Part shown: piece by piece, positions 1 to 23,679 of the stretch | Layout: the number at the start of each line of letters is the position of its first letter | Position numbering within the stretch: the first letter of the stretch is position 1 | Virus record (IMG/VR): IMGVR_UViG_2671180884_000031 | Length of the DNA: 23,679 nucleotides | Strand: one strand, 5' to 3' | Origin: a virus | Taxonomy: Duplodnaviria > Heunggongvirae > Uroviricota > Caudoviricetes | Translations under genes and position numbers: made by a program | Notes under the pieces: generated by a model | Told to the model about the DNA's origin: nothing | The model's database searches: none | Seen by the model: the letters and a program-made list of their open reading frames with translations, nothing else

Positions 1-1020
1 ATGAAAAGCATATTAATTGAAAAACCGAATCAACTGGCGATTGTCGAACGTGAAATACCCACCCCGTCAGCGGGTGAAGTACGAGTAAAAGTGAAACTTG
101 CCGGAATTTGTGGTTCAGATAGCCATATTTATCGTGGGCATAATCCTTTTGCGAAATATCCGCGCGTCATTGGACATGAATTCTTTGGCGTCATTGATGC
201 GGTGGGTGACGGCGTGGAAAGCGCCAGAGTCGGTGAACGTGTTGCTGTCGATCCGGTGGTCAGCTGTGGGCATTGCTATCCGTGCTCTATAGGTAAACCG
301 AACGTTTGTACGACACTTGCTGTATTAGGTGTGCACGCTGACGGTGGTTTCAGTGAATATGCCGTGGTTCCGGCAAAAAATGCGTGGAAAATTCCTGAAG
401 CAGTGGCCGATCAATATGCGGTGATGATCGAACCTTTTACCATTGCGGCTAACGTAACCGGACATGGTCAACCGACTGAAAATGATACCGTTCTGGTTTA
501 TGGTGCCGGTCCAATCGGCCTGACGATCGTTCAGGTATTAAAAGGCGTCTATAACGTTAAAAATGTGATTGTTGCCGATCGCATTGATGAACGACTGGAA
601 AAAGCGAAAGAGAGCGGGGCAGACAGGGCGATTAATAACAGCCAGACACCGCTTGGCGAGATTTTCGCTGAAAAAGGCATCAAGCCGACATTAATTATCG
701 ATGCGGCTTGTCATCCTTCTATCCTGAAAGAGGCCGTAACGCTGGCTTCTCCAGCGGCACGTATTGTATTGATGGGCTTCTCCAGTGAACCGTCTGAAGT
801 GATTCAGCAAGGAATTACCGGAAAAGAACTCTCTATTTTCTCTTCACGCTTAAATGCAAATAAATTTCCGGTTGTTATCGACTGGTTAAGTAAAGGGTTA
901 ATTAAACCAGAAAAATTAATTACCCATACGTTTGATTTCCAGCATGTTGCTGATGCCATTAGTTTATTTGAACAGGATCAAAAACATTGCTGCAAAGTCT
1001 TACTCACTTTTTCCGAATAA
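1..1020 (+). CDS. rspB: Zn-dependent alcohol dehydrogenase family protein (starvation-sensing protein RspB)
   Basis: Full 339-aa ORF; GHEFxG and CGxCxxC zinc-ADH motifs and GAGPIG Rossmann motif visible in the translation; matches recalled RspB end to end. Confidence 0.85.
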   Translation: MKSILIEKPNQLAIVEREIPTPSAGEVRVKVKLAGICGSDSHIYRGHNPFAKYPRVIGHEFFGVIDAVGDGVESARVGERVAVDPVVSCGHCYPCSIGKPNVCTTLAVLGVHADGGFSEYAVVPAKNAWKIPEAVADQYAVMIEPFTIAANVTGHGQPTENDTVLVYGAGPIGLTIVQVLKGVYNVKNVIVADRIDERLEKAKESGADRAINNSQTPLGEIFAEKGIKPTLIIDAACHPSILKEAVTLASPAARIVLMGFSSEPSEVIQQGITGKELSIFSSRLNANKFPVVIDWLSKGLIKPEKLITHTFDFQHVADAISLFEQDQKHCCKVLLTFSE

Positions 1021-1077
1021 TACCAATAACGGCGAGTAAGTAGTACGCATCTTACCTCTTTTTTAGAGATAACCATT

Positions 1078-1170
1078 ATGACAATAGAAAAACATGAAAG
1101 AAGCACTAAGGATTTGGTGAAAGCAGCAGTATCGGGATGGCTGGGCACTGCGCTTGAATTTATGGATTTC
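1078..1170 (+). pseudogene. ydfJ: 5' fragment of an MFS transporter gene (ydfJ-like) truncated by the prophage insertion
   Basis: ATG at 1078 encodes MTIEKHERSTKDLVKAAVSGWLGTALEFMDF, a ProP/ShiA-type MFS N-terminus; similarity ends about 1170 and the frame stops at 1188. In K-12, ydfJ is recalled as split by Qin. Confidence 0.45.
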
Positions 1171-1207
1171 AAGAGTCATGCGTGTTAACTATTTGATAAA
1201 TATTAAA

Positions 1208-2488
1208 TTAATTTTTCATTGCTTCGTTATGGGGCATGGTTGGGGCAAACTCGCTTAACTGTGTATTTAACAAAGCTACCTGTGCATTATTGTTTTCAGA
1301 CATCCATTTTCCGTATACCTGAAATACCATTTGCGCATCTGCATGGCCCATCTGGTTTGCTATAAATGCCGGGTTAGCACCAGCTGTCAGCGACCAGCAG
1401 GCATAAGTATGTCTCGACTGATATGATTTTCGATGGCGGAGTCCGGCACGTTTTATCGCTGCGTCCCACATCTGCCTTATTGAGTCAACGGTAAAATGGT
1501 CACCATAATTTTTTACTCTCGCTGACACTTCAGGTTGAAAAACAAAGGTGCATTTTTGTTTTTCTGTTCTGCCATACTCTCTGAGGTGAACATCAATGAT
1601 ATGCTCTTTGCTCAGTCTCGTTAATGTCATCTGACTCCGGAGAGCGTCGATTGCTGGCTTAATAAGATGAATGACCCGATTGGTTCCCGCCTGTGTTTTT
1701 GGTACCGTGAAACGGTCTTTTGCTAAATTTCTCCTGATCATCATTGTTCCATTTTTCAGATCTATGTCCTCCCATCCAAGTGCACACAGCTCACCAGGGC
1801 GAACGCCAGTATAAACAGAAACACACCATAAATTTTTTGCTTGCTGATTTCTGCACGCATCGATAAGACGGATAAATTCTTCCCGCGAAAGAGGATCCGG
1901 AATGGTTCTTGATTCCTTTAATGGCGAGATCCCCTTAAACGGATTATCTGCCAGGTAACCGTTATCAACACCAAACTGGAACACGGCGTTAAGATTTGTC
2001 ATGTAATTATTTACAGTTACAGCCGATCTCCCTGGTTGTGTAACAATATAGTTACTTTTGGGGATCTGGTATCCAGTCAGTAACTCTTTACGAGCCTCCA
2101 GTAATTTTTCTTTATTAATCGATGAGGCAAGATTTTTTTCACCGATTATGCTCAGGATATTTTTGATGACGGCACGGTATGTGTTGAGTGATGTTTTGGC
2201 GACTTCAGTTTCTTTCAGTGCCAGAAATTTTTCAGCCAGTTCTTTTATGGTTAAATCTTGTCGGGCCTCACCAAATTTTTCCAGATTGCGTGAGGAGGGA
2301 AACTGTTTTGCATAGTCGAAAACACCAGTTTTTATTGCGTAACAAACAGAGGAGCGTAGTTCACCTGCAACGCGCCTGTTTTTTGCTGTGTCAGGAACCC
2401 CCAGATTTTCCCTGACTCTTACGCCTTTATAAACAAACCAGATACGTAATTTCCCTCCATGGTTTTCCACGCCTGTCGGATATTTCAT
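1208..2488 (-). CDS. Lambdoid prophage tyrosine integrase, intact (IntR/IntQ-like)
   Basis: ORF 1208..2503; N-terminus KYPTGVENHGGKLRIWF resembles the Rac IntR arm-binding region, and the C-terminus carries RPGEL, HxxRHT and a catalytic Y. Start at 2488 preferred because an AGAGAAG SD-like sequence precedes it; 2503 is the alternative. Confidence 0.8.
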   Translation of the reverse strand: MKYPTGVENHGGKLRIWFVYKGVRVRENLGVPDTAKNRRVAGELRSSVCYAIKTGVFDYAKQFPSSRNLEKFGEARQDLTIKELAEKFLALKETEVAKTSLNTYRAVIKNILSIIGEKNLASSINKEKLLEARKELLTGYQIPKSNYIVTQPGRSAVTVNNYMTNLNAVFQFGVDNGYLADNPFKGISPLKESRTIPDPLSREEFIRLIDACRNQQAKNLWCVSVYTGVRPGELCALGWEDIDLKNGTMMIRRNLAKDRFTVPKTQAGTNRVIHLIKPAIDALRSQMTLTRLSKEHIIDVHLREYGRTEKQKCTFVFQPEVSARVKNYGDHFTVDSIRQMWDAAIKRAGLRHRKSYQSRHTYACWSLTAGANPAFIANQMGHADAQMVFQVYGKWMSENNNAQVALLNTQLSEFAPTMPHNEAMKN

Positions 2489-2522
2489 TTCAACTTCTCT
2501 CATTAGTTAGTGTGGCTTTTAG

Positions 2523-2774
2523 TCAAGTAAGATGACGTCTTGGTCTCGCTGATGCCTGGCGCTCAATCCAGCGATCAATTTCTTCCAGGTTGTAAAAGCA
2601 TGGACTGTTATCCCATGGCATACCGTCATGAGCGACATGCTTATATTCCCTTCCTTCCATAAACGATTTTTCCCGGGCCTTTTTTAACGTACCTTTTTTT
2701 ATTCCTTTCAGCGCAATTAACTGCTCTTCGGATACCCATTTGCCGGGAGAGACAATCATGATTACTTCGCTCAT
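2523..2774 (-). CDS. Excisionase-like small protein
   Basis: 83-aa basic ORF directly upstream of and co-oriented with the integrase; position and size are typical of lambdoid xis. Confidence 0.55.
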   Translation of the reverse strand: MSEVIMIVSPGKWVSEEQLIALKGIKKGTLKKAREKSFMEGREYKHVAHDGMPWDNSPCFYNLEEIDRWIERQASARPRRHLT

Positions 2775-2846
2775 CGATTTCTTTATCTCTTACATCAGAC
2801 GAGCGCCGGTTGCAGAATACCAGTCACAACCGGCGACAGTTGAACA

Positions 2847-5324
2847 TTAAGAATCAGCCTGACTCGGGATCAGTTTTTGCCAGATAACTGAAACGTATTT
2901 TGCCTGGTAACGGGCGTCATCAAGTGCATTATGGCGCTCACCTTCGAATGGAATAGCCGTTCTGGCATCGAAGTCTATGGCTTTCCCCAGCTCAACGATT
3001 GTGCGTACATCGCGATCGTTGTAGTAACGCCACGGGCAGGGGATCCCCTGCCGCTCGTATGAACGGCGCAAAATCGTGTTGTCGAAGTTGGCTCCATTTC
3101 CCCAGACCTGAACAAAAAATTCACCGGAGTTTTCGTCGATAAATTCCCGCAATTGTAACAGTGCATCATCTAACGGGATTTCATCGGTCATAATGGCAGA
3201 TTGCGCTTCGCGTGATTGCTTAAGCCACCATTTAATGGTGTCCCGATCAATGACTCCGCCAGCAGTTTCCAGATCGATAGTCTTACTAAATTCCGGTCCC
3301 ATATCTCCGGTTTGCGGATCGAAAAATATTGCACCTATTGAGATGATCGGGGCATCAGGATTTTTTCCCATGGTTTCAAGGTCGATCATTAGATGGTCAC
3401 ACGTCCTGCTGGTGGATGTGATTTCGTGATGACCGTTCACCTTAATTGAGCGATCTGCCGTCTCGCCAGTTTCATTATCGCTATCGTGATGCTGATTGCC
3501 GCCAGTGTTCTCCTTGTGTGGATGTTCAGCGCCTTCCATTTCCTCCGGATCATCTTCCTGAACTTCAACCTGATACTCTTCATCGAATGTTTCCTGGTAT
3601 GTTGCGTCGCCCATCACCGCGCCACAATCAGGGCAGTTGCCGCCGCCGGTCTGACCGCAGGCGGTGCAGACTTTTTCCACTTCCTGTTGCGCCACTGGTT
3701 CAGGCTGTTTCGTTTCTGGCTCGTTTTGTAACGCATTTGGGCTGTTTTGTTCCGCTTTTTGGTAGTTCCGTTCCGATTCATGCTGGTTCTGGTTCACAGA
3801 ATCGCGGGTCTGGATCCCCTTAACCCATTTCGGATCATTCGGGTCACTAATCCCTTCAACAAATTCACCACGTGATGCAGCAAGCAACTTATCGGCGTCA
3901 GGCTGGCTGATATTGGCTGCCTGCATAATTTTGTTTACTTCGTCAGCGGTAACTTTTATCGGCTCTGGTTGTTCTGAATCTTCAGCGGTATCTACATTTT
4001 GCGGTAAGCCCGTGTATGTGCCATTTTTTCGGGCAAAATATTCTTCTTTTGTGATTTCAGTGGCGCCAGCAGCCAGTGCCTTATCCAGACCAGAAAGTTT
4101 GTTTGCGCGACCGTATTTTTCTCCGTCCTTATCTGCGAAGAGGAAATAGAACGGCCCCTCACGCTCTACAGATGGTTCAGCTTCCGGCGCGGTTTCATTT
4201 TTTGGGATATCAGATACCTCGGTTTCCACTGCATCAGTTTGTGTTTCTGATGACTGGAGAACATCAACAGTGCCCGGGTCTGTTTCTTCATTCTCAAACA
4301 CGCCCTTTGTCGTCAGGTATTCGCAGATATATTTGTTCAGTGCTACGGGATCTTTGTGAATGTCGATCGGACGCTCACGGACAAGGCCAAAAATAGTTTG
4401 GCGGTCGTAGCGAAGGGCATCAGGCTGTTTGCGCATTGATGCCGAGATACGCTTCCAGTCTTCGCGGTCGTTGTCGATAACTTCTTTTTTTGCCCAGCGA
4501 TGGATGCTGCCGTCAATGTTTCCGGCATCCACATCACCAGGCCAGAGAGCGTAGGCCAGTTCGTCATCCAGTGTTTTCCATGTCTGCTTGTATTCGCGAT
4601 GAATGGCAGCAATGACCGGGCTGATTTTTCCTGTTGAATTTTCAGTGTACTGTTGATTGGCTTTGGCGCGGGCGAGATCAACAACAGACGTGTATTTTCC
4701 GGTTTCCTTGCGTTCACCTTCGCGACGTTTTTTCCAGATGCGCATCTCTGCCTGAATTTCGGGCCATTTAGCACCAGGAATACATTTATGCTTAACCCAC
4801 CCAATGGCGTGCAACTTAAGCTCCGGATACATGGCGTTAACTTCTGGCATTTTCATCAACGCTTCAACGATATGTCCGTCGAATGTTGCCATGTCTTCCT
4901 GCAACAATTCCTGTGCGCTAATAACCATATCAACGGTGATGTTTTCACATGTGTCGAACTTAACCATGACAGCGTTCTGTACTTCAGGGGCCAGCTTGTC
5001 AAAAGTGACGTTCATCGGATCGGATTCAGTCTCAACCGGGACAAAAGAAGCAGACTCCTCATCCCAGCGGTTTTCCTGCATATATTCAGCATCCCATGAA
5101 TCGAGGGCAGGGCGGGGTATGCCAGGTTTATCCTCGCAGACAATAAATTTATAAGCGCAGTCCTGAGCAGCCGGATAATGTTCCAGGAACTGCCAGTGAA
5201 ATTTTGCTCGAGCACGGCGTTCGTCGCCAGCTTCAATGGCTGTGGCTACAGCCACAGCCACAGCGCCTTCTTCCCTTGTTGCCAGTTCGTCAGGAATAGC
5301 GGCGCAAATAAAGACTTTACTCAT
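2847..5324 (-). CDS. Prophage exonuclease (RecE/exodeoxyribonuclease VIII-like) with C-terminal DEDDh 3'-5' exonuclease domain
   Basis: 825-aa ORF; the C-terminal ~200 aa carry MIDLETMG (Exo I) and HNALDDARYQAKY (Exo III, H-x4-D); an acidic Q/E-rich middle and a CTACGQTGGGNCPDCG zinc-ribbon-like motif precede it. Sits where K-12 has the ydfE fragment. Confidence 0.6.
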   Translation of the reverse strand: MSKVFICAAIPDELATREEGAVAVAVATAIEAGDERRARAKFHWQFLEHYPAAQDCAYKFIVCEDKPGIPRPALDSWDAEYMQENRWDEESASFVPVETESDPMNVTFDKLAPEVQNAVMVKFDTCENITVDMVISAQELLQEDMATFDGHIVEALMKMPEVNAMYPELKLHAIGWVKHKCIPGAKWPEIQAEMRIWKKRREGERKETGKYTSVVDLARAKANQQYTENSTGKISPVIAAIHREYKQTWKTLDDELAYALWPGDVDAGNIDGSIHRWAKKEVIDNDREDWKRISASMRKQPDALRYDRQTIFGLVRERPIDIHKDPVALNKYICEYLTTKGVFENEETDPGTVDVLQSSETQTDAVETEVSDIPKNETAPEAEPSVEREGPFYFLFADKDGEKYGRANKLSGLDKALAAGATEITKEEYFARKNGTYTGLPQNVDTAEDSEQPEPIKVTADEVNKIMQAANISQPDADKLLAASRGEFVEGISDPNDPKWVKGIQTRDSVNQNQHESERNYQKAEQNSPNALQNEPETKQPEPVAQQEVEKVCTACGQTGGGNCPDCGAVMGDATYQETFDEEYQVEVQEDDPEEMEGAEHPHKENTGGNQHHDSDNETGETADRSIKVNGHHEITSTSRTCDHLMIDLETMGKNPDAPIISIGAIFFDPQTGDMGPEFSKTIDLETAGGVIDRDTIKWWLKQSREAQSAIMTDEIPLDDALLQLREFIDENSGEFFVQVWGNGANFDNTILRRSYERQGIPCPWRYYNDRDVRTIVELGKAIDFDARTAIPFEGERHNALDDARYQAKYVSVIWQKLIPSQADS

Positions 5325-5417
5325 TTTGTTTTAACCTCATGACAGATTTAAGGATGAACAAATCCCTGCCATTGCTGGCATATAAGAATGAAACCGGATA
5401 TTTATTACGGAACTGTT

Positions 5418-5609
5418 TTAAAGACCTGCCGGGATTTCGATATTATCCTGGTGAATAACTTTATCGACCGGGTAACAGTTACCGGGAATTTTCTGTTCGG
5501 TTGCTGCAGTCATACACTCCTGCATTGTCCTGTGAACACTGACTGCAATATCAACTGGCTCTCCGGAAACAAGAAAAACTGTCAGAACAAGCGCAAATGC
5601 TGAATTCAT
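5418..5609 (-). CDS. ydfD: Small lysis/membrane protein YdfD (63 aa)
   Basis: Internal-Met product MNSAFALVLTVFLVSGEPVD... matches recalled YdfD; ATGA start/stop overlap with dicB. Confidence 0.75.
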   Translation of the reverse strand: MNSAFALVLTVFLVSGEPVDIAVSVHRTMQECMTAATEQKIPGNCYPVDKVIHQDNIEIPAGL

Positions 5610-5794
5610 TGTGCACATCCTTTTGGCATCAGACGTAAACGAGCCAGCATTGAAACAATGCATATTTTATTTAATAGCTCCCGTTCTTGTTTTCTCTTGT
5701 TAATGGCATCTTCAGTAAATACAGGGTTACTGATAGTGACACCAATTTCAAAACAACCTTCAGACGTATTAACGTTTGGTAATAACGTTTTCAT
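5606..5794 (-). CDS. dicB: Cell-division inhibitor DicB (62 aa)
   Basis: MKTLLPNVNTSEGCFEIGVTISNPVFTEDAINKRKQERELLNKICIVSMLARLRLMPKGCAQ from ATG at 5794 with a GAGGA SD upstream; matches recalled DicB. Confidence 0.85.
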   Translation of the reverse strand: MKTLLPNVNTSEGCFEIGVTISNPVFTEDAINKRKQERELLNKICIVSMLARLRLMPKGCAQ

Positions 5795-5967
5795 TATCGC
5801 GTCCTCAACAATGAATTTTGTGATGCAGTGCCTGGTGCCTCCAGGTGACGTTAACCAGTTAACAATTAACGCCGGATACAGAGAATCCACCCATAACACT
5901 GTTTTTGGTTTTAACTGTTCCGCGTGCGCTTAGCCGCATTCACCGCATCACAAAATTCACTTTAAAA

Positions 5968-6021
5968 ACGGCGGTAGAGCAGTCACGGAGTAAAACTGAT
6001 ACTGCCAAACGTCACCAGAAA
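5968..6021 (-). ncRNA. dicF: DicF small regulatory RNA (ftsZ-targeting antisense sRNA)
   Basis: Minus strand reads TTTCTGGTGACGTTTGGCAGTATCAGTTTTACTCCGTGACTGCTCTACCGCCGTTTTT, near-identical to recalled K-12 DicF, ending in a GC stem plus T-run; lies ~170 bp upstream of dicB as in K-12. Confidence 0.8.
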
Positions 6022-6052
6022 ATTGATAACAGAGGGCGTTGCAGCGGGGTTG

Positions 6053-6244
6053 TCACTTAAGCGTATGGTCAACCTGACAACTCGGTGTCCTCAACGGGGA
6101 AGGAATAACCCCGCCATACTTACCGCCGCGCCATTTCGCGGGTTGCCACAACCGGAAGCGCACGGTCGAATTAAATTTAACGACACCGTACAGTGAGACG
6201 AACTTCGCCGTGCGCTTTCGTGTTGTGTGCCTGCTTTTAACCAC
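6053..6244 (-). CDS. Hypothetical small basic protein in the ydfC position
   Basis: 63-aa ORF ending ~30 nt upstream of DicF, where K-12 has ydfC; no recognisable sequence features. Confidence 0.2.
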   Translation of the reverse strand: MVKSRHTTRKRTAKFVSLYGVVKFNSTVRFRLWQPAKWRGGKYGGVIPSPLRTPSCQVDHTLK

Positions 6245-6280
6245 GTCAGGCGAGGTGGTATCCTTAAAATCACCACAGTT

Positions 6281-6856
6281 TTAAGGATTCATTAAGCAAT
6301 GTCGCAACCACCAATAAATCCGCTTAAGAACATGAAAATTGATTACTGGTATAAAGCGCTTACAGTTGTTGGCGCTGCGTTGTTTGTCTTTAATGGAACG
6401 TCTTTTTTTGACAGATATCCCGTTGTTCCATTGGGTTTTTTGTCCTCCGGCATCTTTTTTATTGGTTTGGGGGAGTGGATTAATCACCCTCTCAAGGTGA
6501 GATTTATTGGTCCTGGAGTTTGGACTCGTGGATATAATCGTTCTTCGTGCGCACTCGGTATCATCTTCGACATACTTGGTTGTTTCCTGATTGTTACAGG
6601 AGTCGTCAAGTTCTTCTGATGTAAAACCGCAAATGGGGCACGTAACGGGAATTTTGAAAAGCGTTTCTCCGGGTTCCAGAACAAAATTTTCTGCGGTCTG
6701 ATTTTGCTTCTCATATTTGTGCTCCGCGTCATTGTGAGAGCACATTCTTATTCTGAGTGCCTGTTTAAACTCACTGAAGCTGAGAGCTTCTTCGCCTTCG
6801 GCAAGGCCTTCGAAGTATTCTTCGTAAGCCTTTTCCATGATTGTGTCGAAATCCAT
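6281..6856 (-). CDS. YdfB-like protein; 3' extent uncertain (the part at 6281..6619 may be an antisense shadow of the plus-strand membrane ORF)
   Basis: ATG at 6856 sits one nt after the ydfA stop; MDFDTIMEKAYEEYFEGLAEGEEALSFSEFKQAL resembles recalled YdfB (42 aa in K-12), but the frame stays open for 191 codons and includes a CPICGF motif. Confidence 0.35.
   Translation of the reverse strand: MDFDTIMEKAYEEYFEGLAEGEEALSFSEFKQALRIRMCSHNDAEHKYEKQNQTAENFVLEPGETLFKIPVTCPICGFTSEELDDSCNNQETTKYVEDDTECARRTIISTSPNSRTNKSHLERVINPLPQTNKKDAGGQKTQWNNGISVKKRRSIKDKQRSANNCKRFIPVINFHVLKRIYWWLRHCLMNP
6332..6619 (+). CDS. Hypothetical small membrane protein (three predicted TM segments)
   Basis: ORF 6299..6619; from the internal Met: MKIDYWYKALTVVGAALFVFNG...VVPLGFLSSGIFFIGLGEWI...SSCALGIIFDILGCFLIVTGVV. 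Convergent with, and codon-aligned antisense to, the minus-strand ORF 6281..6898, so only one of the two is likely real. Confidence 0.4.
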   Translation: MKIDYWYKALTVVGAALFVFNGTSFFDRYPVVPLGFLSSGIFFIGLGEWINHPLKVRFIGPGVWTRGYNRSSCALGIIFDILGCFLIVTGVVKFF

Positions 6857-6857
6857 A

Positions 6858-7013
6858 TCACTCACCTGAGTTTCTTTCCAGCCAGCGACGGGCACCATTT
6901 TCGGTTTTAAACGTTTTGCTTTTGGTATACGTCATCGCGGTGAACGTGCCGTCCTGGTTGGGGAACACGCCACATACCAGAGATTCGCTGTTGCCAAGAT
7001 CGATAGTATCCAT
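6858..7013 (-). CDS. ydfA: Small prophage protein YdfA (51 aa)
   Basis: MDTIDLGNSESLVCGVFPNQDGTFTAMTYTKSKTFKTENGARRWLERNSGE from ATG at 7013; matches recalled YdfA. Confidence 0.75.
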   Translation of the reverse strand: MDTIDLGNSESLVCGVFPNQDGTFTAMTYTKSKTFKTENGARRWLERNSGE

Positions 7014-7093
7014 GCTGACCTCATTTCCCCTTAACGCCGGGGTGGCGGAACTGTTTGCTGAGAACACCGTGCGGTGTGTTGATGTAAACAAGA

Positions 7094-7107
7094 TTAGCCA
7101 TGACTAA
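7094..7107. promoter_or_regulatory. Candidate DicA operator (TTAG-N6-CTAA palindrome) in the dicB-operon promoter region
   Basis: TTAGCCATGACTAA lies between dicA and ydfA; the same TTAG-N6-CTAA architecture recurs twice in the dicA-dicC intergenic region. Confidence 0.5.
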
Positions 7108-7157
7108 CATATTGGTCAAGTGATTTTGTATGTTATGGCTAACATAATTGATATAAT

Positions 7158-7188
7158 AAAAGATAACTCATTGATGATGTTATCTTTT
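7158..7188 (-). terminator. Candidate intrinsic terminator after dicA
   Basis: Perfect 10-bp inverted repeat AAAAGATAAC / GTTATCTTTT with an 11-nt loop, overlapping the dicA stop codon and followed on the minus strand by an A/T-rich tract. Confidence 0.4.
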
Positions 7189-7587
7189 ATTTGTCCGCTG
7201 ACGGGCTTTTAGTAATTCTTCAAAGAGTTTATTGAAATTTTTTACTCGAGCTCGCATTTCGGCGAGCTGGGTATCCTGTTCTGATTCTGGCAGTGCATTA
7301 AACAGCTCAAGGAGCTCTAGTTCTTTGGGGGCTAAGGCAACCGGCTTCTCAACAGGTGGTGTTGGTTGCTTGTCTTCATCGCCAAATAGAATCCATGTTG
7401 GTGAGCATTGCAATACTTTGCTGAGGGCAAAAAGGTTCTTCCCTGTAGGTTCACTATCATCCCGTTCCCATTGTGATACAGACACATGGGAGATTTTCAG
7501 GGCTTTAGCAAGAGACCTTTGGGTGTGTTTGAGGTTTTTCCGACGATACCTAATGCGTTCGCCGATGGTTAAATTTTTTGTATCCAT
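7180..7587 (-). CDS. dicA: HTH-XRE repressor DicA (135 aa)
   Basis: MDTKNLTIGERIRYRRKNLKHTQRSLAKALKISHVSVSQWERDDSEPTGKNLFALSKVLQCSPTWILFGDE...; XRE-type helix-turn-helix; matches recalled DicA. Confidence 0.85.
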   Translation of the reverse strand: MDTKNLTIGERIRYRRKNLKHTQRSLAKALKISHVSVSQWERDDSEPTGKNLFALSKVLQCSPTWILFGDEDKQPTPPVEKPVALAPKELELLELFNALPESEQDTQLAEMRARVKNFNKLFEELLKARQRTNKR

Positions 7588-7589
7588 AG

Positions 7590-7603
7590 TTAGCTAATGC
7601 TAA
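7590..7603. promoter_or_regulatory. Candidate DicA operator in the dicA-dicC divergent promoter region
   Basis: TTAGCTAATGCTAA (TTAG-N6-CTAA) starts 3 bp upstream of the dicA start codon. Confidence 0.45.
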
Positions 7604-7638
7604 ATCGTATTGACTATGTTTTTGTTAACATCTATTTT

Positions 7639-7654
7639 GTTAGTCATGACTAAC
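7639..7654. promoter_or_regulatory. Candidate DicA operator, perfect 16-bp palindrome
   Basis: GTTAGTCATGACTAAC is its own reverse complement; located 17 bp upstream of dicC. Confidence 0.55.
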
Positions 7655-7670
7655 ATCTAAGGTGTTTTAA

Positions 7671-7901
7671 ATGCTTAAAACTGACGCTCTTTTGTATTTC
7701 GGTTCAAAAACAAAACTTGCACAAGCAGCAGGTATTCGTTTGGCTTCGCTTTATAGCTGGAAAGGGGATTTAGTTCCCGAAGGTCGCGCGATGCGTCTAC
7801 AGGAGGCATCTGGCGGGGAGCTTCAGTATGATCCCAAAGTTTATGACGAATATCGTAAGACGAAGCGGGCGGGGCGGTTGAACAATGAAAATCACTCCTG
7901 A
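7671..7901 (+). CDS. dicC: Cro-like regulator DicC (76 aa)
   Basis: MLKTDALLYFGSKTKLAQAAGIRLASLYSWKGDLVPEGRAMRLQEASGGELQYDPKVYDEYRKTKRAGRL...; divergent from dicA. Confidence 0.8.
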   Translation: MLKTDALLYFGSKTKLAQAAGIRLASLYSWKGDLVPEGRAMRLQEASGGELQYDPKVYDEYRKTKRAGRLNNENHS

Positions 7902-8406
7902 ACAGGCTCGTGAGGCTCTGGATGCCTGGATATGTCGACCAGGAATGACACAGGAGCAGGCGACGATATTAATCACTGAAGCATTCTGGGCTTTGAAAGA
8001 GCGCTCGAACATCGATGTTCAGCGTGTCACATATGAAGGTGGCGCGGTTGATCAGCGAGCGCTTAGCGTTAATCGAGTGAAGATATTTGAACGCTGGAAG
8101 GCTATCGACACCAGGGATAAGCGTGAAAAGTTCACAGCGCTAGTGCCTGCAATTATGGAGGCTATCCGGATTAGTGATTTCAGGTTGTATCGTGAAATTA
8201 GTGACGGAAAGAGCATTACGTACATGATCGCTGGGTTAAATAAAGAATATGGCGATGTGGTGGAGTCCGGACTGCTTTTTGCAGATCCTGCCGTTGTAGA
8301 TCGTGAAACTGACGAACTTATAGAAAAAGCAATTGCTTTCAAGCTTGCGTATCGACAGCAATACCAACAAAAAGCTGGATGGAATTATGAGTCTTCTTTT
8401 TGCTGA
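7885..8406 (+). CDS. YdaT-like prophage protein (CII-like regulator / toxin YdaT family)
   Basis: 173-aa ORF overlapping the dicC 3' end by 17 bp; KREKFTALVPAIMEAIRISDFR resembles the Rac YdaT segment QREKIQKLIPAILAILPRELR. Confidence 0.5.
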   Translation: MKITPEQAREALDAWICRPGMTQEQATILITEAFWALKERSNIDVQRVTYEGGAVDQRALSVNRVKIFERWKAIDTRDKREKFTALVPAIMEAIRISDFRLYREISDGKSITYMIAGLNKEYGDVVESGLLFADPAVVDRETDELIEKAIAFKLAYRQQYQQKAGWNYESSFC

Positions 8407-9352
8407 ACGCCCACTGGTTATAAACACGCAGCTGGCAATGAAAATCGGCTTAAACGAAGCCATTGTTTTGCAACAACTGCACTACTGGTTGAGAGATACC
8501 AACTCCGGTATGGAATGTGATGGTGTTCGCTGGATTTATAACACAACGGAACAATGGCTGGAACAGTTCCCATTCTGGTCAGAGTCAACGTTAAAGCGCG
8601 CGTTTGCAAGTCTGAAAACGCTGGGGCTTTTGCGTTGTGAAAAGCTCAATAAATCAAAGCGCGATATGACCAATTTCTACACGATCAACTATGGGAGCGA
8701 GCTTTTAGATGGTGGCAAATTGAACGAATCCATCGGTTCAAAATGCGCCGCTCCATCAGGTCAAAATGACACGATGGAAGAGGTCAAAATGAAACGCTCC
8801 ATTGGTTCAAAACGACCCAATGTCATCGGGTCAAAATGGCCTGATGATCTTACAGAGAATACAACAGAGATTACTACAGAGAATAAAAACACTTTTCGTC
8901 CGGAAGCTTCGCAACCGGACCCGCAGACGACTGAACAGGATTTTTTAACCCGGAACCCCGACGCGGTTGTGTTTAGTGTGAAAAAACGCCAGTGGGGTAG
9001 CAGGGAGGATTTGGCGTGTGCGCAGTGGATTTGGGGGCGGATCGTGAACCTTTACGAACAGGCTGCCAGCGACGATGGAGAGATCATGCGACCAAAAGAG
9101 CCTAACTGGACAGCCTGGGCCAATGACGTGCGCACAATGCGGATGCTGGATGGCAGAAGCCATAGACAAATTTGCGAAATGTTTGGTCGGGTACAGCGGG
9201 ATCCATTCTGGGTAAAAAACATCATGAGCCCGTCAAAACTCCGCGAAAAATGGGACGAACTGGTCATCCGCCTGGGACGTTCACCTGAACAGCGTTGTGT
9301 GAATCATATTTCTGAACCGGATACAGAAATTCCGCCTGGTTTCAGAGGATAA
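8387..9352 (+). CDS. Phage replication initiation protein (lambda O-like replisome organiser) with internal iteron array
   Basis: ORF 8333..9352 with the likely start at ATG 8387; the N-terminal wHTH-like segment, an SIGSK-repeat middle encoded by DNA iterons, and the position after the cro/cII-like genes all fit an O-like initiator. Confidence 0.55.
   Translation: MSLLFAERPLVINTQLAMKIGLNEAIVLQQLHYWLRDTNSGMECDGVRWIYNTTEQWLEQFPFWSESTLKRAFASLKTLGLLRCEKLNKSKRDMTNFYTINYGSELLDGGKLNESIGSKCAAPSGQNDTMEEVKMKRSIGSKRPNVIGSKWPDDLTENTTEITTENKNTFRPEASQPDPQTTEQDFLTRNPDAVVFSVKKRQWGSREDLACAQWIWGRIVNLYEQAASDDGEIMRPKEPNWTAWANDVRTMRMLDGRSHRQICEMFGRVQRDPFWVKNIMSPSKLREKWDELVIRLGRSPEQRCVNHISEPDTEIPPGFRG
8729..8838. 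repeat. Iteron array, candidate prophage replication origin inside the O-like gene
   Basis: Five direct repeats of ~CATCGGTTCAAAATG at ~23-bp spacing (starting near 8729, 8752, 8777, 8798, 8822), followed by an A-rich ACAGAGA-repeat tract. Confidence 0.6.
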
Positions 9353-9392
9353 GTTTTGATTTCAGGTCATGAGGTAATTTTAAGGGGGACTT

Positions 9393-9794
9393 GTGGCAAA
9401 AGTTTTTACACAAGAAGAGCGGGAAAAAATTAAAGGGCAGGTGGTGGAACTCGTGCGCCAGAGTGGTCGTGAGACGTTACGGCAACTGGAAGCTAAAACA
9501 GGTGCGACTAGATATCTGATGAGCGTTCTTGCCAGAGAGCTGGTAGCCAGTGGCGATGTATACAACTCCGGCTACGTGTTATTCCCGTCTGAACAGGCGC
9601 GTAAGGACTGGCAAAACGCCCGCAAAAAACTATCGAGGGCAAAGGTGAAGAAAACAGCTGTGGTTGATCCGGACCTTATCTGGTCGTTACCTGATGGAGA
9701 AATACGTCGCTACGACAGTCGCCTAAACATAATCTGTCGCGAGTGCCGGATGAGTGAAGTTATGCAGCGCATACTGGCATTTTATCAGGGATAA
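9393..9794 (+). CDS. Hypothetical protein (GTG start), possibly replication-associated
   Basis: 133-aa ORF with an AGGGGG SD 5-6 nt upstream of GTG 9393; immediately follows the O-like gene. Confidence 0.45.
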   Translation: MAKVFTQEEREKIKGQVVELVRQSGRETLRQLEAKTGATRYLMSVLARELVASGDVYNSGYVLFPSEQARKDWQNARKKLSRAKVKKTAVVDPDLIWSLPDGEIRRYDSRLNIICRECRMSEVMQRILAFYQG

Positions 9795-9897
9795 TGTTAG
9801 GTATTTTAGACGTTACTAGATTAAAAAGCATTAGTTCAGGAGTGAATTGACATTCTCATTTTTCATGGCACAGGGTAGATCTGGCGTGGTTGTCCGC

Positions 9898-9918
9898 TTT
9901 GTGCCAGGAGCGGACGTT
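9898..9918. repeat. att-like repeat copy A (left boundary of cargo module 1)
   Basis: TGTGCCAGGAGCGGACGT (9900..9917) recurs exactly at 12452..12469 and in degenerate form at ~13998..14015. Confidence 0.5.
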
Positions 9919-10007
9919 GCTAATGGCATGATGTATGAACCAATGGAGAACCGATCATCTATACACATATAGATCCCTAACGAAAATATTGTTTTCACTA
10001 GCCCTGT

Positions 10008-10044
10008 AATGGAAGCGTTAATTTTATATTCTAACGCTTCCATT
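10008..10044. repeat. Perfect 13-bp inverted repeat (hairpin) downstream of the SDR gene
   Basis: AATGGAAGCGTTA (10008..10020), 11-nt loop, TAACGCTTCCATT (10032..10044); no flanking U-tract on either strand. Confidence 0.4.
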
Positions 10045-10096
10045 GAGCCTACCACTTTGGCAAAGCAATTCTTACACTTCAAAATAATGTGCTTTT

Positions 10097-10843
10097 TTAT
10101 TCAGCTAAATAACCGCCATCGATTGGATAAACGCCTCCGGTACAGAATGTAGAACTGTCTGACAGCAAGAACAATATGAAGTCTGCTATTTCCTGCATTT
10201 TTGCCATCCTTTTCATAGGGTGGCTATTTGCGAAACTACTTACAATATTTTCAGGGAACTCACTCATTCTTTGGGTTTGGACATAGCCCGGAGCGACTGC
10301 ATTGATTCGAATGCCTTGACATGCAAACTCTAGCGCTGCGGTTTGGGTTAAACCGATTATACCATGTTTAGCCACGGTGTAAGGTGCTAATCCAGGAATG
10401 CCAACCAGACCATTTACTGCAGATAAATTAACTATAGATCCACCAAACTTCATCATCTGGGGTATTTCATATTTTAGGCAGTGAAAAACGCCGCTCAATG
10501 AGGTAGCAATAACCTTATCCCAGTTTTCAACTGTCTGCTCTGTTATATTTTTACCATGTTCACCTGTTAAGCCTGCATTATTTACAGCATAATCAAGTCT
10601 GCCGAAATGTTTGATAACCTCATCTATCATTTGCCGTACTTGTTCGGGCTGTGACACATCACATCCGATCCCCATGGCTTGTTGTCCCTGTGAAGATAAT
10701 TGTTCCGCTTTTTGTTTAGCCTGTTCTGACGAGCGGGATACAATAACAACTTTTGCACCATGCTTATGTAATTGCTCTGCGACGGCCTCACCTATACCTG
10801 TAGTGCTTCCTGTTATAACGGCAATTTTATTCTGGAAATTCAT
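10097..10843 (-). CDS. SDR-family (short-chain dehydrogenase/reductase) oxidoreductase
   Basis: TGSTTGIG cofactor-binding motif, NNAG, catalytic YTVAKHG (YxxxK); start at ATG 10843 with a GGGGGTGG SD. Confidence 0.8.
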   Translation of the reverse strand: MNFQNKIAVITGSTTGIGEAVAEQLHKHGAKVVIVSRSSEQAKQKAEQLSSQGQQAMGIGCDVSQPEQVRQMIDEVIKHFGRLDYAVNNAGLTGEHGKNITEQTVENWDKVIATSLSGVFHCLKYEIPQMMKFGGSIVNLSAVNGLVGIPGLAPYTVAKHGIIGLTQTAALEFACQGIRINAVAPGYVQTQRMSEFPENIVSSFANSHPMKRMAKMQEIADFILFLLSDSSTFCTGGVYPIDGGYLAE

Positions 10844-10914
10844 AACCACCCCCTATGAAGTAGAATTGAGTCTTTCATCTGGGATAGTATACAAACCATC
10901 TGTGACAGTTTTTG

Positions 10915-11604
10915 TCAGTACTCTTTCCCCTCGCAGATCCCTTCTTTTATTCTCCATTTTTTCAATAAAATTGTCCTGCTTTCACTATAGTTGGAGTCAA
11001 GTTGCACAATATCTTCAATTTTGTCAGTTCTAAAATGACGAAAATCATTTCTCATCTCGCACCATGCAACCAAAAGCCAGCACGATTCCATGTATACCAA
11101 TCCGATGGGCCATATGACTCGTGAAGTGTAAGAATCTTTTTTATCACAATAATTTATTTTGATTTTCTTTCTTTTTTTTATAGCATTGCGAATGTCTTCA
11201 AAAAAAATCTCATTGTTTTCTGATGGACCGATCAGATAGGATTGACTCTCAATAAGATTTTTCAATTCACTGGGAATGACGGCGTGTATTTTCGCAAGCG
11301 CATTCTTTGCGGTAATTTTGAAATTATAATCTGTATTGTGCGATACCCAATTTAACCCAAGTGTAATAGCATTAATTTCTTCATGAGAAAGATTTAAGGG
11401 GGGCAAATGAAAGTCAGATTTAACAATATAACCAATTCCAGCACCACCTTCAATGCATACTCCTTGATGCTGCAGCGTTTTTATATCTCTGTAAAGGGAG
11501 CGTACACTTATTCCCAATCTTTCTGAGAGGATGGATGCTGTGATCGGATATCTTTGTGCCCTTAATATTTGTAGTAACTCGAGAAGTCTTTCTGTTCTAG
11601 TCAT
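10915..11604 (-). CDS. YafY-family transcriptional regulator (N-terminal HTH plus WYL-type ligand-binding domain)
   Basis: From the internal Met: MTRTERLLELLQILRAQRYPITASILSERLGISVRSLYRDIKTL..., a DeoR/YafY-type HTH followed by a WYL-like region; directly upstream of and co-oriented with the SDR gene. Confidence 0.6.
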   Translation of the reverse strand: MTRTERLLELLQILRAQRYPITASILSERLGISVRSLYRDIKTLQHQGVCIEGGAGIGYIVKSDFHLPPLNLSHEEINAITLGLNWVSHNTDYNFKITAKNALAKIHAVIPSELKNLIESQSYLIGPSENNEIFFEDIRNAIKKRKKIKINYCDKKDSYTSRVIWPIGLVYMESCWLLVAWCEMRNDFRHFRTDKIEDIVQLDSNYSESRTILLKKWRIKEGICEGKEY

Positions 11605-11822
11605 GTTGATAAATCCATTTTGAGGCGATTTCTTAAAGCATCTGTTAGATAAACATATTAGTACAAAGCAAGTGTACATGGCTAAGCTGAACTGCTACCG
11701 ATGATTAATACAGCGCTATGTTCGTAATGCGTACATAAGCGGTGATCATGAGTGTAAACATCCGCTTTTCGCTTATAAGGGACAACCATACTCAAATTTC
11801 CCACATTGCAGGAGATTTGAGT

Positions 11823-12425
11823 ATGAATACGTCACCGTGGAACAAAGACCGTATCATCGGCCAAAAAAGACCACTTCAGATATCTCATATCTGGGGGATC
11901 CGAATCCGGCTTGAACTGGAAGGTAAAACGCGCGATTTAGCTCTGTTCAATATGGCCCTGGACAGTAAGCTTCGAGGCTGTGATCTGGTCAAACTCAAAG
12001 TATCGGATGTGGCATATGGTAGTTCGGTTTCAAGCAGAGCAACGGTGTTGCAACAGAAAACCGGTAGCCCTGTGCAATTCGAGATAACCAAAGGGACAAG
12101 AGAAGCTGTTGCTGCATTGATAAAGCTTGGCAATTTGCACAGTAAAGACTTCTTGTTTCGGTCTCGGGTCGGAACTAACCAGCACATTTCAACCCGGCAA
12201 TACAACCGAATCTTTCATGGGTGGATAGAAAAACTTGGTCTCGAAGGTTCACTTTACAGCACACATTCAATGAGAAGAACAAAACCTTACCTGATCTACA
12301 AGAAAACCAAGAATCTCCGGGTGATCCAACTTCTGTTGGGTCATAAGAAACTGGAAAGCACAGTCCGTTATCTGGGCATTGAAGTCGATGATGCGTTAGA
12401 GATCTCTGAATCGATTGAAGTCTAA
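11823..12425 (+). CDS. Short tyrosine site-specific recombinase (~200 aa, phage-integrase family catalytic domain)
   Basis: AGGAG SD before ATG 11823; C-terminal HSMRRT...LLGHKKLESTVRYL carries the R/H-x-x-R ... Y catalytic signature. Confidence 0.65.
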   Translation: MNTSPWNKDRIIGQKRPLQISHIWGIRIRLELEGKTRDLALFNMALDSKLRGCDLVKLKVSDVAYGSSVSSRATVLQQKTGSPVQFEITKGTREAVAALIKLGNLHSKDFLFRSRVGTNQHISTRQYNRIFHGWIEKLGLEGSLYSTHSMRRTKPYLIYKKTKNLRVIQLLLGHKKLESTVRYLGIEVDDALEISESIEV

Positions 12426-12433
12426 GGTTGTCA

Positions 12434-12469
12434 GGGCTGCAACAGCAGCCCTGTGCCAGGAGCGGACGT
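12434..12469. repeat. att-like repeat copy B: hairpin GGGCTGC-AACA-GCAGCCC plus TGTGCCAGGAGCGGACGT core
   Basis: Begins 9 nt after the recombinase stop codon; hairpin plus a core identical to copy A. Confidence 0.5.
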
Positions 12470-12576
12470 CTAGTTCGCTGAACCACAAAAAGTCGTTTCT
12501 AGTTATATTACTGGCTCATTAGTATCTTTATGCGATAATATTTCATACAACCAAAATTATGATGAAGGGAGTTCAA

Positions 12577-13698
12577 ATGGCAATTACGGTCTATTCTCGT
12601 ACATTCAAAAAGGAATTGGACATGGTTCAATTGTTAAACCATTACTCATCAGATAACGCACTCAATTTCAGTGATTTCAAGGAATTTGTTGCCTTTGATG
12701 CAGAGTGCCCAATTTGCAATGTAAGCGGTGCGATTGTTGTTTCAGAAGGTTATTCGAAAAGAACAAATAAGATAGTCAGCCAATCTCATTTTGCGTTTAG
12801 AACAAAAGACGGAACTGATGCACACAAAGTATTTTGCGATCATTACAGTGGTGATGATAAGCAAATAGATTCATCAAGGGATGGTTTTATAAAATTCGGC
12901 ACCTCAGGTTCTGAGATTACAAGTATAATTCGCGAGCTTGTATGTAGAGGTATTGAACATGATGAGTTCAATCAGGAAGATATTCGAAACATGCGGCAAT
13001 GGTTTACAGAATTACGCCAGTCAGGCACTTTTTCTGTTAACTATAGCCCTCACATGATCAATCTAATAAGGGCCAGCATGTATTCCCGTAAGGGAGAAAG
13101 TAAATATATTGTAGATGAAGAGAGGAAAAATAAATCTTGGTTTGATATAAACGATGAAGTGTATCGTTCGTTAAGATTCAAATATCCATCATTGATGATC
13201 GACATGACTAATGAAAATAATTCTGTTTTCTATAATCTTGTGAATAGTACCACATTTACTAAACAAGCACATCGATTAGTAGCACGAGATCGAGGTTATC
13301 AGGTTTATGATAGAAGGTTGCTTAAAGAAAAATATGAAGCAACGATAAGAGTTGCACAAAAAATAACCAGGCATCACGAATTTCTTTTTAGGAAAATCAG
13401 GGGTATATCCGCTGTTAAAAAAAACAACCCCCTTTTGGCTGTATCTGCCTTGCTTCTTTTTGTCTCGGACTGGAATGAAACAACTGCAATCAACAAATTC
13501 ATCAAATTGTGTGGTGTAGGGAAATCTAAAAATAATGATGAGGGGAATGTAATTGGCTTAAATCCCTTTATTCATTACGATGTCTGGAATGTTATTCATC
13601 AACTTAAGGATTTAATGGTTACACTTCCAGACTTCTCAAATCTTGATGAAGAATTTGACAGAGAAAAATCCAGATTAATTGAACTTTACAAGCTCTAA
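12577..13698 (+). CDS. Hypothetical protein, 373 aa, AT-rich cargo gene; candidate accessory/anti-phage function
   Basis: GAAGGGAG SD 5 nt before ATG 12577; N-terminal CPIC ... HKVFCDH cluster suggests a metal-binding site; no family recognised by eye. Confidence 0.7.
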   Translation: MAITVYSRTFKKELDMVQLLNHYSSDNALNFSDFKEFVAFDAECPICNVSGAIVVSEGYSKRTNKIVSQSHFAFRTKDGTDAHKVFCDHYSGDDKQIDSSRDGFIKFGTSGSEITSIIRELVCRGIEHDEFNQEDIRNMRQWFTELRQSGTFSVNYSPHMINLIRASMYSRKGESKYIVDEERKNKSWFDINDEVYRSLRFKYPSLMIDMTNENNSVFYNLVNSTTFTKQAHRLVARDRGYQVYDRRLLKEKYEATIRVAQKITRHHEFLFRKIRGISAVKKNNPLLAVSALLLFVSDWNETTAINKFIKLCGVGKSKNNDEGNVIGLNPFIHYDVWNVIHQLKDLMVTLPDFSNLDEEFDREKSRLIELYKL

Positions 13699-13740
13699 CA
13701 TAAACTAGCAGGCTGCGTATACAGTCTGCTAATTTTCATA

Positions 13741-13970
13741 GTAAAGACTTCATGCTTCAGTCTCGAGTTGGAGCTATCCGTCACACATCACCCAGGCAAT
13801 TCAACCGAAATTTTTCATGGGGGGTAGAGAAGTTTTGTCTCGAAGATTTGCTTTACAGCATACTAATCATTGAACCTCTGTTGAACCATAAGAAACTGGC
13901 AAGCACAATCCGTTGCTTGGGCATTGAATTCGACGATGCGTCGTATAGCTCTGACTTGAACAAAACATAA
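13741..13970 (+). pseudogene. Degenerate duplicate of the tyrosine recombinase 3' end (remnant)
   Basis: About 75-80% nucleotide identity to 12142..12425 with an internal deletion; translation ...SRVGAIRHTSPRQFNRNF...LLNHKKLASTIRCLGIEFDDA parallels the recombinase C-terminus. Confidence 0.6.
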
Positions 13971-13978
13971 GGTTTTTA

Positions 13979-14015
13979 GGGCTGCAACAGCACCTCTGTG
14001 TCATAGGCGGAAGTT
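13979..14015. repeat. att-like repeat copy C (degenerate)
   Basis: GGGCTGCAACAGCACCTCTGTGTCATAGGCGGAAGT parallels copy B in the same position relative to the recombinase remnant. Confidence 0.45.
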
Positions 14016-14311
14016 AACAAACATTAAAATCTCTAAATCTGTAGGGATCAGACTCCTTCTATAAAAGGATACTGTTCATATCCTTAGTTGTATATAGGTG
14101 TGTTTAGAGTATTAGGATGCTAGTTTTGAAAATTAATTTTTTAAACATATTGAATTTTTTAAGAATTGGGAATAGTGTATAGCTTTGTCATGGCGGATTT
14201 TTTCTCTTCAAGTATTTATTTGAACACTACTTCTTGCACCTGCAAGGTTACAATATCGTGTAAATTTGTTCACAAAGACATAGATTATAATTTTTACTTA
14301 AAGGAAATTCA

Positions 14312-15565
14312 ATGTCAAAAAATCTCCCGGTTTTATTAAGCTCGCCATCAACAACTAATTTTCCTGCAACAGTTAATACTGAAATAGAATTCCTTTCGCA
14401 AGCTAGAAAGTTGTTAGATTCTGGCTTCCCTGATCATGCTCTTTTAGATATATGGAATGCATCCATTCATAATCTTAGGCGGCGAATTGAGGCTTATGGT
14501 TTAGACTTATTCCTTTCCGCAATAAAGGATGATAGTGGTCGTAAAAAATATGATAAAGATGGTGAAACAATAAACGAGAGATGGTCAGGTGTAGATGATT
14601 TAGTGCTAATAAGTGGAGCCACCAAATTAGGGGTTCTGCATAAGAAAGCTGGAAAATCATTAGAAATGATCAATTGGATGAGAAACCATGCCTCTCCAGC
14701 CCATGCAAGTGATAGTAAAGTAGAGTCTGAGGATGTGTTTGCTTTGGCTCTTATGCTCCAGAAGAATTTATTCGAATCTGATATGCCAGACCCTGGACAT
14801 TCGCCATCTGGATTATTTGAACCCATAAAAAAATCTGAACTATCAATTGAGAGCATAGACTTACTTAAAGATCAAATAAGAGCATTTAAGCAAGCTGATA
14901 TAAGAATAACATTTGGATTTTTATTGGATTTAATAACTAAGGGGGAAAATCCTGCTTATGTTAATGCTAGCAAGTTGTTTGAACAAGCATGGGAAAGATC
15001 TAATGATGACCTTAAAAAAACAGCGGGGGAAAGATATCACTCATTTATGCTGGAGCCCGAATCGGATACAAGTGAGGATAAAGGAGCAAAAATAAGAATT
15101 TTAGAGACTTTAGTAAAAGTTAATGGTGTGAAATTTATACCTGATGCTGCTAGGGCAAGTTTATACAGACATGCGGTTAAACAGCTAGCTAAAGCTAAGG
15201 ATACATCTTACGGCTGGAATGATGAAGAAAGAGCAGCCAAGGCACTTATACAATTTGGACCTCATGTTCCATCTATTGCTTTTGAAGATGTATATCAAGA
15301 AATACTTACTGTTTGGGTGGGGAATTACTGGGGAAGATCTGATGCACATTTAGTACTTCAACCATTTTTAGATGTGTTAAATAGTAATCAATTGATGGCT
15401 CTCTCACGGTTGTTCGTGGAGAATGAAAGAGCAAATTCAGAACTGGTGTCATCAAGGCCCAAAAGAAGAGCAATAGAATTACTTGAGATAATAAAAAATA
15501 ATCTAACAATTCAAGCAAGCATTGATGAAATTGATAGGATTATTTCTGAAATTGATAAAATGTAA
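14312..15565 (+). CDS. Hypothetical protein, 417 aa, with HEPN-like R-x6-H motif; candidate abortive-infection/defence protein
   Basis: AAGGAAA SD before ATG 14312; helical N-terminal region with WMRNHASPAH (R-x6-H) resembling the HEPN active-site motif; AT-rich; own terminator downstream. Confidence 0.7.
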   Translation: MSKNLPVLLSSPSTTNFPATVNTEIEFLSQARKLLDSGFPDHALLDIWNASIHNLRRRIEAYGLDLFLSAIKDDSGRKKYDKDGETINERWSGVDDLVLISGATKLGVLHKKAGKSLEMINWMRNHASPAHASDSKVESEDVFALALMLQKNLFESDMPDPGHSPSGLFEPIKKSELSIESIDLLKDQIRAFKQADIRITFGFLLDLITKGENPAYVNASKLFEQAWERSNDDLKKTAGERYHSFMLEPESDTSEDKGAKIRILETLVKVNGVKFIPDAARASLYRHAVKQLAKAKDTSYGWNDEERAAKALIQFGPHVPSIAFEDVYQEILTVWVGNYWGRSDAHLVLQPFLDVLNSNQLMALSRLFVENERANSELVSSRPKRRAIELLEIIKNNLTIQASIDEIDRIISEIDKM

Positions 15566-15577
15566 TTTATTTGCAAT

Positions 15578-15610
15578 TAAGCCATGCTTTTTAGGTGGCT
15601 TATTTTTTTT
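15578..15610 (+). terminator. Rho-independent terminator after the 417-aa gene
   Basis: AAGCCA ... TGGCTT stem followed by an 8-T run, 13 nt after the stop codon. Confidence 0.55.
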
Positions 15611-15882
15611 GAATCTACTACTTATATTGATATTAGCAATGTAATTGCTAAAGTATTCCTAGCCCACTATTCATCTAAATATGGTTGTCGAAAGGCCCGC
15701 TTCTCGCTCAAAGCGGACTAGAAGGTTAGCTTGTGTCGGACTTTGCGTATTAAATGACTAGTGGTTGAGCCCCATTTCCACAGAAAAAATCAGAGAAACT
15801 ATACCCAATAGTTGTATTGAATCACTGACGAGACAGCCTCATATTCATCAGGACTGGTGTACGTCCAATACAGGAGGTTGTG

Positions 15883-15972
15883 GTGCTGGTTCTCAAATGT
15901 GCGCTGGCTATTACGGCTGTAATGGCGATTTATTGTCTTGCTATTGTTCTTATGGATCGCCTTTCTGACTGA
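15883..15972 (+). CDS. Candidate small hydrophobic peptide (29 aa, GTG start), type-I-toxin-like
   Basis: Canonical AGGAGG SD (15872..15877), 5-nt spacer, GTG; product (M)LVLKCALAITAVMAIYCLAIVLMDRLSD is a single predicted TM helix. Overlaps a 67-aa Cys/Gly-rich ORF in another frame that is judged spurious. Confidence 0.3.
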   Translation: MLVLKCALAITAVMAIYCLAIVLMDRLSD

Positions 15973-16183
15973 TTTCACATTGGCGAGGTAACGGTAGTTA
16001 AGTAGAATGGCTGCGGGTGCTTGAGGCTATCTGCCTCGGGCATGAACACCAACGGCAGATAGAGAAAAGCCCCAGTTAACATTACGCGTCCTGCAAGACG
16101 CTTAACATTAATCTGAGGCCAATTTCATGCTAGACATATGTAGGTTAGCCTCTTACGTGCCGAAAGGCAAGGAGAAGCAGGCT

Positions 16184-16339
16184 ATGAAGCAGCAAAAGGC
16201 GATGTTAATCGCCCTGATCGTCATCTGTTTAACCGTCATAGTGACGGCACTGGTAACGAGGAAAGACCTCTGCGAGGTACGAATCCGAACCGGCCAGACG
16301 GAGGTCGCTGTCTTCACAGCTTACGAACCTGAGGAGTAA
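16184..16339 (+). CDS. hokD: Hok-family small membrane toxin HokD (RelF)
   Basis: MKQQKAMLIALIVICLTVIVTALVTRKDLCEVRIRTGQTEVAVFTAYEPEE matches recalled HokD; AAGGAGAA SD; an in-frame upstream ATG at 16127 could give an extended form. Confidence 0.8.
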   Translation: MKQQKAMLIALIVICLTVIVTALVTRKDLCEVRIRTGQTEVAVFTAYEPEE

Positions 16340-16407
16340 GAGACCCGGCGAGGGAGAAATCCCTCGCCACCTCTGATGTGGCAGGCATCCTCAACGCACC
16401 CGCACTT

Positions 16408-16439
16408 AACCCGCTTCGGCGGGTTTTTGTTTTTATTTT
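16408..16439 (+). terminator. Rho-independent terminator after hokD
   Basis: CCCGC-TTCG-GCGGG hairpin followed by TTTTTGTTTTTATTTT; a second 8-bp hairpin (GGCGAGGG/CCCTCGCC) lies at 16347..16368. Confidence 0.6.
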
Positions 16440-16555
16440 CAACGCGTTTGAAGTTCTGGACGGTGCCGGAATAGAATCAAAAATACTTAAGTAGCGCGCA
16501 GGGATAAGAGGGATGGTCCCTTAAAGGGGAGAGCTAATTATCCGGAAGGATTCTG

Positions 16556-16807
16556 ATGATGAACATCGAAGAACTGCGTAAAATTTTTTGTGAAGATGGC
16601 CTCTATGCTGTGTGCGTTGAAAATGGAAATCTTGTTAGTCATTACCGCATTATGTGTTTGCGAAAGAATGGGGCTGCGTTAATTAATTTTGTGGATGGTC
16701 GAGTGACAGACGGATTTATCTTGCGCGAAGGTGAGTTTGTCACTTCATTACAGGCACTGAAAGAGATCGGAATAAAAGCAGGCTTTTCAGCTTTTGCAGA
16801 AGAATAA
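16556..16807 (+). CDS. rem: Qin-prophage protein Rem (83 aa)
   Basis: MMNIEELRKIFCEDGLYAVCVENGNLVSHYRIMCLRKNGAALINFVDGRVTDGF...; size and position after hokD as recalled for K-12 Qin. Confidence 0.6.
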   Translation: MMNIEELRKIFCEDGLYAVCVENGNLVSHYRIMCLRKNGAALINFVDGRVTDGFILREGEFVTSLQALKEIGIKAGFSAFAEE

Positions 16808-16873
16808 ACTCATCTACAATCTTGCGCGGGGCTGAACTCCCGCTGAGTAACACCGTGCCACCGGAGAAAACCG

Positions 16874-17152
16874 ATGGCACGCAACGTAAAATATTACAAT
16901 TCTGATAATTCGCCCGTTCTTGTCTGCACGCACGAGCGGTATTCTCACGCATTCAAGTCTGAATGGTTCCAACACCCTCCATGCACTGAAGAGCAGGCTG
17001 AATGGATAATTCAGTGTTACCGCAGGCGCGGATACGAGGTTAAGAAAGCCCTTAGCCTCGACTACCGTCACTGGATAATCTCAGTCAGATTGCCTTACTC
17101 CGAACGCCCACCACGTGCGTCCCGCACTTTCCAGCAACGGATCTGGAGGTAA
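16874..17152 (+). CDS. Hypothetical protein (possibly the N-terminal part of a frameshifted Q-like gene)
   Basis: 92-aa ORF overlapping the next ORF by 38 bp in a different frame. Confidence 0.3.
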   Translation: MARNVKYYNSDNSPVLVCTHERYSHAFKSEWFQHPPCTEEQAEWIIQCYRRRGYEVKKALSLDYRHWIISVRLPYSERPPRASRTFQQRIWR

Positions 17153-17708
17153 CGTGCGGGTATTACTTAGACCTGTTCTGGTGCCTGAGCTTGGGCTGGT
17201 GGTCCTTAAGCCGGGCCGTGAATCCATACAGATATTTCATAATCCTCGAGTGCTGGTGGAACCGGAACCAAAAAGCATGCGTAATCTGCCATCCGGAGTC
17301 GTTCCTGCCGTTCGCCAGCCGCTGGCGGAAGACAAAACATTGCTGCCGTTTTTTAGTAACGAACGGGTGATTCGTGCTGCTGGCGGTGTTGGCGCATTGT
17401 CTGACTGGCTATTACGTCATGTTACATCCTGCCAGTGGCCTAATGGCGATTACCATCACTCTGAAACAGTCATTCACCGTTATGGTACCGGCGCAATGGT
17501 GTTGTGTTGGCACTGCGACAACCAACTGCGTGACCAGACATCGGAATCACTGGAGCTGCTTGCTCAACAAAATCTGACAGCATGGGTGATTGACGTCATC
17601 CGTCACGCAATAAGCGGTACGCAGGAGCGGGAATTATCTTTGGCTGAATTATCCTGGTGGGCGGTCTGCAATCAGGTGGTGGATGCACTACCTGAGGCTG
17701 TATCTTAA
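17115..17708 (+). CDS. Late-gene antiterminator Q-like protein (zinc-finger), candidate
   Basis: C-terminal [10 protein letters not shown] ... CWHCDNQ cysteine/histidine cluster; sits upstream of the csp genes and the lysis cassette, as quuQ does in Qin. Confidence 0.4.
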
Positions 17709-17756
17709 ATGGGGCAATAGAGATATTGAATCTCATCCCGGGATAAACATTGGCAG

Positions 17757-17933
17757 TTGAAGGTCCACGCGAACCATTTATCCAGCAAAATTCCACGCGT
17801 AATCCTGTGGTAATTTCTTCTGCATCTCGAAGATTGAGAGCTGAAACGTGAAGCTGGGCATCGATACGCCATCGGATGGGAATATAAGACCTTTGCTGCT
17901 TTTGTAGTCAAAGTTTTTGACAATTCCTGTCAT
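17757..17933 (-). pseudogene. cspF: cspF-like cold-shock gene remnant (frameshifted, stop lost)
   Basis: From ATG 17933: [22 protein letters not shown], then a one-nt frame change, then ...[42 protein letters not shown]; both parts parallel recalled CspF. Confidence 0.45.
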
Positions 17934-18243
17934 TTTAGGGGACAGAAAAACTCCTTAATACTGATAACCTGGTGCACCATACACACGTTCCTGGAGAAAA
18001 CTACTTTTTTGATAGGGTTGAAGGTGGCTGGATGTCTAAAATAAACATTGCTTCATATGTTCAACTATGAGTTAATGACTGTGTCGGTTTGAAGAACAGA
18101 CGATATACGAAGTAGTTTACTAAAGCAGTTCTCATTTCAGGTGTTATTCACTTATTCCTTCTTTGAGTCTCTCCAATTAAGTACGAAGTCGTTTCTGTTA
18201 TGCAAACCATTTATGCCGAAAGGCTCAAGTTAAGGAATGTAGA

Positions 18244-18459
18244 ATGTCAAATAAAATGACTGGTTTAGTAAAATGGTTTAACGCTGATAAAGGTTTCGGC
18301 TTTATTTCTCCTGTTGATGGTAGTAAAGATGTGTTTGTGCATTTTTCTGCGATTCAGAATGATAATTATCGAACCTTATTTGAAGGTCAAAAGGTTACCT
18401 TCTCTATAGAGAGTGGTGCTAAAGGTCCTGCAGCAGCAAATGTCATCATTACTGATTAA
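18244..18459 (+). CDS. cspB: Cold-shock protein CspB-like (71 aa)
   Basis: [53 protein letters not shown]...; cold-shock-domain RNP motifs; long 5' UTR typical of csp genes. Confidence 0.8.
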
Positions 18460-18740
18460 AATTCATCGCTCGTCTGTATACGATAACGAAGAAGGCTGAT
18501 GCCTGAGTAGAGATACGGACAGAGTAGTGAATATTGGATCTCTTTAATAAAAAGTAAGGAGGTCCAATACATGAAACAATGGCCAGCATATTTGGCAAAA
18601 TCTTAATCAGGAAAAGTATGCTAACCATTGTGGTGAAGTGCAGGTTTGCTGCATGAATAGTTTCACAGCAGAAGCTAACTGCTGGCATCGCAAAACAAAG
18701 TGCGTAAGTGGATGACTCCCACAAAAAGCACCACAATCTC

Positions 18741-18766
18741 AAACCCGCTCAGGCGGGTTTTTTATT
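18741..18766 (+). terminator. Rho-independent terminator (candidate tR'-like late-region terminator)
   Basis: Perfect AAACCCGC-TCAG-GCGGGTTT hairpin followed by TTTATT, ~450 bp upstream of the holin gene. Confidence 0.6.
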
Positions 18767-18822
18767 ATCTGCTTTAAATATATTATTAAAATATAAAAAA
18801 TACTTGTTACTAATAAAATCAA

Positions 18823-18993
18823 TCAGGCTACAGCTTTAAGATTTGTCTGGAATACTTTGTTGCAATGAGGGCAGATCAAAAGGGCACCTTTTTGTACTCT
18901 TGAAAAACTGTGTTCTGACTCTTGGGTGCAGTTTGGGCAGGAACATTTAACGAGATAATTACGGCGTGATTTTGAGTCTTTACGTTCTGACAT
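18823..18993 (-). CDS. Hypothetical small zinc-ribbon protein (56 aa)
   Basis: MSERKDSKSRRNYLVKCSCPNCTQESEHSFSRVQKGALLICPHCNKVFQTNLKAVA with two CxxC pairs; AGGAAAAG SD upstream of ATG 18993. Confidence 0.4.
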   Translation of the reverse strand: MSERKDSKSRRNYLVKCSCPNCTQESEHSFSRVQKGALLICPHCNKVFQTNLKAVA

Positions 18994-19212
18994 AGGCTTT
19001 TCCTGTATAAATGGCCGTATACAGTACACTAAATATGAAAACATTTCTCGTATTATTATTTTATATATGACTTTCTTTCAAAATAATTACCCACATTTTT
19101 AATGTGTATGTTTTTTTAGCGCCGTTGAGAACAACGTGTGCTGTCAAAACTACCCCGTAGACTCCGATCTTTTCAAACATATTGCACCATCCGTGTACAT
19201 CGGGGTGAGGAT

Positions 19213-19428
19213 ATGAAATCAATGGATAAGTTAACAACAGGTGTTGCCTATGGCACATCGGCGGGTAATGCTGGTTTCTGGGCATTGCAGTTACTCGATA
19301 AAGTAACTCCGTCACAGTGGGCTGCAATCGGTGTGCTGGGTAGCCTGGTTTTTGGCCTGCTGACGTATCTGACAAATCTTTATTTCAAGATTAAAGAAGA
19401 CAGGCGTAAGGCTGCGAGAGGAGAATAA
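19213..19428 (+). CDS. essQ: Class II (pin)holin, phage 21 S-like, with dual-start motif
   Basis: [71 protein letters not shown]; two TM segments and a basic C-terminus; GGTGAGGA SD. Confidence 0.8.
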
Positions 19429-19739
19429 TCCAATGACTCAAGACTATGAACTGGTTGTGAAAGGAGTCCGTAATTTTGAGAATAAAGTTACGGTAACTGT
19501 AGCCTTACAGGACAAAGAACGCTTTGACGGTGAAATTTTTGGCCTGGATGTCGCCATGGACCGTGTTGAAGGAGCTACGCTGGAGTTTTATGAGGCAGCA
19601 GCCAGAATGAGCGTCCGGCAAGTCTTCCTGGAAGTAGCAGAAAAATTGTCAGAAAAGTTGAGTCTTATCTGCAGCATCAGTACTCCTTTAAGATTGAAAA
19701 TCCTGCCAATAAGCACGAGCGTCCTCATCATAAATATCT

Positions 19740-20767
<1,028 letters not shown>

Positions 20768-21129
20768 GGTAATATTAAATCGGAACATTTACATCGCGGA
20801 ATGTAAAATTTAAATAAAAAGGACTCTTCCATGAGCCAAAATTCCTGAAATCTTAAGGGTAAGATAAAAGGTCTTAATCAGAATGACACGTTTTATTAAT
20901 AAATAAAGCTATTCTTTCATTGCTGTGTTTTTCTTTACAAAAGTAATCCTTGCTATGGGTGGTTAATCATGCGTTAATGGTGTTCTGGTTTGTTACAAAT
21001 TTATCTGAAGCAGTCATTGTTATAATTTTATTATTTGTACCTCTTGAGATTTCCTTGTTGGTTTTTCTCTCTGATATTTTTTTTCGGACCATTCTGCCCA
21101 AGGGCTAATTTCTTCAAAAGGTAATAATT

Positions 21130-21342
21130 ATGTCTAACAAAATGACTGGTTTAGTAAAATGGTTTAACCCTGAAAAAGGTTTTGGTTTCATCACGCCGAA
21201 AGATGGCAGCAAAGATGTGTTTGTCCATTTCTCAGCAATTCAGAGCAACGATTTCAAAACATTAACTGAGAATCAGGAAGTTGAATTTGGTATTGAGAAC
21301 GGACCTAAAGGTCCTGCCGCTGTTCATGTAGTGGCGCTTTGA
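21130..21342 (+). CDS. cspI: Cold-shock protein CspI (70 aa)
   Basis: [70 protein letters not shown] matches recalled CspI. Confidence 0.85.
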
Positions 21343-21548
21343 GGTAGACAATATTACAAACCATATTCACTTTAGATGCCCGTGTTGTCATGGTTCCCAG
21401 TATAGAACATCATCTTTTGATGTTTCTGACATGAATCCTTTCGGGGCAAAATGTATCTTTTGTAAATCAATGATGATTACATTTGATAATATTTCACAAT
21501 ACTTAAATGCTAGCCGTCTGTCGTTGGATTTAAAAAAGTGAAAATGAA

Positions 21549-21569
21549 GGCTCCTTCGGGAGCTTTTTG
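21549..21569 (+). terminator. Small rho-independent terminator candidate downstream of cspI
   Basis: GGCTCC-TTCG-GGAGCT hairpin followed by TTTT. Confidence 0.4.
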
Positions 21570-21613
21570 GCTTGGTGTCTATTCGATGGATACTCACATA
21601 CTACGGTAACATC

Positions 21614-21844
21614 ATGAAAAAAATCATAGTTTTTTTTAACTCTGAACCAGCAGTGGTAGTGCCAGCGATGACTGGAGTTAACACCATCATGCGTGAATAT
21701 CCAAATGGCGAAAAAACACACCTTACTGTAATGGCCGCAGGGTTTCCATCTCTGACCGGAGATCATAAAGTCATTTATGTAGCCGCGGATCGACATGTTA
21801 CTTCAGAAGAAATTCTGGAAGCAGCAATAAGGCTCTTGAGTTGA
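21614..21844 (+). CDS. Hypothetical prophage protein (76 aa)
   Basis: ORF 21572..21844 with internal ATG at 21614 (MKKIIVFFNSEPAVVVPAMTGVNTIMREYPNGEK...); weak SD. Confidence 0.4.
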   Translation: MKKIIVFFNSEPAVVVPAMTGVNTIMREYPNGEKTHLTVMAAGFPSLTGDHKVIYVAADRHVTSEEILEAAIRLLS

Positions 21845-22015
21845 TTTGATGCTATTGCATTGATAATTCAGGAAAATTCTCTTTGTCTGTTTGTGTAAAA
21901 TTTAGACTATCGTATGTTGATTATTGCGATGTTTCATCTTATCTTTTACACGTTTGCACCATATAATCGACTTACTGTGTAACTGGAAAGTCATAACAGA
22001 CTAAAAGAGGAAATG

Positions 22016-22189
22016 ATGAATATTGAAAACTTAAAAACAAAAGCAGAAGCAGATATTTCTGAATATATAACAAAAAAAATTATTGAACTTAAGAAAAAGA
22101 CCGGGAAAGAAGTTACCAGTATTCAGTTTACCGCACGGGAAAAAATGACGGGTCTTGAAAGCTATGATGTCAAGATTAATTTAATCTGA
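22016..22189 (+). CDS. gnsB: GnsB-like protein (Gns family, 57 aa)
   Basis: Hand translation MNIENLKTKAEADISEYITKKIIELKKKTGKEVTSIQFTAREKMTGLESYDVKINLI; AAAGAGG SD 5 nt upstream; below the 60-aa cutoff of the ORF track. Confidence 0.7.
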   Translation: MNIENLKTKAEADISEYITKKIIELKKKTGKEVTSIQFTAREKMTGLESYDVKINLI

Positions 22190-22340
22190 TGTATTCAATA
22201 ATAAAATTTATCCATAAACCTCGTTTTTACGGGGTTTTGTTATATTTGAATGGTTCCGAATATCTAAATCACAATTGTTGATGGTTTTTATTAAACCAAT
22301 GCAGTCCGGCTCAGGAGTGAGAGAAGCCGGACGTTATGGT

Positions 22341-22751
22341 TTAGCGTGGTAAGATCTGTGTAGTTTTCTGGATGCTTTCAGTAAATAGTAATGAATTATC
22401 AAAGGTATAGTAATATCTTTTTTGTTCGTGGATATTTGTAACCCACCGAAAAACTCCTGCTTTAGCAAGGTTTCTTCTGTATTCCTGAAATGTGATCTCT
22501 CTGGATTTCAGCTTATTAGAGGTCGTTTCTATAAGATGCCTATCCTTTGAAAATTTGACAGACACAATGTTTTTTAGGCCCTTTAATAACACTGTATTAT
22601 CATTTTTTAATACAATATGAACATTCTCTGTGGCTAAATAGTAAATGTAATGTGAGACATTGTGACGTTTTAGCTCAGAATAAAACCATTGATAGTTTAA
22701 ATCGTTTCGAACTTTATCAAATATTTGTTTAAAAATGACTACCTGATCCAT
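22341..22751 (-). CDS. ydfO: YdfO-like prophage protein (136 aa)
   Basis: ORF 22341..22766 with likely start at ATG 22751 (GGAAGG SD); size and position match recalled K-12 YdfO. Confidence 0.55.
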
Positions 22752-22808
22752 AGATAAACCTTCCATGTGATATGAGGGGGCGTAGTCTGCACGATTATCT
22801 AAATTGCT

Positions 22809-23042
22809 TCAATCTGGTCTGACCTGTTTTCTGAGCAATTCAGTAATGTCACTCTTTTCTTTGTTTGCTTCAGAAGAAACTCTTTTTTCTGAGCACAGTC
22901 TCCGGCGGCAGGCTTCAATGACCCAGGCTGAGAAATTCCCGGACCCTTTTTGCTCAAGAGCGATGTTAATTTGTTCAATCATTTGGTTAGGAAAGCGGAT
23001 GTTGCGGGTTGTTGTTCTGCGGGTTCTGTTCTTCGTTGACAT
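22809..23042 (-). CDS. ynfO: YnfO-like small prophage protein (77 aa)
   Basis: 77-aa basic ORF adjacent to ydfO and upstream of cos, as in Qin. Confidence 0.5.
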   Translation of the reverse strand: MSTKNRTRRTTTRNIRFPNQMIEQINIALEQKGSGNFSAWVIEACRRRLCSEKRVSSEANKEKSDITELLRKQVRPD

Positions 23043-23241
23043 GAGGTTGCCCCGTATTCAGTGTCGCTGATTTGTATTGTCTGAAGTTGTTTTTACGTTA
23101 AGTTGATGCGGATCAATTAATACGATATCTGCGTCATAATTGATTGTTTGACGTGGTTTGATGGCGTAGATGCACGTTGTGACATGCAGATGATAATTAT
23201 TATCATTTTGCGGGTCCTTTCCGGCGATCCGACAGGTTACG

Positions 23242-23253
23242 GGGCGGCGACCT
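23242..23253. other. cosN cohesive-end site, lambda-type (GGGCGGCGACCT)
   Basis: GTTACG-GGGCGGCGACCT-CGCGGGTTTTCGCTATTTATGAAAATTTTCCGG is near-identical to the recalled lambda cos junction; Nu1 starts 178 bp downstream. Confidence 0.85.
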
Positions 23254-23430
23254 CGCGGGTTTTCGCTATTTATGAAAATTTTCCGGTTTAAGGCGTTTCC
23301 GTTCTTCTTCGTTGTAACTTAATGTTTTTATTTAAAATACCCCCTGAAAAGAAAGGAAACGACAGGTGCTGAAAACGAGCTTTTGGGCCTCTGTCGTTTC
23401 CTTTCTCTGTTTTTGGCCGTGGAATGAACA

Positions 23431-23679
23431 ATGGAAGTCAACAAAAAGCAGCTGGCTGACATTTTCGGTGCGAGTATCCGTACCATTCAGAACTGGCAGG
23501 AACAGGGAATGCCCGTTCTGCGAGGCGGTGGCAAGGGTAATGAGGTGCTTTATGACTCTGCCGCCGTTATAAGATGGTATGCCGAAAGGGATGCTGAAAT
23601 TGAGAACGAAAAGCTGCGCCGGGAAGTTGAAGAACTGCGGCAGGCCAGCGAGGCAGATCTCCAGCCAGGGACTATTGAG
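23431..23679 (+). CDS. nohA: Terminase small subunit Nu1 (5' part; continues beyond the window)
   Basis: MEVNKKQLADIFGASIRTIQNWQEQGMPVLRGGGKGNEVLYDSAAVIRWYAERDAEIENEKLRREVEELRQA... is near-identical to recalled lambda Nu1. Confidence 0.9.
   Translation, partial: MEVNKKQLADIFGASIRTIQNWQEQGMPVLRGGGKGNEVLYDSAAVIRWYAERDAEIENEKLRREVEELRQASEADLQPGTIE

Follow-up and report, generated by a model that had tools for sequence, protein, structure and literature searches.

The rspB-ydfJ'-int junction of a Qin-type lambdoid prophage, a very probable attL site within ydfJ of Escherichia coli

Gene content of the locus

The window analysed here, a stretch of 23,679 nt from IMG/VR virus record IMGVR_UViG_2671180884_000031, runs from E. 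coli rspB through a truncated ydfJ (ydfJ'), int and xis into a Qin-type lambdoid prophage, of which it covers the left half (Table 1). The leftmost gene bears the annotation rspB in every matching genome, thousands of E. coli genomes in all, and the ydfJ leader that follows it is still joined to the truncated ydfJ. Translation of positions 1078-1170, where an ATG opens at 1078, gives MTIEKHERSTKDLVKAAVSGWLGTALEFMDF, a peptide that a preliminary description of this DNA had taken for the 31-codon N-terminus of an MFS transporter; indeed, it agrees at every position (31/31) with residues 1-31 of the intact, 455-residue YdfJ of strain Ec-U9-1, and only beyond codon 31 do the two part, the window reading KSHAC* and intact YdfJ QLYS... 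The fragment thus matches the genuine N-terminus of a complete member of the family. The Ec-U9-1 protein passes the TIGR00883 model at 462.9 bits (cut-off 443.45) and also matches Pfam MFS_1; judged by these models, YdfJ is an MFS transporter of the MHS family (the metabolite/H+ symporter model of NCBIfam). A chance match is excluded, since more than 5,000 E. coli genomes have the same 93 nt along with rspB and the intergenic stretch that precedes them.

Base by base, the window is identical to the uninterrupted rspB-ydfJ locus up to 1170 and differs from it from 1171 onward; where a genome is annotated with a complete ydfJ, its megablast match stops at window 1170 or 1173. The loss of similarity that had been placed at about 1170 therefore falls exactly after that base, and uninterrupted ydfJ from prophage-free strains, the comparison that had been proposed as a check, aligns right up to the junction. 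The integrase stop had also been located correctly, its codon occupying 1208-1210 on the minus strand. A promoter and terminator consensus scan of positions 950-1350 on both strands found none, a result that has no bearing, either way, on a promoter for ydfJ or on a terminator separating the short open reading frame from int.

Table 1. Features of the window, with positions counted from its first letter
Feature	Position	Strand	Remarks
rspB, Zn-dependent oxidoreductase; host flank left of the prophage	1..1020	+	339-aa ORF; Pfam ADH_N and ADH_zinc_N
rspB-ydfJ intergenic region, 57 bp; ydfJ 5' leader and ribosome-binding region	1021..1077	+	Identical to the uninterrupted locus
ydfJ codons 1-31, host-derived part of attL	1078..1170	+	31/31 aa; DNA equal to attB up to 1170
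36-aa chimeric ORF (31 ydfJ codons, 5 phage codons and TAA), equal to K-12 ynfP (b4534)	1078..1188	+	Translation identical
Common core, TTATGGATTTC	1160..1170	+	Sole stretch identical in attL, attB and attR
P' arm, phage-derived, from core to int stop	1171..1207		Unlike attB; contiguous with the P arm in FORC_044
int, full-length tyrosine integrase, 431-aa ORF	1208..2503	-	Pfam Arm-DNA-bind_2 and Phage_integrase
Candidate arm-type Int sites, tandem TGGGGCA tggt TGGGGCA (TGGGGCATGGTTGGGGCA), 11-bp period	1230..1247	+	In the 3' coding end of int
xis, putative excisionase, 83 aa	2523..2774	-	Pfam DUF1233 putative excisionase, 1.6e-31
DicF sRNA	5969-6020	-	Rfam gathering-score match
sok antitoxin RNA, beside hokD	16015-16189	+	Rfam gathering-score match
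cspA-type thermoregulator leaders (cspB, cspI)	18083-18475, 20984-21369	+	Rfam gathering-score matches

The attachment core and the reconstruction of attB

The att sites were compared three ways, with attL taken from the window, attB from strain Ec-U9-1, and attR from the other end of the prophage in the closest complete genome, 2012EL-2448 (NZ_CP027586.1), attR itself lying outside the window. With the bar marking window 1170/1171, attL reads ...GCGCTTGAATTTATGGATTTC|AAGAGTCATGCG..., attB reads ...GCGCTTGAATTTATGGATTTC|CAGTTATATTCG..., and attR reads ...AACACCTGTGAATTATGGATTTC|CAGTTATATTCG... What the three have in common is the final 11 bases of the ydfJ-like segment, which comprise nucleotides 2-3 of codon 28 and codons 29-31 (Met-Asp-Phe), and so include the ATG of Met29. 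This 11-bp sequence occurs once in the window, against 0.01 copies expected by chance; a search across the window for a second copy that could serve as attR found none beyond 1160-1170, since the window stops within nohA and the right end of the prophage lies beyond it. In 2012EL-2448, the core recurs at L004 6286-6296, where it is followed directly by ydfJ codons 32 onward, and so both things that had been proposed as a check at the far end of the prophage, the attR repeat and the 3' part of ydfJ, are present there. When the left arm of attL and the core were joined to the right arm of attR, attB was rebuilt with 1 mismatch in 401 nt.

These comparisons bear out the preliminary view that an integrase-bearing prophage has its attL junction within ydfJ; they do not agree with the place assigned to the core, which had been expected within about 1165-1207. 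Only 6 of the 11 core bases fall inside that interval, and most of it, 1171-1207, is without counterpart in attB; as the core is common to attB and attP, it must end the ydfJ-similar stretch rather than lie past it. Two longer versions of the core were considered and set aside in favor of the ungapped 11 bp, the leftward one because it needs a one-T indel (TGAA-TTATGG in attP, TGAATTTATGG in attB), and the rightward one because positions 1172-1173 (AG) match only past one mismatch. The annotated limits of the K-12 Qin feature (1632277..1652745) imply an identical 11-bp core, and that feature ends 18 nt into ynfP, i.e., past codon 31, which corresponds to window 1170/1171. Read from these alignments, the left boundary of the prophage is 1170/1171.

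Integrase, excisionase and the phage arms

The start of int annotated by RefSeq in a near-identical strain corresponds to window 2488 and gives a protein of 426 aa. Int has an N-terminal arm-type DNA-binding domain (PF12167 Arm-DNA-bind_2, residues 9-72, 1.7e-23) and a catalytic domain (PF00589 Phage_integrase, 4e-18). When the latter was aligned to the Tn1549 Int structure 6emy, the R, R, H and Y residues were found in place, within 'tgvRpgE', 'sRHTya', 'mGH' and 'qvY'. The same alignment showed residues ~360-365 to read YQSRHT in place of the usual HxxRHT, the first conserved His being replaced by Tyr. The neighboring xis is labelled 'excisionase family protein' in 2012EL-2448, and both genes are uninterrupted in the window, with complete domains.

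A related but decayed element in the chromosome of FORC_044 (NZ_CP016755.1) has the P arm known from attR joined through the core to the P' arm known from the window, in one contiguous, attP-like sequence, 87.7% identical over 563 nt. This sequence (locus L002, 2855-3415) is flanked by a DinI-like gene on one side and by an integrase gene truncated at its N-terminus on the other, and adjoins remnants of IS66 and IS256. Its likeness to the P arm starts sharply at TGGGGCATATATGGGACA, ~136 bp left of the core, and here, at about -136, the P arm has a tandem pair, TGGGGCAtataTGGGACA, that matches the pair in P'. Both TGGGrCA pairs are kept in the related FORC_044 attP. As Int has an arm-binding domain, the four copies, which form two pairs of 11-bp period, may reasonably be proposed as candidate arm-type sites. 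The 7-mer by itself is not rare, with 4 copies in the window against 2.6 expected. An inverted TGGGGCC at about -114 was also considered as an arm site and was dropped, as it is not conserved in FORC_044.

The attL junction in E. coli genomes

The 501 nt that span the junction at window 900-1400 served as a megablast query against 5,426 complete E. coli genomes, of which 5,143 gave a match. The whole query was covered, denoting the same rspB-ydfJ'-int attL, in 2,694/5,426 genomes (50%), while an empty attB was found in 2,009/5,426 (37%). In the search for the empty site, the other genomes appear to have ydfJ divided at this same position, since in all those sampled the match to ydfJ begins 5 nt left of the core. 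With the 501-nt query, a small number of related copies of the integrase at other places gave matches that begin only at window 1155; one partial match on the integrase side, in the O157:H7 strain Z866, covers window 1155-1400 at 89.4% identity. In a survey of 638 strains Qin was found in 48%, at sizes of 11 to 97 kb (PMC6379469), and our count of the attL (50%) agrees with this published prevalence.

Origin of the junction

We consider it very probable, close to certain, that positions 1021-1207 constitute the attL (B-O-P') of a Qin-type lambdoid prophage in codons 28-31 of E. coli ydfJ, made by an integrase acting through the core. The lambda-like tyrosine integrase encoded at 1208-2503, which we infer to have made this junction, would have recombined phage attP with host attB through TTATGGATTTC; aided by arm-site binding, for which the TGGGrCA pairs would serve, and by host bending proteins as in lambda, it would have exchanged strands within the 11-bp core. 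The ydfJ leader and the first 31 codons stayed beside rspB, fused to five phage codons and a stop, and the other 424 codons were shifted to the far end of the prophage, ~48.7 kb off in the closest complete genome. There, at attR, the ATG of the core (Met29) heads a promoter-less ydfJ frame of 427 codons. The cost to ydfJ on the attR side is its promoter and 28 codons, and the attL side encodes a 36-residue chimera; Int and Xis together could, in principle, reverse the reaction. The junction may be called a textbook prophage junction, already present in the K-12 annotation and covered by published work. Qin is reported to enter ydfJ at its 5' end by site-specific integration, at the expense of 28 codons and the promoter (PMC6379469), and ydfJ is listed as the place of Qin insertion in four laboratory strains, namely E. 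coli W, K-12, B and Crooks (PMC3032704).

A different origin, in which illegitimate recombination, a deletion, a transposition or some other mobile element broke ydfJ and the integrase stands next to the break by coincidence, could appeal to the shortness of the core, only 11 bp, and to the report that Qin loci are hotspots for secondary insertions (PMC6379469). We regard such an origin as highly improbable: ydfJ is broken at the same nucleotide in all sampled genomes, the core stands as a direct repeat at both ends of the prophage, attB is reconstituted precisely, the junction adjoins int and xis in the canonical lambda order, and the P and P' arms are contiguous in the related FORC_044 element. 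Even less credible is the suggestion that the frame at 1078-1188, in full MTIEKHERSTKDLVKAAVSGWLGTALEFMDF-KSHAC*, is an independent small gene, ynfP, whose likeness to ydfJ is secondary. It is true that the K-12 record annotates a protein YnfP, and that the same 36-residue YnfP is listed (Table 1 of PMC6001520) among the small K-12 proteins for which chromosomal tagging gave a signal, which implies that the translation signals of ydfJ and some promoter activity survive at attL. However, being expressed does not give YnfP an origin of its own: codons 1-31 and the DNA upstream of them are identical to the start of the 455-codon ydfJ in 2,009 prophage-free genomes, its last five codons and stop are phage arm sequence, and the rest of the ydfJ codons are located at attR. 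YnfP is, in short, a chimera of gene fragments and no new gene.

Whether the prophage can still move is a matter apart from how the junction was made. It is quite possible, though we lean a little the other way, that the junction is a fossil, made by site-specific integration and belonging to a prophage that is now grounded, so that attL persists as a fixed, vertically inherited scar. Excision of Qin was not detected in K-12, where intQ is inactive (PMC3105296), int mutations occur in many Qin copies (PMC6379469), the window prophage has lost ydfT, the gene for the Q antiterminator, through a 1401-bp deletion, and the presence of the same attL in about half of the complete genomes fits long vertical inheritance. 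Against this, the window has uninterrupted int (431 aa) and xis (83 aa) with complete domains, its core and both pairs of candidate arm sites are intact, and in the closest genome, 2012EL-2448, the genes for head, tail and lysis are all there. The fossil reading, moreover, concerns present activity only and is in no conflict with the identity of the junction as attL. The window prophage itself may be defective, and it is unlikely to make phage because the 1401-bp deletion removes half of ydfU and all of ydfT. As int, xis, the core and both pairs of candidate arm sites are intact, unlike in K-12, we also considered a switch of the 'active lysogeny' type, in which reversible excision would restore a full-length, promoter-linked ydfJ to the sugar-acid locus rspAB-ydfJ-ydfI, and in which, in the meantime, the ydfJ promoter at attL would drive antisense transcription into the 3' end of int; we think this very unlikely.

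For the attL itself, the importance of these results beyond correct annotation (left boundary 1170/1171, core 1160-1170) is small. The window does carry a less decayed relative of K-12 Qin with int and xis intact, and a working integrase for the ydfJ site, a site taken up in about half of the sequenced E. coli, could conveniently be obtained from it.

Comparison with related prophages and with lambda

The complete genome nearest to the window is that of 2012EL-2448, which is 99.94% identical over window 1-17704 and, past a gap, 100% identical over 2,289 nt (window 17705-19993); via the adjoining locus L004, the match is 99.98% to the end of the window. The prophage of 2012EL-2448 measures ~48.7 kb from core to core and has the complete lambda-like terminase, portal, capsid, head, tail and lysis genes; at its far end stands a ydfJ truncated at the N-terminus, with ydfI behind it. 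The gap represents 1401 bp of this prophage that are absent from the window; the deletion, at window 17704/17705 (L003 36812-38212 of 2012EL-2448), takes out all of ydfT, the gene for the Q antiterminator, and the 3' half of ydfU. No microhomology was found at its breakpoints, and its junction was found in 0 of the 5,426 complete E. coli genomes. At window 5265 there is a 6-bp in-frame difference in the gene for an 825-aa exonuclease, the CACAGC of 2012EL-2448 being missing, and five more single-base differences from that strain lie within window 1-17704.

In strain SE11, a lambda-like prophage of 46.8 kb, PP_SE11-3, was described as lying 'between ydfJ and rspB' (PMC2608844); that paper reported no sequence duplication, whereas we found one of 11 bp. 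The best-known relative is the cryptic prophage Qin (Kim) of K-12 MG1655 (1632277..1652745), whose shared blocks are 97.6-99.3% identical to the window, the highest value being that of window 1-2367 (99.3%), a block that includes the surviving 3' part of intQ (b1579). Qin and the window have the same host flanks (rspB on one side and ydfJ-ydfI on the other), the same junction nucleotide and the same 11-bp core, and the K-12 record lists ynfP (b4534), an intQ pseudogene, and a 427-aa ydfJ (b1543) that starts at the ATG of the core. Also shared are dicA/dicC/dicB, DicF, hokD/sok, rem, cspB and cspI, as well as the lysis cassette essQ/rrrQ/rzpQ, ydfO, gnsB and nohA; by their Rfam matches, DicF, sok and the cspA-type leaders are the RNA landmarks expected of Qin. 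The blocks with this Qin gene content are 97.6-98.9% identical to K-12 Qin, and the genes annotated in the near-identical 2012EL-2448 are in agreement. K-12 Qin, however, is a remnant of 20.5 kb in which an IS2 fragment cuts intQ and ydfE and xis is absent, whereas the window has a full-length int, xis and the 825-aa exonuclease gene. The 1.4-kb ydfU'-ydfT deletion is private to the window in this comparison. Where K-12 Qin has relBE-ydfV-flxA, the window has cargo that comprises an SDR gene, a WYL regulator gene and orphan genes. This cargo block (10097-15565) encodes an SDR oxidoreductase of 250 aa, a WYL/HTH regulator of 254 aa and a truncated second tyrosine recombinase of 227 aa, along with two orphans of 379 aa (12559-13698) and 417 aa (14312-15565), neither of which gave a match in Pfam, NCBIfam or PADLOC. 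A WYL regulator beside genes of this kind in a prophage could be the mark of an uncharacterised defence module.

In phage lambda, attL (BOP') is followed by int and xis, such that the host arm, the core and the P' arm come in succession and then the two genes, transcribed toward the junction. The attL of the window has the same order, and resembles lambda further in the N-terminal arm-binding domain of its Int; it may also do so in its arm sites, for which the tandem sites of P' and the pair at about -136 in P are candidates. It differs from lambda in its core sequence and in its target, which is intragenic in ydfJ rather than intergenic between gal and bio, and in the family of its arm-binding domain, PF12167 in the window Int. 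Finally, the int stop is just 37 bp from the core, and the candidate P' sites consequently lie inside the int coding sequence.

What the first reader, a model, noticed from the sequence alone, without database searches (positions are those of the whole stretch)
2847..5324. Exonuclease with an acidic low-complexity centre, a zinc ribbon and a DnaQ-like domain
The C-terminal domain has DEDDh motifs (DxE in MIDLETMG and H-x4-D in HNALDDARYQ) rather than the lambda-Exo-type fold I associate with Rac RecE. A Cys4 ribbon-like motif (CTACGQTGGGNCPDCG) and a long Q/E/D-rich linker precede it. No RecT/Bet-like annealase gene lies next to it in this window.
Basis: partly seen in the sequence, partly recalled or inferred. 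Interest (0 to 1): 0.35.

Follow-up and report, generated by a model that had tools for sequence, protein, structure and literature searches.

The report
Prophage RecE-like protein with DnaQ-type exonuclease
This is the intact form of the E. coli Qin-prophage gene ydfE: a common, already catalogued but never tested phage protein that keeps the middle of the RecE recombination protein and carries a DnaQ-type 3'-to-5' exonuclease where RecE has its 5'-to-3' nuclease.

Summary
ORF 2847-5324 (- strand, 825 aa) ends in an intact DEDDh exonuclease domain (Pfam Rv2179c-like, E 2.4e-67). Its closest solved structure is T4 DexA. It has a conserved CxxC-x7-CxxC motif, disordered acidic linkers, and no annealase gene nearby.

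The window is an E. coli Qin-type lambdoid prophage beside rspB. The gene is the intact form of K-12 ydfE, which IS2 cuts. It lies in the early-left operon: dicA, dicF, dicB, ydfD, exonuclease, xis, int. It matches in 4800 of 5426 complete E. coli genomes and is nearly identical in phage Tritos.

Residues 264-627, including the Cys4 motif, are homologous to Rac RecE. Only the nuclease cassette differs. Relatives combine two alternative N-terminal modules with four alternative C-termini: DEDDh, PD-(D/E)xK, a Rad52-like annealase, and an unassigned tail.

Two 2025 papers already catalogue it. One lists this exact accession as a DexA homologue. The other makes Tritos the prototype of a nuclease-only, Chi-rich recombination module.

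The most likely function is a metal-dependent 3'-to-5' DNA exonuclease made early in lytic growth. It probably trims DNA ends for host RecBCD/RecA, but that role is inferred. It is known, ordinary and biochemically untested.

The parts
2847..5324 (-). Whole gene: 825-aa exonuclease, the intact ydfE (RefSeq WP_000048364.1, named 'exonuclease' or '3'-5' exonuclease')
   Evidence: ORF list. 100% DNA match to E. coli 2018-166 with that annotation. PHROG 2082 matches end to end. dN/dS is 0.17-0.27 overall.
5031..5324 (-). D1, aa 1-98: alpha/beta domain, first part of the YdfE_N-type N-terminal module
   Evidence: AF2 block pLDDT mostly about 80. The source database lists PF27430 and PF27432 for close homologues, and names them YdfE_N and YdfE_C for a relative. 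dN/dS for aa 1-207 is 0.06-0.09. No significant PDB fold match was found for the homologous region of P0129.
4704..5018 (-). D2, aa 103-207: helical domain of the N-terminal module
   Evidence: AF2 block pLDDT about 90. PHROG 5943 covers aa 1-259.
4287..4607 (-). D3, aa 240-346: helical domain shared with RecE (RecE about 278-345)
   Evidence: AF2 block pLDDT above 90. BLASTP alignment to RecE. dN/dS about 0.1.
4167..4286 (-). Acidic disordered linker 1, aa 347-386
   Evidence: pLDDT below 50. Net charge about -10. dN/dS 0.7-1.45, close to neutral.
4005..4166 (-). D4, aa 387-440: small beta-beta-alpha-beta-alpha domain, also present in the annealase-fused relatives
   Evidence: AF2 block pLDDT 84-94. 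dN/dS 0.02-0.08. Matches P0129 376-429.
3452..3899 (-). Patch homologous to recE at the DNA level (aa 476-625 against RecE 454-589). It ends where the nuclease cassette begins.
   Evidence: blastn 78% identity over 448 nt. megablast reported 86% over part of it (H24).
3621..3668 (-). Cys4 motif CxxC-x7-CxxC, aa 553-568: zinc-ribbon-like knuckle shared with RecE
   Evidence: Sequence. Invariant in 12 of 12 homologues that contain the region. Aligned with the RecE motif CNACGQTGGDNCPDCG. Not confidently folded by AF2.
3405..3824 (-). Disordered Q/N-rich then acidic linker 2, aa 501-640; it contains the Cys4 motif
   Evidence: pLDDT 30-54. Composition. dN/dS for aa 541-640 is 0.3-0.5.
2862..3404 (-). 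DEDDh (DnaQ-like, Rv2179c/DexA-type) 3'-5' exonuclease domain, aa 641-821. Catalytic residues are D648, E650, D748, H798 and D803.
   Evidence: Pfam PF16473, E 2.4e-67. PDB sequence hit 8kel, E 1.6e-6. Foldseek gives 8kel (DexA), E 9e-8, then RNase T, Orn/REXO2 and Cap18. Alignment with DexA.
3408..3415 (+). Chi site (GCTGGTGG) inside the gene, on the opposite strand; one of 4 top-strand Chi sites in the window
   Evidence: 4 sites on the + strand and 0 on the - strand. 0.44 expected from shuffles, and 0 of 100 shuffles reach 4.
2523..2774 (-). Excisionase gene immediately downstream
   Evidence: Pfam DUF1233 putative excisionase. RefSeq annotation.
1208..2503 (-). Integrase gene. rspB (1-1020, + strand) marks the host junction.
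   Evidence: Pfam Arm-DNA-bind_2 plus Phage_integrase. RefSeq annotation.
5418..5899 (-). ydfD (DUF1482) and dicB, immediately upstream in the same orientation
   Evidence: Pfam. RefSeq annotation.
5969..6020 (-). DicF sRNA, same operon
   Evidence: Rfam RF00039, 62.2 bits, above the gathering score.
7180..7901 (.). dicA (- strand) and dicC (+ strand): the repressor/Cro-like pair that heads the early-left operon
   Evidence: ORFs. RefSeq annotation.

Best explanation
The gene encodes a modular early-left-operon protein of a Qin/Tritos-type lambdoid phage.

Shown here:
- It has a YdfE_N-type N-terminal module.
- It has a RecE-homologous centre containing a conserved Cys4 knuckle and acidic disordered linkers.
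- It has an intact DEDDh (DnaQ-like) domain in the place where RecE carries its PD-(D/E)xK 5'-3' nuclease.

[quoted passage not shown] It probably works as a dimer with a composite active site, as in T4 DexA, RNase T and Orn. Y768 aligns with DexA W152.

Inferred from context:
- The gene is repressed in the lysogen by the DicA/CI-type repressor.
- On induction it is made together with DicF, DicB, YdfD, Xis and Int.
- Its substrate is DNA rather than RNA.

More speculative: the phage has no annealase, no SSB and no RecBCD inhibitor, but carries Chi sites in a single orientation. The exonuclease may therefore trim 3' tails to blunt, RecBCD-accessible ends, so that host RecBCD-Chi-RecA carries out the recombination the phage needs, instead of a phage exonuclease/annealase pair.
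For: Domain identity: Pfam PF16473 E 2.4e-67, sequence match to DexA 8kel, Foldseek 8kel E 9e-8 followed by RNase T, Orn and Cap18, catalytic residues aligned.

RecE-type centre: BLASTP E 1e-63 over aa 264-627 and a 78% identical DNA patch ending at the nuclease boundary.

The same non-nuclease part is used by DNA-recombination enzymes. Homologues carry PD-(D/E)xK (P0131, Pfam DUF3799) or a Rad52-like annealase (P0129: Foldseek top 5 hits are human RAD52, E 5e-6 to 2e-5; BFVD hits are Rad52/Erf/SSAP; 6 of 10 members give a weak Pfam Rad52_Rad22 match).

Conserved position: dicB, ydfD, exonuclease, xis, int in four E. coli genomes at different att sites and in phage Tritos. A Rac-type prophage carries a RecE_N + DEDDh version with recT absent.

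Purifying selection acts on every folded domain.

Chi: 4 top-strand and 0 bottom-strand sites in the window against 0.44 expected; 9 and 2 in Tritos against 3.9 and 1.2 expected.

Literature: T4 DexA and its E. coli homologue EcD are 3'-5' DNA exonucleases, and this exact accession is in that paper's homologue table (PMC12153337). Tritos is the prototype of a nuclease-only Rec module with many Chi sites (PMC12315714, Table 1).
Against: No biochemical or genetic test of this protein or of any full-length homologue was found. A search for ydfE gave no functional paper.

The best Pfam family is named after an exoribonuclease, so RNA is not excluded as substrate.

According to PMC12315714, DnaQ-like 3'-5' exonucleases usually inhibit recombination. 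The same paper does not count sporadic DnaQ-type nuclease genes near int as Rec-module members.

The Chi density of the window (1 per 5.9 kb) is only about that of the host chromosome, and could partly reflect amelioration of an old prophage.

The AF2 model is moderate (mean pLDDT 67.8; DEDDh blocks 54-88) because the alignment is shallow.

The functions of the N-terminal module and the Cys4 motif are unknown. The RecE N-terminus was still described as of unknown function in 2023 (PMC11611040).
Confidence: 0.55

Rival explanations
1. It is a prophage-encoded defence or superinfection-exclusion nuclease of the HREX type. As reported for the E. coli DexA homologue EcD, it would spare unmodified host DNA and digest hydroxymethylcytosine-containing DNA of incoming T-even phages.
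For: PMC12153337 reports that plasmid-borne EcD protects E. coli from T4 and digests the T4 genome. Its Table S3 lists WP_000048364.1, the protein of this window, among bacterial DexA homologues. From my own knowledge (not checked here), DicB in the same operon is reported to protect against some phages.
Against: The gene lies in the repressor-controlled early-left operon, next to xis and int, and not in a lysogen-expressed moron position. Of the two DexA residues proposed to read 5hmC, W152 is Tyr here (Y768) and D169 lies in a DexA-specific insertion that this protein lacks. EcD is a short stand-alone protein that starts at the DEDDh motif (primers), whereas this protein carries 640 extra residues. 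PADLOC returns only a generic CRISPR-associated DEDDh model at E 1.7e-5.
Confidence: 0.12
2. It is a 3'-5' exoribonuclease like the founding member Rv2179c/RNase AS. It would trim or degrade RNA, for example host transcripts or processing intermediates of the dicBF transcript.
For: The best Pfam family is '3'-5' exoribonuclease Rv2179c-like'. RefSeq often names homologues '3'-5' exoribonuclease'. Structural neighbours include RNase T and Orn/REXO2. The gene is co-oriented with the DicF sRNA, which is matured by processing (the processing is my own knowledge).
Against: The nearest characterised phage relative, DexA, and EcD act on DNA. The rest of the protein is shared with DNA-recombination proteins, namely RecE and Rad52-like annealase fusions. 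The gene occupies the slot where related prophages carry recE-recT.
Confidence: 0.13
3. It scavenges nucleotides, as T4 DexA does, by degrading oligonucleotides or host DNA fragments to mononucleotides during lytic growth.
For: Homology to DexA, whose accepted roles include host DNA scavenging (abstract of PMC12153337). Early lytic expression is inferred from gene order.
Against: From my own knowledge, lambdoid temperate phages are not known to degrade host DNA. No endonuclease partner is present in the operon. Scavenging does not explain the large conserved RecE-type N-terminal part, which is under stronger constraint than the nuclease domain.
Confidence: 0.08
4. It is a decaying relic of a defective prophage with no present function.
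For: In K-12 the gene is cut by IS2 after nt 773 (H22 and H23). IS insertions and truncated copies occur in other strains (H11 and H19-H21).
Against: 3537 genomes keep at least 80% of the gene. dN/dS is 0.02-0.34 in all folded domains. All catalytic residues are intact. A nearly identical copy sits in the complete genome record of phage Tritos.
Confidence: 0.03

Closest known systems
Exonuclease of Escherichia phage Tritos (OV696610, TRITO_27), prototype of the nuclease-only Rec module type of Zheng et al., Genome Res 2025 (PMC12315714)
   Same: Nearly identical gene: 823 against 825 aa, dN 0.002. Same operon order: cI, dicF, dicB, ydfD, exonuclease, xis, int. No annealase, SSB or anti-RecBCD gene. 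Chi sites biased to the top strand.
   Different: Essentially nothing at the sequence level. The window copy is in a resident Qin-site prophage that carries an extra low-GC cargo island. The held text of the paper does not say what type of nuclease the Tritos protein is, and its supplement is not held.
Rac prophage RecE (exodeoxyribonuclease VIII)
   Same: Homologous central region (aa 264-627 against RecE 278-591), including the Cys4 motif and the acidic linker. Same position in the early-left operon, upstream of xis-int. Similar size: 825 against 866 aa.
   Different: RecE has the PF06630 N-terminus and a PD-(D/E)xK (PF12684) 5'-3' nuclease, and is followed by recT. This protein has a YdfE_N-type N-terminus, a DEDDh 3'-5' nuclease and no recT. 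The NCBIfam RecE model scores 290.9 bits against a cutoff of 1269.
T4 DexA (PDB 8KEL) and its E. coli homologue EcD ('HREX', Kang et al., NAR 2025, PMC12153337)
   Same: Same DEDDh subfamily with conserved catalytic residues. The exact accession WP_000048364.1 is in that paper's homologue list.
   Different: DexA (227 aa) is a stand-alone protein, and EcD appears to be one too, since its primers start at the DEDDh motif. Identity to DexA is about 29%. DexA-specific insertions, including the one that carries D169, are absent here, and W152 is Tyr. This protein has a 640-aa N-terminal extension that the paper does not mention.
Rv2179c / RNase AS family (Pfam PF16473)
   Same: Full-length match to the family profile, well above the curated cutoff.
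   Different: From my own knowledge, the founding member is a mycobacterial stand-alone exoribonuclease. Here the domain is the C-terminal cassette of a phage recombination-type protein, and the likely substrate is DNA.
Salmonella phage ST64B Sb30
   Same: DEDDh domain 58% identical. Same position, immediately upstream of xis-int.
   Different: Sb30 is a 189-aa stand-alone domain with no N-terminal part.

Membership tests
DEDDh / DnaQ-like 3'-5' exonucleases, Rv2179c-like subfamily (PF16473) | Exo I motif D-x-E | tested here: met
   D648 and E650 in MIDLETMG. They are in invariant columns of the alignment with DexA and Sb30.
DEDDh / DnaQ-like 3'-5' exonucleases, Rv2179c-like subfamily (PF16473) | Exo II aspartate and Exo III H-x4-D | tested here: met
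   D748 in WGNGANFD; H798 and D803 in HNALDD. They are in invariant columns of the same alignment.
DEDDh / DnaQ-like 3'-5' exonucleases, Rv2179c-like subfamily (PF16473) | Profile match above the curated threshold, and the fold | tested here: met
   226.5 bits against a cutoff of 27, profile positions 2-177 of 177. Foldseek top hits are DexA, RNase T, Orn and Cap18, probability 1.00, TM (target) 0.6-0.7.
DEDDh / DnaQ-like 3'-5' exonucleases, Rv2179c-like subfamily (PF16473) | Metal-dependent 3'-5' exonuclease activity | not testable with these tools
   Needs an enzyme assay.
RecE / exodeoxyribonuclease VIII | C-terminal PD-(D/E)xK nuclease (PF12684; structure 3H4R, from my own knowledge) | tested here: not met
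   No PF12684 hit in the target, whereas RecE gives E 1.6e-27. The C-terminus is DEDDh.
RecE / exodeoxyribonuclease VIII | N-terminal Exonuc_VIII domain (PF06630) and the NCBIfam equivalog score | tested here: not met
   No PF06630 hit. NF007259 scores 290.9 bits against a cutoff of 1269.
RecE / exodeoxyribonuclease VIII | Central region with the Cys4 motif and acidic linker | tested here: met
   BLASTP E 1e-63, aa 264-627 against RecE 278-591. DNA patch 78% identical.
RecE / exodeoxyribonuclease VIII | Adjacent partner annealase gene (recT) | tested here: not met
   xis follows directly. No SSAP family in any window ORF, and none annotated in the whole Tritos genome.
HREX / EcD-type anti-phage DexA homologues | DexA residues proposed to recognise 5hmC (W152 and D169) | tested here: not met
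   W152 aligns with Y768. D169 lies in a DexA insertion that is absent here. The alignment has only three sequences at 29% identity, so the call is approximate.
HREX / EcD-type anti-phage DexA homologues | Selective digestion of 5hmC DNA and protection against T4 | not testable with these tools
   Needs enzyme and plaque assays.
Tritos-type nuclease-only Rec module (Zheng et al. 2025) | Nuclease gene in the early-left operon with no SAP, SSB or anti-RecBCD gene | tested here: met
   Gene order and domain scans. Near identity to the Tritos gene. Table 1 of PMC12315714.
Tritos-type nuclease-only Rec module (Zheng et al. 2025) | [quoted passage not shown] | tested here: met
   4 top-strand and 0 bottom-strand sites in the 23.7-kb window; 9 and 2 in Tritos. 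The window covers only part of the prophage.
Zinc ribbon / zinc knuckle | Two CxxC pairs, conserved | tested here: met
   C553, C556, C564 and C567. Invariant in 12 of 12 homologues that contain the region.
Zinc ribbon / zinc knuckle | Folded beta-hairpin ribbon that binds zinc | tested here: inconclusive
   The AF2 model gives pLDDT 30-54 and no secondary structure there. Metal binding cannot be tested here.

The most novel reading that the evidence does not exclude
The RecE-type non-nuclease part (an N-terminal module, the shared helical domain D3 and small domain D4, with or without the Cys4/acidic linker) may be a general adaptor. It would deliver interchangeable DNA-end enzymes to one common site or partner in lambdoid phages.

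The evidence does not exclude this. All eight combinations of two N-terminal modules with four C-termini (5'-3' PD-(D/E)xK exonuclease, 3'-5' DEDDh exonuclease, Rad52-type annealase, unassigned tail) were seen among 150 representatives.

If true, the DEDDh version in this window would be a real alternative recombination strategy that works through host RecBCD and Chi. Studying it would also address the long-open question of what the dispensable N-terminal 600 residues of RecE do.
Probability: 0.3. Interest if true: 0.55.

Novelty: already known. Interest (0 to 1): 0.3.

Why it matters
This is one of the most widespread prophage genes in E. coli. It matches in 4800 of 5426 complete genomes, with up to 10 places per genome. 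It is often mislabelled 'exonuclease VIII', which implies the wrong fold and the wrong polarity.

Correct labelling matters in three ways:
- The K-12 gene ydfE is the IS2-cut N-terminal stump of this protein.
- A 2025 report of 'bacterial DexA homologues' as defence genes counted this prophage early gene without noting its context.
- The phage type that carries it has no annealase and no RecBCD inhibitor but is Chi-rich, so it is a natural system for testing how a 3'-5' exonuclease fits into RecBCD-dependent phage growth.

The side finding also matters. Sibling proteins annotated 'exonuclease' are really Rad52-like annealase fusions. That corrects the annotation of two PHROG families and bears on the unexplained N-terminal part of RecE.

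Tried and rejected
- Hidden annealase next to the gene or inside it: rejected. No SSAP family was found in any window ORF by Pfam or PHROGs. Foldseek with a homologue that carries the same N-terminal module gave no significant PDB hit other than to its own Rad52-like tail.
- C-terminus as PD-(D/E)xK: rejected.
- Known defence system: PADLOC gave only a generic DEDDh model.
- Fold of the target's own N-terminal domains: Foldseek against PDB returned only DEDDh hits in its top 50, so those folds remain unassigned.
- Sequence-only PDB searches with the class iii tail found nothing, either as a single sequence or as a profile. Only structure comparison revealed Rad52.
- Literature searches that were uninformative or badly phrased: word-start matching of 'rece' hit 'receptor'; Rv2179c plus phage, nothing relevant; ydfE, no functional study.
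- The supplement of PMC12315714 is not held. I could not confirm how that paper types the Tritos nuclease, or whether its 'RecE-2' proteins are the annealase fusions.
- The EcD sequence (HAK9828821.1) could not be retrieved. Only its primers were available.
Full report
**What is at the coordinates.** ORF 2847-5324 on the - strand is a single 825-aa reading frame with an ATG start and a GAGG about 10 nt upstream.
- MIDLETMG, aa 646-653, window 3366-3389.
- HNALDDARYQ, aa 798-807, window 2904-2933.
- CTACGQTGGGNCPDCG, aa 553-568, window 3621-3668.

The protein is strongly acidic in two stretches: about 341-400, and 561-620 with 14-15 D+E and 0-1 K+R per 40 residues. It is Q/N-rich at 501-560.

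**Where the window comes from.** The gene is 100% identical to a gene annotated 'exonuclease' (WP_000048364.1) in E. coli strain 2018-166. There it lies between the excisionase/integrase genes next to rspB and ydfD-dicB, which is the Qin prophage site. The gene order in the window is:
- rspB (1-1020, + strand), the host gene at the junction
- int (1208-2503, -)
- xis (2523-2774, -)
- the exonuclease
- ydfD and dicB (5418-5899, -)
- DicF sRNA (5969-6020, -; Rfam above gathering)
- dicA (7180-7587, -) and dicC (7671-7901, +)
- replication genes, a cargo island, hok/sok, csp genes and lysis genes

In K-12-type strains only nt 1-773 of the gene remain, followed by IS2 (H22 and H23). K-12 ydfE is therefore the N-terminal stump of this protein. 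Matching DNA is found in 4800 of 5426 complete E. coli genomes, and 3537 hold at least 80% of the gene. There is a median of 2 and up to 10 places per genome.

**The C-terminal domain.**
- Pfam gives PF16473 (Rv2179c-like 3'-5' exoribonuclease domain) over aa 644-815, covering profile positions 2-177 of 177, E 2.4e-67.
- The only PDB sequence matches are 8kel and 8ken, a 227-aa exodeoxyribonuclease, identified as T4 DexA.
- An AlphaFold2 model of the whole protein (mean pLDDT 67.8) gave Foldseek hits to DexA (E 9e-8), RNase T, Orn/REXO2, Cap18 and DnaQ domains. All had probability 1.00.
- D648, E650, D748, H798 and D803 align with the DEDDh residues of DexA and of ST64B Sb30.
- There is no PD-(D/E)xK signal. 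The NCBIfam RecE equivalog scores 290.9 bits against a cutoff of 1269.

**The rest of the protein.** BLASTP against Rac RecE (taken from locus L001) aligns aa 264-627 with RecE 278-591 (E 1e-63, 40% identity). The match is much closer over about 466-627, which holds the Cys4 motif and the acidic linker. At the DNA level, window 3452-3899 is 78% identical to recE. That homology stops at aa 625 / RecE 589, which is where the nuclease cassette begins. RecE's own Pfam domains, PF06630 at the N-terminus and PF12684 (PD-(D/E)xK) at the C-terminus, are not shared.

The AF2 model resolves these parts:
- D1 (aa 1-98, alpha/beta), D2 (103-207, helical), D3 (240-346, helical, shared with RecE) and D4 (387-440, small alpha/beta). 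Block pLDDT is about 80 for D1 and 84-94 for D2 to D4.
- Two helices at 459-500.
- Disordered stretches at 208-239, 347-386 and 501-640.

The Cys4 motif lies in the last disordered stretch and is not confidently folded (pLDDT 30-54). It is nevertheless invariant in all 12 homologues that contain the region, including distant PD-(D/E)xK-type proteins. The source database lists PF27430 and PF27432 for close homologues, and names them YdfE_N and YdfE_C for a relative. These families are newer than the local Pfam copy.

**Selection.** I compared codons between the window gene and two homologues that are 88-92% identical at the DNA level, plus Tritos:

| Region | dN/dS |
|---|---|
| D1-D2 | 0.06-0.09 |
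| D3 | about 0.1 |
| D4 | 0.02-0.08 |
| DEDDh domain | 0.12-0.34 |
| Cys4 motif + acidic linker 2 (aa 541-640) | 0.3-0.5 |
| Acidic linker 347-386 | 0.7-1.45 |

The gene is functional, and the N-terminal part is at least as constrained as the nuclease.

**Module shuffling.** An exhaustive HMMER search with aa 1-640 found only 245 clusters (at 50% identity) with E up to 0.001. I mapped domain-sized queries onto the long hits. They show two alternative N-terminal modules, the YdfE_N type and the RecE PF06630 type. They also show four alternative C-termini:
- DEDDh: the target, and P0128 with a RecE N-terminus.
- PD-(D/E)xK: RecE, and P0131 with a YdfE_N N-terminus (Pfam DUF3799).
- A roughly 300-aa tail without any Pfam hit: P0129 and about 14 others.
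- A fourth unassigned tail: P0126, P0240 and P0268.

All eight combinations occur.

**The third tail is a Rad52-like annealase.** Six of ten members give sub-threshold Pfam Rad52_Rad22 hits at the motif KKSLTDAxKKALSxLGF. An AF2 model of P0129 folds residues about 520-660 with pLDDT 85-94. Its only significant PDB matches are five human RAD52 N-terminal-domain entries (E 5e-6 to 2e-5, probability 1.00). BFVD matches include proteins named Rad52, Rad52/59/22, RAD52-like recombinase, Erf and SSAP. So the same non-nuclease part is fused in different phages to a 5'-3' exonuclease, to a 3'-5' exonuclease or to an annealase. This argues that the target acts in DNA-end metabolism rather than on RNA.

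**Context of relatives.**
- The cassette dicB, ydfD (DUF1482), exonuclease, xis, int recurs at different attachment sites in other E. coli genomes. It also recurs in the complete genome of phage Tritos, whose 823-aa protein is nearly identical.
- No annealase is annotated anywhere in Tritos.
- P0128 (RecE N-terminus + DEDDh) sits in a Rac-type prophage as kilR, ydaE, exonuclease, xis, int, with recT missing.
- P0129 (the annealase fusion) sits between a weak Gam hit and a Sipho_Gp157 gene, upstream of xis and int.
- In ST64B a stand-alone 189-aa DEDDh gene (Sb30) lies directly upstream of xis-int.

**Literature.**
- PMC11611040 (2023 review) still describes the RecE N-terminal domain as of unknown function.
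- PMC12153337 (NAR 2025) solved T4 DexA and reports that an E. coli homologue, EcD, digests 5hmC DNA and protects against T4. Its Table S3 lists WP_000048364.1 among 'bacterial DexA homologues'. The word 'prophage' does not occur in its main text.
- PMC12315714 (Genome Res 2025) surveys lambdoid recombination modules. It states that they can encode DnaQ-like 3'-5' nucleases. It makes Tritos the prototype of a class with a nuclease but no SAP, SSB or anti-RecBCD gene: 4 phages, with Chi top/bottom counts from 21/6 to 7/2. It proposes that Chi-rich lambdoids without anti-RecBCD use host RecBCD. It also mentions 'RecE-2' proteins that lack a nuclease domain and have an unknown role.
- No experimental study of ydfE or of the full-length protein was found.

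**Chi sites.** The window has 4 Chi sites, all on the + strand. That is the strand transcribed rightward through the lysis genes, so the window has the orientation of the lambda map. Shuffles predict 0.44, and 0 of 100 shuffles reach 4. One site lies inside the gene (3408-3415). Tritos has 9 top-strand and 2 bottom-strand sites, against Markov-3 expectations of 3.9 and 1.2. This fits the published class. The density in the window is, however, only about that of the host chromosome.

**Mechanism.**
- Shown: the domain composition, intact catalytic residues, conserved operon position, purifying selection, absence of an annealase, and the Chi orientation bias.
- Inferred by homology: two-metal 3'-5' hydrolysis, probably as a dimer with a composite active site. 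Y768 aligns with DexA W152, which the DexA paper equates with REXO2 Y164.
- Inferred from context: expression from the DicA/CI-repressed early-left operon on induction, and a DNA substrate.
- Speculative: trimming of 3' tails to give RecBCD-accessible ends, so that host RecBCD-Chi-RecA supplies the recombination that other lambdoids get from Exo/Bet or RecE/RecT.

**Rivals.** The rival explanations are HREX-type defence, an RNase role, nucleotide scavenging and a decaying relic. Each is scored separately in this report. The HREX reading is weakened by the operon position and by the non-conservation of the proposed 5hmC-reading residues.

**Verdict.** The observation and the interpretation are correct. 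The object is already known: it is annotated in thousands of genomes, covered by Pfam and PHROG families, and listed in two 2025 papers. No biochemical test of it was found. The points added here are:
- The centre and the Cys4 motif are RecE-homologous, and the nuclease cassette is swapped exactly at the domain boundary.
- K-12 ydfE is the stump of this protein.
- Sibling proteins annotated 'exonuclease' are Rad52-like annealase fusions.

Interest is modest at 0.3.

Noticed in passing
Related proteins P0129, P0136, P0187, P0238 and others; locus L006:5650-7986; Pectobacterium phage ZF40 gp07 (L011:2178-4343): Proteins of about 700-800 aa share the target's N-terminal part but end in a Rad52-like single-strand annealing domain, not a nuclease (Foldseek to human RAD52, E 5e-6; BFVD Rad52/Erf hits). 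They are annotated 'exonuclease' (PHROG 2489 and 7838; ZF40 gp07 'putative exonuclease'). They may be the 'RecE-2' proteins of unknown role in PMC12315714, which scores ZF40 as lacking a SAP.
   Followed up: yes
window 3408-3415, 17195-17202, 17252-17259, 20158-20165 (all + strand): Four Chi sites (GCTGGTGG), all in one orientation and none on the other strand, against 0.44 expected from shuffles. Phage Tritos has 9 and 2. This fits the Chi-rich lambdoid class without anti-RecBCD.
   Followed up: partly
window about 9800-15600: Low-GC (0.34-0.41) cargo island between the replication genes and hok/sok. It holds an SDR oxidoreductase (10097-10849, -), an HTH-WYL regulator (10915-11679, -), a short 227-aa integrase-family protein (11742-12425, +) and two proteins of 379 and 417 aa (12559-13698 and 14312-15565, +). 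The last two have no Pfam or PADLOC hit and match only PHROGs of unknown function. The island could be a moron or defence island.
   Followed up: partly
window 6281-6898 (-): A 205-aa ORF matches PHROG 35040 end to end (E 3.7e-149), but RefSeq annotates only a ydfB fragment in the identical region of strain 2018-166. It begins like YdfB and contains a CPICG motif. It may be an unannotated gene of the dicBF operon.
   Followed up: no
window 5810-5974 and L001:1613-1779: A second Qin/Rac shared DNA patch, 80% identical over 170 nt. It covers the region between dicF and dicB here and the region just upstream of kilR in Rac. This suggests that the leaders of the two cell-division-inhibitor genes are homologous.
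   Followed up: no
window 16015-16189 (+), 18083-18475 (+), 20984-21369 (+): A Sok antitoxin RNA next to hokD, and two cspA-type thermoregulator leaders in front of the prophage cold-shock genes. All are above the Rfam gathering scores.
   Followed up: no
window 17115-17708 (+): This ORF matches only the first 183 of 334 positions of PHROG 96 (HNH endonuclease / YdfU, DUF968) and then stops. The ydfU-like gene may be truncated or frameshifted in this window.
   Followed up: no
Related proteins P0126, P0240, P0268: A fourth C-terminal tail of about 210-270 aa (PHROG 26058, unknown function, no Pfam hit) is attached to the same N-terminal part. It was not modelled.
   Followed up: no
PMC12153337, Table S3: The list of 'bacterial DexA homologues' behind the proposed HREX defence includes this prophage early-operon protein (WP_000048364.1) and many neighbouring WP_0000484xx accessions. 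The main text never mentions prophages. Much of the reported 'bacterial' distribution may therefore be lambdoid prophage genes.
   Followed up: partly

Follow-up and report, generated by a model that had tools for sequence, protein, structure and literature searches.

The stretch of DNA analysed here, called the window, comprises 23,679 nucleotides from a tailed-phage record (Caudoviricetes; IMG/VR IMGVR_UViG_2671180884_000031). It is 99.98% identical over 17.7 kb to Escherichia coli STEC2018-553 (NZ_CP075665.1) and carries a lambdoid prophage of the Qin family, integrated next to rspB, where Qin also lies in K-12. Its genes are arranged in the order int, xis, an 825-aa exonuclease gene, ydfD, dicB, dicF, a 517-bp variable segment, ydfB', ydfA, dicA and dicC, with rem, hokD/sok and csp genes beyond dicC. 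DicF, whose gene is prophage-borne, is toxic and regulates both cell division and sugar metabolism; in EHEC it has been recruited into virulence control. The features around its gene are listed below, with positions given in the window.

1-1020: rspB, adjoining the integrase gene
1208..2503, minus strand: tyrosine integrase, intact, 426/431 aa (Pfam Arm-DNA-bind_2 and Phage_integrase)
2847..5324, minus strand: exonuclease, 825 aa, intact (open reading frame; Pfam Rv2179c-like 3'-5' exonuclease domain)
5418..5609, minus strand: ydfD, 63 aa, DUF1482 (Pfam; annotation)
5606..5794, minus strand: dicB, 62 aa, located after the DicF terminator (full-length match to Pfam DicB, 1.9e-40; annotation)
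5964..5968, minus strand: U5 tract of the intrinsic terminator, same as K-12 (sequence and alignment)
5969..6021, minus strand: dicF, encoding the 53-nt DicF sRNA, 5' end at 6021 and 3' end at 5969 (RF00039; 50/53 identical to K-12)
6022..6238, minus strand: conserved precursor region 5' of dicF (K-12 homology)
6239..6755, minus strand: 517-bp segment replacing the 3' end of K-12 ydfB and ydfC (no K-12 match)
6858..7013, minus strand: ydfA, first gene of the dicBF operon (NZ_CP075665.1 annotation)
7180..7587, minus strand: dicA repressor (Pfam HTH_3, CI repressor; annotation)
7671..7901, plus strand: dicC, Cro-like (Pfam P22_Cro; annotation)

The first-pass annotation of this DNA had recognized DicF, and a covariance-model search agrees. 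cmscan places Rfam RF00039 on the minus strand at 5969-6020 as a full-length match (model 1-52) with a score of 62.2 bits (GA 48, E=1.1e-11), compared with 76.7 bits for K-12 dicF on the same model. Position 5968, where the element had been taken to start, is the first U of the U-tract. The gene lies after ydfA and before dicB-ydfD, in K-12 gene order and under the DicA/DicC immunity region. It is the same gene as K-12 Qin DicF (b1574; RF00039), equal in length and likewise placed in the operon between the ydfA side and dicB. The element is DicF, in a rare allele of an already known gene, and not a new kind of element. Four dicF copies in EHEC are reportedly described by Melson and Kendall in 2019. 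The literature already covers DicF and its prophage setting, as well as its occurrence in multiple copies in EHEC (up to four) and its natural polymorphism (PMC5069750, PMC7873438, PMC10448788), with the copy number and polymorphism documented in the first two of these. A limited literature search for a description of the present allele returned only unrelated papers.

By homology with K-12, DicF would be cut from a polycistronic transcript that starts at dicBp, a promoter that DicA would repress and that the Rem antirepressor would relieve; by analogy, the dicBp region should lie between ydfA and dicA. [quoted passage not shown] In K-12 the dicF precursor carries processing sites for both enzymes, and terminated and read-through transcripts both exist (PMC10448788). 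Window positions 4552-6238 are 97.8% identical to K-12, and the 220 nt upstream of dicF are conserved; by analogy with the K-12 precursor, the RNase E site expected at the DicF 5' end, and that of RNase III ~137 nt upstream, should both fall in 6022-6238.

The dicB operon had also been described as intact from ydfA onward, which does not hold: ydfB is truncated (PGAP annotates it as a truncated pseudogene in the near-identical NZ_CP075665.1) and ydfC is replaced by the 517-bp segment. This layout is present in 806 of the 5,426 complete E. coli genomes. Strain 55989 combines it with a K-12-type dicF, so the layout is unlinked to the variant allele. E. coli MY203L1 and NY1601 carry other genes in place of ydfC, and this position therefore resembles a variable moron site. 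Within the segment, PGAP annotates only the ydfB pseudogene. The segment also contains a 106-aa membrane-like open reading frame (6299-6619, plus strand) that is antisense to the dicBF operon and has no match in Pfam or PHROG, and the N-terminal part of ydfB continues into new sequence in a 205-aa minus-strand frame (6281-6898), which matches phrog_35040 along its whole length.

The description of an intact exonuclease and integrase where K-12 retains a remnant was accurate. The window prophage keeps both genes, and an excisionase, where K-12 Qin has a ydfE pseudogene, IS2E and an intQ pseudogene; it also differs from K-12 Qin in being without ydfC. K-12 ydfE is a fragment of the exonuclease gene. 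The Rv2179c-like 3'-5' exoribonuclease/DEDD domain of the exonuclease is C-terminal (residues 644-815); the long, acidic N-terminal part of the protein matches nothing in Pfam.

A rare allele and its relatives

MG1655 dicF (NC_000913.3, 1649382-1649434) served as the K-12 reference, and 201 nt around the gene were aligned. The window copy has exactly three differences in 53 nt, listed here with their window positions.

G19A, 6003, minus strand: 5' arm of the outer terminator stem, giving an A19·C49 mismatch (alignment; non-standard 19/49 pair in cmscan)
G47A, 5975, minus strand: 3' arm of the stem, changing U21·G47 to U21-A47 (alignment)
C53G, 5969, minus strand: base between stem and U-tract, a common polymorphism (alignment)

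Nucleotides 1-18 are identical to K-12, and the unchanged parts include the 5' seed (nt 1-15), the loop/anti-ftsZ region (nt 22-46) and the U-tract. The base differences first noted (GGCAG for GGCGG; CTACCGCCG for CTGCCGCCC) are real by alignment to NC_000913.3, and the further point that they reach the terminator stem is borne out by the alignment and cmscan, in which two of the three substitutions fall inside it. The chance that the differences arose from an error in the K-12 sequence first compared or from a sequencing error in the assembly is vanishingly small. This explanation was rejected on the alignment and on the presence of the allele in six complete genomes and two IMG/VR contigs; the identical 73-mer in all eight of these records rules out a sequencing error.

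Allele frequencies were obtained by searching the complete E. coli genomes (5,426) with a 73-75-nt query per allele and counting exact matches. The longest word that the 73-nt variant query shares with the K-12 type is 27 nt, and the 9 records returned by megablast with this query are A47-type alleles only. K-12-type alleles are thus invisible to the variant query, and a separate search was made for each allele, with the following results.

K-12 type (G19 G47 C53): at least 3,044 records with an exact match
G47A only (NY1601 and one other): 2 records
G47A and C53G (MY203L1): 1 record
Window allele (G19A, G47A and C53G): 6 records

The window allele therefore occurs in 6/5,426 complete E. coli genomes (~0.1%), carried by one near-clonal Qin-type prophage beside rspB that is 99.85-99.98% identical to the window. 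The sources of the six carriers include human stool from Switzerland, Japan (no source recorded) and swine from China. Its presence in strains of such varied source, within a near-identical prophage, shows the allele to be genuine and inherited, with a single origin in this lineage; its restriction to that lineage gives no sign of selective spread. Its rarity is compatible with a slightly deleterious allele or with a recent neutral one.

Alignment of the alleles gives a step-wise series that starts from the K-12 type or C53G, gains G47A and then gains G19A. All three changes lie either in the outer terminator stem or where it joins the U-tract, and G19A, in the middle of the 7-bp stem, is the most recent step. 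The dicF of MY203L1 (NZ_CP115186.1) is the same as that of the window over the 113 nt aligned, save position 19, and its G47A+C53G combination is the immediate predecessor in the series. The MY203L1 prophage is a different mosaic, ~95% identical, with another immunity region. Among the 119 IMG/VR dicF matches listed, 72 are of K-12 type and 18 have C53G alone; these common C53G copies keep G19 and G47, unlike the window allele, and neither A19 nor A47 occurs among the 119. The single stem mismatches G16A and G50A are found at low frequency in IMG/VR dicF copies, and such scattered mismatches fit ordinary drift. A catalogue of natural dicF alleles indicates where the RNA tolerates change.

An exact-pattern scan of IMG/VR for A19 returned three viral contigs, two of which hold the window prophage. 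The remaining contig, L128 (IMGVR_UViG_2703718771_000009, 1599-1627), shares G19A with the window on a background of A1, A12, G47 and C53; because this dicF background is different and the prophage is only 85% identical, G19A arose there independently. The corresponding scans gave 0 matches in GTDB (one genome per species) and 0 in JGI metagenomes; in these collections the allele does not appear beyond E. coli prophages. No exact copy of the L128-type A19 allele exists among the 5,426 complete E. coli genomes.

Target pairing

With Hfq, the loop and 3' half of DicF would pair with ftsZ mRNA, and the 5' end would pair with xylR and pykA. Positions of the DicF mutations tested by Balasubramanian et al. 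2016 were read from the mutagenic oligos in the supplement to that paper (PMC5069750). Control of xylR and pykA is lost with dicF3 (nt 6-8). Control of ftsZ is lost with both dicF9 (nt 32-34) and dicF23 (nt 36), the latter being compensated in ftsZ, and dicF21 (nt 30-32) loses ftsZ and pykA control while keeping that of xylR; further constructs are altered at nt 38-40 and 42-43. Positions 19, 47 and 53 overlap no mutated residue of these constructs, and the ftsZ-pairing residues (nt 32-34 and 36) and the xylR/pykA residues (nt 6-8) are the same in the window allele as in K-12.

RNAduplex against the K-12 ftsZ leader, a sequence that is >=99% identical in 5,389/5,425 genomes, recovers the validated G36:C-12 pair. 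The predicted core duplex between DicF nt 25-36 and ftsZ -12..-1 is unchanged in the window allele. In this check of ftsZ complementarity the validated residues are retained, one predicted peripheral pair (G47:C-23 of ftsZ) is lost and weak predicted contacts in the coding region are re-registered. The predicted whole-duplex energy changes from -38.5 to -34.0 kcal/mol, and that of the 3' half alone from -27.8 to -24.8 kcal/mol. Since the validated pairing residues are all intact, target specificity should not change.

Predicted folding of the hairpin and precursor

The identity of the gene, its three differences from K-12, its rarity, the allele series and the unchanged seeds are directly shown; every functional consequence of the window allele is one that we infer. 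K-12 DicF is predicted to form the canonical bipartite terminator hairpin, with an outer stem of nt 16-22/46-52, at -15.9 kcal/mol. With the A·C mismatch, at one of the seven outer-stem pairs, as a 1x1 loop, the same hairpin is predicted at -10.4 kcal/mol in the window allele. The canonical outer stem, with an ensemble probability of 0.92 in K-12, drops to 0.004 as alternative folds become favoured. In the minimum free energy fold of the window allele (-13.2 kcal/mol), nt 16-21 pair with 39-44 and nt 5-13 with 47-53, and A19-U41 takes the place of a G·U. The mean predicted unpaired probability of nt 5-13, in the 5' seed, drops from 0.91 in K-12 to ~0.3, and that of nt 32-36 from 0.92 to 0.61. 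Folding of the single substitutions indicates that G19A alone accounts for the predicted structural change: G47A leaves the predicted hairpin energy unchanged and C53G gives -16.6 kcal/mol; these two changes would be structurally neutral or slightly stabilizing. MY203L1, which has G19, is predicted to have a fully paired canonical hairpin at -16.6 kcal/mol, and the G47 of L128 permits a register-shifted stem (GGCAG/CUGCC) in prediction. The most likely effect of G19A is a somewhat weaker terminator/stability hairpin. A simple terminator scan made no call at the window dicF, but it missed the K-12 terminator too; it is blind to dicF because the bipartite hairpin exceeds its loop limit.

One reading of these predictions is that the allele is decaying and effectively null, with the A·C mismatch crippling the terminator/Hfq-binding hairpin so that mature DicF fails to accumulate. 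The canonical hairpin loses 5.5 kcal/mol and nearly all of its ensemble probability (0.004), the Rfam score falls from 76.7 to 62.2 bits, carriers are few (6/5,426 genomes) and DicF is toxic when expressed (PMC5069750); the allele would then mark the onset of inactivation of a toxic prophage gene. We consider this rather unlikely, because three G-C pairs at the stem base and the U5 tract are intact, and the predicted alternative fold also has a helix directly before the U-tract. Moreover, dicB, ydfD, dicA and dicC are all intact, dicF has no other damage, and the allele persists across several strains and countries.

The reading that we prefer, with a probability of roughly 60%, is that this is a genuine dicF in a rare three-substitution allele that would keep its specificity and be neutral or mildly attenuating. 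With a weaker terminator/stability hairpin, DicF would be neutral or mildly attenuated and read-through into dicB-ydfD might rise, but the RNA would gain no new function. It is the retained basal G-C pairs and U-tract, the intact dicB, ydfD, dicA and dicC, the persistence of the allele in several strains and the comparable mismatches in other dicF copies that lead us to this reading. The models lose so much of the canonical fold that attenuation may be more than mild. In vivo the effect could be much smaller than predicted, owing to Hfq binding, to folding during transcription and to a possible protonated A+·C wobble. The window allele is a natural terminator-stem mutant with both pairing modules intact, and it could serve to separate hairpin stability and termination from target pairing. 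Beyond this use, it alters nothing in current understanding of DicF.

Folding of a 195-nt precursor model predicts a further helix of ~20 bp between window 6108-6128 (minus strand, CGGCGGUAAGUAUGGCGGGGU) and DicF nt 31-53. The upstream arm mimics the 5' arm of the terminator (CGGCGGUA...), and for K-12 and the window alike the helix is a predicted competitor of the terminator hairpin. In this model the energy balance of local terminator against long-range helix is -1.2 kcal/mol for the K-12 type and +5.4 kcal/mol for the window allele; the shift is driven by G19A and C53G, and G47A adds nothing to it. A covariation analysis of 130 dicF loci (74 unique) found no compensatory partner for the long-range helix, and variation on the DicF side is limited to positions 43, 47, 50 and 53; the analysis is therefore uninformative about the helix.

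An adaptive re-tuning may be envisaged from these predictions, in which the RNA has moved from the terminator hairpin toward the long-range helix or toward a fold that sequesters the 5' seed, and which could produce more dicB-ydfD read-through or narrow the DicF target range toward ftsZ. Such a change is very unlikely in our judgement. Both G19A and C53G push the precursor balance in this direction, the predicted accessibility of nt 5-13 falls, G19A arose independently in L128 on a different dicF background, and K-12 itself makes terminated and read-through transcripts (PMC10448788). The basis of the proposal is nevertheless thermodynamic prediction, with the long-range helix lacking covariation support and G47A contributing nothing to the precursor shift; the L128-type allele is absent as an exact match from the 5,426 complete genomes, and the window allele occurs in a single near-clonal lineage of prophages. 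A more specific proposal, which we regard as highly improbable, is that the three substitutions jointly form a natural switch: a weaker hairpin and stronger competing helices would make the DicF terminator leaky, giving more DicB/YdfD and a masked 5' seed when dicBp is derepressed. If true, this would uncouple ftsZ control from that of the metabolic targets in a prophage that is still excision-competent.

Further genes of the prophage

Outside the dicBF region, window positions 10097-15565 hold a cargo island, flanked by the DUF977 gene and hokD/sok. In K-12 Qin this place is taken by relBE and flxA. The island contains the following genes.

10097-10849, minus strand: SDR oxidoreductase
10915-11679, minus strand: HTH-WYL regulator (PADLOC WYL, 3.8e-61)
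11742-12425, plus strand: integrase fragment, 227 aa
12559-13698 and 14312-15565: orphan proteins of 379 aa and 417 aa

The two orphan proteins have no match in Pfam or PADLOC. A WYL regulator beside orphan genes in a prophage could indicate an uncharacterised defence locus. Rfam models also identify the sok antitoxin RNA of the hokD locus and two cspA-type thermoregulator leaders (window positions 16015-16189, 18083-18475 and 20984-21369), with the two leaders belonging to the Qin cold-shock gene paralogues.

Follow-up and report, generated by a model that had tools for sequence, protein, structure and literature searches.

The DNA analysed here (the window, 23,679 nucleotides) is a Qin/Kim-like lambdoid prophage of E. 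coli. Our preferred reading of the interval between its ydfA and dicF genes, to which we assign a probability of roughly 0.55, is that a membrane-protein moron lies nested antisense in a chimeric minus-strand ORF of the early operon, and that the tail of this ORF is free of sequence constraint but kept open. The features on which this reading is built are the following, in window coordinates.

5969..6020, minus strand: dicF sRNA gene, located downstream within the leftward operon (Rfam RF00039, 62.2 bits, E = 1e-12)
6230..6264, plus strand: conserved non-coding block, candidate promoter/operator (invariant columns of alignment A3)
6239..6755, no strand: 517-bp cassette replacing K-12 Qin 1648766..1649161 (blastn homology breakpoints)
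6260..6288, no strand: inverted repeat ATCCTTAAAA-N9-TTTTAAGGAT, perfect 10-bp arms at 6260-6269 and 6279-6288
6281..6856, minus strand (6281..6898 from the first ATG): minus ORF, 191 aa if started at MDFD (6856), 205 aa if started at the first ATG (6898)
6299..6619, plus strand: plus ORF, 106 aa (ORF table and sequence)
6620..6754, minus strand: cassette-derived part of the minus ORF outside the overlap, predicted to be coding (core PGETLFKIPVTCPICGFT, 6620..6673; IPVTCPICGF, 6623..6652)
6755..6856, minus strand: 5' portion of the minus ORF, derived from YdfB; 34 codons common to K-12 (PGAP 'ydfB, missing C-terminus')
6858..7013, minus strand: ydfA (DUF1391), first gene of the leftward operon, its stop abutting the minus ORF start (PGAP on identical sequence)

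Alignment to MG1655 confirmed the proposal of the initial annotation that the K-12 ydfB-ydfC segment has been replaced, 517 bp standing in for 396 bp. The K-12 sequence lost comprises the terminal 28 bp of ydfB, the whole of ydfC and a further 120 bp, and no ydfC homology was detected within 6239..6755. Identity to MG1655 is 95-97% over 5604..6238 and 6756..7022, the latter stretch being 97% identical. Over its first 34 residues, the minus ORF is identical to YdfB; identity to the 42-aa K-12 protein (b1572) stops after residue 34, at 6755/6756, its C-terminal SSSAKSNG and stop are unmatched in the window, and similarity is thus not full-length. Likewise, no sequence resembling ydfC (b1573) was found between ydfB and dicF. 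The ydfA-dicF interval, taken from the ydfA end at 6858, measures 837 bp, in agreement with the earlier figure of about 840 bp, compared with 718 bp in K-12, for which the earlier figure of about 375 bp is wrong. Relative to the K-12 Qin dicBF operon, ydfA-ydfB-ydfC-dicF-dicB-ydfD (PMC5069750), ydfA, codons 1-34 of ydfB, dicF, dicB and ydfD are collinear and 95-97% identical, whereas the window carries the cassette in place of the ydfB 3' end and all of ydfC.

The cassette was found in 806 of 5426 complete E. coli genomes, in 785 of them with at least 99% identity, and in one deposited phage, HannyBb. Strains E24377A and ATCC 25922 ('Seattle 1946') are among the carriers. Records with sequence identical to the window over 6100..7100 give the gene order exonuclease, ydfD, dicB, (dicF), 'ydfB pseudogene', ydfA, dicA, dicC and ydaT. 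In prophages L126 and L128, the cassette is located upstream of an intact ydfC.

Positions 6281 and 6299 are both 2 mod 3, hence the two ORFs are read from the same triplets and their codon boundaries coincide exactly, as previously noticed for the distal part of the minus ORF. From its 5' end, the minus ORF consists of YdfB residues 1-34, the cassette region with a CPICGF knuckle, a 107-codon antisense tail and 5 further codons. Its ATG at 6856 lies 1 nt past the ydfA stop and is preceded by GGTGAG; the ORF table and the K-12 alignment both support a 191-codon frame beginning as YdfB.

The plus ORF (6299..6619) is a genuine gene encoding a 106-aa membrane protein with three transmembrane helices. 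The product is predicted to reside in the inner membrane and to contain three transmembrane helices and a beta-hairpin. The AF2 model (pLDDT 88, pTM 0.74) places the helices at residues 17-32, 42-62 and 85-105 and the hairpin at 66-78, and the hydropathy profile agrees with these helices. A search of 5.8 billion proteins returned about 60 homologues of 34-100% identity, from Yersinia, Herminiimonas, Reinekea, metagenomes and other sources, the full-length ones being 98-122 aa long. Their alignment contains 13 invariant columns and the motifs DYWYKA and IGLGEWINHPL. Furthermore, the family profile recovered 488 members among 1.84 billion cluster representatives (218 at E <= 1e-10), nearly all of them stand-alone proteins of about 100-110 aa. 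The protein had no family match in Pfam, NCBIfam, PHROG or PADLOC, and Foldseek comparison of the model with PDB and BFVD returned nothing at E <= 1e-3. By these searches, the family appears to be new and uncharacterised. Homologues, invariant residues, dN/dS and the AF2 model all support the earlier description of the plus ORF as a three-TM membrane gene inserted convergently in the dicB operon.

We compared substitutions among eight diverged alleles (the window type, L121, L123, L125, L126, L124, L007 and L004). Plus-frame dN/dS ranged from 0.06 to 0.20, and substitutions piled up at plus third positions, e.g., 11:7:34 for plus codon positions 1:2:3. In the minus frame, dN/dS within the overlap was 1.2-2.0 for close pairs and 0.55-0.8 for saturated ones. 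A sub-region of dual constraint was considered and rejected, as plus-frame pS was high in all four quarters of the gene and depressed in none. In the overlap, the SNPs of 29 ungapped E. coli alleles divide into 14 synonymous and 14 nonsynonymous changes when the plus frame is read; for the minus frame, the same SNPs give 6 synonymous and 22 nonsynonymous changes, 2 of which are stops. Across the wider plus family, the antisense frame contains 124 stops in 28 loci, compared with about 108 expected; being so full of stops, it cannot be the conserved gene, which must therefore be the plus frame. On the same count, an open antisense frame was rejected as a property of the whole family. At the level of sequence comparison, these results settle that the plus frame is the protein-coding one within 6299..6619. 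Purifying selection was detected on the plus frame only (dN/dS, SNPs and pS), which is not what is found in an antisense overlapping pair with both frames under purifying selection, and the amino-acid sequence of the minus tail shows no mark of selection in the overlap. As in a shadow ORF, the minus ORF is codon-aligned with a gene under purifying selection and its own overlap residues are not under such selection (minus dN/dS 1.2-2.0).

Intact and broken alleles gave a concordant picture. We surveyed 37 window-type alleles from 186 loci. Both ORFs are intact in 29 of them, and the plus ORF is unaltered in 35, the two exceptions being a frameshift that breaks both ORFs and a 6-bp in-frame deletion. 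The minus ORF alone is broken in 6/37 alleles, by a premature stop in five (L108, L119, L132, L209 and L210) and by a frameshift in one, while no allele has only the plus ORF broken. A minus stop at codon 102 has diversified into 4/37 alleles. Furthermore, L123 carries a TGA inside the CPVCG motif. The premature-stop alleles and the L123 TGA indicate that resident prophages, at least, can do without the open tail. That the minus ORF is broken with the plus ORF intact, and never the reverse, fits a lysogeny gene retained by the host opposite a lytic-phase ORF.

Outside the overlap, the minus strand behaves differently. The 5' part of the minus ORF is about 35-55 codons long, ends in IPxxCPxCGF and bears a coding signature that marks it, on comparative grounds, as genuine coding sequence. 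The minus peptide beyond the overlap reads ..LEPGETLFKIPVTCPICGFT in the window, ..KPGEILCRIPVVCPVCGFT in L124, ..GEDICFIPTECPICGFV in L007 (58% identity in the plus protein), ..EEIFSIPIECPICGFR in Yersinia L004 (51%) and ..PPGATITPFYFNCPKCGHR in Roseateles L013 (41%). It is conserved in these loci and in L125-128, which together represent Escherichia, Yersinia, an unassigned metagenomic prophage and Roseateles. Despite the divergence of the loci, the peptide stands at a fixed 21-nt offset from the plus stop; the CPxCG ends two codons before that stop, and this exact spacing is common to Roseateles. The knuckle residues vary synonymously at minus third positions (ATT/ATC/ATA, CCC/CCG/CCA/CCT, TGC/TGT, GGT/GGA/GGG and TTT/TTC), and over the 17 conserved minus codons pS is 0.5-0.97 versus a pN of 0.2-0.38. 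Within E. coli, the non-overlapping minus part has 6 synonymous and 7 nonsynonymous SNPs. Neither a terminator nor an RNA structure accounts for the conservation 3' of the plus gene (z-scores 0.56 and -0.28), and no terminator was found after the plus gene.

Start-codon context varies with the locus. In L124-L128, the minus ORF begins MGIQKQ... at its own ATG directly behind a ydfA-type leader. The ORFs of L007, L004 and L013 start at an ATG of their own, located 35-55 codons upstream, and that of L013 overlaps an HTH gene at the latter's end. In the window, an internal ATG at 6745 is a possible ancestral start. A 38-aa 'short form' (P0116) was discounted, the neighbouring genes in its source assembly being called as fragments, which suggests an error-prone assembly.

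The antisense frame of the plus gene contains no stop in any of the diverged enteric lineages. The minus frame is stop-free because the plus gene avoids TTA, CTA and TCA: plus genes of the enteric lineages never use these codons in the 14-17 Leu/Ser codons that each contains, in three saturated lineages (dS > 1.6). In neighbouring genes, TTA/CTA/TCA codons account for 19-33% of Leu and 15-28% of Ser, and their codon usage predicts 4.0-4.8 antisense stops per plus gene versus 0 observed. Under this neighbour null, P0 for a stop-free frame is 0.009 for the window type, 0.003 for L007 and 0.008 for L004, and nulls based on the genes' own composition give 0.0007-0.03. P depends on the null, as NTA codons are scarce in these genes (GTA 3/48, ATA 10/59), which brings P0 for each lineage to about 0.03. 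Taken over just the two lineages that played no part in the discovery, the joint P is about 2e-5 with the neighbour null and about 1e-3 with the most lenient one. The open-frame statistic draws on no more than three deep enteric lineages that are effectively independent, and on two shallower ones. Scans of viral contigs (with P0013 and P0014) and of metagenome contigs for further diverged enteric lineages yielded almost only the E. coli type. Four high-GC members of the plus family (L011, L020, L031 and L036) are also stop-free; none of them has a minus coding part upstream, and under a flank-based null their open frames are consistent with chance.

The explanation that competes best with ours, though we hold it unlikely, is an ordinary frame -1 shadow. 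It takes the plus gene as the only functional element in 6299..6619, with a small Zn-knuckle minus ORF that merely runs on and a frame left free of stops by codon and dinucleotide bias (TA avoidance, preference for T-ending codons). Codon-aligned antisense frames are indeed those that yield the longest spurious ORFs. A minus-frame dN/dS of 1 or more in the overlap, the absence of synonymous-rate depression, the general scarcity of NTA codons and the lack of a predicted fold for the minus protein are all as such a shadow would have them; so are the persistence of truncated minus alleles, the codon-102 stop that diversified included, and the variable end of the minus ORF, which in L126 runs on into ydfC. 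However, chance and codon usage, which would explain the openness of a shadow, do so poorly here (P0 0.003-0.009, or about 0.03 under lenient assumptions). Three saturated lineages each lack TTA, CTA and TCA throughout their 14-17 Leu/Ser codons, the joint P stays near 1e-3 even with the most lenient null (2e-5 otherwise), and TCA, which is not a TA codon, is absent as well. Moreover, a shadow ORF would offer no coding evidence outside the overlapped gene, whereas minus-frame conservation extends over 6620..6673.

Comparison with the frame -1 'sas13' shadow ORFs leads to the same distinction. The pair shares with them the codon register, an unconstrained minus overlap (dN/dS >= 1), a hydrophilic mirror of a hydrophobic gene and the lack of a predicted fold. 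It differs from them in that the start of the minus ORF lies beyond the overlapped gene, in sequence with a coding signature and a start-codon context of its own, and in that stops are absent from several saturated lineages beyond the expectation from codon usage. The initial annotation had considered one of the two ORFs probably a shadow. This holds for the overlap tail insofar as its sequence appears unselected, and fails for the 5' part of the minus ORF, which is apparently coding, and for a frame that is stop-free beyond codon usage.

Distinctly less probable is true dual coding, in which the whole minus protein of about 150-190 aa would be functional and its basic, disordered tail selected for length or composition, not for sequence. 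The maintenance of an open frame would follow naturally, and the tail is polar and basic (net charge +12; N12, K11 and R10 of 107 residues) and preceded by a conserved Cys knuckle domain; the arrangement and the 2-codon spacing from CPxCGxx to the plus stop are, moreover, common to Roseateles. Against this, the tail is without sequence constraint, truncated minus alleles are tolerated, and neither domain nor tail has homologues outside the clade: homologues of the minus product are confined to enterics, and a profile of its N-terminal domain found no relatives outside the clade. AF2 predicted no fold for the minus protein (pLDDT 46). Searches of Pfam, NCBIfam, PHROGs and PADLOC matched it only to phrog_35040, which is the minus ORF itself, and phrog_2061, which corresponds to the YdfB N-terminal part. 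Among zinc-ribbon profiles, the nearest was phrog_6422 (E = 0.44), with no Pfam zinc-ribbon match above noise. The product has a single conserved CPxCG knuckle and no conserved second ligand pair, unlike a Lar-like or zinc-ribbon protein.

The converse proposal, that the minus ORF is real throughout and the plus ORF its shadow, can point to the minus-ORF calls of PGAP and phage annotators, to phrog_35040, which was built on the minus ORF, and to a database cluster of 1798 members versus 141 for the plus ORF, but it is already refuted by the substitution pattern (plus dN/dS 0.06-0.20 versus >= 1 in the minus frame) and by a plus family that reaches loci with 5-17 antisense stops, with minus homologues only in enterics and the minus ORF alone broken in 6/37 alleles, the plus ORF alone in none.

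These calls have consequences for databases. On the cassette, PGAP usually reports only a 'ydfB pseudogene', and some records give the 191-aa minus ORF as a hypothetical protein; the HannyBb annotation and phrog_35040 both use the minus ORF, and the products of both ORFs are present in NCBI as 'hypothetical protein'. RefSeq thus shows at this place either the 'ydfB pseudogene' alone or the strand whose overlap lacks protein-level selection. About 15% of complete E. coli genomes carry the cassette, and its conserved membrane-protein gene, which belongs to a family of some 500 clusters without a Pfam entry, is mostly missed by annotation. The case also distinguishes between genuine genes, shadow ORFs and ORFs that are kept open although their sequence is unconstrained, categories that are usually conflated.

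In the nested arrangement that we favor, we infer when the genes are expressed, from which promoter, why the frame is open and what either product does, as follows. The interval would be a mobile two-strand cassette of the immunity/early-left region of Qin/Rac-type lambdoid prophages. The plus gene, with its own conserved upstream block, would face the repressor-controlled early-left (dicB) operon and be expressed in the lysogen as a moron. The minus strand would carry an early-operon ORF, its remaining 110 or so codons simply the complement of the membrane gene, and in the window recombination would have fused the cassette minus ORF in frame to ydfB codons 1-34. Selection may maintain a leftward message that can be translated without a break through the antisense gene, or the length of that translated stretch: ribosomes would stay on the early transcript, which would prevent termination or silencing before dicF/dicB and the genes beyond. 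Alternatively, the frame may be kept open because the product requires a long basic tail. The anti-polarity rationale is weakened by K-12, whose dicBF operon tolerates a long stretch without translation (PMC5069750). If stop avoidance does reflect selection for early-operon translation, it would be a concrete, testable example of the opposite strand shaping codon choice, and a new layer of control of the toxic dicF/dicB operon.

A bolder and only tentative proposal is that the nested antisense pair constitutes a built-in strand switch between lysogeny and lysis. The lysogen would express the plus membrane protein, the derepressed early-left message would be translated through its complement, and codon choice in the plus gene would keep that passage open. 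If so, the plus gene would be constrained by antisense translatability and not by any particular antisense protein. Convergent-transcription switches are known in temperate phages, for instance lambda oop/cII and coliphage 186 pR/pL. As in these, units of the lysogeny side and the lytic side face each other, and transcription of one gives antisense RNA of the other; here, in contrast, an entire protein-coding gene is overlapped, and translatability of the lytic-side message across it appears to be maintained.

Antisense overlapping pairs with RNA-seq/Ribo-seq support have been described in E. coli O157:H7, namely ano/ECs2385 (PMC5960689) and three OLGs in EDL933 (PMC9927249). They too involve a long ORF that fully overlaps an established E. 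coli gene on the opposite strand. They differ in that a short novel ORF lies within a longer annotated gene, whereas the conserved gene is here the shorter, embedded one, and in that our evidence is comparative only and the overlap is without protein-level constraint. The literature on ydfA/B/C, the dicBF operon and E. coli antisense overlapping genes does not describe the cassette.

Judged by position only, the plus protein would most likely act in superinfection exclusion or another envelope-level host- or phage-defence function. It lies beside the repressor gene in all enteric loci, its candidate promoter consists of a conserved extended -10-like motif only, searches of PADLOC, Pfam, NCBIfam and PHROGs linked it to no known exclusion or defence family, and no matching fold was found in PDB or BFVD. 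Lambda RexB, SieB and HK97 gp15 are lysogeny-expressed membrane-protein morons of lambdoid immunity regions. The plus gene resembles them in encoding a small integral membrane protein beside the repressor gene, in being kept in defective prophages and in having a candidate independent control region upstream. It differs in that its product has no sequence or fold similarity to theirs and in its orientation, which is opposite to the repressor and the early-left operon.

Conservation of the non-coding block upstream of the plus gene greatly exceeds that of synonymous sites. Within it lie an invariant inverted repeat, GCCTG (6230-6234) and CAGGC (6247-6251), a -35-like TTTAAC (6236-6241) and, 17 bp after it, an extended -10-like TGGTATCCT (6256-6264). 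RNAalifold found only the invariant GCCTG/CAGGC stem, with no covariation. Because a consensus scan found no canonical promoter, its role as promoter or operator is put forward here as a putative one.

The 10-bp perfect inverted repeat reported upstream of the plus gene is present at 6260-6269 and 6279-6288, and was judged by direct reading and not by RNAalifold. It spans the putative -10 and SD (AAGGA, 6283-6287) of the plus gene together with the minus ORF stop codon. Alone, such a repeat is unremarkable in 23.7 kb (about 0.4 expected by a rough estimate), but all diverged lineages conserve it as an imperfect repeat, in which the distal bases are altered (AAAA/TTTT, AAAGC/GCTTT and AAAGG/CCTTT).

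In every enteric locus, the cassette is located between a CI/DicA-type repressor and the early-left genes, and the plus gene faces against both. We also observed that toxin-antitoxin modules are sometimes inserted alongside the cassette.

The non-coding block just 5' of the plus-strand gene that encodes the three-TM membrane protein (6299..6619) is more strongly conserved than the coding sequence, among lineages that are about 60% identical. The block contains the following elements:

6214-6301, non-coding block 5' of the plus-strand gene
within 6214-6301, invariant stem GCCTG..CAGGC
within 6214-6301, ACCAC..GTGGT complementarity
within 6214-6301, extended -10-like TGGTATCCT

Folding of 6214-6301 yielded z = -2.6 for the plus strand and -2.2 for the minus strand. 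The block may act as a promoter/operator, or else the leftward transcript may use it as an RNA element, both being candidates.

The first ATG of the minus-strand ORF (6898) is located inside ydfA, in a different frame (6858-6898, minus strand). Many database entries, and phrog_35040, use the resulting 205-aa form, but the ORF probably begins at the YdfB ATG (6856), giving 191 aa, and the longer form would then be an over-extension.

At two of the homologous loci compared, L126 (3001-3738) and L128 (see also protein P0068), an intact ydfC was observed downstream of the cassette, and the minus-strand ORF runs on into ydfC to form a 245-aa fusion ORF. Since the cassette is upstream of an intact ydfC in L126 and L128, it represents an insertion rather than a replacement of ydfC relative to some prophages.

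Furthermore, in several E. coli prophages the stretch that separates the repressor gene from the cassette holds toxin-antitoxin modules, at these loci:

L125, 2139-2803, toxin-antitoxin locus
L126, 2252-2731, toxin-antitoxin locus
L121, 1650-1717, toxin-antitoxin locus

The modules are a HigB toxin gene beside an HTH gene, PaaA2/ParE and RelE/ParE, and their presence points to the repressor-cassette junction as a hotspot for accessory genes.

Beyond these prophages, a family member of Pantoea rodasii (40% identical) likewise has a stop-free antisense ORF (L014, 3965-4420; 151 aa), downstream of an S24 CI-like repressor. The Cys motif of this ORF, CCECG, is situated within the overlap instead of before it. 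In MAGs of Desulfocapsaceae/Desulfobulbaceae (L034, L035, L037 and L039), the family gene is followed, at a distance of 180-322 bp on its 3' side, by a conserved convergent ORF (..ACGYIDHMTIDELRERAVGEEFDATCPSCGMFHLTR..) that contains a CPxCG knuckle. This ORF runs on the other strand and does not overlap the family gene; it may correspond distantly to the minus-strand partner seen in enterics. One and the same protein is encoded at three places in the genome of Arcobacter sp. NZ_CP182343.1 (L022, L023 and L024), all giving identical tblastn matches to the membrane-protein family, which suggests that these copies are carried on a repeated mobile element.

Finally, the dicF-dicB spacer (5762-5971, minus strand) gave a full-length but sub-threshold match to the Rfam family STnc100 (34.5 bits vs a gathering score of 47).

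Follow-up and report, generated by a model that had tools for sequence, protein, structure and literature searches.

Two-fold symmetric sites flanking dicA in a Qin-type prophage are best read as shared operators of a DicA/DicC switch

The stretch of DNA analysed here (23,679 nucleotides, hereafter the window) is a Qin-type lambdoid prophage of E. coli, whose ydfA-dicA-dicC segment was found by sequence comparison to be 100% identical to that of E. coli 2018-166 and 97.4% identical to that of K-12 EMG2/C600. On the minus strand, dicA (7180-7587) encodes a 135-aa repressor with an N-terminal HTH homologous to the DNA-binding domain of P22 C2, while the divergent dicC (7671-7901, plus strand) encodes a 76-aa Cro homologue and is followed by a ydaT/ydfX-like gene. 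On the same strand as dicA lies ydfA (6858-7013; DUF1391), the first gene of the dicB operon, which is read from the promoter dicBp. These three gene identities, as proposed by an earlier sequence-only reading of the window, were borne out. Downstream of ydfA, the DicF sRNA (5969-6020, minus strand; RF00039, 62 bits) and dicB (5606-5794, minus strand) together span 5606-6020 and form the downstream target of repression, which completes the synteny of Qin-type prophages. Besides, a terminator-like hairpin (7155-7191, minus strand), made of a perfect 13-bp inverted repeat across the dicA stop codon and followed by UUUUAUUAU, separates dicA from dicBp (-13.8 kcal/mol, z = -4.35).

The same reading had reported three TTAG-N6-CTAA palindromes, which are indeed found at 7094-7107 (TTAGCCATGACTAA), 7590-7603 (TTAGCTAATGCTAA) and 7639-7654 (GTTAGTCATGACTAAC); all 23,679 bases contain exactly three matches to this pattern, compared with 0.36 expected by chance. 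The last of them is a perfect palindrome as described, but it extends to 18 bp (7638-7655, TGTTAGTCATGACTAACA) rather than 16, and the additional copy noted at 7131-7146 is real but more than a half-site, being the good half of a full-length 18-bp site at 7127-7144 whose other half is degenerate. A search of the window with the extended consensus TGTTAGYYATRRCTAACA, allowing up to three mismatches, returned only 7092-7109, 7127-7144 and 7638-7655 (0.08 expected), and an unbiased repeat search grouped 7123-7145, 7609-7631 and 7634-7656 into one family (D1). Altogether, five 18-bp two-fold symmetric sites share the consensus TGTTAG-YY-AT-RR-CTAACA. Oc (7638-7655), Om (7613-7630) and Oa (7588-7605) lie between dicA and dicC at a spacing of exactly 25 bp, and OL1 (7092-7109) and OL2 (7127-7144) lie on either side of the dicBp -35 hexamer, 35 bp apart. 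The sequence-only reading had overlooked Om, the middle site, and had not recognised how far OL2 extends. The names Oa (7590-7603) and Om (7613-7630) were assigned by position only.

Oc coincides with the start region of the PR-like dicC promoter. This promoter, dicCp (7610-7638, plus strand), was predicted for the window allele by an automatic promoter scan with 9/12 matches, and comprises a -35 hexamer TTGACT (7610-7615), a 17-bp spacer and a -10 hexamer TATTTT (7633-7638), with a putative start at about 7645; 5'-RACE of K-12 dicC placed the -11 A consistently with this assignment (PMC3441716). Oc overlaps both the -10 hexamer and the putative start, covering about -8 to +11 of dicCp, where a DicA site is annotated at -8 to +12. 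Between 7637 and 7656, 18 of the 20 bases are identical to K-12 Oc (TTGTTAGTCATAACTAACAA); the 18-bp palindrome is perfect in the window, position 7645 (dicA-sense strand) being G instead of the A of K-12, and one further change is located in the flank at 7656. K-12 Oc is bound by DicA in vivo, and an A-to-C change within its CTAAC half abolishes this binding (PMC3441716). The mutated base corresponds to position 7641 of the window and is invariant in 51 distinct alleles; its counterpart in OL1 is 7095. The comparison supports the identification of the perfect palindrome with the published DicA operator Oc, and the site is probably the main operator of DicA and probably one of DicC as well.

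On the other side of dicA, OL1 (core 7094-7107; TGTTAGTCATGGCTAATC on the dicA-sense strand) is a predicted operator located in the spacer and -10 hexamer of the PL-like dicBp (7091-7119, minus strand). For this promoter we assigned a -35 hexamer TTGACC (7119 to 7114), a 17-bp spacer and a -10 hexamer TAATCT (7096 to 7091), with a predicted start at about 7083-7085. It was not called by the automatic promoter scan, as its 8/12 matches to the sigma-70 consensus fall below the scan threshold, and the assignment rests on manual reading, on the -35 hexamer, which is invariant in the 51 alleles, and on literature numbering. Published RNase III site numbering combined with the position of DicF puts the start at about 7089, within about 5 nt of the predicted one. 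The earlier proposal that the palindrome at 7094-7107 belongs to the dicB-operon promoter is upheld, since it sits in the spacer and -10 hexamer of the only good promoter-like element upstream of ydfA, which agrees with the published dicBp (PMC10448788), and comparative footprinting and operator/repressor co-variation point the same way. DicA represses dicBp 22-fold (PMC10448788). RegulonDB, as quoted in Reg-Seq, listed the DicA site at dicB with low evidence and at an unknown location. OL2 (TGTTAGCCATAACATACA on the dicA-sense strand) lies upstream of the -35 hexamer; its promoter-proximal half is degenerate (CATA), and in two relatives with 79% identity (L108 and L109) a far better site, TGTTAGCCTTGGCTACCA, takes its place. 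One review sentence gives "three" operators at dicBp (PMC10448788); nothing like the consensus was found 25 or 35 bp to either side of OL1 and OL2. The dicBp leader (7014-7085) showed no Rfam match, and RNAalifold on nine diverse leaders gave -2.4 kcal/mol with no compensatory pairs.

Of the two weaker sites between dicA and dicC, Om (TGTTAACAAAAACATAGT on the dicA-sense strand) is degenerate and overlaps the -35 hexamer and spacer of dicCp. Repeat family D1 aligns it in register with Oc and OL2, its distance from both Oc and Oa is exactly 25 bp, it does not vary in the 51 alleles, and hetero-immune relatives have an equivalent. Oa lies 2 nt upstream of the dicA ATG and overlaps a candidate -10 hexamer TAGCAT (7597-7602, minus strand), putatively that of the leaderless dicA promoter, whose predicted start is at 7587-7590. 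The dicA mRNA of K-12 is leaderless by dRNA-seq (PMC4681348), and the promoter has no recognisable -35 hexamer, which fits an activator-dependent promoter (PMC3441716). DicA reportedly binds neither Om nor Oa on its own, the data for Oa not being shown in the source (PMC3441716). Both sites may need cooperativity or may be used by DicC only, or Oa may be constrained mainly as a promoter. With the whole of 7588-7635 nearly invariant, neither Oa nor Om stands out there by its conservation. The order of site quality, with Oc ahead of Oa and Om, is at most suggestive of graded affinities.

Since Oa overlaps the -10 hexamer of the leaderless dicA promoter, it resembles OR3, and a role in OR3-like shut-off is more likely than one in the repression of dicC or dicB. 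Alternatively, Oa might not be a repressor operator at all, its TTAG...CTAA symmetry being a by-product of the -10 and start region of leaderless dicA. Of 17 distinct upstream regions in the family, none of which carries an SD-like 4-mer, 16 have a -10-like TAnnAT with its end at -7 to -10 from the ATG, and in one immunity type (L007) Oa remains TTAAGATATCTAAA while Oc is TTGAG..CTCAA; these observations, together with the reported lack of DicA binding to Oa alone, fit a site that is promoter only. However, a -10 hexamer requires one half of the symmetry only, whereas the second half of Oa (CTAAC), two-fold related to the first, is kept as well, and several immunity types show Oa at a distance of exactly 25 bp from Om and 50 bp from Oc. 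The Oa of PPompW-type and L006-type loci, moreover, has a locus-specific TTAG..CTAA core, and DicC, which strongly represses dicA, gives its strongest ChIP signal at the dicA-dicC intergenic region. We therefore consider the promoter-only explanation of Oa unlikely.

The two proteins encoded at the locus are both related to those of the P22 switch. The N-terminal domain of DicA matches that of P22 C2 (1adr) with E=8e-20, and DicA matches PDB 1adr/2r1j with E of about 1e-19; DicC matches P22_Cro (1.7e-11) and PDB 1rzs (7e-6), and the Pfam families matched by DicA and DicC are HTH_3, Phage_CI_repr and P22_Cro. In DicA (135 aa) only HTH families match and no S24 peptidase domain was found, so that DicA lacks the RecA-cleaved C-terminal S24 peptidase of lambdoid (P22-type) repressors. 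DicA has also been reported to have no Ala-Gly site, to show no induction by mitomycin C and to be controlled by the antirepressor Rem (PMC10448788). The missing S24 domain and the control by Rem place DicA in the antirepressor-controlled class of short repressors.

The sequence-only reading had taken all three TTAG-N6-CTAA sites as DicA operators; if they served DicA alone, DicC would have no role at them. The logic of repression in that reading holds for dicC, where DicA binds Oc and represses the gene (PMC3441716), and for the dicB operon, where DicA represses dicBp and the basal promoter activity is unchanged upon deletion of dicC (PMC10448788), but it may not extend to every site, as Oa is reportedly not bound by DicA alone. 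DicC, on the other hand, is a homologue of P22 Cro that was located by ChIP-seq on both sides of dicA and represses dicA 48- to 84-fold, and both spontaneous and stress-induced switching need it (PMC10448788). A scheme of exclusive DicA operators is thus quite improbable. The main text of the E. coli TF compendium makes no mention of DicA or DicC.

Comparison of the 51 distinct alleles revealed a common footprint, TGTTAG-YY-AT-RR-CTAA, in Oc, OL1 and OL2, with variable sequence on either side. All three sites retain TGTTAG, AT at the centre and CTAA (CA[T/A]A in OL2), and in Oc the invariance includes CTAAC. The immediate flanks are hypervariable, as exemplified by 7110-7113 next to the invariant footprint of OL1, and the conservation pattern of OL2 is the same as that of Oc and OL1. 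At positions ±2 and ±3 of these sites only transitions occur among the 51 alleles, and these inner four positions are hyper-polymorphic among otherwise near-identical prophages.

The same operator architecture was found in E. coli, E. albertii, Citrobacter, Enterobacter, Rahnella and Symbiopectobacterium: counted from the dicA ATG, Oc is at about -59 and Oa at about -9, and beyond the dicA stop codon OL2 follows at about +44 and OL1 at about +80. Where relatives are hetero-immune, PR and PL show parallel changes of the half-sites, and these changes accompany those of the repressor's recognition helix, which at least five half-site types track: SHVSVSQWER pairs with TGTTAG..CTAACA, SGSSISLWES with TTGAG-N4-CTCAA, and SSVSVFKWEN with ATAAC..GTTAT. 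OL1 co-varies with Oc across immunity types; on average, Oc matches the PL site of its own locus at 14.1/18 positions, compared with 11.3/18 for the PL sites of loci with a different helix, although these values overstate independence, as the compared alleles and loci are related by descent. The operator sequence thus appears to be immunity-specific, as in lambdoid (P22-type) OR/OL systems. This co-variation with a prophage-encoded helix occurs in hosts having the same host factors, and it makes it scarcely credible that the palindromes are targets of YjdC/DicD or Cnu-H-NS rather than of the prophage repressors, even though YjdC is enriched at the dic locus in ChIP-qPCR and CnuK9E-H-NS antagonises DicA at Oc; the point mutation in Oc, for its part, abolishes DicA-dependent repression (PMC3441716). 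Short AT-rich palindromes are common in promoter regions, but functionless chance occurrence in AT-rich intergenic DNA can be dismissed almost with certainty, as three TTAG-N6-CTAA matches were reached in none of 100 dinucleotide shuffles, every match lies at promoter elements of the two regulated operons, and selective conservation and co-variation both count against it.

Given the homology of DicA with P22 C2 and of DicC with P22 Cro, the preferred reading of the sites is that of operators shared by both proteins in a bistable switch. Very likely, the palindromes serve this Qin-type prophage as operators of a P22-like immunity switch, with DicA acting on the strong sites and DicC on the same sites. 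The positions and spacing of the sites, their overlap with core elements of PR-, PL- and PRM-like promoters (dicCp, dicBp and the dicA -10 hexamer in Oa, as predicted in the window allele), their selective conservation and their co-variation with repressor type come from the present analysis; that DicA binds Oc, that dicBp is repressed, that DicC sits to either side of dicA and that dicA mRNA has no leader is known from the K-12 literature. Dimers of DicA, a short C2/CI-type repressor, would occupy Oc and OL1. Occupied Oc would cover the -10 hexamer and start of dicCp, and occupied OL1 the spacer and -10 hexamer of dicBp, and the exclusion of RNA polymerase at both would keep dicC-ydaT-replication genes and ydfA-DicF-dicB-ydfD silent. 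DicA at Oc would, in addition, activate the weak, leaderless dicA promoter. DicC would recognise the same sites as DicA, and its binding to Oa, across the dicA -10 hexamer and start, would turn dicA off and flip the switch. The site preferences of the two proteins, a possible cooperativity and a possible OL-OR looping, between centres 546 bp apart, are conjectural parts of this scheme. More speculatively, positions ±2 and ±3 (YY..RR) in Oc, OL1 and OL2, the inner four of each site, might serve as an evolvable "tuning knob", where indirect read-out would set an allele-specific repressor affinity and hence the rate of spontaneous DicB/DicF switching, gene conversion might exchange the polymorphism between the three sites, and Oa might act chiefly as a DicC site that shuts off the leaderless dicA promoter; we hold this elaboration to be conceivable, but rather doubtful.

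The closest known system is Qin of K-12, which has the same locus, genes, gene order and operator positions (Bejar et al., 1988; Yun et al., 2012; Ragunathan et al., 2023). Its DicC does not differ from that of the window, its DicA is 97% identical, and Oa, Om, OL1 and both -35 hexamers are identical, while OL2 differs at two inner positions. Compared with K-12 Qin, more of the window prophage is intact: its exonuclease, integrase, excisionase and YdaT-like genes are full-length, although it lacks ydfC. P22 immC likewise combines a homologous repressor (C2) and Cro, divergent genes, and operators at PR- and PL-like promoters (OR1-3, OL1-3). The P22-type half-site is ATTTAAG, whereas here it is TGTTAG; DicA carries a short unrelated C-terminal domain without the RecA-cleavable peptidase, and only two recognisable sites are present at PL, 35 bp apart, in contrast to OL1-3 of P22.

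The lambda OR/OL system is similar in its tripartite OR between divergent repressor and cro genes, its leaderless repressor gene, a repressor that activates its own weak promoter and represses PR (PMC3441716), and a bistable switch with Cro (PMC10448788). However, lambda operators are 17 bp long, spaced by 23-24 bp and different in sequence, compared with 18 bp and 25 bp here; the activating site of lambda is at -42, whereas the centre of Oc lies at about -57 to -60 relative to the dicA start, and lambda is induced by RecA, while the dic switch responds to the antirepressor Rem. The PaaR2/YdaS region of CP-933P from E. coli O157:H7 (De Bruyn et al., 2021) occupies the same genomic position (repressor / Cro-YdaS / YdaT) and shares a leaderless repressor gene, intergenic 18-bp palindromes repeated at a PL-like promoter, and an identical -35/-10 logic. 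It differs in its repressor family, its half-site GTTTAGTAA, its four equally spaced repeats and the co-transcription of the repressor with a toxin-antitoxin pair. DicA is, in addition, a named member of the group of Gifsy-type short repressors GfoR/GtgR (Lemire et al., 2011), which are controlled by antirepressors; DicA has no self-cleavage domain and is inactivated by an antirepressor, Rem (PMC10448788).

Under the control of these sites are DicB and DicF, two inhibitors of FtsZ-dependent cell division that the prophage encodes, which is why dicA is indispensable in K-12. The observation itself is already known, as the switch was described in 1986-88 and revisited in 2012 and 2023. Small practical additions of the present work are a base-resolution map of the five sites with their consensus, and the placement of the operators at dicBp, where one recent source still quoted the location of the DicA site as unknown. 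The rule linking helix type and half-site could furthermore be used to assign immunity types to Qin-like prophages and to phages, for instance PhiR42_1 and PPompW/Stx2a phages.

Around dicA, the DNA itself points to five putative operators of a single 18-bp consensus, whose spacing, promoter overlap, selective conservation and co-variation can be followed from base to base. The motif TTAG-N6-CTAA has only three matches in the whole 23,679-base window (7094-7107, 7590-7603 and 7640-7653; 0.36 expected by chance, and at least three reached in 0 of 100 dinucleotide-preserving shuffles), exactly where the sequence-only reading had seen three palindromes as DicA operators. The "16-bp" palindrome of that reading (7639-7654) is indeed perfect but was drawn too short, as it reaches 18 bp (Oc, 7638-7655, TGTTAGTCATGACTAACA). 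Searching with the consensus TGTTAGYYATRRCTAACA at up to three mismatches returned only 7092-7109 (OL1), 7127-7144 (OL2) and 7638-7655, with 0.08 matches expected in the window; the supposed half-site copy at 7131-7146 is thus real, but belongs to OL2, a degenerate site of the full 18 bp, as its good half. An unbiased repeat search joined 7123-7145, 7609-7631 and 7634-7656 into one family, the last two 25 bp apart, thereby revealing a middle site (Om, 7613-7630) that had been missed, as had full-length OL2. Together with Oa (7588-7605), the centres between dicA and dicC fall at 7646.5, 7621.5 and 7596.5, in 25-bp steps, and those on the PL side at 7135.5 and 7100.5, 35 bp apart.

Open reading frames and public annotation agree on the surrounding genes: dicA (7180-7587), ydfA (6858-7013), dicB (5606-5794) and ydfD (5418-5609) on the minus strand, and dicC (7671-7901) and a ydaT-like gene (7885-8406) on the plus strand. 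Beyond ydfD lie exonuclease, excisionase and integrase genes, adjoining rspAB. DicA carries Pfam HTH_3 and Phage_CI_repr domains, its N-terminal 65 residues aligning with the DNA-binding domain of P22 C2 (E=8e-20), and DicC matches P22_Cro and PDB 1rzs. Over 6800-7950, identity reaches 100% with E. coli 2018-166 and 97.4% with the K-12 strains EMG2 and C600; among 5,426 complete genomes of E. coli, about 845 contain most of this segment, and PhiR42_1, a deposited phage genome originating in ECOR13, shares the immunity region with 97.5% identity. Compared with K-12, ydfC is missing from the window. The ydfB frame extends into a 205-aa ORF (6281-6898, minus strand), where RefSeq gives a truncated ydfB pseudogene only, and DicF (5969-6020, minus strand) is the sole annotated feature between dicB and ydfB. 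Three Rfam matches lie farther along the prophage (16015-16189, 18083-18475 and 20984-21369): a sok antitoxin RNA beside hokD, and two thermoregulator leaders of the cspA type.

A promoter scan placed dicCp on the plus strand, with TTGACT (7610-7615) and TATTTT (7633-7638) separated by a 17-bp spacer; counting from the -11 A at 7634, dicC would start at about 7645, so that Oc covers about -8 to +11, and the annotated DicA site is quoted as -8 to +12 of dicCp in a 2026 Reg-Seq preprint. On the minus strand, dicBp was read by eye upstream of ydfA (TTGACC 7119..7114, 17-bp spacer, TAATCT 7096..7091), its score of 8/12 being under the threshold of the automatic scan. OL1 (7109..7092) fills its spacer and -10, and OL2 (7144..7127) lies directly upstream of its -35. 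The published RNase III cut and the DicF position in K-12 offered an independent check: taken together, with cleavage at transcript nucleotides 813/814 defining the 5' end of the 190-nt form of DicF, they put +1 near 7089, no more than about 5 nt from the prediction of 7083-7085.

The operator system is already known from a near-identical K-12 allele. K-12 Oc is TTGTTAGTCATAACTAACAA (Yun et al., 2012; PMC3441716), with which the window agrees at 18 of 20 bases (7656..7637, dicA-sense strand). DicA-dependent repression via Oc was observed in vivo, the dicC start was mapped by 5'-RACE, Oc was located across the -10 region, and dicA proved to be activated by DicA bound there; point mutations in cloned promoter fragments clustered in Oc, and a single A-to-C change within CTAAC abolished binding (PMC3441716). 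Selection against intact sites on plasmids was also seen in the 2026 Reg-Seq preprint. Om and Oa were two further predicted operators in the K-12 study, each alone unbound by DicA (data not shown there; PMC3441716). Upstream of ydfA, dicBp is repressed 22-fold by DicA, the antirepressor Rem relieves this repression, and DicC is required for bistable switching (Ragunathan et al., 2023; PMC10448788, which refers to Bejar et al., 1988 for the operator sequences of the two promoters); according to Reg-Seq 2020, the DicA site at dicB has an unknown location in the database. DicC is found on either side of dicA, which it represses strongly. Assigning the sites to DicA control of dicC and the dicB operon is supported, with the refinement that they are best taken as common to DicA and DicC.

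Conservation was assessed over the 711-bp regulatory segment of 78 loci with DicA 92-100% identical, which gave 51 distinct sequences. The dicA-ydfA spacer varies at 53 of its 166 columns, and OL1 and OL2 are conspicuous there: both keep TGTTAG, the central AT and CTAA (CA[T/A]A in OL2) essentially unchanged, and the bases just outside (7110-7113 and 7146-7157) are hypervariable. The dicBp -35 TTGACC is invariant. Oc follows the same pattern, with hypervariable flanks at 7656-7658, and the base mutated in the Oc* variant (7641) never changes. Distinct 18-mers number nine for Oc and 13 each for OL1 and OL2, with frequent variation at positions ±2 and ±3, by transitions only; the inner positions (7644-7649, 7098-7103 and 7133-7138) remain YY-AT-RR, the central AT never being altered. 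This fits indirect read-out, as the P22 repressor reads its central operator bases (PMC4267663), and the hyper-polymorphism might reflect tuning of such read-out or gene conversion among operators. The block 7588-7635, with Oa, Om and the -35 of dicCp, hardly varies anywhere, which leaves conservation uninformative on the individual sites.

Hetero-immune relatives from E. coli, E. albertii, E. ruysiae, Citrobacter, Enterobacter, Rahnella, Symbiopectobacterium, Buttiauxella and Superficieibacter keep the flanking genes, with DicA 51-62% and DicC 69-84% identical. All share palindromes centred about -59, -34 and -9 from the dicA ATG and, after the dicA stop codon, two sites at about +44 and +80 that bracket a TTGNC -35. 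The half-site follows the recognition helix, with parallel changes at both promoters: TGTTAG..CTAACA with SHVSVSQWER; TGTTAG or CCTTAG, an AT-rich core and CTAACA or CTAAGG with AHVTISQWER; TTGAG-N4-CTCAA with SGSSISLWES; ATAAC..GTTAT with SSVSVFKWEN; and a CTTAAC type with SHVTIFKWEN. On average, the Oc of a locus agrees at 14.1 of 18 positions with the PL region of that locus, and at 11.3 of 18 with the PL of loci whose helix differs (Mann-Whitney p = 5e-10, a generous value given the non-independence of the loci); the window's type gives 15 and at most 11. Such a pattern is what immunity-specific operators classically show. Three short contigs with E. coli-type dicA regions, filed under MAGs of Collinsella sp., a Bacillota bacterium and Veillonella parvula (L009, L018 and L019), almost certainly come from enterobacterial prophages and were binned wrongly; DicA of L009 is 99% identical to the window's, and that of L018 and L019 is the same as in the E. 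coli O55:H7 locus L007 (57%).

Oa differs in its constraints. A Shine-Dalgarno-like 4-mer before the dicA ATG is absent in all 17 distinct upstream regions of the family, 16 of which carry a -10-like TAnnAT ending 7-10 nt before the ATG; in the window, TAGCAT (7602..7597), in the left half of Oa, is the candidate. As dicA mRNA was classed leaderless by differential RNA-seq, like racR and ymfK (PMC4681348), the dicA core promoter is predicted to lie inside Oa, the arrangement of lambda OR3/PRM and of CP-933P. In the L007 type, Oa is still TTAAGATATCTAAA while Oc is TTGAG..CTCAA, so promoter function constrains Oa, alongside or instead of repressor recognition; that DicA reportedly does not bind Oa alone and that DicC represses dicA strongly point in the same direction. 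In loci of the SGSSISLWES type (L007, L018 and L021), the promoter-proximal site about -8.5 from the ATG is TATTAAGATATCTAAATA, unlike their own Oc, TTGAG-N4-CTCAA; we take it to resemble a P22-type operator. That Oa is a promoter element only, which its constancy in the L007 type would allow, seems to us rather unlikely, given that its second half is kept as well and that DicC represses dicA. Most simply, Oa would be an OR3-like site through which chiefly DicC shuts off dicA, perhaps used by DicA too at high concentration or cooperatively.

Across the dicA stop codon, a perfect 13-bp inverted repeat (7155-7167/7179-7191) would form an RNA hairpin on the dicA strand (minus; -13.8 kcal/mol, z = -4.35), followed by the U-rich run UUUUAUUAU. 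It is plausibly the dicA terminator, just upstream of OL2 and dicBp, and as such could plausibly insulate dicBp. Of the loop and stem positions that vary, three do so jointly in 16-18 of the 51 alleles. The 5' leader of the dicBp transcript (7014-7085, minus strand, CATCAAcACACCGCACGGTGTTCTCAGCAAACAGTTCCGC..CCCCGGCGTTAAGGGG), which stops just short of the ydfA RBS, is kept across hetero-immune types and recognizable in Citrobacter and Enterobacter, with the motifs CAC(A/G)C(A/G)GTG and GTTCCGC and a GC hairpin; Rfam gave no match to it and RNAalifold no compensatory pairs. It may be an RNA element, a processing site or a site for a protein.

We surmise that DicA dimers on Oc and OL1 would shut out RNA polymerase, with Om and OL2 as weaker auxiliary sites and Oa preferred by DicC; OL-OR looping may be possible, the centres being 546 bp apart. 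The frame of the operators is that of the P22 repressor operator, and every sequence-level trait of an OR-OL switch open to testing was found: repressor and Cro homologues, two-fold symmetric operators repeated at both PR and PL, their overlap with promoter elements, and co-variation by immunity type. Unlike a classical lambda/P22-type repressor, DicA has no RecA-cleavable peptidase domain, which places it, like Gifsy GfoR and GtgR, in the antirepressor-controlled short-repressor class. The locus is the Qin dicA-dicC-dicB immunity region, and very probably works like the OR-OL switch of P22 and lambda.

Follow-up and report, generated by a model that had tools for sequence, protein, structure and literature searches.

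Gene context and domain structure of the O-like initiator

The replication region analysed here lies within the window, by which we mean the whole stretch of 23,679 nucleotides. A putative pR-like promoter is located on the plus strand at 7610–7638 (TTGACT-17-TATTTT, 9 of 12 matches in a consensus scan). It is followed in the 3' direction by a Cro-like gene (7671–7901; Pfam P22_Cro, E = 1.7e-11), and a cII-like (YdaT) gene (7885–8406), whose product is a putative DNA binder, lies 5' of the replication initiator gene. The initiator gene itself occupies 8387–9352 on the plus strand (321 codons); the mechanical ORF begins at TTG 8333, and ATG 8387 is the start annotated for identical or near-identical genes in the phages PhiR42_1, mEp460 and HannyBb. 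Transcription of this cro/cII-like/O-like operon from the pR-like promoter would cross the candidate origin described below.

The first-pass annotation regarded this gene as O-like and its product as an initiator, and both assignments were borne out by homology: the protein matches PHROG 391 ("replication initiation O-like", E = 7.6e-93) and also PHROG 277, which has the same label, and its C-terminal domain resembles that of lambda O. PHROGs alone names the protein, as scans of Pfam and NCBIfam returned no family for either the N-domain or the C-domain. Of 5426 complete E. coli genomes, 1767 carry the gene, which RefSeq labels "hypothetical protein" in most cases.

A structure model of the full-length protein had a pLDDT of 52.7 and was used for domain limits and disorder only, with the secondary structure of the C-domain also taken from it; the N-domain was remodelled with a deeper alignment, which gave a pLDDT of 85. 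The N-terminal part appears to be an extended winged-helix DNA-binding domain (aa 14–101; 8426–8689, plus strand), in which the recognition helix spans aa 66–78 and the codon of Ser67 lies at 8585–8587. The Pfam family of the lambda O N-terminus, PF04492, was absent from the initiator and its N-domain even at E ≤ 10, whereas lambda O gave E = 5.7e-36 in the same run. In the modelled fold the best match appears to be a RepA_N plasmid initiator, with scores only slightly higher than generic winged-helix regulators obtain. In sequence searches, PF06970 (RepA_N) was absent among the best 25 of 42 Pfam families found with the initiator and 35 diverse homologues, which gave weak generic winged-helix matches only, and a profile of the N-domain run against PDB sequences did not reach the RepA structures and gave only insignificant PadR-type matches. 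As judged from these sequence comparisons, the N-domain is a widespread, so far unstudied DNA-binding domain, different from the lambda O type.

The N-domain is followed by a predicted disordered linker (aa 109–174; 8711–8908, plus strand; pLDDT <50 in the full-length model), a segment that includes the whole candidate origin, and then by a C-terminal helical domain (aa 183–296; 8933–9274, plus strand) homologous to that of lambda O. The tblastn alignment with lambda O (36.8% identity, E = 2e-17) spans aa 188–312 of the 339-aa ORF starting at TTG 8333, equivalent to aa 170–294 counted from ATG 8387.

PhiR42_1, mEp460_ev081 and HannyBb are isolated, viable phages that carry the gene at 97–98% identity. 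The repeats described in the next section are present in these replication-proficient relatives; all three have exact copies of iterons 2 and 3, and in PhiR42_1 the complete array of five copies was read. The prophage copy in the window may itself be defective. Cargo genes lie 3' of its replication module, and natural 93-bp iteron deletions are seen in other E. coli copies.

Iterons and tandem 12-mers in the linker-coding region

A repeat search detected five copies of a unit of ~17 bp, centred on the core GGTYCAAAAYG, at 8729–8838 of the window, with start-to-start distances of 23, 23, 23 and 24 bp (Tandem Repeats Finder: period 23, score 71). Five direct repeats of this size had been noticed inside the coding sequence, and they are indeed there, although the last spacing is 24 bp and not 23 bp. 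Along the plus strand they are iteron 1 (8729–8745, TCCATCGGTTCAAAATG, with its CA...TG core at 8739–8745), iteron 2 (8752–8768, TCCATCAGGTCAAAATG(AC), showing the best dyad, GTCA-AAA-TGAC), iteron 3 (8775–8791, TGGAAGAGGTCAAAATG), iteron 4 (8798–8814, TCCATTGGTTCAAAACG) and, 24 bp past it, iteron 5 (8822–8838, GTCATCGGGTCAAAATG). A degenerate iteron 0 (8706–8722, plus strand, TAGATGGTGGCAAATTG) keeps the 23-bp register with the array, and the same position is occupied by a good copy, GAGGTCAAAGTGA, in the orthologues of Citrobacter, Klebsiella and mEp460_4F5.

As a period of 23 bp does not keep the reading frame, the copies are translated differently, with reading phases of 0, 2, 1, 0 and 0 for iterons 1 to 5. 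The repeats had been thought to encode a repeated SIGSK peptide, which holds, as (S/V)IGSK, for only three of the five copies (SIGSK in iterons 1 and 4, VIGSK in iteron 5); iterons 2 and 3 are read in other frames as PSGQN and EEVKM, and the repeat is therefore a DNA element.

When the window was scanned with a 15-nt consensus allowing ≤3 mismatches, five sites were found where 2.65 would be expected in all; the phased copies at 8731–8838 account for four of them, and the scan detected no second iteron cluster in the 23.7 kb. At the array, Rfam, promoter and terminator scans returned nothing on either strand. No DnaA box lies within it, the nearest matches being at 8977 and 9404, and no support was found for a 43-aa ORF on the minus strand at 8761–8892.

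Three tandem 12-mers of the type ACAGAGAWTACW, purine-rich on the top strand, lie 3' of the iterons at 8852–8887 (plus strand; Tandem Repeats Finder: period 12, score 54). In order, they are ACAGAGAATACA, ACAGAGATTACT and ACAGAGAATAAA, and we propose that they form a DNA-unwinding element. An A-rich tract had been noted at this place; an AT- and purine-rich tract is found there, but its structure is that of three ordered tandem 12-mers. A+T makes up 68% of the 40-mer that begins at 8853, and purines 70% of its top strand. Within the ORF, duplex stability is lowest in the 40-mers beginning at 8846–8858, which places the minimum for the gene at this tract; across the whole window, however, the tract reaches only the 96th percentile. 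A literature search for GGTCAAAATG matched unrelated primers only.

The 12-mers are present 3' of the iterons at 53 of 80 homologous loci, compared with 4 of 1045 control windows. They always stand in a single reading frame, translated as TExT, which raises the question of whether the peptide is what is conserved. Within the 12-mers, however, glutamate is encoded by GAG in 74 of 74 cases (46% in the rest of the same ORFs) and threonine by ACA or ACT in 145 of 146 (44% in the rest). Because this choice of GAG and of ACA/ACT is absolute, an explanation at the protein level is insufficient, though the TExT peptide may still play some role alongside that of the DNA.

Conservation, symmetry and covariation of the repeats

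At least three phased CANNNTG sites were found 3' of the N-domain at 47 of 78 loci but in only 2 of 1332 control windows, and 61 of the 78 homologous loci had at least two periodic CANNNTG sites within the ORF, in mixed phases. At most loci a period of 22–24 bp is among the top three autocorrelation periods. The loci come from Enterobacterales, Pseudomonas, Acinetobacter, Staphylococcus, lactobacilli, Clostridia and others; the layout of an N-terminal winged helix, palindromic iterons spaced by 23 bp and 12-mers thus accompanies homologous N-domains across bacterial phyla, and the iteron DNA unit is kept at ~50% protein identity. The family consensus derived from 380 distinct units is rGGn-CA-Aww-TG-nCC.

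In the enterobacterial orthologues, third-position conservation is 0.49 in the N-domain, 0.86 in the iteron cores, 0.98 in the 12-mers and 0.58 in the region 3' of the 12-mers. On these comparative grounds we conclude that the iterons and the 12-mers are under selection at the DNA level. The iterons are also dyad-symmetric, their arms matching at 2.37 of 4 positions versus 1.04 of 4 in control CANNNTG sites; those of the window itself are partly symmetric (3–4 of 6 arm positions). A conserved ATCGA / CCATC motif is also seen in the iteron spacers, and the palindromic core does not explain it.

The base flanking CA...TG covaries with residue 67 of the initiator, the mutual information being 1.57 of 1.70 bits. 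Among 112 distinct combinations, Asp is paired with G in 43 of 43 cases, Ser with T in 28 of 28, Lys with A in 21 of 24, Arg with A in 6 of 8, and Asn or His with C in 4 of 4. This set was collected by a genome scan with an N-domain alignment together with two clade-specific scans, as a scan of viral contigs yielded 80 near-identical E. coli copies that were useless for covariation. The loci compared are related by descent and their counts are not independent events, which weakens the counts; the strongest answer to this is given by switches within clusters, namely from D/G to K/A in a Pantoea-type cluster at 96% N-domain identity, and from S/T to R/A among near-identical proteins of a Staphylococcus-type cluster.

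Natural domain exchanges separate the two halves of the protein. In Klebsiella relatives, the C-domain has been exchanged for Phg_2220_C, while the N-domain, iterons and 12-mers were kept together. SfII has a different N-domain (HTH_36) together with different iterons of 15-bp period, and its C-domain is unchanged.

DnaT-like tail and absence of a loader gene

The initiator ends in a tail, EQRCVNHISEPDTEIPPGFRG (9287–9349, plus strand), that is almost the same as the C-terminal 21 residues of E. coli DnaT. It aligns with DnaT residues 159–179 in a phmmer search against the PDB, where it was the sole match of the single-protein search. Some annotation pipelines name the protein DnaT, a name we reject, as there is a DnaT-like tail only and no full-length match; the NCBIfam DnaT model (NF002770) scored 16.8 bits against a cut-off of 201, over the last 21 residues only. 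Rac YdaU, SfII gp41 and many enterobacterial homologues terminate in this tail as well. A 2026 cryo-EM paper on the preprimosome does not state the contacts of the DnaT C-terminal tail, and literature searches for "PPGFRG" and "initiator-solo" found nothing relevant.

No P-type helicase loader is present 3' of the initiator, where the next gene (9393–9794, plus strand) is DUF977 / Ren-like (Pfam DUF977, E = 1.3e-25; PHROG 142, "Ren-like exclusion protein"). The gene at this place varies among relatives; it encodes a Dam methylase in a Klebsiella phage, and is different again in mEp460_4F5 and SfII. In the stretches covered of PhiR42_1, mEp460, HannyBb, mEp460_4F5 and SfII, no helicase or loader gene is annotated.

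Comparison with known replicons

The lambda origin is situated midway through gene O and consists of 19-bp inverted-repeat iterons, bound by an O dimer, and an AT-rich tract (PMC7466680). The locus had been described as a mirror of ori-lambda, and the overall layout agrees: in both, the origin is placed mid-gene between an N-terminal DNA-binding and a C-terminal recruitment domain, the array consists of 4–6 dyad-symmetric iterons of ~18 bp with a spacing of ~23 bp (six in Stx-phage variants), a purine-rich, AT-rich tract lies 3' of the iterons, the C-domains are homologous (37% identity), and the gene follows cro and cII in the operon. The iteron centres are also alike (TCAAAACG in lambda, TCAAAATG in the window). 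The spacing of 23 bp is, as had been pointed out, not a whole number of helical turns, but this is not distinctive, since lambda iterons are spaced by 20, 24 and 23 bp and likewise stand in different frames. The mirror fails in the type of the N-domain, which in the window lacks PF04492 and may have a RepA_N-like fold, and in the loader, as the window has no P-type loader or helicase gene. Unlike lambda O, the initiator of the window ends in a DnaT-like tail, and three conserved 12-mers in ordered succession make up its AT-rich tract, where lambda has a loose A-rich run.

Among RepA_N theta replicons, we compared the Gram-positive plasmids pSK41 and pTZ2162 and the RepA of Vibrio PLE. In pSK41, the Rep boxes occupy the centre of the rep gene, where the origin codes for a central domain that is a linker and can be dispensed with (PMC5703833). 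Its Rep, like the initiator of the window, has ~320 aa with an origin-coded middle acting as linker; the N-domain of ~110–120 aa binds the central Rep boxes and the C-domain varies with the host (PMC5703833). In RepA_N replicons, the inverted repeats that form the iterons converge on a poly-A tract (PMC7145576), and the iterons of the window are similarly semi-palindromic, with inverted repeats converging on an A-tract. Unlike RepA_N replicons, the window element is a prophage or phage and not a plasmid, its initiator has no sequence match to PF06970, and its C-domain is lambda-O-like where that of pSK41 binds DnaG. No antisense-RNA copy control was seen.

A comparable arrangement is that of the O-only modules (LLS, mEp460_4F5 and the SfII/SfIV group), which have a single O-homologue gene without helicase or loader; the passages of the paper that deal with them mention no origin, iterons or DnaT-like tail. 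mEp460_4F5 has the same N-domain as the window, with six iterons and 12-mers, while SfII has in common with it the C-domain and the tail. Comparison with the Rac iterons had also been suggested, and here, other than with lambda, little resemblance was found. The operon context is the same in Rac ydaU-ydaV (ydaS/cro-like, ydaT/cII-like, then the initiator), and YdaU has the same DnaT-like tail (...VSLPDSAIPPGFRG). YdaU (DUF1376) is, however, an unrelated protein, of which only the last ~27 residues align with the initiator; the internal repeats of its gene, AAGCAGATGTTCAA, differ in sequence and in their 33-bp spacing, and it is followed by ydaV, a gene for a DnaC-like ATPase of a kind that the window lacks. 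We therefore rejected the Rac origin as a close relative.

Discussion

Our analysis indicates that a Qin-like lambdoid prophage has its vegetative replication origin at 8706–8887, within that part of its initiator gene which codes for the linker, a reading to which we assign a probability of roughly 85%. Very probably, this origin is built on the lambda plan and is read by a different N-terminal DNA-binding domain. The iterons and 12-mers are constrained at the DNA level, the iterons are dyad-symmetric and covary with residue 67, the least stable DNA of the gene adjoins them, and the linker they encode is predicted to be disordered. The proposal that an iteron-type origin is embedded in the O-like gene is therefore strongly supported by the comparative evidence.

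We propose the following course of initiation. An N-terminal winged-helix dimer would bind each palindromic core of 13–15 bp (GGT-CA-AAA-TG-ACC type), and residue 67, where the recognition helix begins, would read the base pair that flanks the invariant CA...TG on the outside. Five or six such sites at intervals of 23 bp (~2.2 helical turns) would be bent or wrapped into a complex like the lambda O-some. The resulting stress, on supercoiled DNA and aided by rightward transcription from the pR-like promoter, could then melt the adjacent 12-mer triplet. Because the phage has no loader of its own, the lambda-O-like C-domain and the DnaT-like tail would recruit the helicase-loading machinery of the host, the tail through a presumed host partner.

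The covariation and the dyad symmetry prove a partnership between protein and DNA, which is not the same as initiation, so it may be asked whether the initiator binds the iterons for regulation only, in roadblock autorepression, in copy control through titration or handcuffing, or in excluding related phages, with unwinding and helicase loading taking place elsewhere. Such a role would suit sites inside a transcribed operon 3' of the pR-like promoter, and inhibition of related phages by cloned lambda ori fragments is known (PMC3349717, PMC4488673). We nevertheless consider it unlikely, as the conserved, DNA-constrained 12-mers of low stability always adjoin the iterons, as in the lambda and pSK41 origins, and the window has no other iteron cluster; moreover, regulation and initiation are compatible with each other. 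It is considerably less probable that the repeats serve as binding sites of another protein, or as a packaging or recombination site. The DUF977/Ren-like protein (9393–9794) and the cII-like YdaT (7885–8406) are putative DNA binders encoded next door, a host factor could also be involved, and the ATCGA / CCATC motif of the spacers could be the site of a second protein. However, the neighbouring genes differ among relatives that keep the iterons, the arm base follows residue 67 of the initiator even among near-identical proteins, and the array is found across phyla wherever the initiator N-domain is found. Least credible is a low-complexity protein linker of SIGSK repeats generated by slippage, with no function of the DNA: three of the five copies do encode (S/V)IGSK and the region is predicted to be disordered, but the 23-bp period with two copies in other frames contradicts this reading, conservation of third positions is higher in the cores than in the folded N-domain, the repeats show dyad symmetry as well as covariation with a DNA-binding residue, and the DNA unit outlasts a fall of protein identity to ~50% across phyla.

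The reading of 8706–8887 as an origin can be extended, tentatively and with more doubt than confidence, to initiation without a loader by mimicry of the host. The terminal ...SEPDxxIPPGFRG, which occurs on at least four unrelated scaffolds of prophage initiators in enterobacteria (the window initiator, the Klebsiella Phg_2220_C form, the SfII HTH_36 form and Rac YdaU), might have been copied from the host DnaT and might serve as a portable dock to the DnaT/PriA restart primosome or to DnaB-DnaC, replacing P; Firmicute homologues might use SSB-like acidic tails equivalently. In the same scheme, the cross-phylum ACAGAGAnTAC 12-mers could be a specific single-strand-binding or unwinding element beyond mere AT-richness, by analogy with oriC 13-mers or DnaA-trios, and residue 67 could be a programmable switch of specificity, one residue for one base pair, that sets incompatibility.

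The replication of O-only phages is called "not yet understood" in a 2025 survey, according to which none of them has been studied experimentally. For this common class of lambdoid phages, the present analysis provides a defined candidate origin of 180 bp, and, as about one third of complete E. coli genomes carry the gene, its recognition as an initiator with an internal origin improves prophage annotation. The comparative data lead to sharp hypotheses, namely that changes of residue 67 should reprogram iteron specificity and that the conserved 12-mer acts as the unwinding element. The DnaT-mimicking tail could explain how the host helicase is loaded without a phage loader, and a single chimeric protein would connect lambda O with the RepA_N plasmid initiators.

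Results

A repeat search of the window found five copies of a ~17-bp unit at 8729-8838 (+), namely TCCATCGGTTCAAAATG (8729), TCCATCAGGTCAAAATG (8752), TGGAAGAGGTCAAAATG (8775), TCCATTGGTTCAAAACG (8798) and GTCATCGGGTCAAAATG (8822), with start-to-start distances of 23, 23, 23 and 24 bp, and a degenerate sixth copy (iteron 0, 8706, +) one period upstream of iteron 1. Tandem Repeats Finder gave the array a period of 23 and a score of 71, and a 15-nt iteron consensus with up to three mismatches matched five times in the full window, four of the five being phased copies. As the first-pass annotation had claimed, the direct repeats lie inside coding sequence, in an ORF at 8333-9352 (+) that annotated phages start at ATG 8387 (321 codons). 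The repeated SIGSK peptide it had described is encoded by three copies (iterons 1, 4 and 5: SIGSK, SIGSK and VIGSK), but iterons 2 and 3 translate as PSGQN and EEVKM; the copies read differently because 23 is not divisible by 3, and this mixed translation indicates that the repeat is selected as DNA. The A-rich tract reported 3' of the repeats is present and consists of three tandem 12-mers, ACAGAGAATACA, ACAGAGATTACT and ACAGAGAATAAA (8852-8887, +), directly 3' of the array. A GATC (Dam site) at 8846-8849, precisely where the last iteron meets the 12-mers, is retained in most aligned enterobacterial orthologues and in Morganella and Pseudomonas homologues, and may link the origin to Dam/SeqA.

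The surroundings of this initiator gene are a lambdoid early region, with a cI-like repressor (7180-7587, -), a predicted pR-like promoter (7610-7638, +), a Cro-like gene (7671-7901, +) and a cII-like/YdaT gene (7885-8406, +) before it and a DUF977/Ren-like gene (9393-9794, +) next after it; an integrase (1208-2503, -) and a RecE-like exonuclease (2847-5324, -) lie at lower coordinates. The prophage is Qin-like, as marked by DicF RNA (5969-6020, -; 62 bits, above the gathering score), a sub-threshold STnc100-like match (5762-5971, -) and ydfB/C/D-like genes. Immediately 3' of the replication module, non-phage cargo occupies 10097-12425: a short-chain dehydrogenase (10097-10849, -), a WYL/HTH regulator (10915-11679, -) and a second integrase-family ORF (11742-12425, +). 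With these genes after the module, this copy of the prophage may be either active or inactive; in the isolated phage PhiR42_1 the corresponding position holds a methyltransferase and other genes.

Scans of Pfam and NCBIfam placed the initiator in no family. PHROG 391 'replication initiation O-like' matches it over its full length (E 8e-93), and the lambda O C-terminal domain is 37% identical to aa 188-312 of the 339-aa translation from TTG 8333 (170-294 from ATG 8387; E 2e-17). The full-length structure model, weak overall (pLDDT 52.7), divides into three parts: a winged helix at the N-terminus (aa 14-101), a stretch where pLDDT falls below 50 (aa 109-174) and a C-terminal helical domain (aa 183-296). 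The iterons code for aa 115-151 and the 12-mers for aa 156-167, all within the low-confidence stretch, which would place the origin in linker-coding DNA. By sequence, the N-domain is a member of neither Phage_rep_O nor RepA_N. The initiator appears to be chimeric, with an N-domain that may be RepA_N-like in fold, a lambda-O-like C-domain and a DnaT-like tail. Klebsiella phages retain the N-domain, iterons and 12-mers and have the C-domain replaced by Phg_2220_C, and SfII has the same C-domain with another N-domain (HTH_36) and other iterons of 15-bp period. In both comparisons the exchange junctions fall immediately 3' of the 12-mers, in agreement with iterons that belong to the N-domain.

The repeats are not missing from O-like genes of relatives: among isolated phages with a 97-98% identical initiator, PhiR42_1 has a five-copy array with identical spacing, and iterons 2-3 are exact in PhiR42_1, mEp460_ev081 and HannyBb. 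The gene is present in 1767 of 5426 complete E. coli genomes, usually labelled 'hypothetical protein'. Other E. coli copies (P0016-P0021, 290 aa; alignment A1 against 8729-8821) lack exactly 31 codons, a 93-bp deletion (23+23+23+24) by which four iterons are lost and one good one is left. Iteron 1 has recombined with iteron 5, and the product would be a naturally occurring, in-frame loss of the origin, comparable to the r-type ori mutations of lambda; prophages carrying it are probably dead. In some genomes the YdaT/cII-like protein is fused to the O-like initiator (P0001, P0003 and P0004, 448 aa), and, since in the window these genes share 8387-8406, the fusions are probably a frameshift or annotation artefact.

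When the N-domain alignment was used as a query against one genome per species, we obtained 80 loci (45-75% N-domain identity) from Enterobacterales, Pseudomonas, Acinetobacter, Psychrobacter, Comamonas and one Campylobacterota MAG, and also from Bacillus/Neobacillus, Staphylococcus, lactobacilli, Clostridia, Actinobacteria and others. Three homologous loci in MAGs of unrelated phyla, labelled 'Bacillota bacterium' (L089), 'Veillonella parvula' (L090) and 'Collinsella' (L135), match the E. coli prophage protein at 98-100% identity in the N-domain, for which binning contamination is the likeliest explanation. Most loci showed a 22-24-bp period, or its double, among the top three autocorrelations in the 200 bp 3' of the N-domain. 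At least three CANNNTG sites spaced 22-24 or 45-47 bp occurred in 47/78 loci versus 2/1332 control windows from the same loci, nearly all within the ORF and in mixed reading phases. The palindromic unit measures 13-15 bp; its CA...TG is invariant and encloses an A/T centre, and its arms differ by lineage: GGT-CAAAATG-ACC (E. coli, Staphylococcus, Fructilactobacillus), GGG-CAAATTG-CCC (Pseudomonas, Pantoea), GTG-CAAWTTG-CAC (Comamonas, Acinetobacter), GGA-CAATTTG-TCC (Mixta, Pantoea), GAT-CAAAATG-ATC (Limosilactobacillus) and ACC-CAAAATG-GGT (Moraxella, Levilactobacillus). Arm symmetry was 2.37 of 4 positions, against 1.04 of 4 at other CANNNTG sites. In enterobacterial orthologues, conservation of third codon positions rose from 0.49 in the folded N-domain to 0.86 across iteron cores and 0.98 across the 12-mers, and was 0.58 in the sequence directly 3' of these. 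The 23-bp consensus of 380 distinct units, ATCGAwnrGGnCAAwwTGnnCCn, includes a conserved spacer motif, ATCGA (A at -7 in 96% of units), unexplained by the palindromic core. A 46-bp super-period overlies the 23-bp period at 8729-8845 and in homologous arrays (e.g. 2843-2957 of L092 and 2820-2890 of L137), with CCATC spacers alternating with the complement GATGG.

The alignment column that best predicted the base beside the CA...TG core was residue 67 (1.57 of a possible 1.70 bits of mutual information), which in the window is the Ser of WSE-S-TLKR, encoded at 8585-8587 and located where the predicted recognition helix has its N-terminal end. Over 112 distinct protein/array combinations, two clade-specific scans added, Asp was paired with G (43/43), Ser with T (28/28), Lys with A (21/24), Arg with A (6/8) and Asn or His with C (4/4). 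Residue and base switch together within two separate clusters of near-identical proteins, from Asp/G to Lys/A in Pantoea-type N-domains 96% identical outside residues 66-67 and from Ser/T to Arg/A in Staphylococcus-type proteins, for which shared ancestry alone would hardly account. This co-switching ties the repeats to the initiator N-domain and not to a neighbouring gene product, and the covariation supports a one-residue, one-base-pair specificity relation between initiator and iterons.

Two to five tandem copies of ACAGAGAnTACw were found 3' of the iterons in 53/80 loci, versus 4/1045 control windows. They always read as TExT in one frame, the sole exception being a locus (L131) whose truncated ORF puts them in another. 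Because of this single frame we tested codon choice on peptide-defined repeats: Glu was GAG in 74/74 cases (46% in the remainder of the same ORFs) and Thr was ACA or ACT in 145/146 (44%), so the element is constrained as DNA also. It is conserved across phyla. The gene's least stable 40-mers start at 8846-8858 (-44.3 kcal/mol versus a window mean of -52.1) and the tract's top strand is 70% purine; we infer that it is an unwinding element.

Lambda has four iterons of the ATCCCTCAAAACGAGGGA type, with starts 20, 24 and 23 bp apart and in different frames of O, and a purine-rich AT tract 3' of them like the 12-mer tract, so that the comparison proposed by the first-pass annotation bears out the likeness in spacing, frames and tract. 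Its remark that 23 bp is not a whole number of helical turns is correct (~2.2 turns per step), but given the lambda spacings such phasing is ordinary and would suit an O-some-like complex with wrapped DNA; the O protein of lambda is a dimer, and the iterons it binds are 19-bp inverted repeats (PMC7466680). The same proposal did not hold for Rac, where YdaU (DUF1376) is unrelated and shares only the last ~17 residues. Within Rac ydaU there is a separate set of direct repeats of the AAGCAGATGTTCAA type (2472-2563 of L328, spacing 33, 33 and 12 bp), a candidate Rac origin unrelated in sequence to the present array. CAGAGAAT in the right arm of ori-lambda (1508-1515 of L006) is identical to the 12-mer core at 8853-8860, and the iteron centres of lambda and the window, TCAAAACG and TCAAAATG, are alike; both could reflect chance or a shared requirement.

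The last 21 residues of the initiator, EQRCVNHISEPDTEIPPGFRG (9287-9349), align with E. coli DnaT 159-179, and the name 'Primosomal protein I' that some pipelines use stems from this tail; the complete DnaT model is unmatched (16.8 bits against a cut-off of 201). The IPxGFRG end is found on the initiator, the Klebsiella Phg_2220_C form, SfII, Rac YdaU and many Citrobacter, Enterobacter and Pantoea homologues. At least four enterobacterial prophage initiator scaffolds with no other relationship (9287-9349 here; Rac ydaU/DUF1376, L328 2120-2977; SfII HTH_36, L005 3339-4280; and the Klebsiella Phg_2220_C form, L004 3507-4421) terminate in ...SEPDxxIPPGFRG, a peptide near-identical to the end of host DnaT that has the look of a portable docking motif mimicking the host. 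Firmicute homologues end instead in acidic-aromatic tails (KDDLPF, EEDFRFDDET, EPDFDF, DKELPW; L148, L130, L133, L138-L141, L149) similar to the C-terminal tip of SSB, a likeness that suggests recruitment peptides matched to the host. The DnaT/primosome literature searched does not state a contact partner for the DnaT tail. No helicase or helicase-loader gene is annotated in the stretches of PhiR42_1, mEp460 and HannyBb examined, and this absence of a phage-encoded loader, together with the tail, suggests, speculatively, that the tail recruits host replication proteins.

Discussion

Several independent comparative lines support the first-pass proposal that the repeats are an iteron-type origin embedded in the O-like gene. 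The array belongs to a known kind, as in lambda O/ori-lambda and RepA_N plasmids the origin likewise lies within the linker-coding part of the initiator gene, and this member has been uncharacterised so far. According to a 2025 survey (PMC12315714), 34 of 314 enterobacterial lambdoid phages carry an O homologue only; no member of this O-only group has undergone experimental study, and how they replicate 'is not yet understood'. What distinguishes the present system is the absence of a phage loader, the apparently chimeric initiator, the 12-mers conserved across phyla and a specificity between initiator and iterons that would rest on one residue and one base pair.

What the first reader, a model, noticed from the sequence alone, without database searches (positions are those of the whole stretch)
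9898..15610. Modular cargo island inside the prophage, bounded by a repeated att-like sequence
The 18-mer TGTGCCAGGAGCGGACGT occurs at 9900 and 12452, with a degenerate copy near 13998. Copies B and C are each preceded by a GGGCTGC-AACA-GCAGCCC-type hairpin. The repeats delimit three modules: (1) SDR + YafY regulator + short tyrosine recombinase, (2) a 373-aa unknown protein plus a degenerate recombinase 3' end, (3) a 417-aa unknown protein with its own terminator. This looks like serial site-specific accretion of small recombinase-borne elements between the replication module and hokD/rem/Q, a region where lambdoid phages commonly carry accessory genes. I do not recognise this arrangement as a described system.
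Basis: partly seen in the sequence, partly recalled or inferred. Interest (0 to 1): 0.85.

Follow-up and report, generated by a model that had tools for sequence, protein, structure and literature searches.

The report
Recombinase-linked swappable gene cassettes in prophage
The repeated 18-mer is part of a 24-bp recombination-type site that, probably together with a tiny 200-aa tyrosine recombinase, marks plug-in gene cassettes that move between prophages, conjugative elements and genomic islands, which could explain how accessory and defence genes are swapped so fast at phage hotspots.

Summary
The 18-mer (9900, 12452) is the core plus right arm of a 24-bp near-palindromic site, GTCCGCT-Y-TGTGCCA-RR-AGCGGAC (class c1). 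An inverted sister class with core TGAGCGA (c2) lies at 11760-11783 and 15695-15718.

The island is 9892-15718: c1 | SDR+WYL | c2 - integrase - c1* | 373-aa gene + integrase remnant + decayed c1 + 417-aa gene | c2.

- A related prophage (L188) lacks exactly 9918-12451 and keeps one 18-mer.
- Modules 2+3 sit 99.8% identical in an ICE, with homology ending inside the sites.
- The whole block sits in two other islands.
- SDR+WYL occurs alone, without the integrase.

In 120 viral contigs, 34 left flanks combine with 63 right flanks at this site. Breakpoints map to the 7-bp core. The same sites flank phage P2 fun(Z) and K-12 flxA.

The integrase family spans Proteobacteria and is always bracketed by such sites. 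Catalysis by it is inferred, not shown.

The closest analogues are Acinetobacter dif modules and integrons. A 2004 paper I could not read may have noted the P2 sites.

The parts
9866..9872 (+). TGGCACA, an inverted copy of the c1 core, 19 bp upstream of the docking site. Its role is unknown.
   Evidence: Read from the sequence. The same GGCACAG(R)GTA motif sits at the same distance in the lambdoid and the P2-type left flanks.
9892..9915 (+). Class-1 site (c1) GTCCGCTT-TGTGCCA-GG-AGCGGAC. This is the left docking site of the hotspot and contains 18-mer copy A (9900-9917).
   Evidence: The backbone-side half is conserved in other prophages, and their homology to the window ends at 9914-9923.
10097..10843 (-). 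Cassette 1 gene: SDR-family oxidoreductase (248 aa).
   Evidence: Pfam adh_short_C2 4e-70. The identical protein occurs in at least 4 different contexts.
10915..11604 (-). Cassette 1 gene: HTH_11 + WYL regulator (YafY-like, 229 aa as called in public assemblies).
   Evidence: Pfam WYL 2e-16 and HTH_11 2e-13. PADLOC WYL 4e-61. Gene call.
11760..11783 (-). Class-2-like site (c2). Read on the minus strand it is GTCCCTTATAAGCGAAAAGCGGAT. It is the right end of cassette 1 and the left end of the recombinase module.
   Evidence: (I2). Homology of recombinase modules in other islands starts at 11761. In L222 cassette 1 ends here and is followed by a 19-bp linker plus c1 instead of the recombinase.
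11823..12425 (+). Short tyrosine recombinase (200 aa), with an AGGAG ribosome-binding site 8 nt upstream.
   Evidence: Pfam PF00589 1e-17. R51, K79, H148, R151, H173 and Y183 are present (XerD alignment). The family is 200 aa long, with at least 8000 clusters.
12434..12451 (+). GC hairpin GGGCTGC-AACA-GCAGCCC directly abutting the core. It stands in the place of the left arm of the site.
   Evidence: A hairpin at this position is kept, with different sequence, in 22 of 28 family members at z < -2.
12444..12467 (+). c1* site AGCAGCCC-TGTGCCA-GG-AGCGGAC. Only the core and right arm are canonical. It contains 18-mer copy B (12452-12469).
   Evidence: Homology to the ICE copy of modules 2+3 starts exactly at 12452.
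12577..13698 (+). Module 2 gene: 373-aa protein of unknown function (an alternative start at 12559 gives 379 aa).
13706..13731 (+). Terminator-like hairpin after the 373-aa gene.
13719..13997 (+). Decayed 3' part of a second recombinase gene, including a degenerate hairpin at 13979-13996.
   Evidence: 74-77% identical to 12120-12451. The same fusion point occurs in L013, where the remnant is 93.5% identical to the intact gene.
13990..14013 (+). Decayed c1 site (core TGTGTCA, arm GGCGGAA). It marks the former boundary between modules 2 and 3.
   Evidence: Modules 2 and 3 co-occur in 13 of the 14 genomes that match module 3. In L013 a different gene follows the homologous site.
14312..15565 (+). 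Module 3 gene: 417-aa all-helical protein, possibly with an N-terminal HEPN-like domain.
15695..15718 (-). Class-2 site (c2). Read on the minus strand it is GTCCGCTT-TGAGCGA-GA-AGCGGGC. This is the right docking site of the hotspot.
   Evidence: (I3). Homology of other prophages to the hokD flank begins at 15697-15704. The ICE and island copies of the cargo end at 15718/15719.

Best explanation
The interval 9892-15718 is a stack of site-bounded gene cassettes plugged into a docking site of a Qin/Rac-like lambdoid prophage.

SITES. The unit of the system is a 24-bp site made of two inverted 7-8-bp arms (GTCCGCT / AGCGGAC) around a 7-bp core. There are two classes that differ at two core positions: c1 has TGTGCCA and c2 has TGAGCGA. 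Sites alternate in orientation, giving backbone-c1(+)-cargo-c2(-)-connector-c1(+)-cargo-c2(-)-backbone. The connector is either an 18-bp linker or the 200-aa tyrosine recombinase gene with its hairpin.

PROPOSED MECHANISM (inferred). The recombinase cuts and exchanges strands within the 7-bp core and pairs only sites with matching cores. A c1 x c1 event integrates or excises a circle consisting of cargo + c2 + connector + c1. It can equally fuse two replicons. A following c2 x c2 event resolves that intermediate. The net result is replacement of the cargo between a c1 and a c2 site, much like engineered recombinase-mediated cassette exchange. The core mismatch between c1 and c2 would keep adjacent inverted sites from inverting the cargo.

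HISTORY OF THIS WINDOW. A fused module (373-aa gene, recombinase remnant, decayed site, 417-aa gene) first occupied the lygF-hokD socket, which is the state seen in L188. A 2552-bp circle carrying SDR+WYL, c2 and the recombinase then integrated at c1, duplicating the 18-mer.

SHOWN: the sites, their grammar, the breakpoints inside the core, the empty and occupied alleles, identical cargo in unrelated elements, intact catalytic residues, and recombinase genes always bracketed by the sites.

INFERRED: that this recombinase is the enzyme, the circular or cointegrate intermediates, and core-dependent specificity.
For: 1. Sites and chance. The 18-mer occurs twice with 0.01 expected. Full 24-bp sites of both classes lie at every module boundary in the window and in related loci.

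2. Grammar in 121 loci. The site after a c1(+) is c2(-) in 100 cases and c1(+) in 3. Cassettes are 424-5404 bp, median 1474. The c2(-) to c1(+) gap is 18 bp in 21 of 26 cases.

3. Empty versus occupied allele. L188 joins window 9917 to 12452 through a single 18-mer.

4. Same cargo, unrelated backbones, homology ending in the sites:
- ICE L011, 12452-15719, 99.8%.
- Islands L217 and L218, 9896/9892-15718, 99.8%.
- L222 carries cassette 1 alone, followed by a linker instead of the recombinase.

5. Combinatorics. 120 viral contigs with an exact c1 site give 34 left-flank by 63 right-flank clusters, with shared cargo behind different backbones.

6. Crossover mapping. Pairs with the same backbone and different cargo diverge at site positions 16-17. 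Pairs with the same cargo and different backbone diverge at about position 9 or lower. This holds for c1 and c2, so exchange lies in positions 9-15.

7. The recombinase. It matches PF00589 and has the R-K-H-R-H-Y set. It is present in 865 of 5426 E. coli genomes. In every close homologue examined, a hairpin plus c1 core follows the stop codon, and a c2(-) site lies about 60 bp upstream where found. Pseudomonas-type homologues at 60-65% identity carry the same architecture with a different site, CGGCCA-RR-AGCGGYC, which is also repeated in their neighbourhoods.

8. Generality. The sites flank fun(Z) in phage P2 and flxA in K-12 Qin. The 66-bp c2-linker-c1 junction is in 809 of 5426 E. coli genomes and is always unannotated.
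Against: - No recombination was observed. Everything rests on comparative genomics.
- Most socket-bearing prophages have no recombinase gene in cis, and 84% of complete E. coli genomes lack it. It would therefore have to act in trans and transiently.
- At 200 aa the protein lacks a normal core-binding domain.
- The sites next to the recombinase gene have only one canonical arm.
- No circular cassette or cointegrate was found.
- The arms are almost invariant, so the crossover interval depends on only three informative positions (8, 16 and 17).
Confidence: 0.68

Rival explanations
1. The 24-bp palindromes are conserved module-boundary ('linker') sequences. Cargo is swapped by homologous or short-homology recombination (RecA, or phage Red/RecET) between them. 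The small recombinase is an unrelated passenger.
For: Many sockets have no recombinase nearby. Lambdoid phages are known for mosaic exchange at short conserved boundaries (established knowledge). 24 bp is near the lower limit for Red/RecET recombination (my recollection).
Against: - Breakpoints concentrate in the 7-bp core rather than across the 24 bp.
- The same sites delimit cargo in ICEs and islands that carry no phage recombination genes.
- Module 1 is flanked by a direct repeat and has an exact empty allele.
- The recombinase gene is bracketed by the sites across Proteobacteria, and the site sequence changes along with the recombinase.
Confidence: 0.12
2. The mobile thing is the recombinase module itself, together with its 66-bp linker derivative. 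It would be an IS/MITE-like element with terminal inverted repeats (GTCCGCTCCTCGCTCA ... TGTGCCAGGAGCGGAC) that inserts between genes. 'Cassettes' would then simply be whatever lies between two insertions.
For: The recombinase module (11761-12469) is a discrete 709-bp unit, 93-95% identical in different islands, and ends in inverted repeats. The 66-bp junction has the same ends and is dispersed in 809 genomes.
Against: - The insertion seen between L188 and the window carries cargo plus recombinase and is bounded by direct c1 cores, not by the module's own ends.
- Cargo blocks move with only half-sites, without any recombinase or linker.
- No target-site duplication is seen.
- Backbone sockets carry single c1 and c2 sites with no junction between them.
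Confidence: 0.1
3. The sites are real site-specific recombination sites, but they are used by another enzyme (host XerCD, or a recombinase of the carrying phage or ICE). The 200-aa protein would be inactive or would do something else, such as local inversion or regulation.
For: Acinetobacter dif modules use host XerCD. The 200-aa protein is unusually short. The sites outnumber the recombinase genes.
Against: - The site has no resemblance to the E. coli dif half-sites (sequence recalled from memory).
- The sockets sit in elements with unrelated integrases: P2, lambdoid prophages and ICEs.
- The linkage of recombinase and sites, and their change in step, is hard to explain otherwise.
Confidence: 0.08
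4. The repeats are ordinary terminators or chance similarities, with no role in rearrangement.
For: Each site can form a short hairpin (7-bp stem). Copy B follows a gene's stop codon.
Against: - There is no T-run, and the terminator scan does not pick the sites up.
- The 18-mer repeat has a chance expectation of 0.01.
- The sites coincide with homology breakpoints in dozens of unrelated contexts.
Confidence: 0.02

Closest known systems
Acinetobacter dif modules (pdif sites, XerC/XerD)
   Same: Both have discrete gene modules separated by short recombination sites that alternate in orientation, so each module is flanked by inversely oriented sites. In both, reactions are thought to need matching spacers, movement between replicons probably goes through cointegrates, and fused modules arise when a site is lost (PMC13141974). 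The grammar here is the same, including a fused module where the site at 13990-14013 has decayed.
   Different: - The sites are unrelated to dif.
- A dedicated 200-aa recombinase gene sits between sites, rather than reliance on host XerCD.
- There are two core classes instead of C/D asymmetry.
- The hosts are phages, ICEs and islands of Enterobacterales and, with other site sequences, other Proteobacteria. Dif modules are described as unique to Acinetobacter Rep_3 plasmids.
Integrons (IntI, attI, attC cassettes)
   Same: Both stockpile cassettes next to a tyrosine recombinase gene. Both have imperfectly palindromic junction elements between cassettes: here c2-18 nt-c1 is 66 bp, and the two halves are reverse complements apart from 2 core positions. 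In both, the excised unit would be a circle of cargo plus one junction. Cargo is rich in defence-type genes.
   Different: - The recombinase is 200 aa and scores only 53.5 bits against a cutoff of 220 on the XerA/integron-integrase model.
- There is no GTTRRRY core.
- There are two crossover points per junction instead of one.
- Cassettes carry their own promoters and lie in either orientation.
- The sockets are scattered across mobile elements rather than forming one platform with attI and Pc.
R64 shufflon (Rci recombinase, sfx sites)
   Same: The site next to the recombinase gene is asymmetric in the same way as sfx: a variable left arm, a 7-bp core and a conserved 12-bp right arm. The cores are also alike, GTGCCAA in sfx against GTGCCAG here (PMC4176322).
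   Different: - No sequence relationship to Rci was detected (no IncI rci hit in tblastn against plasmids).
- Shufflons only invert segments of one gene, whereas here unrelated genes are exchanged between replicons.
- Most sites here are symmetric.
Engineered recombinase-mediated cassette exchange (Cre/Flp with heterospecific lox/FRT sites)
   Same: Cargo is flanked by two sites that differ only in the core and so should not recombine with each other. Exchange happens by two crossovers between like sites.
   Different: This would be a natural system with its own enzyme. Heterospecificity of c1 and c2 is inferred only from the two core differences.
[quoted passage not shown]
   Same: P2 fun(Z) is flanked by a c1 site and a c2 site. 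The paper's title, as cited, suggests that conserved flanking sequences and site-specific recombination were already proposed for this locus.
   Different: I could not read the paper because it is not held. What it reports is therefore unverified here. A 2026 survey of P2/P4 hotspots still lists the exchange mechanism as unknown and mentions neither such sites nor a recombinase.

Membership tests
Tyrosine recombinase superfamily | Catalytic-domain match above the curated threshold | tested here: met
   PF00589 scores 64.8 bits against a cutoff of 27.1.
Tyrosine recombinase superfamily | Catalytic R-K-H-R-H/W-Y residues | tested here: met
   R51, K79, H148, R151, H173 and Y183, read from the translation and the alignment to XerD. 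The assignment was made by eye.
Tyrosine recombinase superfamily | N-terminal core-binding domain of about 100 aa | tested here: not met
   The protein is 200 aa and the catalytic domain starts at about residue 35. This is comparable in size to FimB/FimE-type invertases, to which it gives only weak NCBIfam hits.
Integron | IntI-type integrase | tested here: not met
   The best NCBIfam model, XerA/integron integrase, scores 53.5 bits against a cutoff of 220. The length is 200 aa, against about 320 aa for IntI (the IntI length is from memory).
Integron | attC sites with R''/L''-L'/R' boxes and a GTTRRRY core; a single crossover point | tested here: not met
   The junction is two 24-bp sites with cores TGAGCGA and TGTGCCA. 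Breakpoints map to both cores.
Integron | Promoterless cassettes in one orientation, expressed from Pc next to attI | tested here: not met
   Cassette 1 genes are on the minus strand and cassettes 2/3 on the plus strand. Long AT-rich 5' regions lie inside the cassettes.
dif-module system | Modules bounded by inversely oriented sites that alternate along the DNA | tested here: met
   c1(+) is followed by c2(-) in 100 of 103 cases where a next site was found. c2(-) is followed by c1(+) after 18 bp.
dif-module system | Sites are XerC-6 bp-XerD dif-like sequences acted on by host XerCD | tested here: not met
   The consensus GTCCGCTYTGWGCSARRAGCGGAC does not resemble dif (dif sequence from memory). 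A dedicated recombinase gene is linked to the sites. Xer dependence itself cannot be tested here.
Shufflon | Rci-family recombinase | tested here: not met
   tblastn of the 200-aa protein against 72,556 plasmids shows no IncI rci match among the hits. There are only 28 Escherichia records, and those listed are close homologues of the query.
Shufflon | Asymmetric sites: variable arm + 7-bp core + conserved 12-bp arm | tested here: inconclusive
   This holds for the two sites bracketing the recombinase gene (11760-11783 and 12444-12467) but not for the symmetric sites elsewhere.
Classical integrative element (att-flanked, integrase at one end) | Direct repeats at both ends, the integrase gene next to one repeat, and an empty site with one repeat copy in a relative | tested here: met
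   This is met for module 1: the 18-mer lies at 9900 and 12452, the recombinase gene ends 26 bp before copy B, and L188 has a single copy.
Classical integrative element (att-flanked, integrase at one end) | Excision as a circle | not testable with these tools
   This needs PCR or sequencing across the predicted junction.
Anti-phage defence system (cargo) | Match to a known defence family | tested here: not met
   PADLOC gives nothing for the 373-aa and 417-aa proteins, and only a WYL match for the regulator. The HEPN-like signal in the 417-aa protein is weak.

The most novel reading that the evidence does not exclude
A self-encoded 'plug and socket' cassette-exchange system is widespread in Proteobacteria. 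It would consist of a 200-aa tyrosine recombinase and two heterospecific 24-bp sites. It would be the missing mechanism by which defence and other accessory genes are swapped between the hotspots of unrelated mobile elements: lambdoid lygF-hokD, the P2 Z/fun locus, ICEs and genomic islands. It would also give a natural two-site cassette-exchange enzyme of minimal size.
Probability: 0.5. Interest if true: 0.9.

Novelty: new variant of a known kind. Interest (0 to 1): 0.8.

Why it matters
How defence genes jump so quickly between phage, satellite, plasmid and island hotspots is an explicitly open question. A 2026 survey lists transposons, homologous recombination and illegitimate recombination as unsatisfying options.

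A defined site pair plus a candidate enzyme makes that question directly testable. It would allow cassette boundaries to be called by sequence. That in turn would give a guilt-by-association route to new defence genes such as the two unknown proteins here.

It would extend the idea of site-bounded modules beyond integrons and Acinetobacter plasmids. It could also give biotechnology a very small recombinase with two natural, mutually incompatible sites.

Tried and rejected
- K-12 intK/ydfW as a remnant of this recombinase: no tblastn similarity.
- The IntKX subgroup of Smyshlyaev et al.: this is a group of full-length ICE integrases, not this protein.
- A relationship to Rci: no hit. Only the site architecture is similar.
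- Rfam: only sok, plus a weak isrK match, and nothing at the sites.
- PADLOC, Pfam and NCBIfam for the two unknown proteins: nothing.
- PDB sequence search for the recombinase: only a weak match to the XerD C-terminus.
- Literature: searching for the site sequences found no paper. A search for 'GTCCGCT' alone was uninformative. Keyword searches for a described system found nothing.
- Three papers that might describe the P2 Z/fun repeats are not held.
- Cassette 1 in complete E. coli genomes: only 3 identical arrangements, so uninformative. The assembly look-up was needed instead.
- Strict Enterobacterial site patterns do not find sites around the 60-65%-identity homologues. A different consensus had to be derived for those.

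Full report
OBSERVATION

The 18-mer TGTGCCAGGAGCGGACGT is exact at 9900 and 12452 on the + strand, with 0.01 matches expected by chance. The third copy at 13998 has five mismatches. It lies in register inside a 142-nt repeat (13873-14014 against 12328-12469, 77% identity). Together with a 145-nt repeat (13719-13863 against 12120-12264, 74%), this is a decayed 3' end of the recombinase gene plus its downstream hairpin and site.

- an SDR oxidoreductase;
- an HTH_11+WYL regulator;
- a Phage_integrase-family protein;
- two proteins (373/379 aa and 417 aa) with no Pfam, NCBIfam or PADLOC family, although each matches a PHROG of unknown function.

The surrounding genes are DUF977/lygF, YdaT, Cro/CI-like regulators, DicB, hokD/sok and rem. 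They identify a Qin/Rac-like lambdoid prophage.

WHAT THE REPEAT IS

Extending the 18-mer leftward at copy A gives a 24-bp near-palindrome, GTCCGCTT-TGTGCCA-GG-AGCGGAC (9892-9915). Searching for that architecture finds a sister class with core TGAGCGA, which is always in the opposite orientation. It lies at 15695-15718, which is the true right end of the island, and in degenerate form at 11760-11783, just upstream of the recombinase gene. I call the two classes c1 and c2.

The copy after the recombinase gene (12444-12467) keeps the core and the right arm. Its left arm is replaced by the 3' half of the GC hairpin.

The window therefore reads: lygF - c1 | SDR, WYL | c2 - recombinase - hairpin/c1* | 373-aa gene, recombinase remnant, decayed c1, 417-aa gene | c2 - hokD.

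THE INTERVAL IS A HOTSPOT AND THE SITES ARE ITS EDGES

Against 5426 complete E. coli genomes, the lygF and hokD flanks are found in thousands of prophages, but the DNA between them differs. Cargo includes KwaB-like, SMODS+SLATT, RelA/SpoT, DUF4209, FRG, DUF262, methyltransferase and QueH genes, among others (annotations). In ten such loci, homology to the window stops at 9914-9923 on the left and resumes at 15697-15704 on the right, which is inside the two sites. Within the sites, the backbone-proximal arm and the core are conserved. The two bases after the core and the cargo-proximal arm vary with the cargo.

MODULES MOVE INDEPENDENTLY WITH BREAKPOINTS IN THE SITES

(a) The viral contig L188 (IMGVR_UViG_2737471844_000007) is a related prophage. 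In it, window 9290-9917 (88% identity) is joined directly to window 12452-16427 (98.3%), and the two alignments overlap by exactly one 18-mer. Module 1 is therefore a 2552-bp insertion flanked by an 18-bp direct repeat, and L188 is the empty allele.

(b) Modules 2+3 (12452-15719, 3268 bp) are 99.8% identical inside an ICE (trbJ/trbL ... tRNA-Ser) in about ten genomes. Homology starts at the first base of the 18-mer and ends inside c2, and the flanks are unrelated. There the left site is a full c1 with an ICE-specific left arm.

(c) The whole block 9892/9896-15718 is 99.8% identical in two further backbones, a replicase/YobI-ATPase island and a dynamin/patatin island. It again ends in c1 and c2.

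(d) In L222 the SDR+WYL cassette (9892-11773, 97%) stands alone between c1 and c2. It is followed by a 19-bp linker and the next c1 instead of the recombinase gene.

(e) In strain SF-468, a 90%-identical 373-aa gene carries the same recombinase remnant, which there is 93.5% identical to the intact gene. A different gene follows after the site. The boundary between modules 2 and 3 was therefore once active. In the window the site has decayed, and the two genes now co-occur in 13 of the 14 genomes that match module 3.

GENERALITY AND GRAMMAR

Their 40-nt flanks fall into 34 left clusters and 63 right clusters that combine freely. The same cargo flank appears behind two to four different backbones.

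Across 121 loci:
- the next site after c1(+) is c2(-) 100 times and c1(+) three times;
- cassettes are 424-5404 bp, median 1474 bp;
- c2(-) is followed by c1(+) after exactly 18 bp in 21 of 26 cases.

The c2-linker-c1 junction is 66 bp. Its two halves are reverse complements except at the two core positions that distinguish the classes. It occurs in 809 of 5426 E. coli genomes, always in unannotated DNA.

Sockets occur in several element types. They lie in lambdoid prophages, in P2-like phages between tail-fibre assembly gene G and sheath gene FI, downstream of umuDC-like genes, downstream of a lysozyme-like gene, and in ICEs and islands. In phage P2 itself, fun(Z) is flanked by c1 (15335-15358) and c2 (17432-17455). 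In K-12 Qin, flxA lies between a c1 and a c2-like site.

WHERE EXCHANGE HAPPENS

I compared pairs of sites that share one flank (at least 95% identical) but not the other (below 50%). Pairs with the same backbone and different cargo first differ at site positions 16-17. Pairs with the same cargo and different backbone first differ at about position 9 or further out. This holds for c1 and c2. The exchange point therefore lies within the 7-bp core, positions 9-15. That is what a tyrosine-recombinase overlap region predicts. It is not what recombination spread over 24 bp of homology predicts. The limitation is that the arms are nearly invariant, so the interval rests on positions 8, 16 and 17.

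THE RECOMBINASE

The gene (11823-12425) encodes 200 aa with a PF00589 catalytic domain and the R-K-H-R-H-Y residues. There is no room for a standard core-binding domain.

Its family is very large and conserved in length:
- 78-97% identity across Enterobacterales, Morganellaceae and Alteromonadales;
- 60-65% in Pseudomonas, Burkholderiales and Methylophilaceae;
- 49-58% on plasmids of Marinobacter and of Alphaproteobacteria (Ruegeria, Sphingopyxis, Novosphingobium).

It is in 865 of 5426 E. coli genomes, usually in single copy.

In close homologues the stop codon is followed by the same hairpin and a c1 core plus arm, and a c2(-) site sits about 60 bp upstream of the start. In distant homologues the hairpin is kept with a different sequence (22 of 28 members at z < -2). 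There it is followed by a different core plus arm, for example TAACCGGCCA-AA-AGCAGCC. This recurs inverted upstream of the gene and elsewhere in the neighbourhood. Gene and site therefore travel and change together. This is my main reason to assign the sites to this enzyme. It remains an inference.

MECHANISM PROPOSED

Recombination between like cores (c1 x c1 or c2 x c2) either integrates or excises a circle of cargo + c2 + connector + c1, or fuses two replicons. A second event at the other class resolves the intermediate. The net effect is that the cargo between c1 and c2 is replaced. The two-base core difference would stop c1 from recombining with the adjacent inverted c2.

Module 1, which is cargo + c2 + recombinase + c1*, is the self-sufficient form. 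Cassettes joined by the 18-bp linker would depend on a recombinase supplied in trans.

RIVALS

- Short-homology recombination at boundary sequences.
- An IS/MITE-like recombinase module.
- Use of the sites by another enzyme.

Each is set out separately in the report with evidence for and against.

CARGO

Given the company these two genes keep in the hotspot, a defence role is a reasonable guess only. SDR+WYL looks like a small regulated metabolic or sensor module.

COMPARISON WITH KNOWN SYSTEMS AND NOVELTY

The closest described system is the Acinetobacter dif-module system. It shares alternating inverted sites, spacer-matched reactions, fused modules and cointegrate models. However, it uses dif-like sites and host XerCD, and it is described as unique to Acinetobacter plasmids.

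Integrons share the cassette logic and palindromic junctions. They differ in integrase type, site, single crossover point and expression logic (and the sequence).

The R64 shufflon shares the asymmetric site layout and a GTGCCA core, but its recombinase is unrelated.

No paper in the searchable library contains the site sequences, and four keyword searches found no description. A 2026 study of P2/P4 hotspots states that the mechanism of exchange with other elements is unknown. Rousset et al. 2022 speculated about cos ends plus homologous recombination.

One caveat concerns Nilsson et al. [quoted passage not shown] It probably already reported conserved sequences flanking inserts at the P2 Z/fun locus. 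I could not read it, so I cannot say how much of this it anticipates.

I therefore rate the system a new variant of a known kind (site-bounded cassette systems) rather than categorically new.

VERDICT

The window shows an apparently uncharacterised and widespread cassette-exchange system. It includes a complete self-encoded unit and a clean empty-site comparison. The enzymology is untested.

Noticed in passing
L225 336-359 and 2433-2456 (phage P2 AF063097 15335-15358 and 17432-17455): The classical P2 moron fun(Z) is flanked by a c1 site and an inverted c2 site, so the P2 G-FI variable locus is one of these sockets. Many IMG/VR P2-like contigs carry other cargo there, for example a ParA-like three-gene set.
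   Followed up: partly
L095 3982-4005 and 4973-4996 (E. coli K-12 MG1655 about 1645981-1646995): In the K-12 Qin prophage, flxA lies between a c1 site (inside the doubtful ORF ydfV) and a c2-like site. K-12 has no copy of the 200-aa recombinase in this region, and ydfW/intK is unrelated to it.
   Followed up: partly
L042, L046, L053, L059, L069, L072 around 7898 and 8630, and elsewhere in those loci: Pseudomonas/Stutzerimonas homologues of the recombinase are bracketed by a different site (GGTCGCTAAC-CGGCCA-RR-AGCGGYC). A recurring unit, actttttcaacagaatCGGCCA..., is scattered nearby, which suggests a parallel cassette system with its own site dialect.
   Followed up: partly
window 9866-9872; left flanks of L096-L215: An inverted copy of the c1 core (TGGCACAG) sits about 19-20 bp upstream of the docking c1 site in both lambdoid and P2-type backbones. 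It may be the remnant of an outer half-junction or an extra binding site.
   Followed up: no
window 14312-15565: The 417-aa protein has an invariant R-x6-H motif (R124...H131) and weak structural similarity to HEPN RNases. It is spread at 57% identity or more across Gammaproteobacteria, Burkholderiales, a Cyanobium and a Lentisphaerota genome.
   Followed up: partly
window 12577-13698: The 373-aa protein gives a confident AF2 model with no PDB fold match. It has invariant Cys44, Cys47 and His83 and nearly invariant Cys87, which could form a small zinc-binding N-terminal domain.
   Followed up: partly
L222 5805-8830 (GCA_014901845.1, reverse-complemented locus): An array of at least two cassettes (SDR+WYL, then a 159-aa gene), joined by a 19-bp linker, sits between two sets of iron-uptake ABC transporter genes and is not in an obvious mobile element.
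   Followed up: no
L012 about 7520-8580; L014 5248-7624: Insertion sequences have landed in or next to the decayed site between modules 2 and 3. IS903B is in an ICE copy. IS1 copies cut a Qin-located fragment of the 373-aa gene.
   Followed up: no
window 16015-16189 and 16348-16429: There is a strong Rfam match to the sok antitoxin RNA of the hokD locus (112.7 bits). There is also a weak, sub-threshold isrK-like match (25.7 bits against a gathering score of 50).
   Followed up: no
L001 2146-4987; L002/L003 4555-5663: In other islands the recombinase is preceded by different minus-strand cargo genes (a 366-aa or a 449-aa hypothetical protein) in the position that SDR+WYL holds here. The unit of cargo + c2 + recombinase + c1 therefore recurs with different cargo.
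   Followed up: partly

Follow-up and report, generated by a model that had tools for sequence, protein, structure and literature searches.

Genes of the SDR–WYL Pair and Their Prophage Setting

The DNA analysed here, referred to below as the window, is a stretch of 23,679 nucleotides from a Caudoviricetes record in IMG/VR (IMGVR_UViG_2671180884_000031). It contains two genes on the minus strand, a classical SDR oxidoreductase of 248 aa (10097–10843) and a YafY-type regulator of 229 aa with an HTH_11 and a WYL domain (10915–11604), followed on the plus strand by a tyrosine recombinase of 200 aa (11823–12425). The starts of the pair are those of RefSeq; in the open-reading-frame list, the same genes had been given as 10097–10849 and 10915–11679, both on the minus strand. 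A reading made earlier from the sequence only had described the SDR and the regulator as co-oriented and 71 bp apart, and this was confirmed, the gap being exactly 10844–10914 with the RefSeq starts. The SDR matched the Pfam models adh_short_C2 (E = 4e-70) and adh_short (E = 6e-56), and the motifs TGxxxGxG, NNAG, and YxxxK of classical SDRs were found as TGSTTGIG at residue 11, NNAG at residue 88, and YTVAK at residue 155. An Arg residue after beta-2 (VSRS) suggests a preference for NADP(H). No NCBIfam equivalog exceeded its cut-off (the best was PRK06172, with 254.8 bits against 336), so the substrate of the SDR is not assignable; the nearest solved structures were ketoreductases and alcohol dehydrogenases. 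In the regulator, HTH_11 was found at residues 6–60 (E = 1e-13) and WYL at residues 135–199 (E = 1.5e-16), which is the YafY-type architecture (COG2378), and its close homologues are named “YafY family” in their sources. The recombinase matched Phage_integrase (PF00589, E = 1e-17). The domain matches of the pair and of the recombinase are strong, i.e., far beyond chance.

The pair had also been regarded as phage cargo, and its position bears this out. It is located inside a Qin-like lambdoid prophage that adjoins rspB, between a DUF977 replication-region gene and hokD/rem. The prophage is defective, with frameshifts in the terminase and FI genes. Among phage records, there was no DNA match to the pair and only three distant protein matches to the recombinase, so the pair is not typical phage cargo. 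A simpler explanation would be that the prophage had merely inserted beside an ordinary conserved chromosomal locus, and in Citrobacter amalonaticus the pair is indeed chromosomal, with eroded sites and an identical regulator protein on at least 24 contigs (three contexts compared, which have one common neighbourhood). For the window, we consider this explanation very improbable. The pair has prophage genes on both sides, with the prophage integrase and attachment region 8 kb away; it was found in only 3 of 5,426 complete E. coli genomes and is absent from the other 5,423; and the segment that carries it has a lower GC content (38.7%) than the window (42.7%). Furthermore, E. coli 042 has the prophage backbone on both sides, and the homology between this backbone and the window stops at 9892–9915 and starts again at 15695–15718; the stretch between these points is taken up by other cassettes in 042. 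E. coli 042, pDCE7-1, and the window each have their own set of cassettes in this slot of the prophage.

Boundaries of the Cassette and Its Copies in Other Replicons

The pair belongs to a discrete cassette of 1.9 kb (about 9892 to 11783) that lies between two inverted 24-bp palindromic sites. The left site, S1 (type A, GTCCGCTTTGTGCCAGGAGCGGAC; 9892–9915, plus strand), is the left end of this cassette and of the whole array described below, and its upstream flank is conserved (GGTTGTC). The right site, S2 (type B, ATCCGCTTTTCGCTTATAAGGGAC; 11760–11783, plus strand), is inverted relative to S1 and is at the same time the left end of the recombinase module. Besides the two genes, the cassette contains a noncoding 3′ part downstream of the SDR (9916–10096, minus strand), common to the copies of a Klebsiella SB1170 plasmid, Cronobacter, and metagenomes, and the region upstream of the regulator (11605–11759, minus strand), which is conserved with the plasmid copies.

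Copies of the cassette with 85–91% nucleotide identity, spanning window positions 9891/9901 to 11767/11777, were located in Klebsiella and Rahnella plasmids, in a Cronobacter chromosome (beside fliE), and in two metagenome contigs. The flanks are unrelated between these replicons, and the homology begins and ends at the two inverted sites. The orientation of the cassette relative to the sites was constant in every context examined, with A at the 3′ end of the SDR and B at the upstream region of the regulator. The sequence-only reading had proposed a mobile module carried with a recombinase. The mobile part of this proposal is upheld by the discrete cassette and by homology that ends at the sites; an obligate partnership with the recombinase is not. 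When we checked whether the pair always travels with the recombinase, no adjacent recombinase was present in the Klebsiella and Rahnella plasmids, the Cronobacter and Citrobacter chromosomes, or the metagenome contigs. Conversely, the recombinase occurs with other cargo in approximately 1,090 E. coli genomes. In the window, exact 18-bp direct repeats (9900–9917 and 12452–12469) enclose the pair together with the recombinase.

A Small Recombinase Inside a Site Junction

The recombinase consists of a catalytic domain only. Residues R51, H148-x-x-R151, H174, and Y183 are all present, in keeping with the R-K-H-R-H/W-Y signature of tyrosine recombinases, and the Pfam coordinates leave no space for a core-binding domain, so the protein may need a partner or have a different mode of action. 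Its matches to PDB sequences were only faint (XerD, E = 0.007). The gene is preceded by a leader hairpin that hides the Shine–Dalgarno sequence and the ATG (11787–11825, plus strand), and it is followed by a GC hairpin, CAGGGCTG-caacag-CAGCCCTG, fused to site S3 of type A (12432–12467, plus strand). The latter feature forms the right end of the module and matches S1 as an exact 18-bp direct repeat. The module is 708 bp long, and in the prophage, island, and ICE contexts the homology spans S2 to S3 exactly. The gene sits inside a B–A junction, where it replaces the 18-bp spacer, and its direction is invariably from B to A; in the two sites that border it, the inner arms are degenerate (AAGGGAC and CAGCCCT).

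The recombinase family is large, with at least 7,999 protein clusters and more than 540 species-level genomes. It is conserved at ≥ 60% identity across proteobacterial classes, and the usable homologues among the matches listed were all at least 78% identical. The gene is framed by sites in every lineage. Distant homologues in Pseudomonas and other bacteria keep terminal inverted repeats with GTCCGCT and AGCGGAC ends, and the site sequence covaries with the recombinase lineage (Pseudomonas GTCCGCTTCTGGCCGGTTAGCGAC versus the enteric sequence). In full-text literature searches, we found no description of the array system or of the small recombinase. Assignment to the IntKX subgroup of Smyshlyaev et al. 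(2021; PMC8138268) was considered and rejected, because IntKX comprises ICE integrases of another family.

Organization of the Array and Its Recombination Sites

The SDR–WYL cassette opens an array of several cassettes (9892–15718) that fills the variable slot of the Qin-like prophage. On the plus strand, the recombinase module is followed by the next cassette, with a cargo ORF of unassigned function (phrog_12525; 12559–13698), by a decayed second copy of the recombinase (13719–14013) that retains the 3′ half, the hairpin, and a degenerate type A site (13977–14013), and by another cargo ORF without an assigned function (phrog_27609; 14312–15565). The array ends at S5, a type B site (GCCCGCTTCTCGCTCAAAGCGGAC; 15695–15718, plus strand). 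Searches of PDB sequences with both of these cargo proteins gave no match.

The sites share a 24-bp consensus with palindromic arms, GTCCGC-N12-GCGGAC, and two subtypes are distinguished by two central positions (A, TGTGCCA; B, TGAGCGA). In 19 enterobacterial loci, the motif was found 116 times, compared with 5–10 times in shuffled sequences, and the orientation of the sites alternates strictly. One A and one B site, mutually inverted, flank 42 of 47 cargo blocks. Between blocks, the junction order was B–A in 29 cases and A–B in 4, and the junctions, which are imperfect palindromes, measure 63–66 bp (66 bp corresponding to B, 18 bp, and A); those with the recombinase inside have 706–709 bp. 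The blocks contain complete genes with their own regulators on either strand, and the cargo of the other arrays is mixed: SIR2-HerA, Lit, restriction enzymes, arsenic and metal efflux, and pairs of a LysR- or TetR-type regulator with an oxidoreductase. Breakpoints of homology between loci fell within 40 nt of a site in 362 of 490 cases (74%), although only 2.9% of the sequence is that close to a site, which is the proportion expected by chance; the statistic is dominated by the recombinase module.

In non-enteric loci (Pseudomonas, Burkholderiales, and others), a generic site motif with two mismatches was too noisy (448 matches versus about 195 in shuffled sequences); with one mismatch, it was about five-fold enriched (53 versus about 11). 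Clean alternation of sites was not seen in these loci with the crude one-mismatch motif, so the array grammar is demonstrated for Enterobacterales only. Individual Pseudomonas junctions are similar in appearance.

All cargo blocks lie between inverted repeats, as does the recombinase gene, and this raises the question of whether the sites mark phase-variable segments, which a FimB/FimE-like invertase or a shufflon enzyme would invert to switch the expression of flanking cargo. The recombinase shares with FimB and FimE a size of about 200 aa and the lack of a core-binding domain, inverted repeats are also the substrates of FimB/FimE and of the Rci shufflon recombinase, the protein weakly matches an NCBIfam model of tyrosine-type DNA invertases (E = 2.6e-5), and sections of the array are reversed in a few loci (L017, L018, and L089). 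However, the score against this model (NF007371) was 23.9 bits, far below the cut-off of 222, and both the SDR–WYL cassette and the recombinase always face the same way with respect to A and B, which places the protein outside the FimB/FimE invertases. The segments are whole accessory genes rather than promoters or gene 3′ ends, and inversion of complete genes that have their own regulators and occur in either orientation would change nothing obvious. Furthermore, the difference between the A and B central regions should disfavour A × B exchange, and the presence of the same cassette in unrelated replicons is inexplicable by inversion. Membership in the shufflons (Rci/sfx) was likewise rejected, because the blocks hold complete genes and no block occurred in both orientations among the contexts compared. 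No sign of inversion was found, and we regard it as an unlikely account of the array.

A second alternative is that the palindromes are REP-like structural or terminator repeats at which homologous recombination or other processes reshuffle modules, with the recombinase as a bystander, e.g., a decayed integrase. Many arrays and solo cassettes have no adjacent recombinase, the sites are hairpin-forming palindromes located between genes, and the link between protein and sites is a predicted one. These points are offset by the framing of the recombinase gene in every lineage by sites that shift with the lineage, by the ends of the 708-bp module, which are identical in all contexts, and by the fully intact catalytic residues and wide conservation of the family. 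The two alternating subtypes and the fixed junctions of 63–66 bp fit a recombination grammar better than terminators, and in an Rfam scan of the array no family matched the junctions (sok was the only family found, outside the array). We therefore judge repeat-mediated reshuffling, like inversion, to have only a small chance of being correct.

Proposed Exchange of Cassettes and Comparison With Known Systems

The explanation that we prefer, and consider probable with moderate confidence, is that the pair is a self-regulated stress or detoxification operon packaged as a mobile cassette in a recombinase-linked array. In this model, the recombinase would bind the arms common to the A and B sites and would join A with A and B with B only, because strand exchange would need matching central regions. 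The excised circles would consist of cargo and one junction, and could insert into arrays on plasmids, integrative elements, islands, and prophages. Exchange between S1 and S3 would yield a 2.55-kb circle that carries the SDR, the regulator, and the recombinase itself. Both catalysis by the recombinase and the like-with-like choice of sites are predictions from the arrangement of genes and sites.

Integrons are an obvious point of comparison. Their recombinase IntI is a protein of approximately 320 aa with an IntI-specific extra domain, encoded beside attI and Pc, and their cassettes are promoterless, lie in one orientation, and each end in an attC imperfect palindrome. The arrays described here resemble integrons in combining exchangeable cassettes with a tyrosine recombinase, in their imperfect-palindrome junctions of about 60–70 bp, in which two conserved mismatches recall the strand-marking bases of attC, and in their mixture of defence, resistance, and unknown cargo, with many arrays that have no recombinase (cf. 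CALINs). In contrast, the recombinase here has 200 aa, without a core-binding domain or an IntI-specific insertion, and it scored 53.5 bits against a cut-off of 220 for the NCBIfam XerA/integron-integrase model, which separates it from IntI. Its gene is located within a junction and not at an array end beside attI, the cassettes come with promoters and regulators of their own and point in either direction, and each junction consists of two separate 24-bp palindromes of two subtypes.

The likeness to the pdif/dif modules of Acinetobacter concerns the inverted sites that alternate along the replicon with two kinds of module position, as found in the 19 loci and in the A/B flanks of the blocks, the cargo (resistance, toxin–antitoxin, and regulator–enzyme genes), and the presence of the same module in different plasmids. 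The sites themselves differ: the consensus is not of the 11-6-11 XerC/XerD dif-like form (28-mers), and by inspection we take it to bear no resemblance to the dif sequence. The arrays also have a dedicated small recombinase instead of the host XerCD, and they are not confined to Acinetobacter plasmids, being found in many Proteobacteria on prophages, ICEs, islands, and plasmids.

More broadly, the arrays could represent a very widespread new cassette platform, parallel to integrons and the Acinetobacter dif modules and run by a catalytic-domain-only recombinase of 200 aa, in which self-regulated cassettes between alternating A and B sites are swapped among prophages, plasmids, ICEs, and chromosomes. 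It is possible that the 66-bp B–A junction folds into a single-stranded substrate resembling attC, in which the two conserved mismatches mark the strand. We put this broader interpretation forward tentatively, as somewhat short of an even chance. If the recombinase moves cassettes, Enterobacterales would have a second general trade route for accessory genes beside integrons, connecting phages, plasmids, and chromosomes, and other Proteobacteria would probably use it too. This would explain why Qin-type prophages of pathogenic E. coli have a variable slot, and it would account for many genes annotated as “orphan” small integrases. The A/B site grammar would provide a simple search key for new defence and resistance cassettes, and so small a recombinase (200 aa), acting on 24-bp sites, would make an attractive tool for genome engineering.

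Predicted Regulation and Function of the Pair

Regulator, operator-like element, and enzyme gene follow one another in the cassette. The element, CTGACAAAAACTGTCAC (10902–10918, minus strand), overlaps the stop codon of the regulator and precedes a −10-like TATACT (10886–10891) by 10 nt. It is invariant in all copies, including a 66%-identical copy in Shewanella, and it also occurs 3′ of distant regulator homologues that precede VOC/glyoxalase genes. A consensus promoter scan gave no convincing sigma-70 promoter for the SDR, and in the promoter and terminator scan such sites were no more frequent than in shuffled sequences, so the promoter assignments are based solely on conservation. Homologues of the regulator occur in ordinary chromosomal settings (Shewanella and Citrobacter) upstream of SDR or VOC/glyoxalase genes, and in Legionella the regulator, a VOC gene, and a GyrI-like gene lie near genes with AlkB-like (2OG-FeII_Oxy_2) and Ada-like domains.

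The pair has the appearance of a stress or detoxification operon rather than of a phage-defence module. The sequence-only reading had raised the idea of a defence sensor or effector. In the form considered here, infection would be sensed by the WYL protein, with the SDR as effector. BrxR and CapW are WYL regulators of BREX and CBASS and have been proposed as infection sensors; they share the HTH and WYL architecture and the mobile-element location with the regulator described here. The regulator also matches PADLOC WYL models (PDLC01457, E = 2.6e-61), the pair occupies an accessory slot of a prophage, and SIR2-HerA, Lit, and restriction enzymes are among the cargo of neighbouring cassettes elsewhere. 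However, the PADLOC match is to a generic HTH-WYL profile, the downstream gene is an SDR without a PADLOC match, and its closest solved relatives are ketoreductases and alcohol dehydrogenases. In contrast to BrxR and CapW, the regulator is shorter and has no adjacent defence operon, the chromosomal homologues stand with VOC or SDR genes, the Legionella neighbourhood contains AlkB-like and Ada-like domain genes, and cassette cargo in general is mixed, including the LysR/TetR–oxidoreductase pairs. The idea thus found no support, and we consider a defence role quite improbable and the regulator not to be a defence-system WYL regulator.

For the stress or detoxification operon that we favour, we propose the following mode of regulation. 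The regulator would bind CTGACAAAAACTGTCAC just upstream of the SDR promoter, and binding of a ligand by the WYL domain would switch on the NADP(H)-dependent reductase; activation, as opposed to repression, is part of the prediction. A possible ligand is single-stranded DNA or a different signal of genotoxic stress, as in SiwR, PafBC, and DriD. In ssDNA-sensing WYL activators, arginines of the WYL domain bind ssDNA, a WCX extension is present, and targets are activated under DNA damage. The WYL domain of the regulator can be aligned with that of PafC across an R-x-F-R-x-D stretch (FRHFRTDKI versus VRNFRLDRV), with low similarity to PafBC (E = 1e-5). Only about 30 residues lie beyond the WYL domain, and the 229-aa regulator is probably without the WCX extension of the ssDNA-sensing factors. 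The pair itself has a smaller payoff than the array: it offers a tractable short WYL regulator with a recognisable operator-like element and a single enzyme target.

Of the known WYL factors, SiwR is a characterised analogue: during genotoxic stress, it binds ssDNA and turns on neighbouring genes for small enzymes with a putative role in detoxification, and its palindrome lies between the −35 and −10 elements (PMC10693628). The layout predicted here is similar to that of SiwR, PafBC, and DriD in having an HTH-WYL factor, an adjacent small putative detoxification enzyme, and a palindrome immediately before the −10 element, whereas the length of the regulator, its probable lack of WCX, its low similarity, and its SDR target are different. 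In some Actinobacteria, a glyoxalase-like gene adjoins siwR (PMC10693628), as VOC/glyoxalase genes follow the distant homologues of our regulator.

Genomic context of the gene pair

The gene pair is of an ordinary operon type and is a new member of the class in which a YafY-type regulator is coupled to a small enzyme; the point of interest is its packaging: it forms a single cassette within a regular array system that is widespread and is served by a minimal tyrosine recombinase. The ORF listing and the RefSeq start sites confirmed the two genes proposed by the sequence-only reading, which are 71 bp apart and lie on the minus strand: an SDR gene (ORF 10097–10849; with the RefSeq start, 10097–10843, 248 aa) and a WYL regulator gene (ORF 10915–11679; with the RefSeq start, 10915–11604, 229 aa). 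They are adjoined by a divergent tyrosine recombinase gene (11823–12425, 200 aa), in which the R, HxxR, H, and Y residues are all intact. The product of 10097–10843 is a classical SDR (Pfam adh_short_C2, E = 4e-70) with the motifs TGSTTGIG, NNAG, and YTVAK, and the solved structures nearest to it are those of ketoreductases and alcohol dehydrogenases. No NCBIfam equivalog model that could have named the substrate matched at its cut-off. The regulator is an HTH_11 and WYL protein of the YafY type.

A 2.7-kb query (9800–12500) was 100% identical to three Shiga-toxigenic Escherichia coli chromosomes, and the host region is a Qin-like lambdoid prophage adjoining rspB. The pair lies 8 kb inside this prophage, between a DUF977 replication-region gene and hokD/rem, and was present in 3 of the 5,426 complete E. 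coli genomes (the recombinase, in about 1,090), which contradicts the idea of an ordinary chromosomal locus beside which the prophage had merely inserted. The DNA of the pair had no match among 50,697 phage records, and it is therefore not common phage cargo.

The pair was also found at approximately 90% nucleotide identity on ten plasmids of Klebsiella variicola, K. pneumoniae, and Rahnella. The alignments between these plasmids and the window break off sharply at both ends of the cassette, where two related sequences occur, inverted relative to each other: S1 (GTCCGCTTTGTGCCAGGAGCGGAC, 9892–9915) and S2 (ATCCGCTTTTCGCTTATAAGGGAC, 11760–11783). The segment between the sites (window 9891/9901 to 11773/11777) is also found, with unrelated flanks, beside fliE in a Cronobacter chromosome and in two metagenome contigs. 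In Citrobacter amalonaticus, the pair is chromosomal and the sites are eroded, and Shewanella fodinae has the pair at 66% identity without sites. This site-less copy suggests that an ordinary operon was captured.

Organization of the arrays

An exact 18-bp copy of S1 is located 3′ of the recombinase gene (12452–12469; 0.01 expected by chance), and further copies occur at about 13997 (decayed) and at 15695–15718 (S5). A full-length sok antitoxin RNA with hokD (16015–16189; Rfam RF01794, 112.7 bits) directly follows this last site. A relative of the recombinase was present in at least 547 species-level genomes, and 80 loci were gathered from other species. Nineteen enterobacterial loci together contained 116 copies of the motif TG[AT]GC[CG]ANNAGCGGAC, compared with 5–10 in shuffled sequences, and the site orientation alternated strictly. 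In these loci, the “> cargo <” blocks span 0.5–5.4 kb, and the “< >” intervals are either 63–66 bp or the 706–709-bp recombinase module. The sites fall into two subtypes differing at two central positions (A, TGTGCCA; B, TGAGCGA), and 42 of 47 blocks had one A and one B site around the cargo. The junctions were B–A (n = 29) or A–B (n = 4), and all the A–B junctions were in inverted array sections. An array of invertible segments, i.e., a shufflon- or fim-like switch, is disfavored because the orientation of the cassette and of the recombinase relative to A and B is fixed in every context.

Similarity between loci ended ≤ 40 nt from a site in 362 of 490 cases, compared with 2.9% of the sequence, a count dominated by the recombinase module. 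Between the window and E. coli 042, the prophage-backbone similarity ends at S1 and restarts at S5, and the cassettes between them differ. In pDCE7-1 (comparison locus L097, 1900–2790), the DUF977–hokD slot holds a single recombinase-less A–cargo–B cassette encoding a 196-aa hypothetical protein, and in ST131-type prophages (L098, MNCRE44, 1830–2910), it holds queH and only a decayed A site. The slot contents thus vary between lambdoid prophages, which makes this position a recurrent variable region in the family.

The recombinase module

The Qin prophage of E. coli 042, an ICE, and a genomic island each carry the recombinase gene at ≥ 96% identity, and its neighbors differ among them. The DNA common to the three starts exactly at S2 and stops exactly at S3 (12444–12467), defining a 708-bp module. 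In S2 and S3, the cargo-side arms (GTCCGCT/AGCGGAC) are intact and the gene-side arms (AAGGGAC/CAGCCCT) are degenerate, unlike the junction sites elsewhere, in which both arms are intact. A decayed 3′ half of a second recombinase at 13719–14013 (about 75% identity to 12120–12469), with its hairpin and a degenerate A site, points to a recombinase module that this array contained earlier.

The family comprises at least 7,999 clusters at 90% identity, all of about 200 aa and all generically named. The recombinase was found on 442 plasmids, and only three phage-record matches were obtained, each at < 60% identity. A PDB sequence search gave no close solved structure. The IntKX group was considered as its family and rejected as a different group. 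Distant homologs (60–66% identity) in Pseudomonas, Burkholderiales, and Alteromonadales retain terminal inverted repeats ending in GTCCGCT/AGCGGAC, the inner parts of which are lineage-specific; the generic site motif resolved no arrays around these homologs, and junction-like composites are present in the Pseudomonas loci.

A hairpin in the recombinase leader, CATACTCAAATTTCC-N9-GGAGATTTGAGTATG (11787–11825), buries the Shine–Dalgarno sequence and the start codon. Of the 75 distinct leaders across the family, 63 are predicted to fold with the Shine–Dalgarno sequence paired, and compensatory changes are clear (e.g., GTCCTCC/GGAGGAC in Pseudomonas). This hairpin suggests that translational control of the recombinase is conserved.

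Proposed recombination scheme

In tyrosine recombinases, differing central regions normally limit exchange to like sites. Because the arms GTCCGC/GCGGAC are common to A and B, one protein could bind both. Within an array, all A sites are direct repeats of each other, as are all B sites, so A × A or B × B exchange would excise a circle containing the cargo and one B–18–A junction. The reverse reaction would insert the circle into any other array and preserve the alternation, in agreement with the observed arrays. We infer all of these steps from comparative sequence patterns. In the window, S1 × S3 exchange would release the SDR, regulator, and recombinase genes together, and to this extent the earlier view of the pair as a mobile module with a recombinase is retained; that the two always travel together is contradicted by the ten plasmids, in none of which is a recombinase adjacent to the pair.

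The 66-bp B–18 bp–A junctions (e.g., 4009–4074 in L007 and 9277–9342 in L014, two of the comparison loci) each form one long imperfect palindrome, the arms of which differ, almost without exception, at two fixed positions (T/T and C/C mismatches if folded). Given this structure, the junction may act as an attC-like folded single-strand substrate; the two conserved mismatches recall the extrahelical bases that mark the strand in integron attC sites. The array would work like an integron, but it lacks both an IntI (53.5 bits against a cut-off of 220) and the attI/Pc layout, and its cassettes are self-promoted. Its working would also be similar to that of the Acinetobacter dif modules, from which it differs in having a recombinase of its own and sites that do not resemble dif. 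The array thus fails the defining features of both systems. With FimB/FimE, only the small build lacking a core-binding domain is shared (23.9 bits against a cut-off of 222). We could not find a description of the array system or its recombinase in the full-text literature searched, which excludes most subscription journals, and an earlier description may exist elsewhere.

Probable regulation and function of the pair

An operator-like element, CTGACAAAAACTGTCAC (10902–10918), opens the 71-bp spacer and overlaps the regulator stop codon; a −10-like hexamer, TATACT, follows 10 nt downstream. The element is invariant in all copies of the pair, including the 66%-identical Shewanella copy. Regulator homologs with 45–50% identity in Legionella, P. 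aeruginosa, Microvirga, and Cronobacter malonaticus retain the element at the same position, and the downstream gene is not an SDR but a VOC/glyoxalase or a small unknown gene. A conserved element with a swapped downstream gene is the pattern of a regulator that would control whichever small enzyme gene follows it. The WYL domain aligns with PafC, including the R-x-F-R-x-D stretch, and the TGTC-N12-TAnnnT spacing at the pair resembles that of the PafBC-dependent RecA-NDp promoter.

The closest studied analog is SiwR of Mycobacterium smegmatis, a WYL factor that, by binding ssDNA, switches on putative detoxification enzymes adjacent to it when genotoxic stress occurs, with a palindrome between −35 and −10; in some Actinobacteria, a glyoxalase-like gene adjoins siwR (PMC10693628). 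In Legionella quinlivanii (L100, 1564–5579), a 47%-identical regulator and the operator-like element are followed by VOC and GyrI-like genes, and genes with AlkB-like and Ada-like domains lie about 1 kb upstream. This neighborhood hints at genotoxic chemicals as the signal for the regulator subfamily.

The SDR is best read as an NADP(H)-dependent carbonyl reductase or alcohol dehydrogenase that a putative WYL switch would induce under stress. A defense role gained no support, as the SDR had no PADLOC match and the regulator matched generic WYL profiles only; PHROGs places the SDR among morons and auxiliary metabolic genes. The likeliest role of the pair is that of a stress or detoxification moron.

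Cargo of the arrays

The cargo scan covered 71 ORFs in 41 cassettes. The matches included SIR2 with HerA (three times), Lit peptidase U49, DUF4238, and NUDIX; the transport proteins ArsB, a cation-efflux protein, and MFS transporters; and three LysR regulators, FMN reductase, DJ-1, Rrf2, GNAT, and EAL. One island carried a restriction endonuclease and an HNH endonuclease, and on a Klebsiella plasmid, LysR–SDR and TetR–VOC–SDR sets adjoin the recombinase. The cargo is therefore a mix of defense, resistance, and regulated redox/detoxification genes, which lie on either strand and bring their own regulators. The window itself carries two further cargo proteins, of 379 aa (12559–13698; phrog_12525) and 417 aa (14312–15565; phrog_27609), both in PHROG families of unknown function and with no Pfam, NCBIfam, PADLOC, or PDB sequence match. 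Because other cassettes carry SIR2–HerA and Lit, they are candidates for defense or accessory functions. On K. pneumoniae pRHB39-C24_2 (L089, 3900–12500), almost all the annotated cargo near the recombinase consists of regulator and oxidoreductase sets (TetR–VOC, SDR–NTF2–SDR, LysR–SDR, and VOC with saccharopine dehydrogenase), and such regulated redox enzymes seem to form a frequent class of cargo.

Follow-up and report, generated by a model that had tools for sequence, protein, structure and literature searches.

Why should the 3′ end of a short tyrosine recombinase gene be present twice, about 1.6 kb apart, on either side of a gene for a 373-aa protein? This question is raised by the window, the whole 23,679-nt stretch of IMG/VR record IMGVR_UViG_2671180884_000031, in which an earlier note had found positions 12142..12480 repeated at 13741..14018 with an internal deletion and had read this as site-specific integration into a gene end or as a partly deleted tandem element. 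The repeat is real. In a MAFFT alignment of 12130-12500 with 13725-14040 the second copy had a mean column identity of 80% to the first, with one 54-bp gap (12274-12327 is absent from the second copy) and one 1-nt indel, and a repeat search returned two ungapped halves, 12120-12264/13719-13863 at 74% and 12328-12469/13873-14014 at 77%, each of which had a blastn E-value of 1e-25. A 23-nt hairpin-plus-core string, AGGGCTGCAACAGCAGCCCTGTG, is exact at 12433 and recurs with two mismatches at 13978 (0 of 100 shuffles). The similarity is not one of low-complexity sequence, and the coordinates first given were good to about 20 nt, the true start of the repeat being 12120/13719 and not 12142/13741. 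Overall, 12120-12469, which comprises the recombinase 3′ end, the hairpin and the core, is 74-80% identical to 13719-14014. We consider it likely that the duplicate is the decayed stump of a second recombinase module, lying at a junction in a site-bounded cassette array. The array extends beyond what had been noted: it comprises multiple cassettes with two classes of core site and runs from 9888 to 15718, between a DUF977 gene and hokD, and the lambdoid prophage whose early region it occupies is of Qin type and belongs to a Shiga-toxigenic E. coli (STEC).

The second copy (13719..14014, plus strand) is the relic of a recombinase module that retains the 3′ part of the gene, the hairpin and a degenerate site, and it begins at about nt 300 of the recombinase coding sequence, that is, at about position 352-360 of the module. 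Its translation lacks Arg-I and Lys, has Cys in place of Tyr183 and is interrupted by a frameshift, and its 54-bp deletion takes out H148 and R151; it is a dead pseudogene, a fossil and not a functional repeat. The site within it, S_2 (13989..14012, plus strand, AGCACCTCT-GTGTCA-TAGGCGGAA), is a degenerate class A site that lies below the threshold of the site scan. The stump is 75-82% identical to every enterobacterial allele of the recombinase, those alleles being 90-97% identical to one another, and since it is equally distant from all of them, a foreign allele of a divergent lineage was ruled out in favour of decay. We also rejected a recombinase-mediated deletion between a B site and a pseudo-site in the gene, because the GTCTGCT that precedes the stump belongs to a terminator-like hairpin of the 373-aa gene (13706..13731, plus strand, terminator scan), whose 3′ arm it forms, and reads CAGCCTGTT in a different prophage, L002, where this hairpin is also found with compensatory changes. 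The stump starts inside or just past that hairpin.

The upstream gene (11823..12425, plus strand) is, as had been proposed, that of a short tyrosine recombinase: its intact 200-aa product matches PF00589 at 65.3 bits over residues 35-184 (gathering cut-off 27.1), and the catalytic residues R51, K79, H148, R151, H174 and Y183, assigned by motif context in the translation and not by structure, are present and invariant in 25 homologues. A Pfam search detected no core-binding domain and no N-terminal SAM-like (Phage_int_SAM) match, and the protein appears to be a catalytic domain only. A PDB sequence search with it gave no match, and its AlphaFold model, made from an alignment of sequences of 78-97% identity, has a pLDDT of 51.8. 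The best NCBIfam matches of this 200-aa protein are Xer models, led by the XerA/'integron integrase' model NF040815 at 53.9 bits against a cut-off of 220, so that it passes none of the integron-integrase models; the scores for XerC/XerD are 47.5 bits against a cut-off of 335 (TIGR02224) and 29 bits against 330 (TIGR02225).

The gene is framed by hairpins. The one in the 5′ UTR (11787..11825, plus strand; inverted repeat I6, 15 nt, 93% complementary, MFE -19.9 kcal/mol) takes both the Shine-Dalgarno GGAG and the ATG of the recombinase gene into base pairs, and the Shine-Dalgarno is paired in 19 of 20 diverse homologues; this count comes from per-sequence folding, which was used because the 5′ and 3′ hairpins do not align, so that RNAalifold on MAFFT alignments gave no consensus structure or a weak one. 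The 3′ hairpin (AGGGCTGC-AACA-GCAGCCCT, 12433..12452, plus strand) abuts the spacer of site S_1 directly, has no T run after it and was not scored as terminator-like in the terminator scan; distant homologues have a hairpin of different sequence at the same place. In every homologue a hairpin past the stop codon is followed by G(T/G)GCCA-RRAGCRGNC, with Pseudomonas-type relatives showing their own variant, and the site sequence thus appears to follow the recombinase lineage. In 718 E. coli records the module has its edges at 11757-11770 and 12467-12469, and the DNA beyond either edge is unrelated. The module is carried by 882 of 5426 E. coli genomes (about 16% of complete genomes) and also by plasmids, and homologues of the recombinase at 60-99% identity occupy more than 547 genome loci across Gamma- and Betaproteobacteria; deposited phage genomes gave no megablast match to the module.

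The core sites are 24 bp long, with 9-bp inverted arms around a 6-bp spacer (overall consensus GTCCGCTwT-GTGCCA/GAGCGA-GrAGCGGAC), and fall into two classes, told apart by two positions of the spacer: class A has the consensus GTCCGCTYY-GTGCCA-RRAGCGGAC, and class B has the class A arms around GAGCGA in inverted orientation. When sites were picked by their arms alone, the spacers formed two discrete classes (GTGCCA in 29, GAGCGA in 25, the remainder being single-base variants), and the density of sites was 34 per 100 kb against 0 in shuffled sequence. In the window, S_a (class A, 9888..9915, plus strand, GGTT-GTCCGCTTT-GTGCCA-GGAGCGGAC, in agreement with the class A consensus at all 24 nt) marks where the array begins, on its left, in the Qin prophage backbone, whose homology to loci L006 and L090 stops at 9917-9926. 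S_0 (class B, 11760..11787, minus strand, GGTT-GTCCCTTAT-AAGCGA-AAAGCGGAT) bounds the recombinase module on the left; a sharp junction just before TCCGCT is common to six loci there, and module homology begins at 11757-11770 in hundreds of genomes. S_1 (class A, 12444..12467, plus strand, AGCAGCCCT-GTGCCA-GGAGCGGAC) closes the module on the right and serves as the left crossover point for the block with the 373-aa gene, this cargo block beginning at 12448-12452 in L002 and in L001, an unrelated E. coli chromosomal island beside tRNA-Ser with no intact recombinase nearby. S_3 (class B, 15695..15718, minus strand, GTCCGCTTT-GAGCGA-GAAGCGGGC) is the right edge of the array, where homology to L001 stops at 15719 and the Qin backbone (L006, L090) begins at 15696-15697, so that the 23 shared bases are the site itself. 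Since the recombinase-side arms of S_0 and S_1 match the consensus poorly in the site scan, these two may be weak sites. An Rfam scan of 9.7-15.8 kb gave no match.

The same arrangement is found in 22 enterobacterial loci. A cassette begins with an A site and ends with a B site (class A being on the plus strand here), and the link between neighbouring cassettes in related loci is a constant B-18 nt-A doublet, which forms a palindrome of roughly 66-86 bp. The A(+)/B(-) polarity is obeyed by 97 of the 106 sites, which sets modules between inversely oriented core sites; the B-to-A distances are 39-42 nt (n=18) or, with the recombinase gene inside, 682-684 nt (n=4), and the A-to-B intervals (n=32) span 0.6-9.8 kb. 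The 200-aa recombinase gene sits within one doublet (S_0-rec-hairpin-S_1). The grammar is not strict, because some junctions are single A or B sites (e.g., L001 at 7993, L092 at 12272-15856), and in the window a canonical B-18-A doublet is missing, S_0-rec-S_1 and the stump serving as junctions. On folding, about half of the doublets form one long hairpin with two 1x1 spacer mismatches, and the others form two small hairpins of similar energy. Doublet-like sequence, unannotated, occurs in 1907 of 5426 E. coli genomes (about 35%), and inverted-repeat doublets with a single-copy enzyme gene between inverted copies mirror the layout of REPINs and RAYTs. The doublets could then be dispersed selfish palindromes maintained by the enzyme that they flank, coinciding with boundaries through a preference for intergenic DNA. 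The probability of this is minimal: the copies number only 1-5 per genome and are all in accessory regions, synteny breaks exactly at the sites, and the enzyme belongs to the PF00589 tyrosine recombinases and not to the HUH Y1 transposases.

As a cassette array with composite palindromic junction sites (18 doublets and 32 cassettes), the system resembles an integron, by analogy of layout, the A and B sites not being attC by sequence. In both, promoter-poor arrays of single- or few-gene cassettes adjoin a tyrosine recombinase gene, the junctions are imperfect palindromes composed of two inverse simple sites (each of two inverted arms and a spacer), there is a distinct recombinase-proximal site (S_1 here), and arrays occur apart from the enzyme, L090, L001 and L002 being comparable with the attC clusters without integrase known as CALINs. 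The differences are several. IntI has about 320 aa, whereas the enzyme here has 200 aa, with no core-binding domain and no room for the IntI-specific insertion; its gene is nested in the composite site and is read in the direction of the cassettes instead of away from them; the sites are conserved in sequence (about 90% in arms and spacers) and not in structure only; crossovers fall in both halves, A and B; and the cassette genes occur in both orientations, with no Pc-like promoter identified.

The second system for comparison is that of Acinetobacter pdif sites, associated with XerC/XerD, which likewise has modules between inverse short core sites with 6-bp spacers and shares modules between plasmids and chromosomes. 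Modules bounded by inversely oriented recombinase core sites are the pdif layout (PMC9455709, PMC7399989). This layout, and the Xer models among the best matches of the recombinase, would fit dif-like targets of the host XerCD, with the 200-aa recombinase as a passenger or an accessory. We regard that as exceedingly improbable, given that the site arms are nearly symmetric (GTCCGCT/AGCGGAC) and that the site always abuts the recombinase gene and changes in sequence with the recombinase lineage. To our knowledge, neither class of site resembles E. coli dif in its XerC and XerD arms. Unlike pdif arrays, those described here encode a dedicated recombinase, use sites unrelated to dif with two spacer classes, and let each cassette keep its own pair of sites (doublets), none being shared.

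L001 and about ten other genomes match the block 12452-15719, which ends exactly at the sites, at 99.8% identity, and 59 of 197 ends of homology blocks lay within 10 nt of a site, as against 2.2 for random placement (maximum 10 in 1000 trials). A BCCT-DUF2254 cassette cut exactly at sites is common to L001, on the chromosome, and L091, an IncY plasmid, and a 1-kb cassette cut in the same manner is common to L014 (Erwinia) and L091. At this prophage position L006 and L090 have other contents, bounded by the same outer A and B sites. The first of the readings offered originally was that of integration into the recombinase gene at its 3′ end: an element with a copy of the target end would have crossed over within the gene and displaced the original end downstream. 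A direct repeat of a gene 3′ end is a common footprint of phages and islands at tRNA or gene ends, and here such a repeat brackets a 1.25-kb insert. The homology of the insert, however, begins in other genomes at 12448-12452, past the stop codon and inside the 24-bp core, and not at 12120; 12120-12469 is colinear with the remaining module at a uniform 93-97% identity in hundreds of genomes; and in L002 the 373-aa gene and a stump truncated at the same point lie behind a B-A doublet, with no intact recombinase gene upstream. This makes integration into the gene end extremely unlikely. The search for an empty site that had been suggested found the joined array flanks contiguous in 0 of 5426 genomes; L089 and K207-3 have larger deletions instead. 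Some of the swaps that adjoin the recombinase could be due to homologous recombination within the conserved 700-bp module.

The cassettes encode mostly proteins of unknown function, some of them nuclease-like. Cassette 1, between S_a and S_0, carries on the minus strand (10097..11604) an SDR oxidoreductase gene (10097-10849) and a gene for a WYL/HTH regulator (10915-11604; Pfam, PADLOC, PGAP), a cargo found in only 3 of 5426 E. coli genomes. The cargo of cassette 2 is the 373-aa gene (12577..13698, plus strand; PGAP CDS and start), the product of which matches phrog_12525 and has no Pfam, PADLOC or NCBIfam match; its AF2 model has a pLDDT of 89.7 and no PDB fold match. Beyond the stump lies a 417-aa gene (14312..15565, plus strand; PGAP CDS), assigned to phrog_27609 only. 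PADLOC defence models matched neither the recombinase nor the 373-aa or 417-aa protein, the WYL regulator being the only match (WYL models). The 373-aa gene, the stump and the 417-aa gene travel as one block, and the earlier suggestion that the 373-aa gene lies inside a structure generated by recombination is supported.

The second original reading, a partly deleted tandem element, was close to right, in that the downstream copy is what remains, truncated and decayed, of the 3′ end of another recombinase module. ICEs, IMEs and tycheposons are well known to accrete in tandem at att sites, and the stump itself is evidence that two recombinase modules were once in tandem; a truncated recombinase gene with a retained att site between two cargo segments (13719-14014) is also what CIMEs and tycheposon satellites look like. 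In its simplest form this would be the accretion of two small autonomous integrative elements, each of cargo, recombinase and one att, the second reduced to a CIME-like remnant, a defective element that retains att sites on either side, with no wider cassette system. We think this unlikely. Most cassettes in the 22 loci have neither a recombinase nor a stump and yet are bounded by A and B sites, and, unlike CIMEs and tycheposon satellites, most would never have had a recombinase of their own; single-att elements would not be expected to give two discrete site classes and constant 18-nt doublets; and L090, at this prophage position, has between A and B just one cassette, which lacks a recombinase.

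Another family of small recombinases, FimB and FimE, raises the possibility of a Fim- or Hin-like invertase that flips the S_0-S_1 segment or the cassettes as a phase switch, the duplicate being incidental. These enzymes are likewise catalytic-domain-only proteins of about 200 aa with an actual or presumed action on short inverted repeats, the recombinase gene here lies between inverted sites, there is a weak FimE-type match (NF007371, E 1.8e-5), and in Pseudomonas-type relatives one spacer is common to both flanking sites. That match, however, is far under the family cut-off (24.4 against 222 bits, and 16.7 against 221 bits for NF007370), the flanking sites of the enterobacterial modules differ in spacer, and the flanking genes have no consistent arrangement for a promoter switch. 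An artificial inverted-module junction in the ATCC 25922/Nissle context was found in 0 of 928 genome assemblies, a count that would still allow rare switching, and the recombinase is linked to variation in gene content and not to a promoter switch; an invertase is therefore very unlikely. The IntKX group of Smyshlyaev et al. denotes ICE integrases and not this protein.

For the preferred reading, a stump of a second module in a cassette array, we infer from adjacency and co-variation only that the recombinase acts on the A and B sites as the exchange enzyme, and the DNA strands or forms used and the order of events are proposed in the same sense. The enzyme would synapse like with like, A with A and B with B. 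Conceivably, circular cassettes are inserted or excised in the fashion of integrons, or else the A-to-B segment is swapped by two crossovers, as in recombinase-mediated cassette exchange (RMCE) with heterospecific sites. RMCE with heterospecific lox or FRT sites also has a segment between two inverted sites with common arms and incompatible spacers, the incompatibility of A and B here being putative. Such a layout blocks self-excision and inversion and permits exchange by two like-with-like crossovers, which would explain the constant order of the arrays, with A first and B last, and the failure to find an empty site; RMCE is a laboratory design, whereas its counterpart here would be a natural one. 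The 373-aa gene would once have adjoined another copy of the recombinase module, and a deletion would have taken the B site of that copy and roughly the first 350 nt of the module, leaving the 3′ stump, the hairpin and the A site as the right boundary of the cassette. The stump, S_2 included, would then have decayed, as a result of which the 373-aa gene, the stump and the 417-aa gene would now move as one composite cassette that probably entered this prophage through crossovers at S_1 and S_3. In practical terms, the duplicated recombinase 3′ end is to be read as a junction scar and not as the duplication of an attachment site within a gene.

On a wider scale, it is possible, and we propose it tentatively, that these loci represent a widespread cassette platform of Gamma- and Betaproteobacteria, in which a minimal recombinase nested in a composite palindromic site captures or swaps cassettes between heterospecific inverted 24-bp sites, and which is active in prophages, plasmids and islands (including those of E. 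coli Nissle 1917 and ATCC 25922), with footprints around flxA in K-12. Searches of the literature, the site sequence being among the queries, turned up no account of the cassette system. The 200-aa recombinase and its 24-bp sites, with two natural heterospecific classes, would be an attractive tool for genome engineering. As the cassettes occupy prophage regions where accessory and defence genes accumulate, the sites could also serve to mark accessory functions for mining. Should the inference be right, integrons and pdif modules would be joined by a further system of cassette exchange, one with a minimal enzyme of its own, which would account for precise swaps of gene content in enterobacterial lambdoid prophages, phage-plasmids, conjugative plasmids and islands.

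The window is identical to sequence in E. coli 2012EL-2448 (NZ_CP027586.1) and in two further human isolates (STEC2018-553 is one), and its gene content is that of a Qin-type prophage: a first stretch with rspB, a lambdoid integrase and excisionase, dicB/dicA/dicC, a replication gene and a DUF977 gene, and a second with hokD, rem, ydfU, an antiterminator, and lysis and cold-shock genes. Rfam matches to DicF, the sok antisense RNA of hokD and two cspA-type thermoregulator leaders (cspB, cspI), at 5969-6020, 16015-16189, 18083-18475 and 20984-21369, are consistent with this assignment. The DUF1327 gene (ydfR, 19433-20273), upstream of lysozyme, is frameshifted according to the RefSeq annotation, so this prophage is defective at least in part. 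The DUF977 gene (9393-9794) and hokD are separated by 5.8 kb that are absent from other Qin prophages, comprising an SDR oxidoreductase and a WYL/HTH regulator on the minus strand (10097-11604), a 200-aa tyrosine recombinase (11823-12425), a 373-aa gene (12577-13698), a partial second copy of the recombinase gene and a 417-aa gene (14312-15565).

The repetition of the recombinase 3′ end 1.6 kb downstream, described in the earlier note, is real. Gapped alignment gave 80% identity with a single 54-bp deletion (12274-12327), and the ungapped repeat families pair 12120-12264 with 13719-13863 (74%) and 12328-12469 with 13873-14014 (77%); blastn of the repeat halves gave an E-value near 1e-25 for each, and the window contains the hairpin-plus-core string twice, the shuffled sequences not once. 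The upstream copy is an intact gene with catalytic R51, K79, H148, R151, H174 and Y183. The downstream stump (13719-14014) begins about 300 nt into the recombinase coding sequence, carries a frameshift, lacks the segment with H148 and R151, and has Cys for the nucleophilic Tyr. Its identity is 75-82% to every enterobacterial allele, whereas the alleles share 90-97% among themselves; this equal distance indicates that the stump is a decayed pseudogene and not a foreign allele. In a different prophage (L002), a 90% identical 373-aa gene precedes a stump truncated at the same point; this stump is without the 54-bp deletion and matches the recombinase at 93.5% identity, and the gene has no intact recombinase upstream. 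The truncation thus appears to be a single event, the 373-aa gene and the stump having travelled together ever since, and the reported duplicate is an ordinary scar.

Breakpoints were mapped by megablast against 5426 complete E. coli genomes. The recombinase gene is central in a conserved module of ∼700 bp, whose left edge falls at 11757-11770 and right edge at 12467-12469 (718 records of 882 genomes); directly beyond either edge the DNA is unrelated. The block 12452-15719, which holds the 373-aa gene, the stump and the 417-aa gene, is present at 99.8% identity in about 10 genomes, none of which has an intact recombinase adjoining it; one carrier (L001) is an island by tRNA-Ser with trbJ and trbL. 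Qin backbone homology restarts at 15696-15697. The homologies overlap at 12452-12469 (TGTGCCAGGAGCGGACGT) and 15697-15719, both of which are short palindromic sites, so the junction lies 3′ of the stop codon and is not intragenic. Integration into the recombinase gene end, one of two origins that the note offers for the repeated 3′ end, is therefore contradicted; the placing of the 373-aa gene within a recombination-generated structure is supported. The block edges coincide with sites S_1 (12444-12467) and S_3 (15695-15718).

A site consensus was derived from the junction readings and used to scan 22 enterobacterial loci. The core is 24 bp (GTCCGCTwT, a 6-bp spacer and GrAGCGGAC), with a density of 34 sites per 100 kb in the scanned loci versus none in shuffled sequence. 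Detection by arms only returned two discrete spacer classes, GTGCCA (A, 29 sites) and GAGCGA (B, 25 sites), the other eight being single-base variants, and 97 of 106 sites, when oriented by a plus-strand recombinase, follow the polarity A plus, B minus. Intervals from B to A are either doublets of 39-42 nt (n = 18; 18-nt linker, consensus CTTCAGCTCAGT...) or 682-684 nt enclosing the recombinase gene (n = 4), and those from A to B (n = 32) measure 0.6-9.8 kb. This pattern indicates that cassettes run from A to B, that neighbours are linked by a palindromic B-linker-A doublet, and that the recombinase gene lies within one doublet. The array of the window consists of S_a (9888-9915, class A, a perfect match), S_0 (11760-11787, class B), S_1 (class A, with a hairpin in place of the inner arm), S_2 (13989-14012, a degenerate class A within the stump) and S_3 (class B). 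A site in B position in L002 (7955-7978) has the spacer GTGCGA, half A (GTG) and half B (CGA), the sole such case seen, which from its sequence could have arisen as an intermediate in mutation or by A × B recombination.

Homology-block ends fall within 10 nt of a predicted site for 59 of 197 distinct ends (23 loci), when random placement gives 2.2 expected and a maximum of 10 (1000 trials); the other ends are mostly recombinase-module ends with sites below the scan threshold. Three non-recombinase blocks common to unrelated replicons have both ends exactly on sites in each partner: the window block, also present in L001; a BCCT-DUF2254 block (3.7 kb, 99.7% identity) shared by the L001 chromosome and the IncY plasmid pEco-CTX-M-15 (L091); and a 1.0-kb cassette (92% identity) ending on A and B sites in an Erwinia aeris contig (L014, 4179-5189) and that E. 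coli IncY phage-plasmid with CTX-M-15 (7686-8696). Two loci that correspond in prophage position to the window array (L006 and L090) have the same outer A and B sites and different contents, L090 holding one cassette only and no recombinase. Plain accretion of two autonomous elements would leave such recombinase-less cassettes, the doublets and the two site classes without explanation, and an invertase switch is not supported, the inverted module being found in 0 of 928 genomes. A direct join of the two array flanks was not found in any of the 5426 E. coli genomes. The 86-nt doublet consensus matches 1907 of these genomes (over at least 80% of its length in 684), about twice as many as have the recombinase, and no annotated feature was found at the matches listed. 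Single-strand folding of the doublet is possible and not diagnostic. A REPIN/RAYT-like repeat family is unlikely, because the doublet has merely 1-5 copies per genome and gene-content breaks fall at the sites.

The 200-aa protein consists of the PF00589 catalytic domain only; it scores far under the cut-offs of the XerC, XerD, XerA/integron-integrase and FimB/E models and has no PADLOC match and no PDB sequence relative. Homologues of 78-97% identity filled the top ranks in a search of 5.8 billion proteins, and a one-genome-per-species scan gave at least 547 loci (60-99% identity) in Enterobacterales, Alteromonadales, Pseudomonas and many Burkholderiales. The identical protein (WP_001305361.1) occurs in E. 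coli ATCC 25922 and on a Pantoea ananatis plasmid, and 85 plasmids, of which 47 are conjugative, carry the module. A hairpin, unrelated in sequence, also comes after the stop codon in distant homologues and is succeeded by G(T/G)GCCA-RRAGCRGNC, a recognisable motif being missing at some inspected loci; Pseudomonas-type relatives have the gene between inverted GTCGCTAAC-CGGCCA-RAAGCGGNC sites. Several Pseudomonas/Stutzerimonas loci (L040, L047, L049 and others) have flanking inverted sites with this one spacer and the inner arm GTCGCTAAC within the 3′ hairpin, and L047 has a second module-sized site pair 718 bp apart (13630/14348). As the post-stop site is kept beside recombinase homologues in lineage-specific form, the site follows the enzyme, which is our main, though indirect, argument that the recombinase would act on the A and B sites. 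Use of the sites by host XerCD is unlikely, given the site sequence and this linkage. At the 5′ end of the gene, a hairpin with a 15-bp stem (11787-11825) pairs the Shine-Dalgarno and ATG of the recombinase with an upstream anti-SD, and hairpins burying the SD and start, with differing stem sequences, precede 19 of 20 diverse Gamma- and Betaproteobacteria homologues; this suggests translational silencing of read-through transcripts, similar to IS10 and IS200.

Among the cargo, the SDR and WYL genes form a divergent cassette from S_a to S_0 found in just 3 of 5426 E. coli genomes, and PADLOC models of CRISPR- and defence-associated WYL proteins match its WYL/HTH regulator (E 4e-61). The AlphaFold model of the 373-aa protein is confident (pLDDT 89.7) and has no significant fold match in PDB; C44, C47, H83 and C87 are invariant in 42 homologues, which suggests a zinc site in its N-terminal beta domain. 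In the Qin prophage of K-12 MG1655 (L093, NC_000913.3), flxA is bordered by a class A site (GTCCGCTTT-GTGCCA-GGAGCAGCC, within the annotated ydfV ORF) and by a class B-like one (GTCCGCTAA-GAGCAA-GAAGCGGAA) at 5982-6996 (record 1645981-1646995), and thus resembles a cassette of the system, its polarity being the reverse of that in the window; no trace of the recombinase was detected at the locus by blastn.

The anatomy and the breakpoints are observed; that the recombinase catalyses the exchange, whether its substrates are single- or double-stranded, and the sequence in which the events took place are inferred. The recombinase would pair A with A and B with B. Insertion would be one crossover between a circular cassette, with a regenerated doublet, and an array site, and excision the reverse, as in integrons; two crossovers (A × A and B × B) between two DNA molecules would swap the intervening segment, the principle of engineered cassette exchange with heterospecific sites. 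Such exchange would account for the two conserved spacer classes, arrays starting with A and ending with B, the lack of an empty site and the stability of A/B-flanked cassettes. The 373-aa cassette probably once adjoined a recombinase module, from which a deletion would have taken about 350 nt at the start together with the B site, the stump retaining its hairpin and A site as the cassette boundary. Decay of S_2 in the window/L001 lineage would then have fused the 373-aa and 417-aa cassettes as one unit, exchanged into the window prophage at S_1 and S_3.

Among known systems, integrons and the pdif modules of Acinetobacter come nearest and share the layout; however, the cassette system lacks the IntI integrase that defines the former and the XerCD dif-like sites that define the latter. 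A full-text literature search, including the site sequence, returned no published description (most subscription journals lie outside its coverage), and a tyrosine-recombinase classification paper has no such group under the names checked. In essence, the system revealed by the scar is probably a new variety of recombinase-driven cassette platform.
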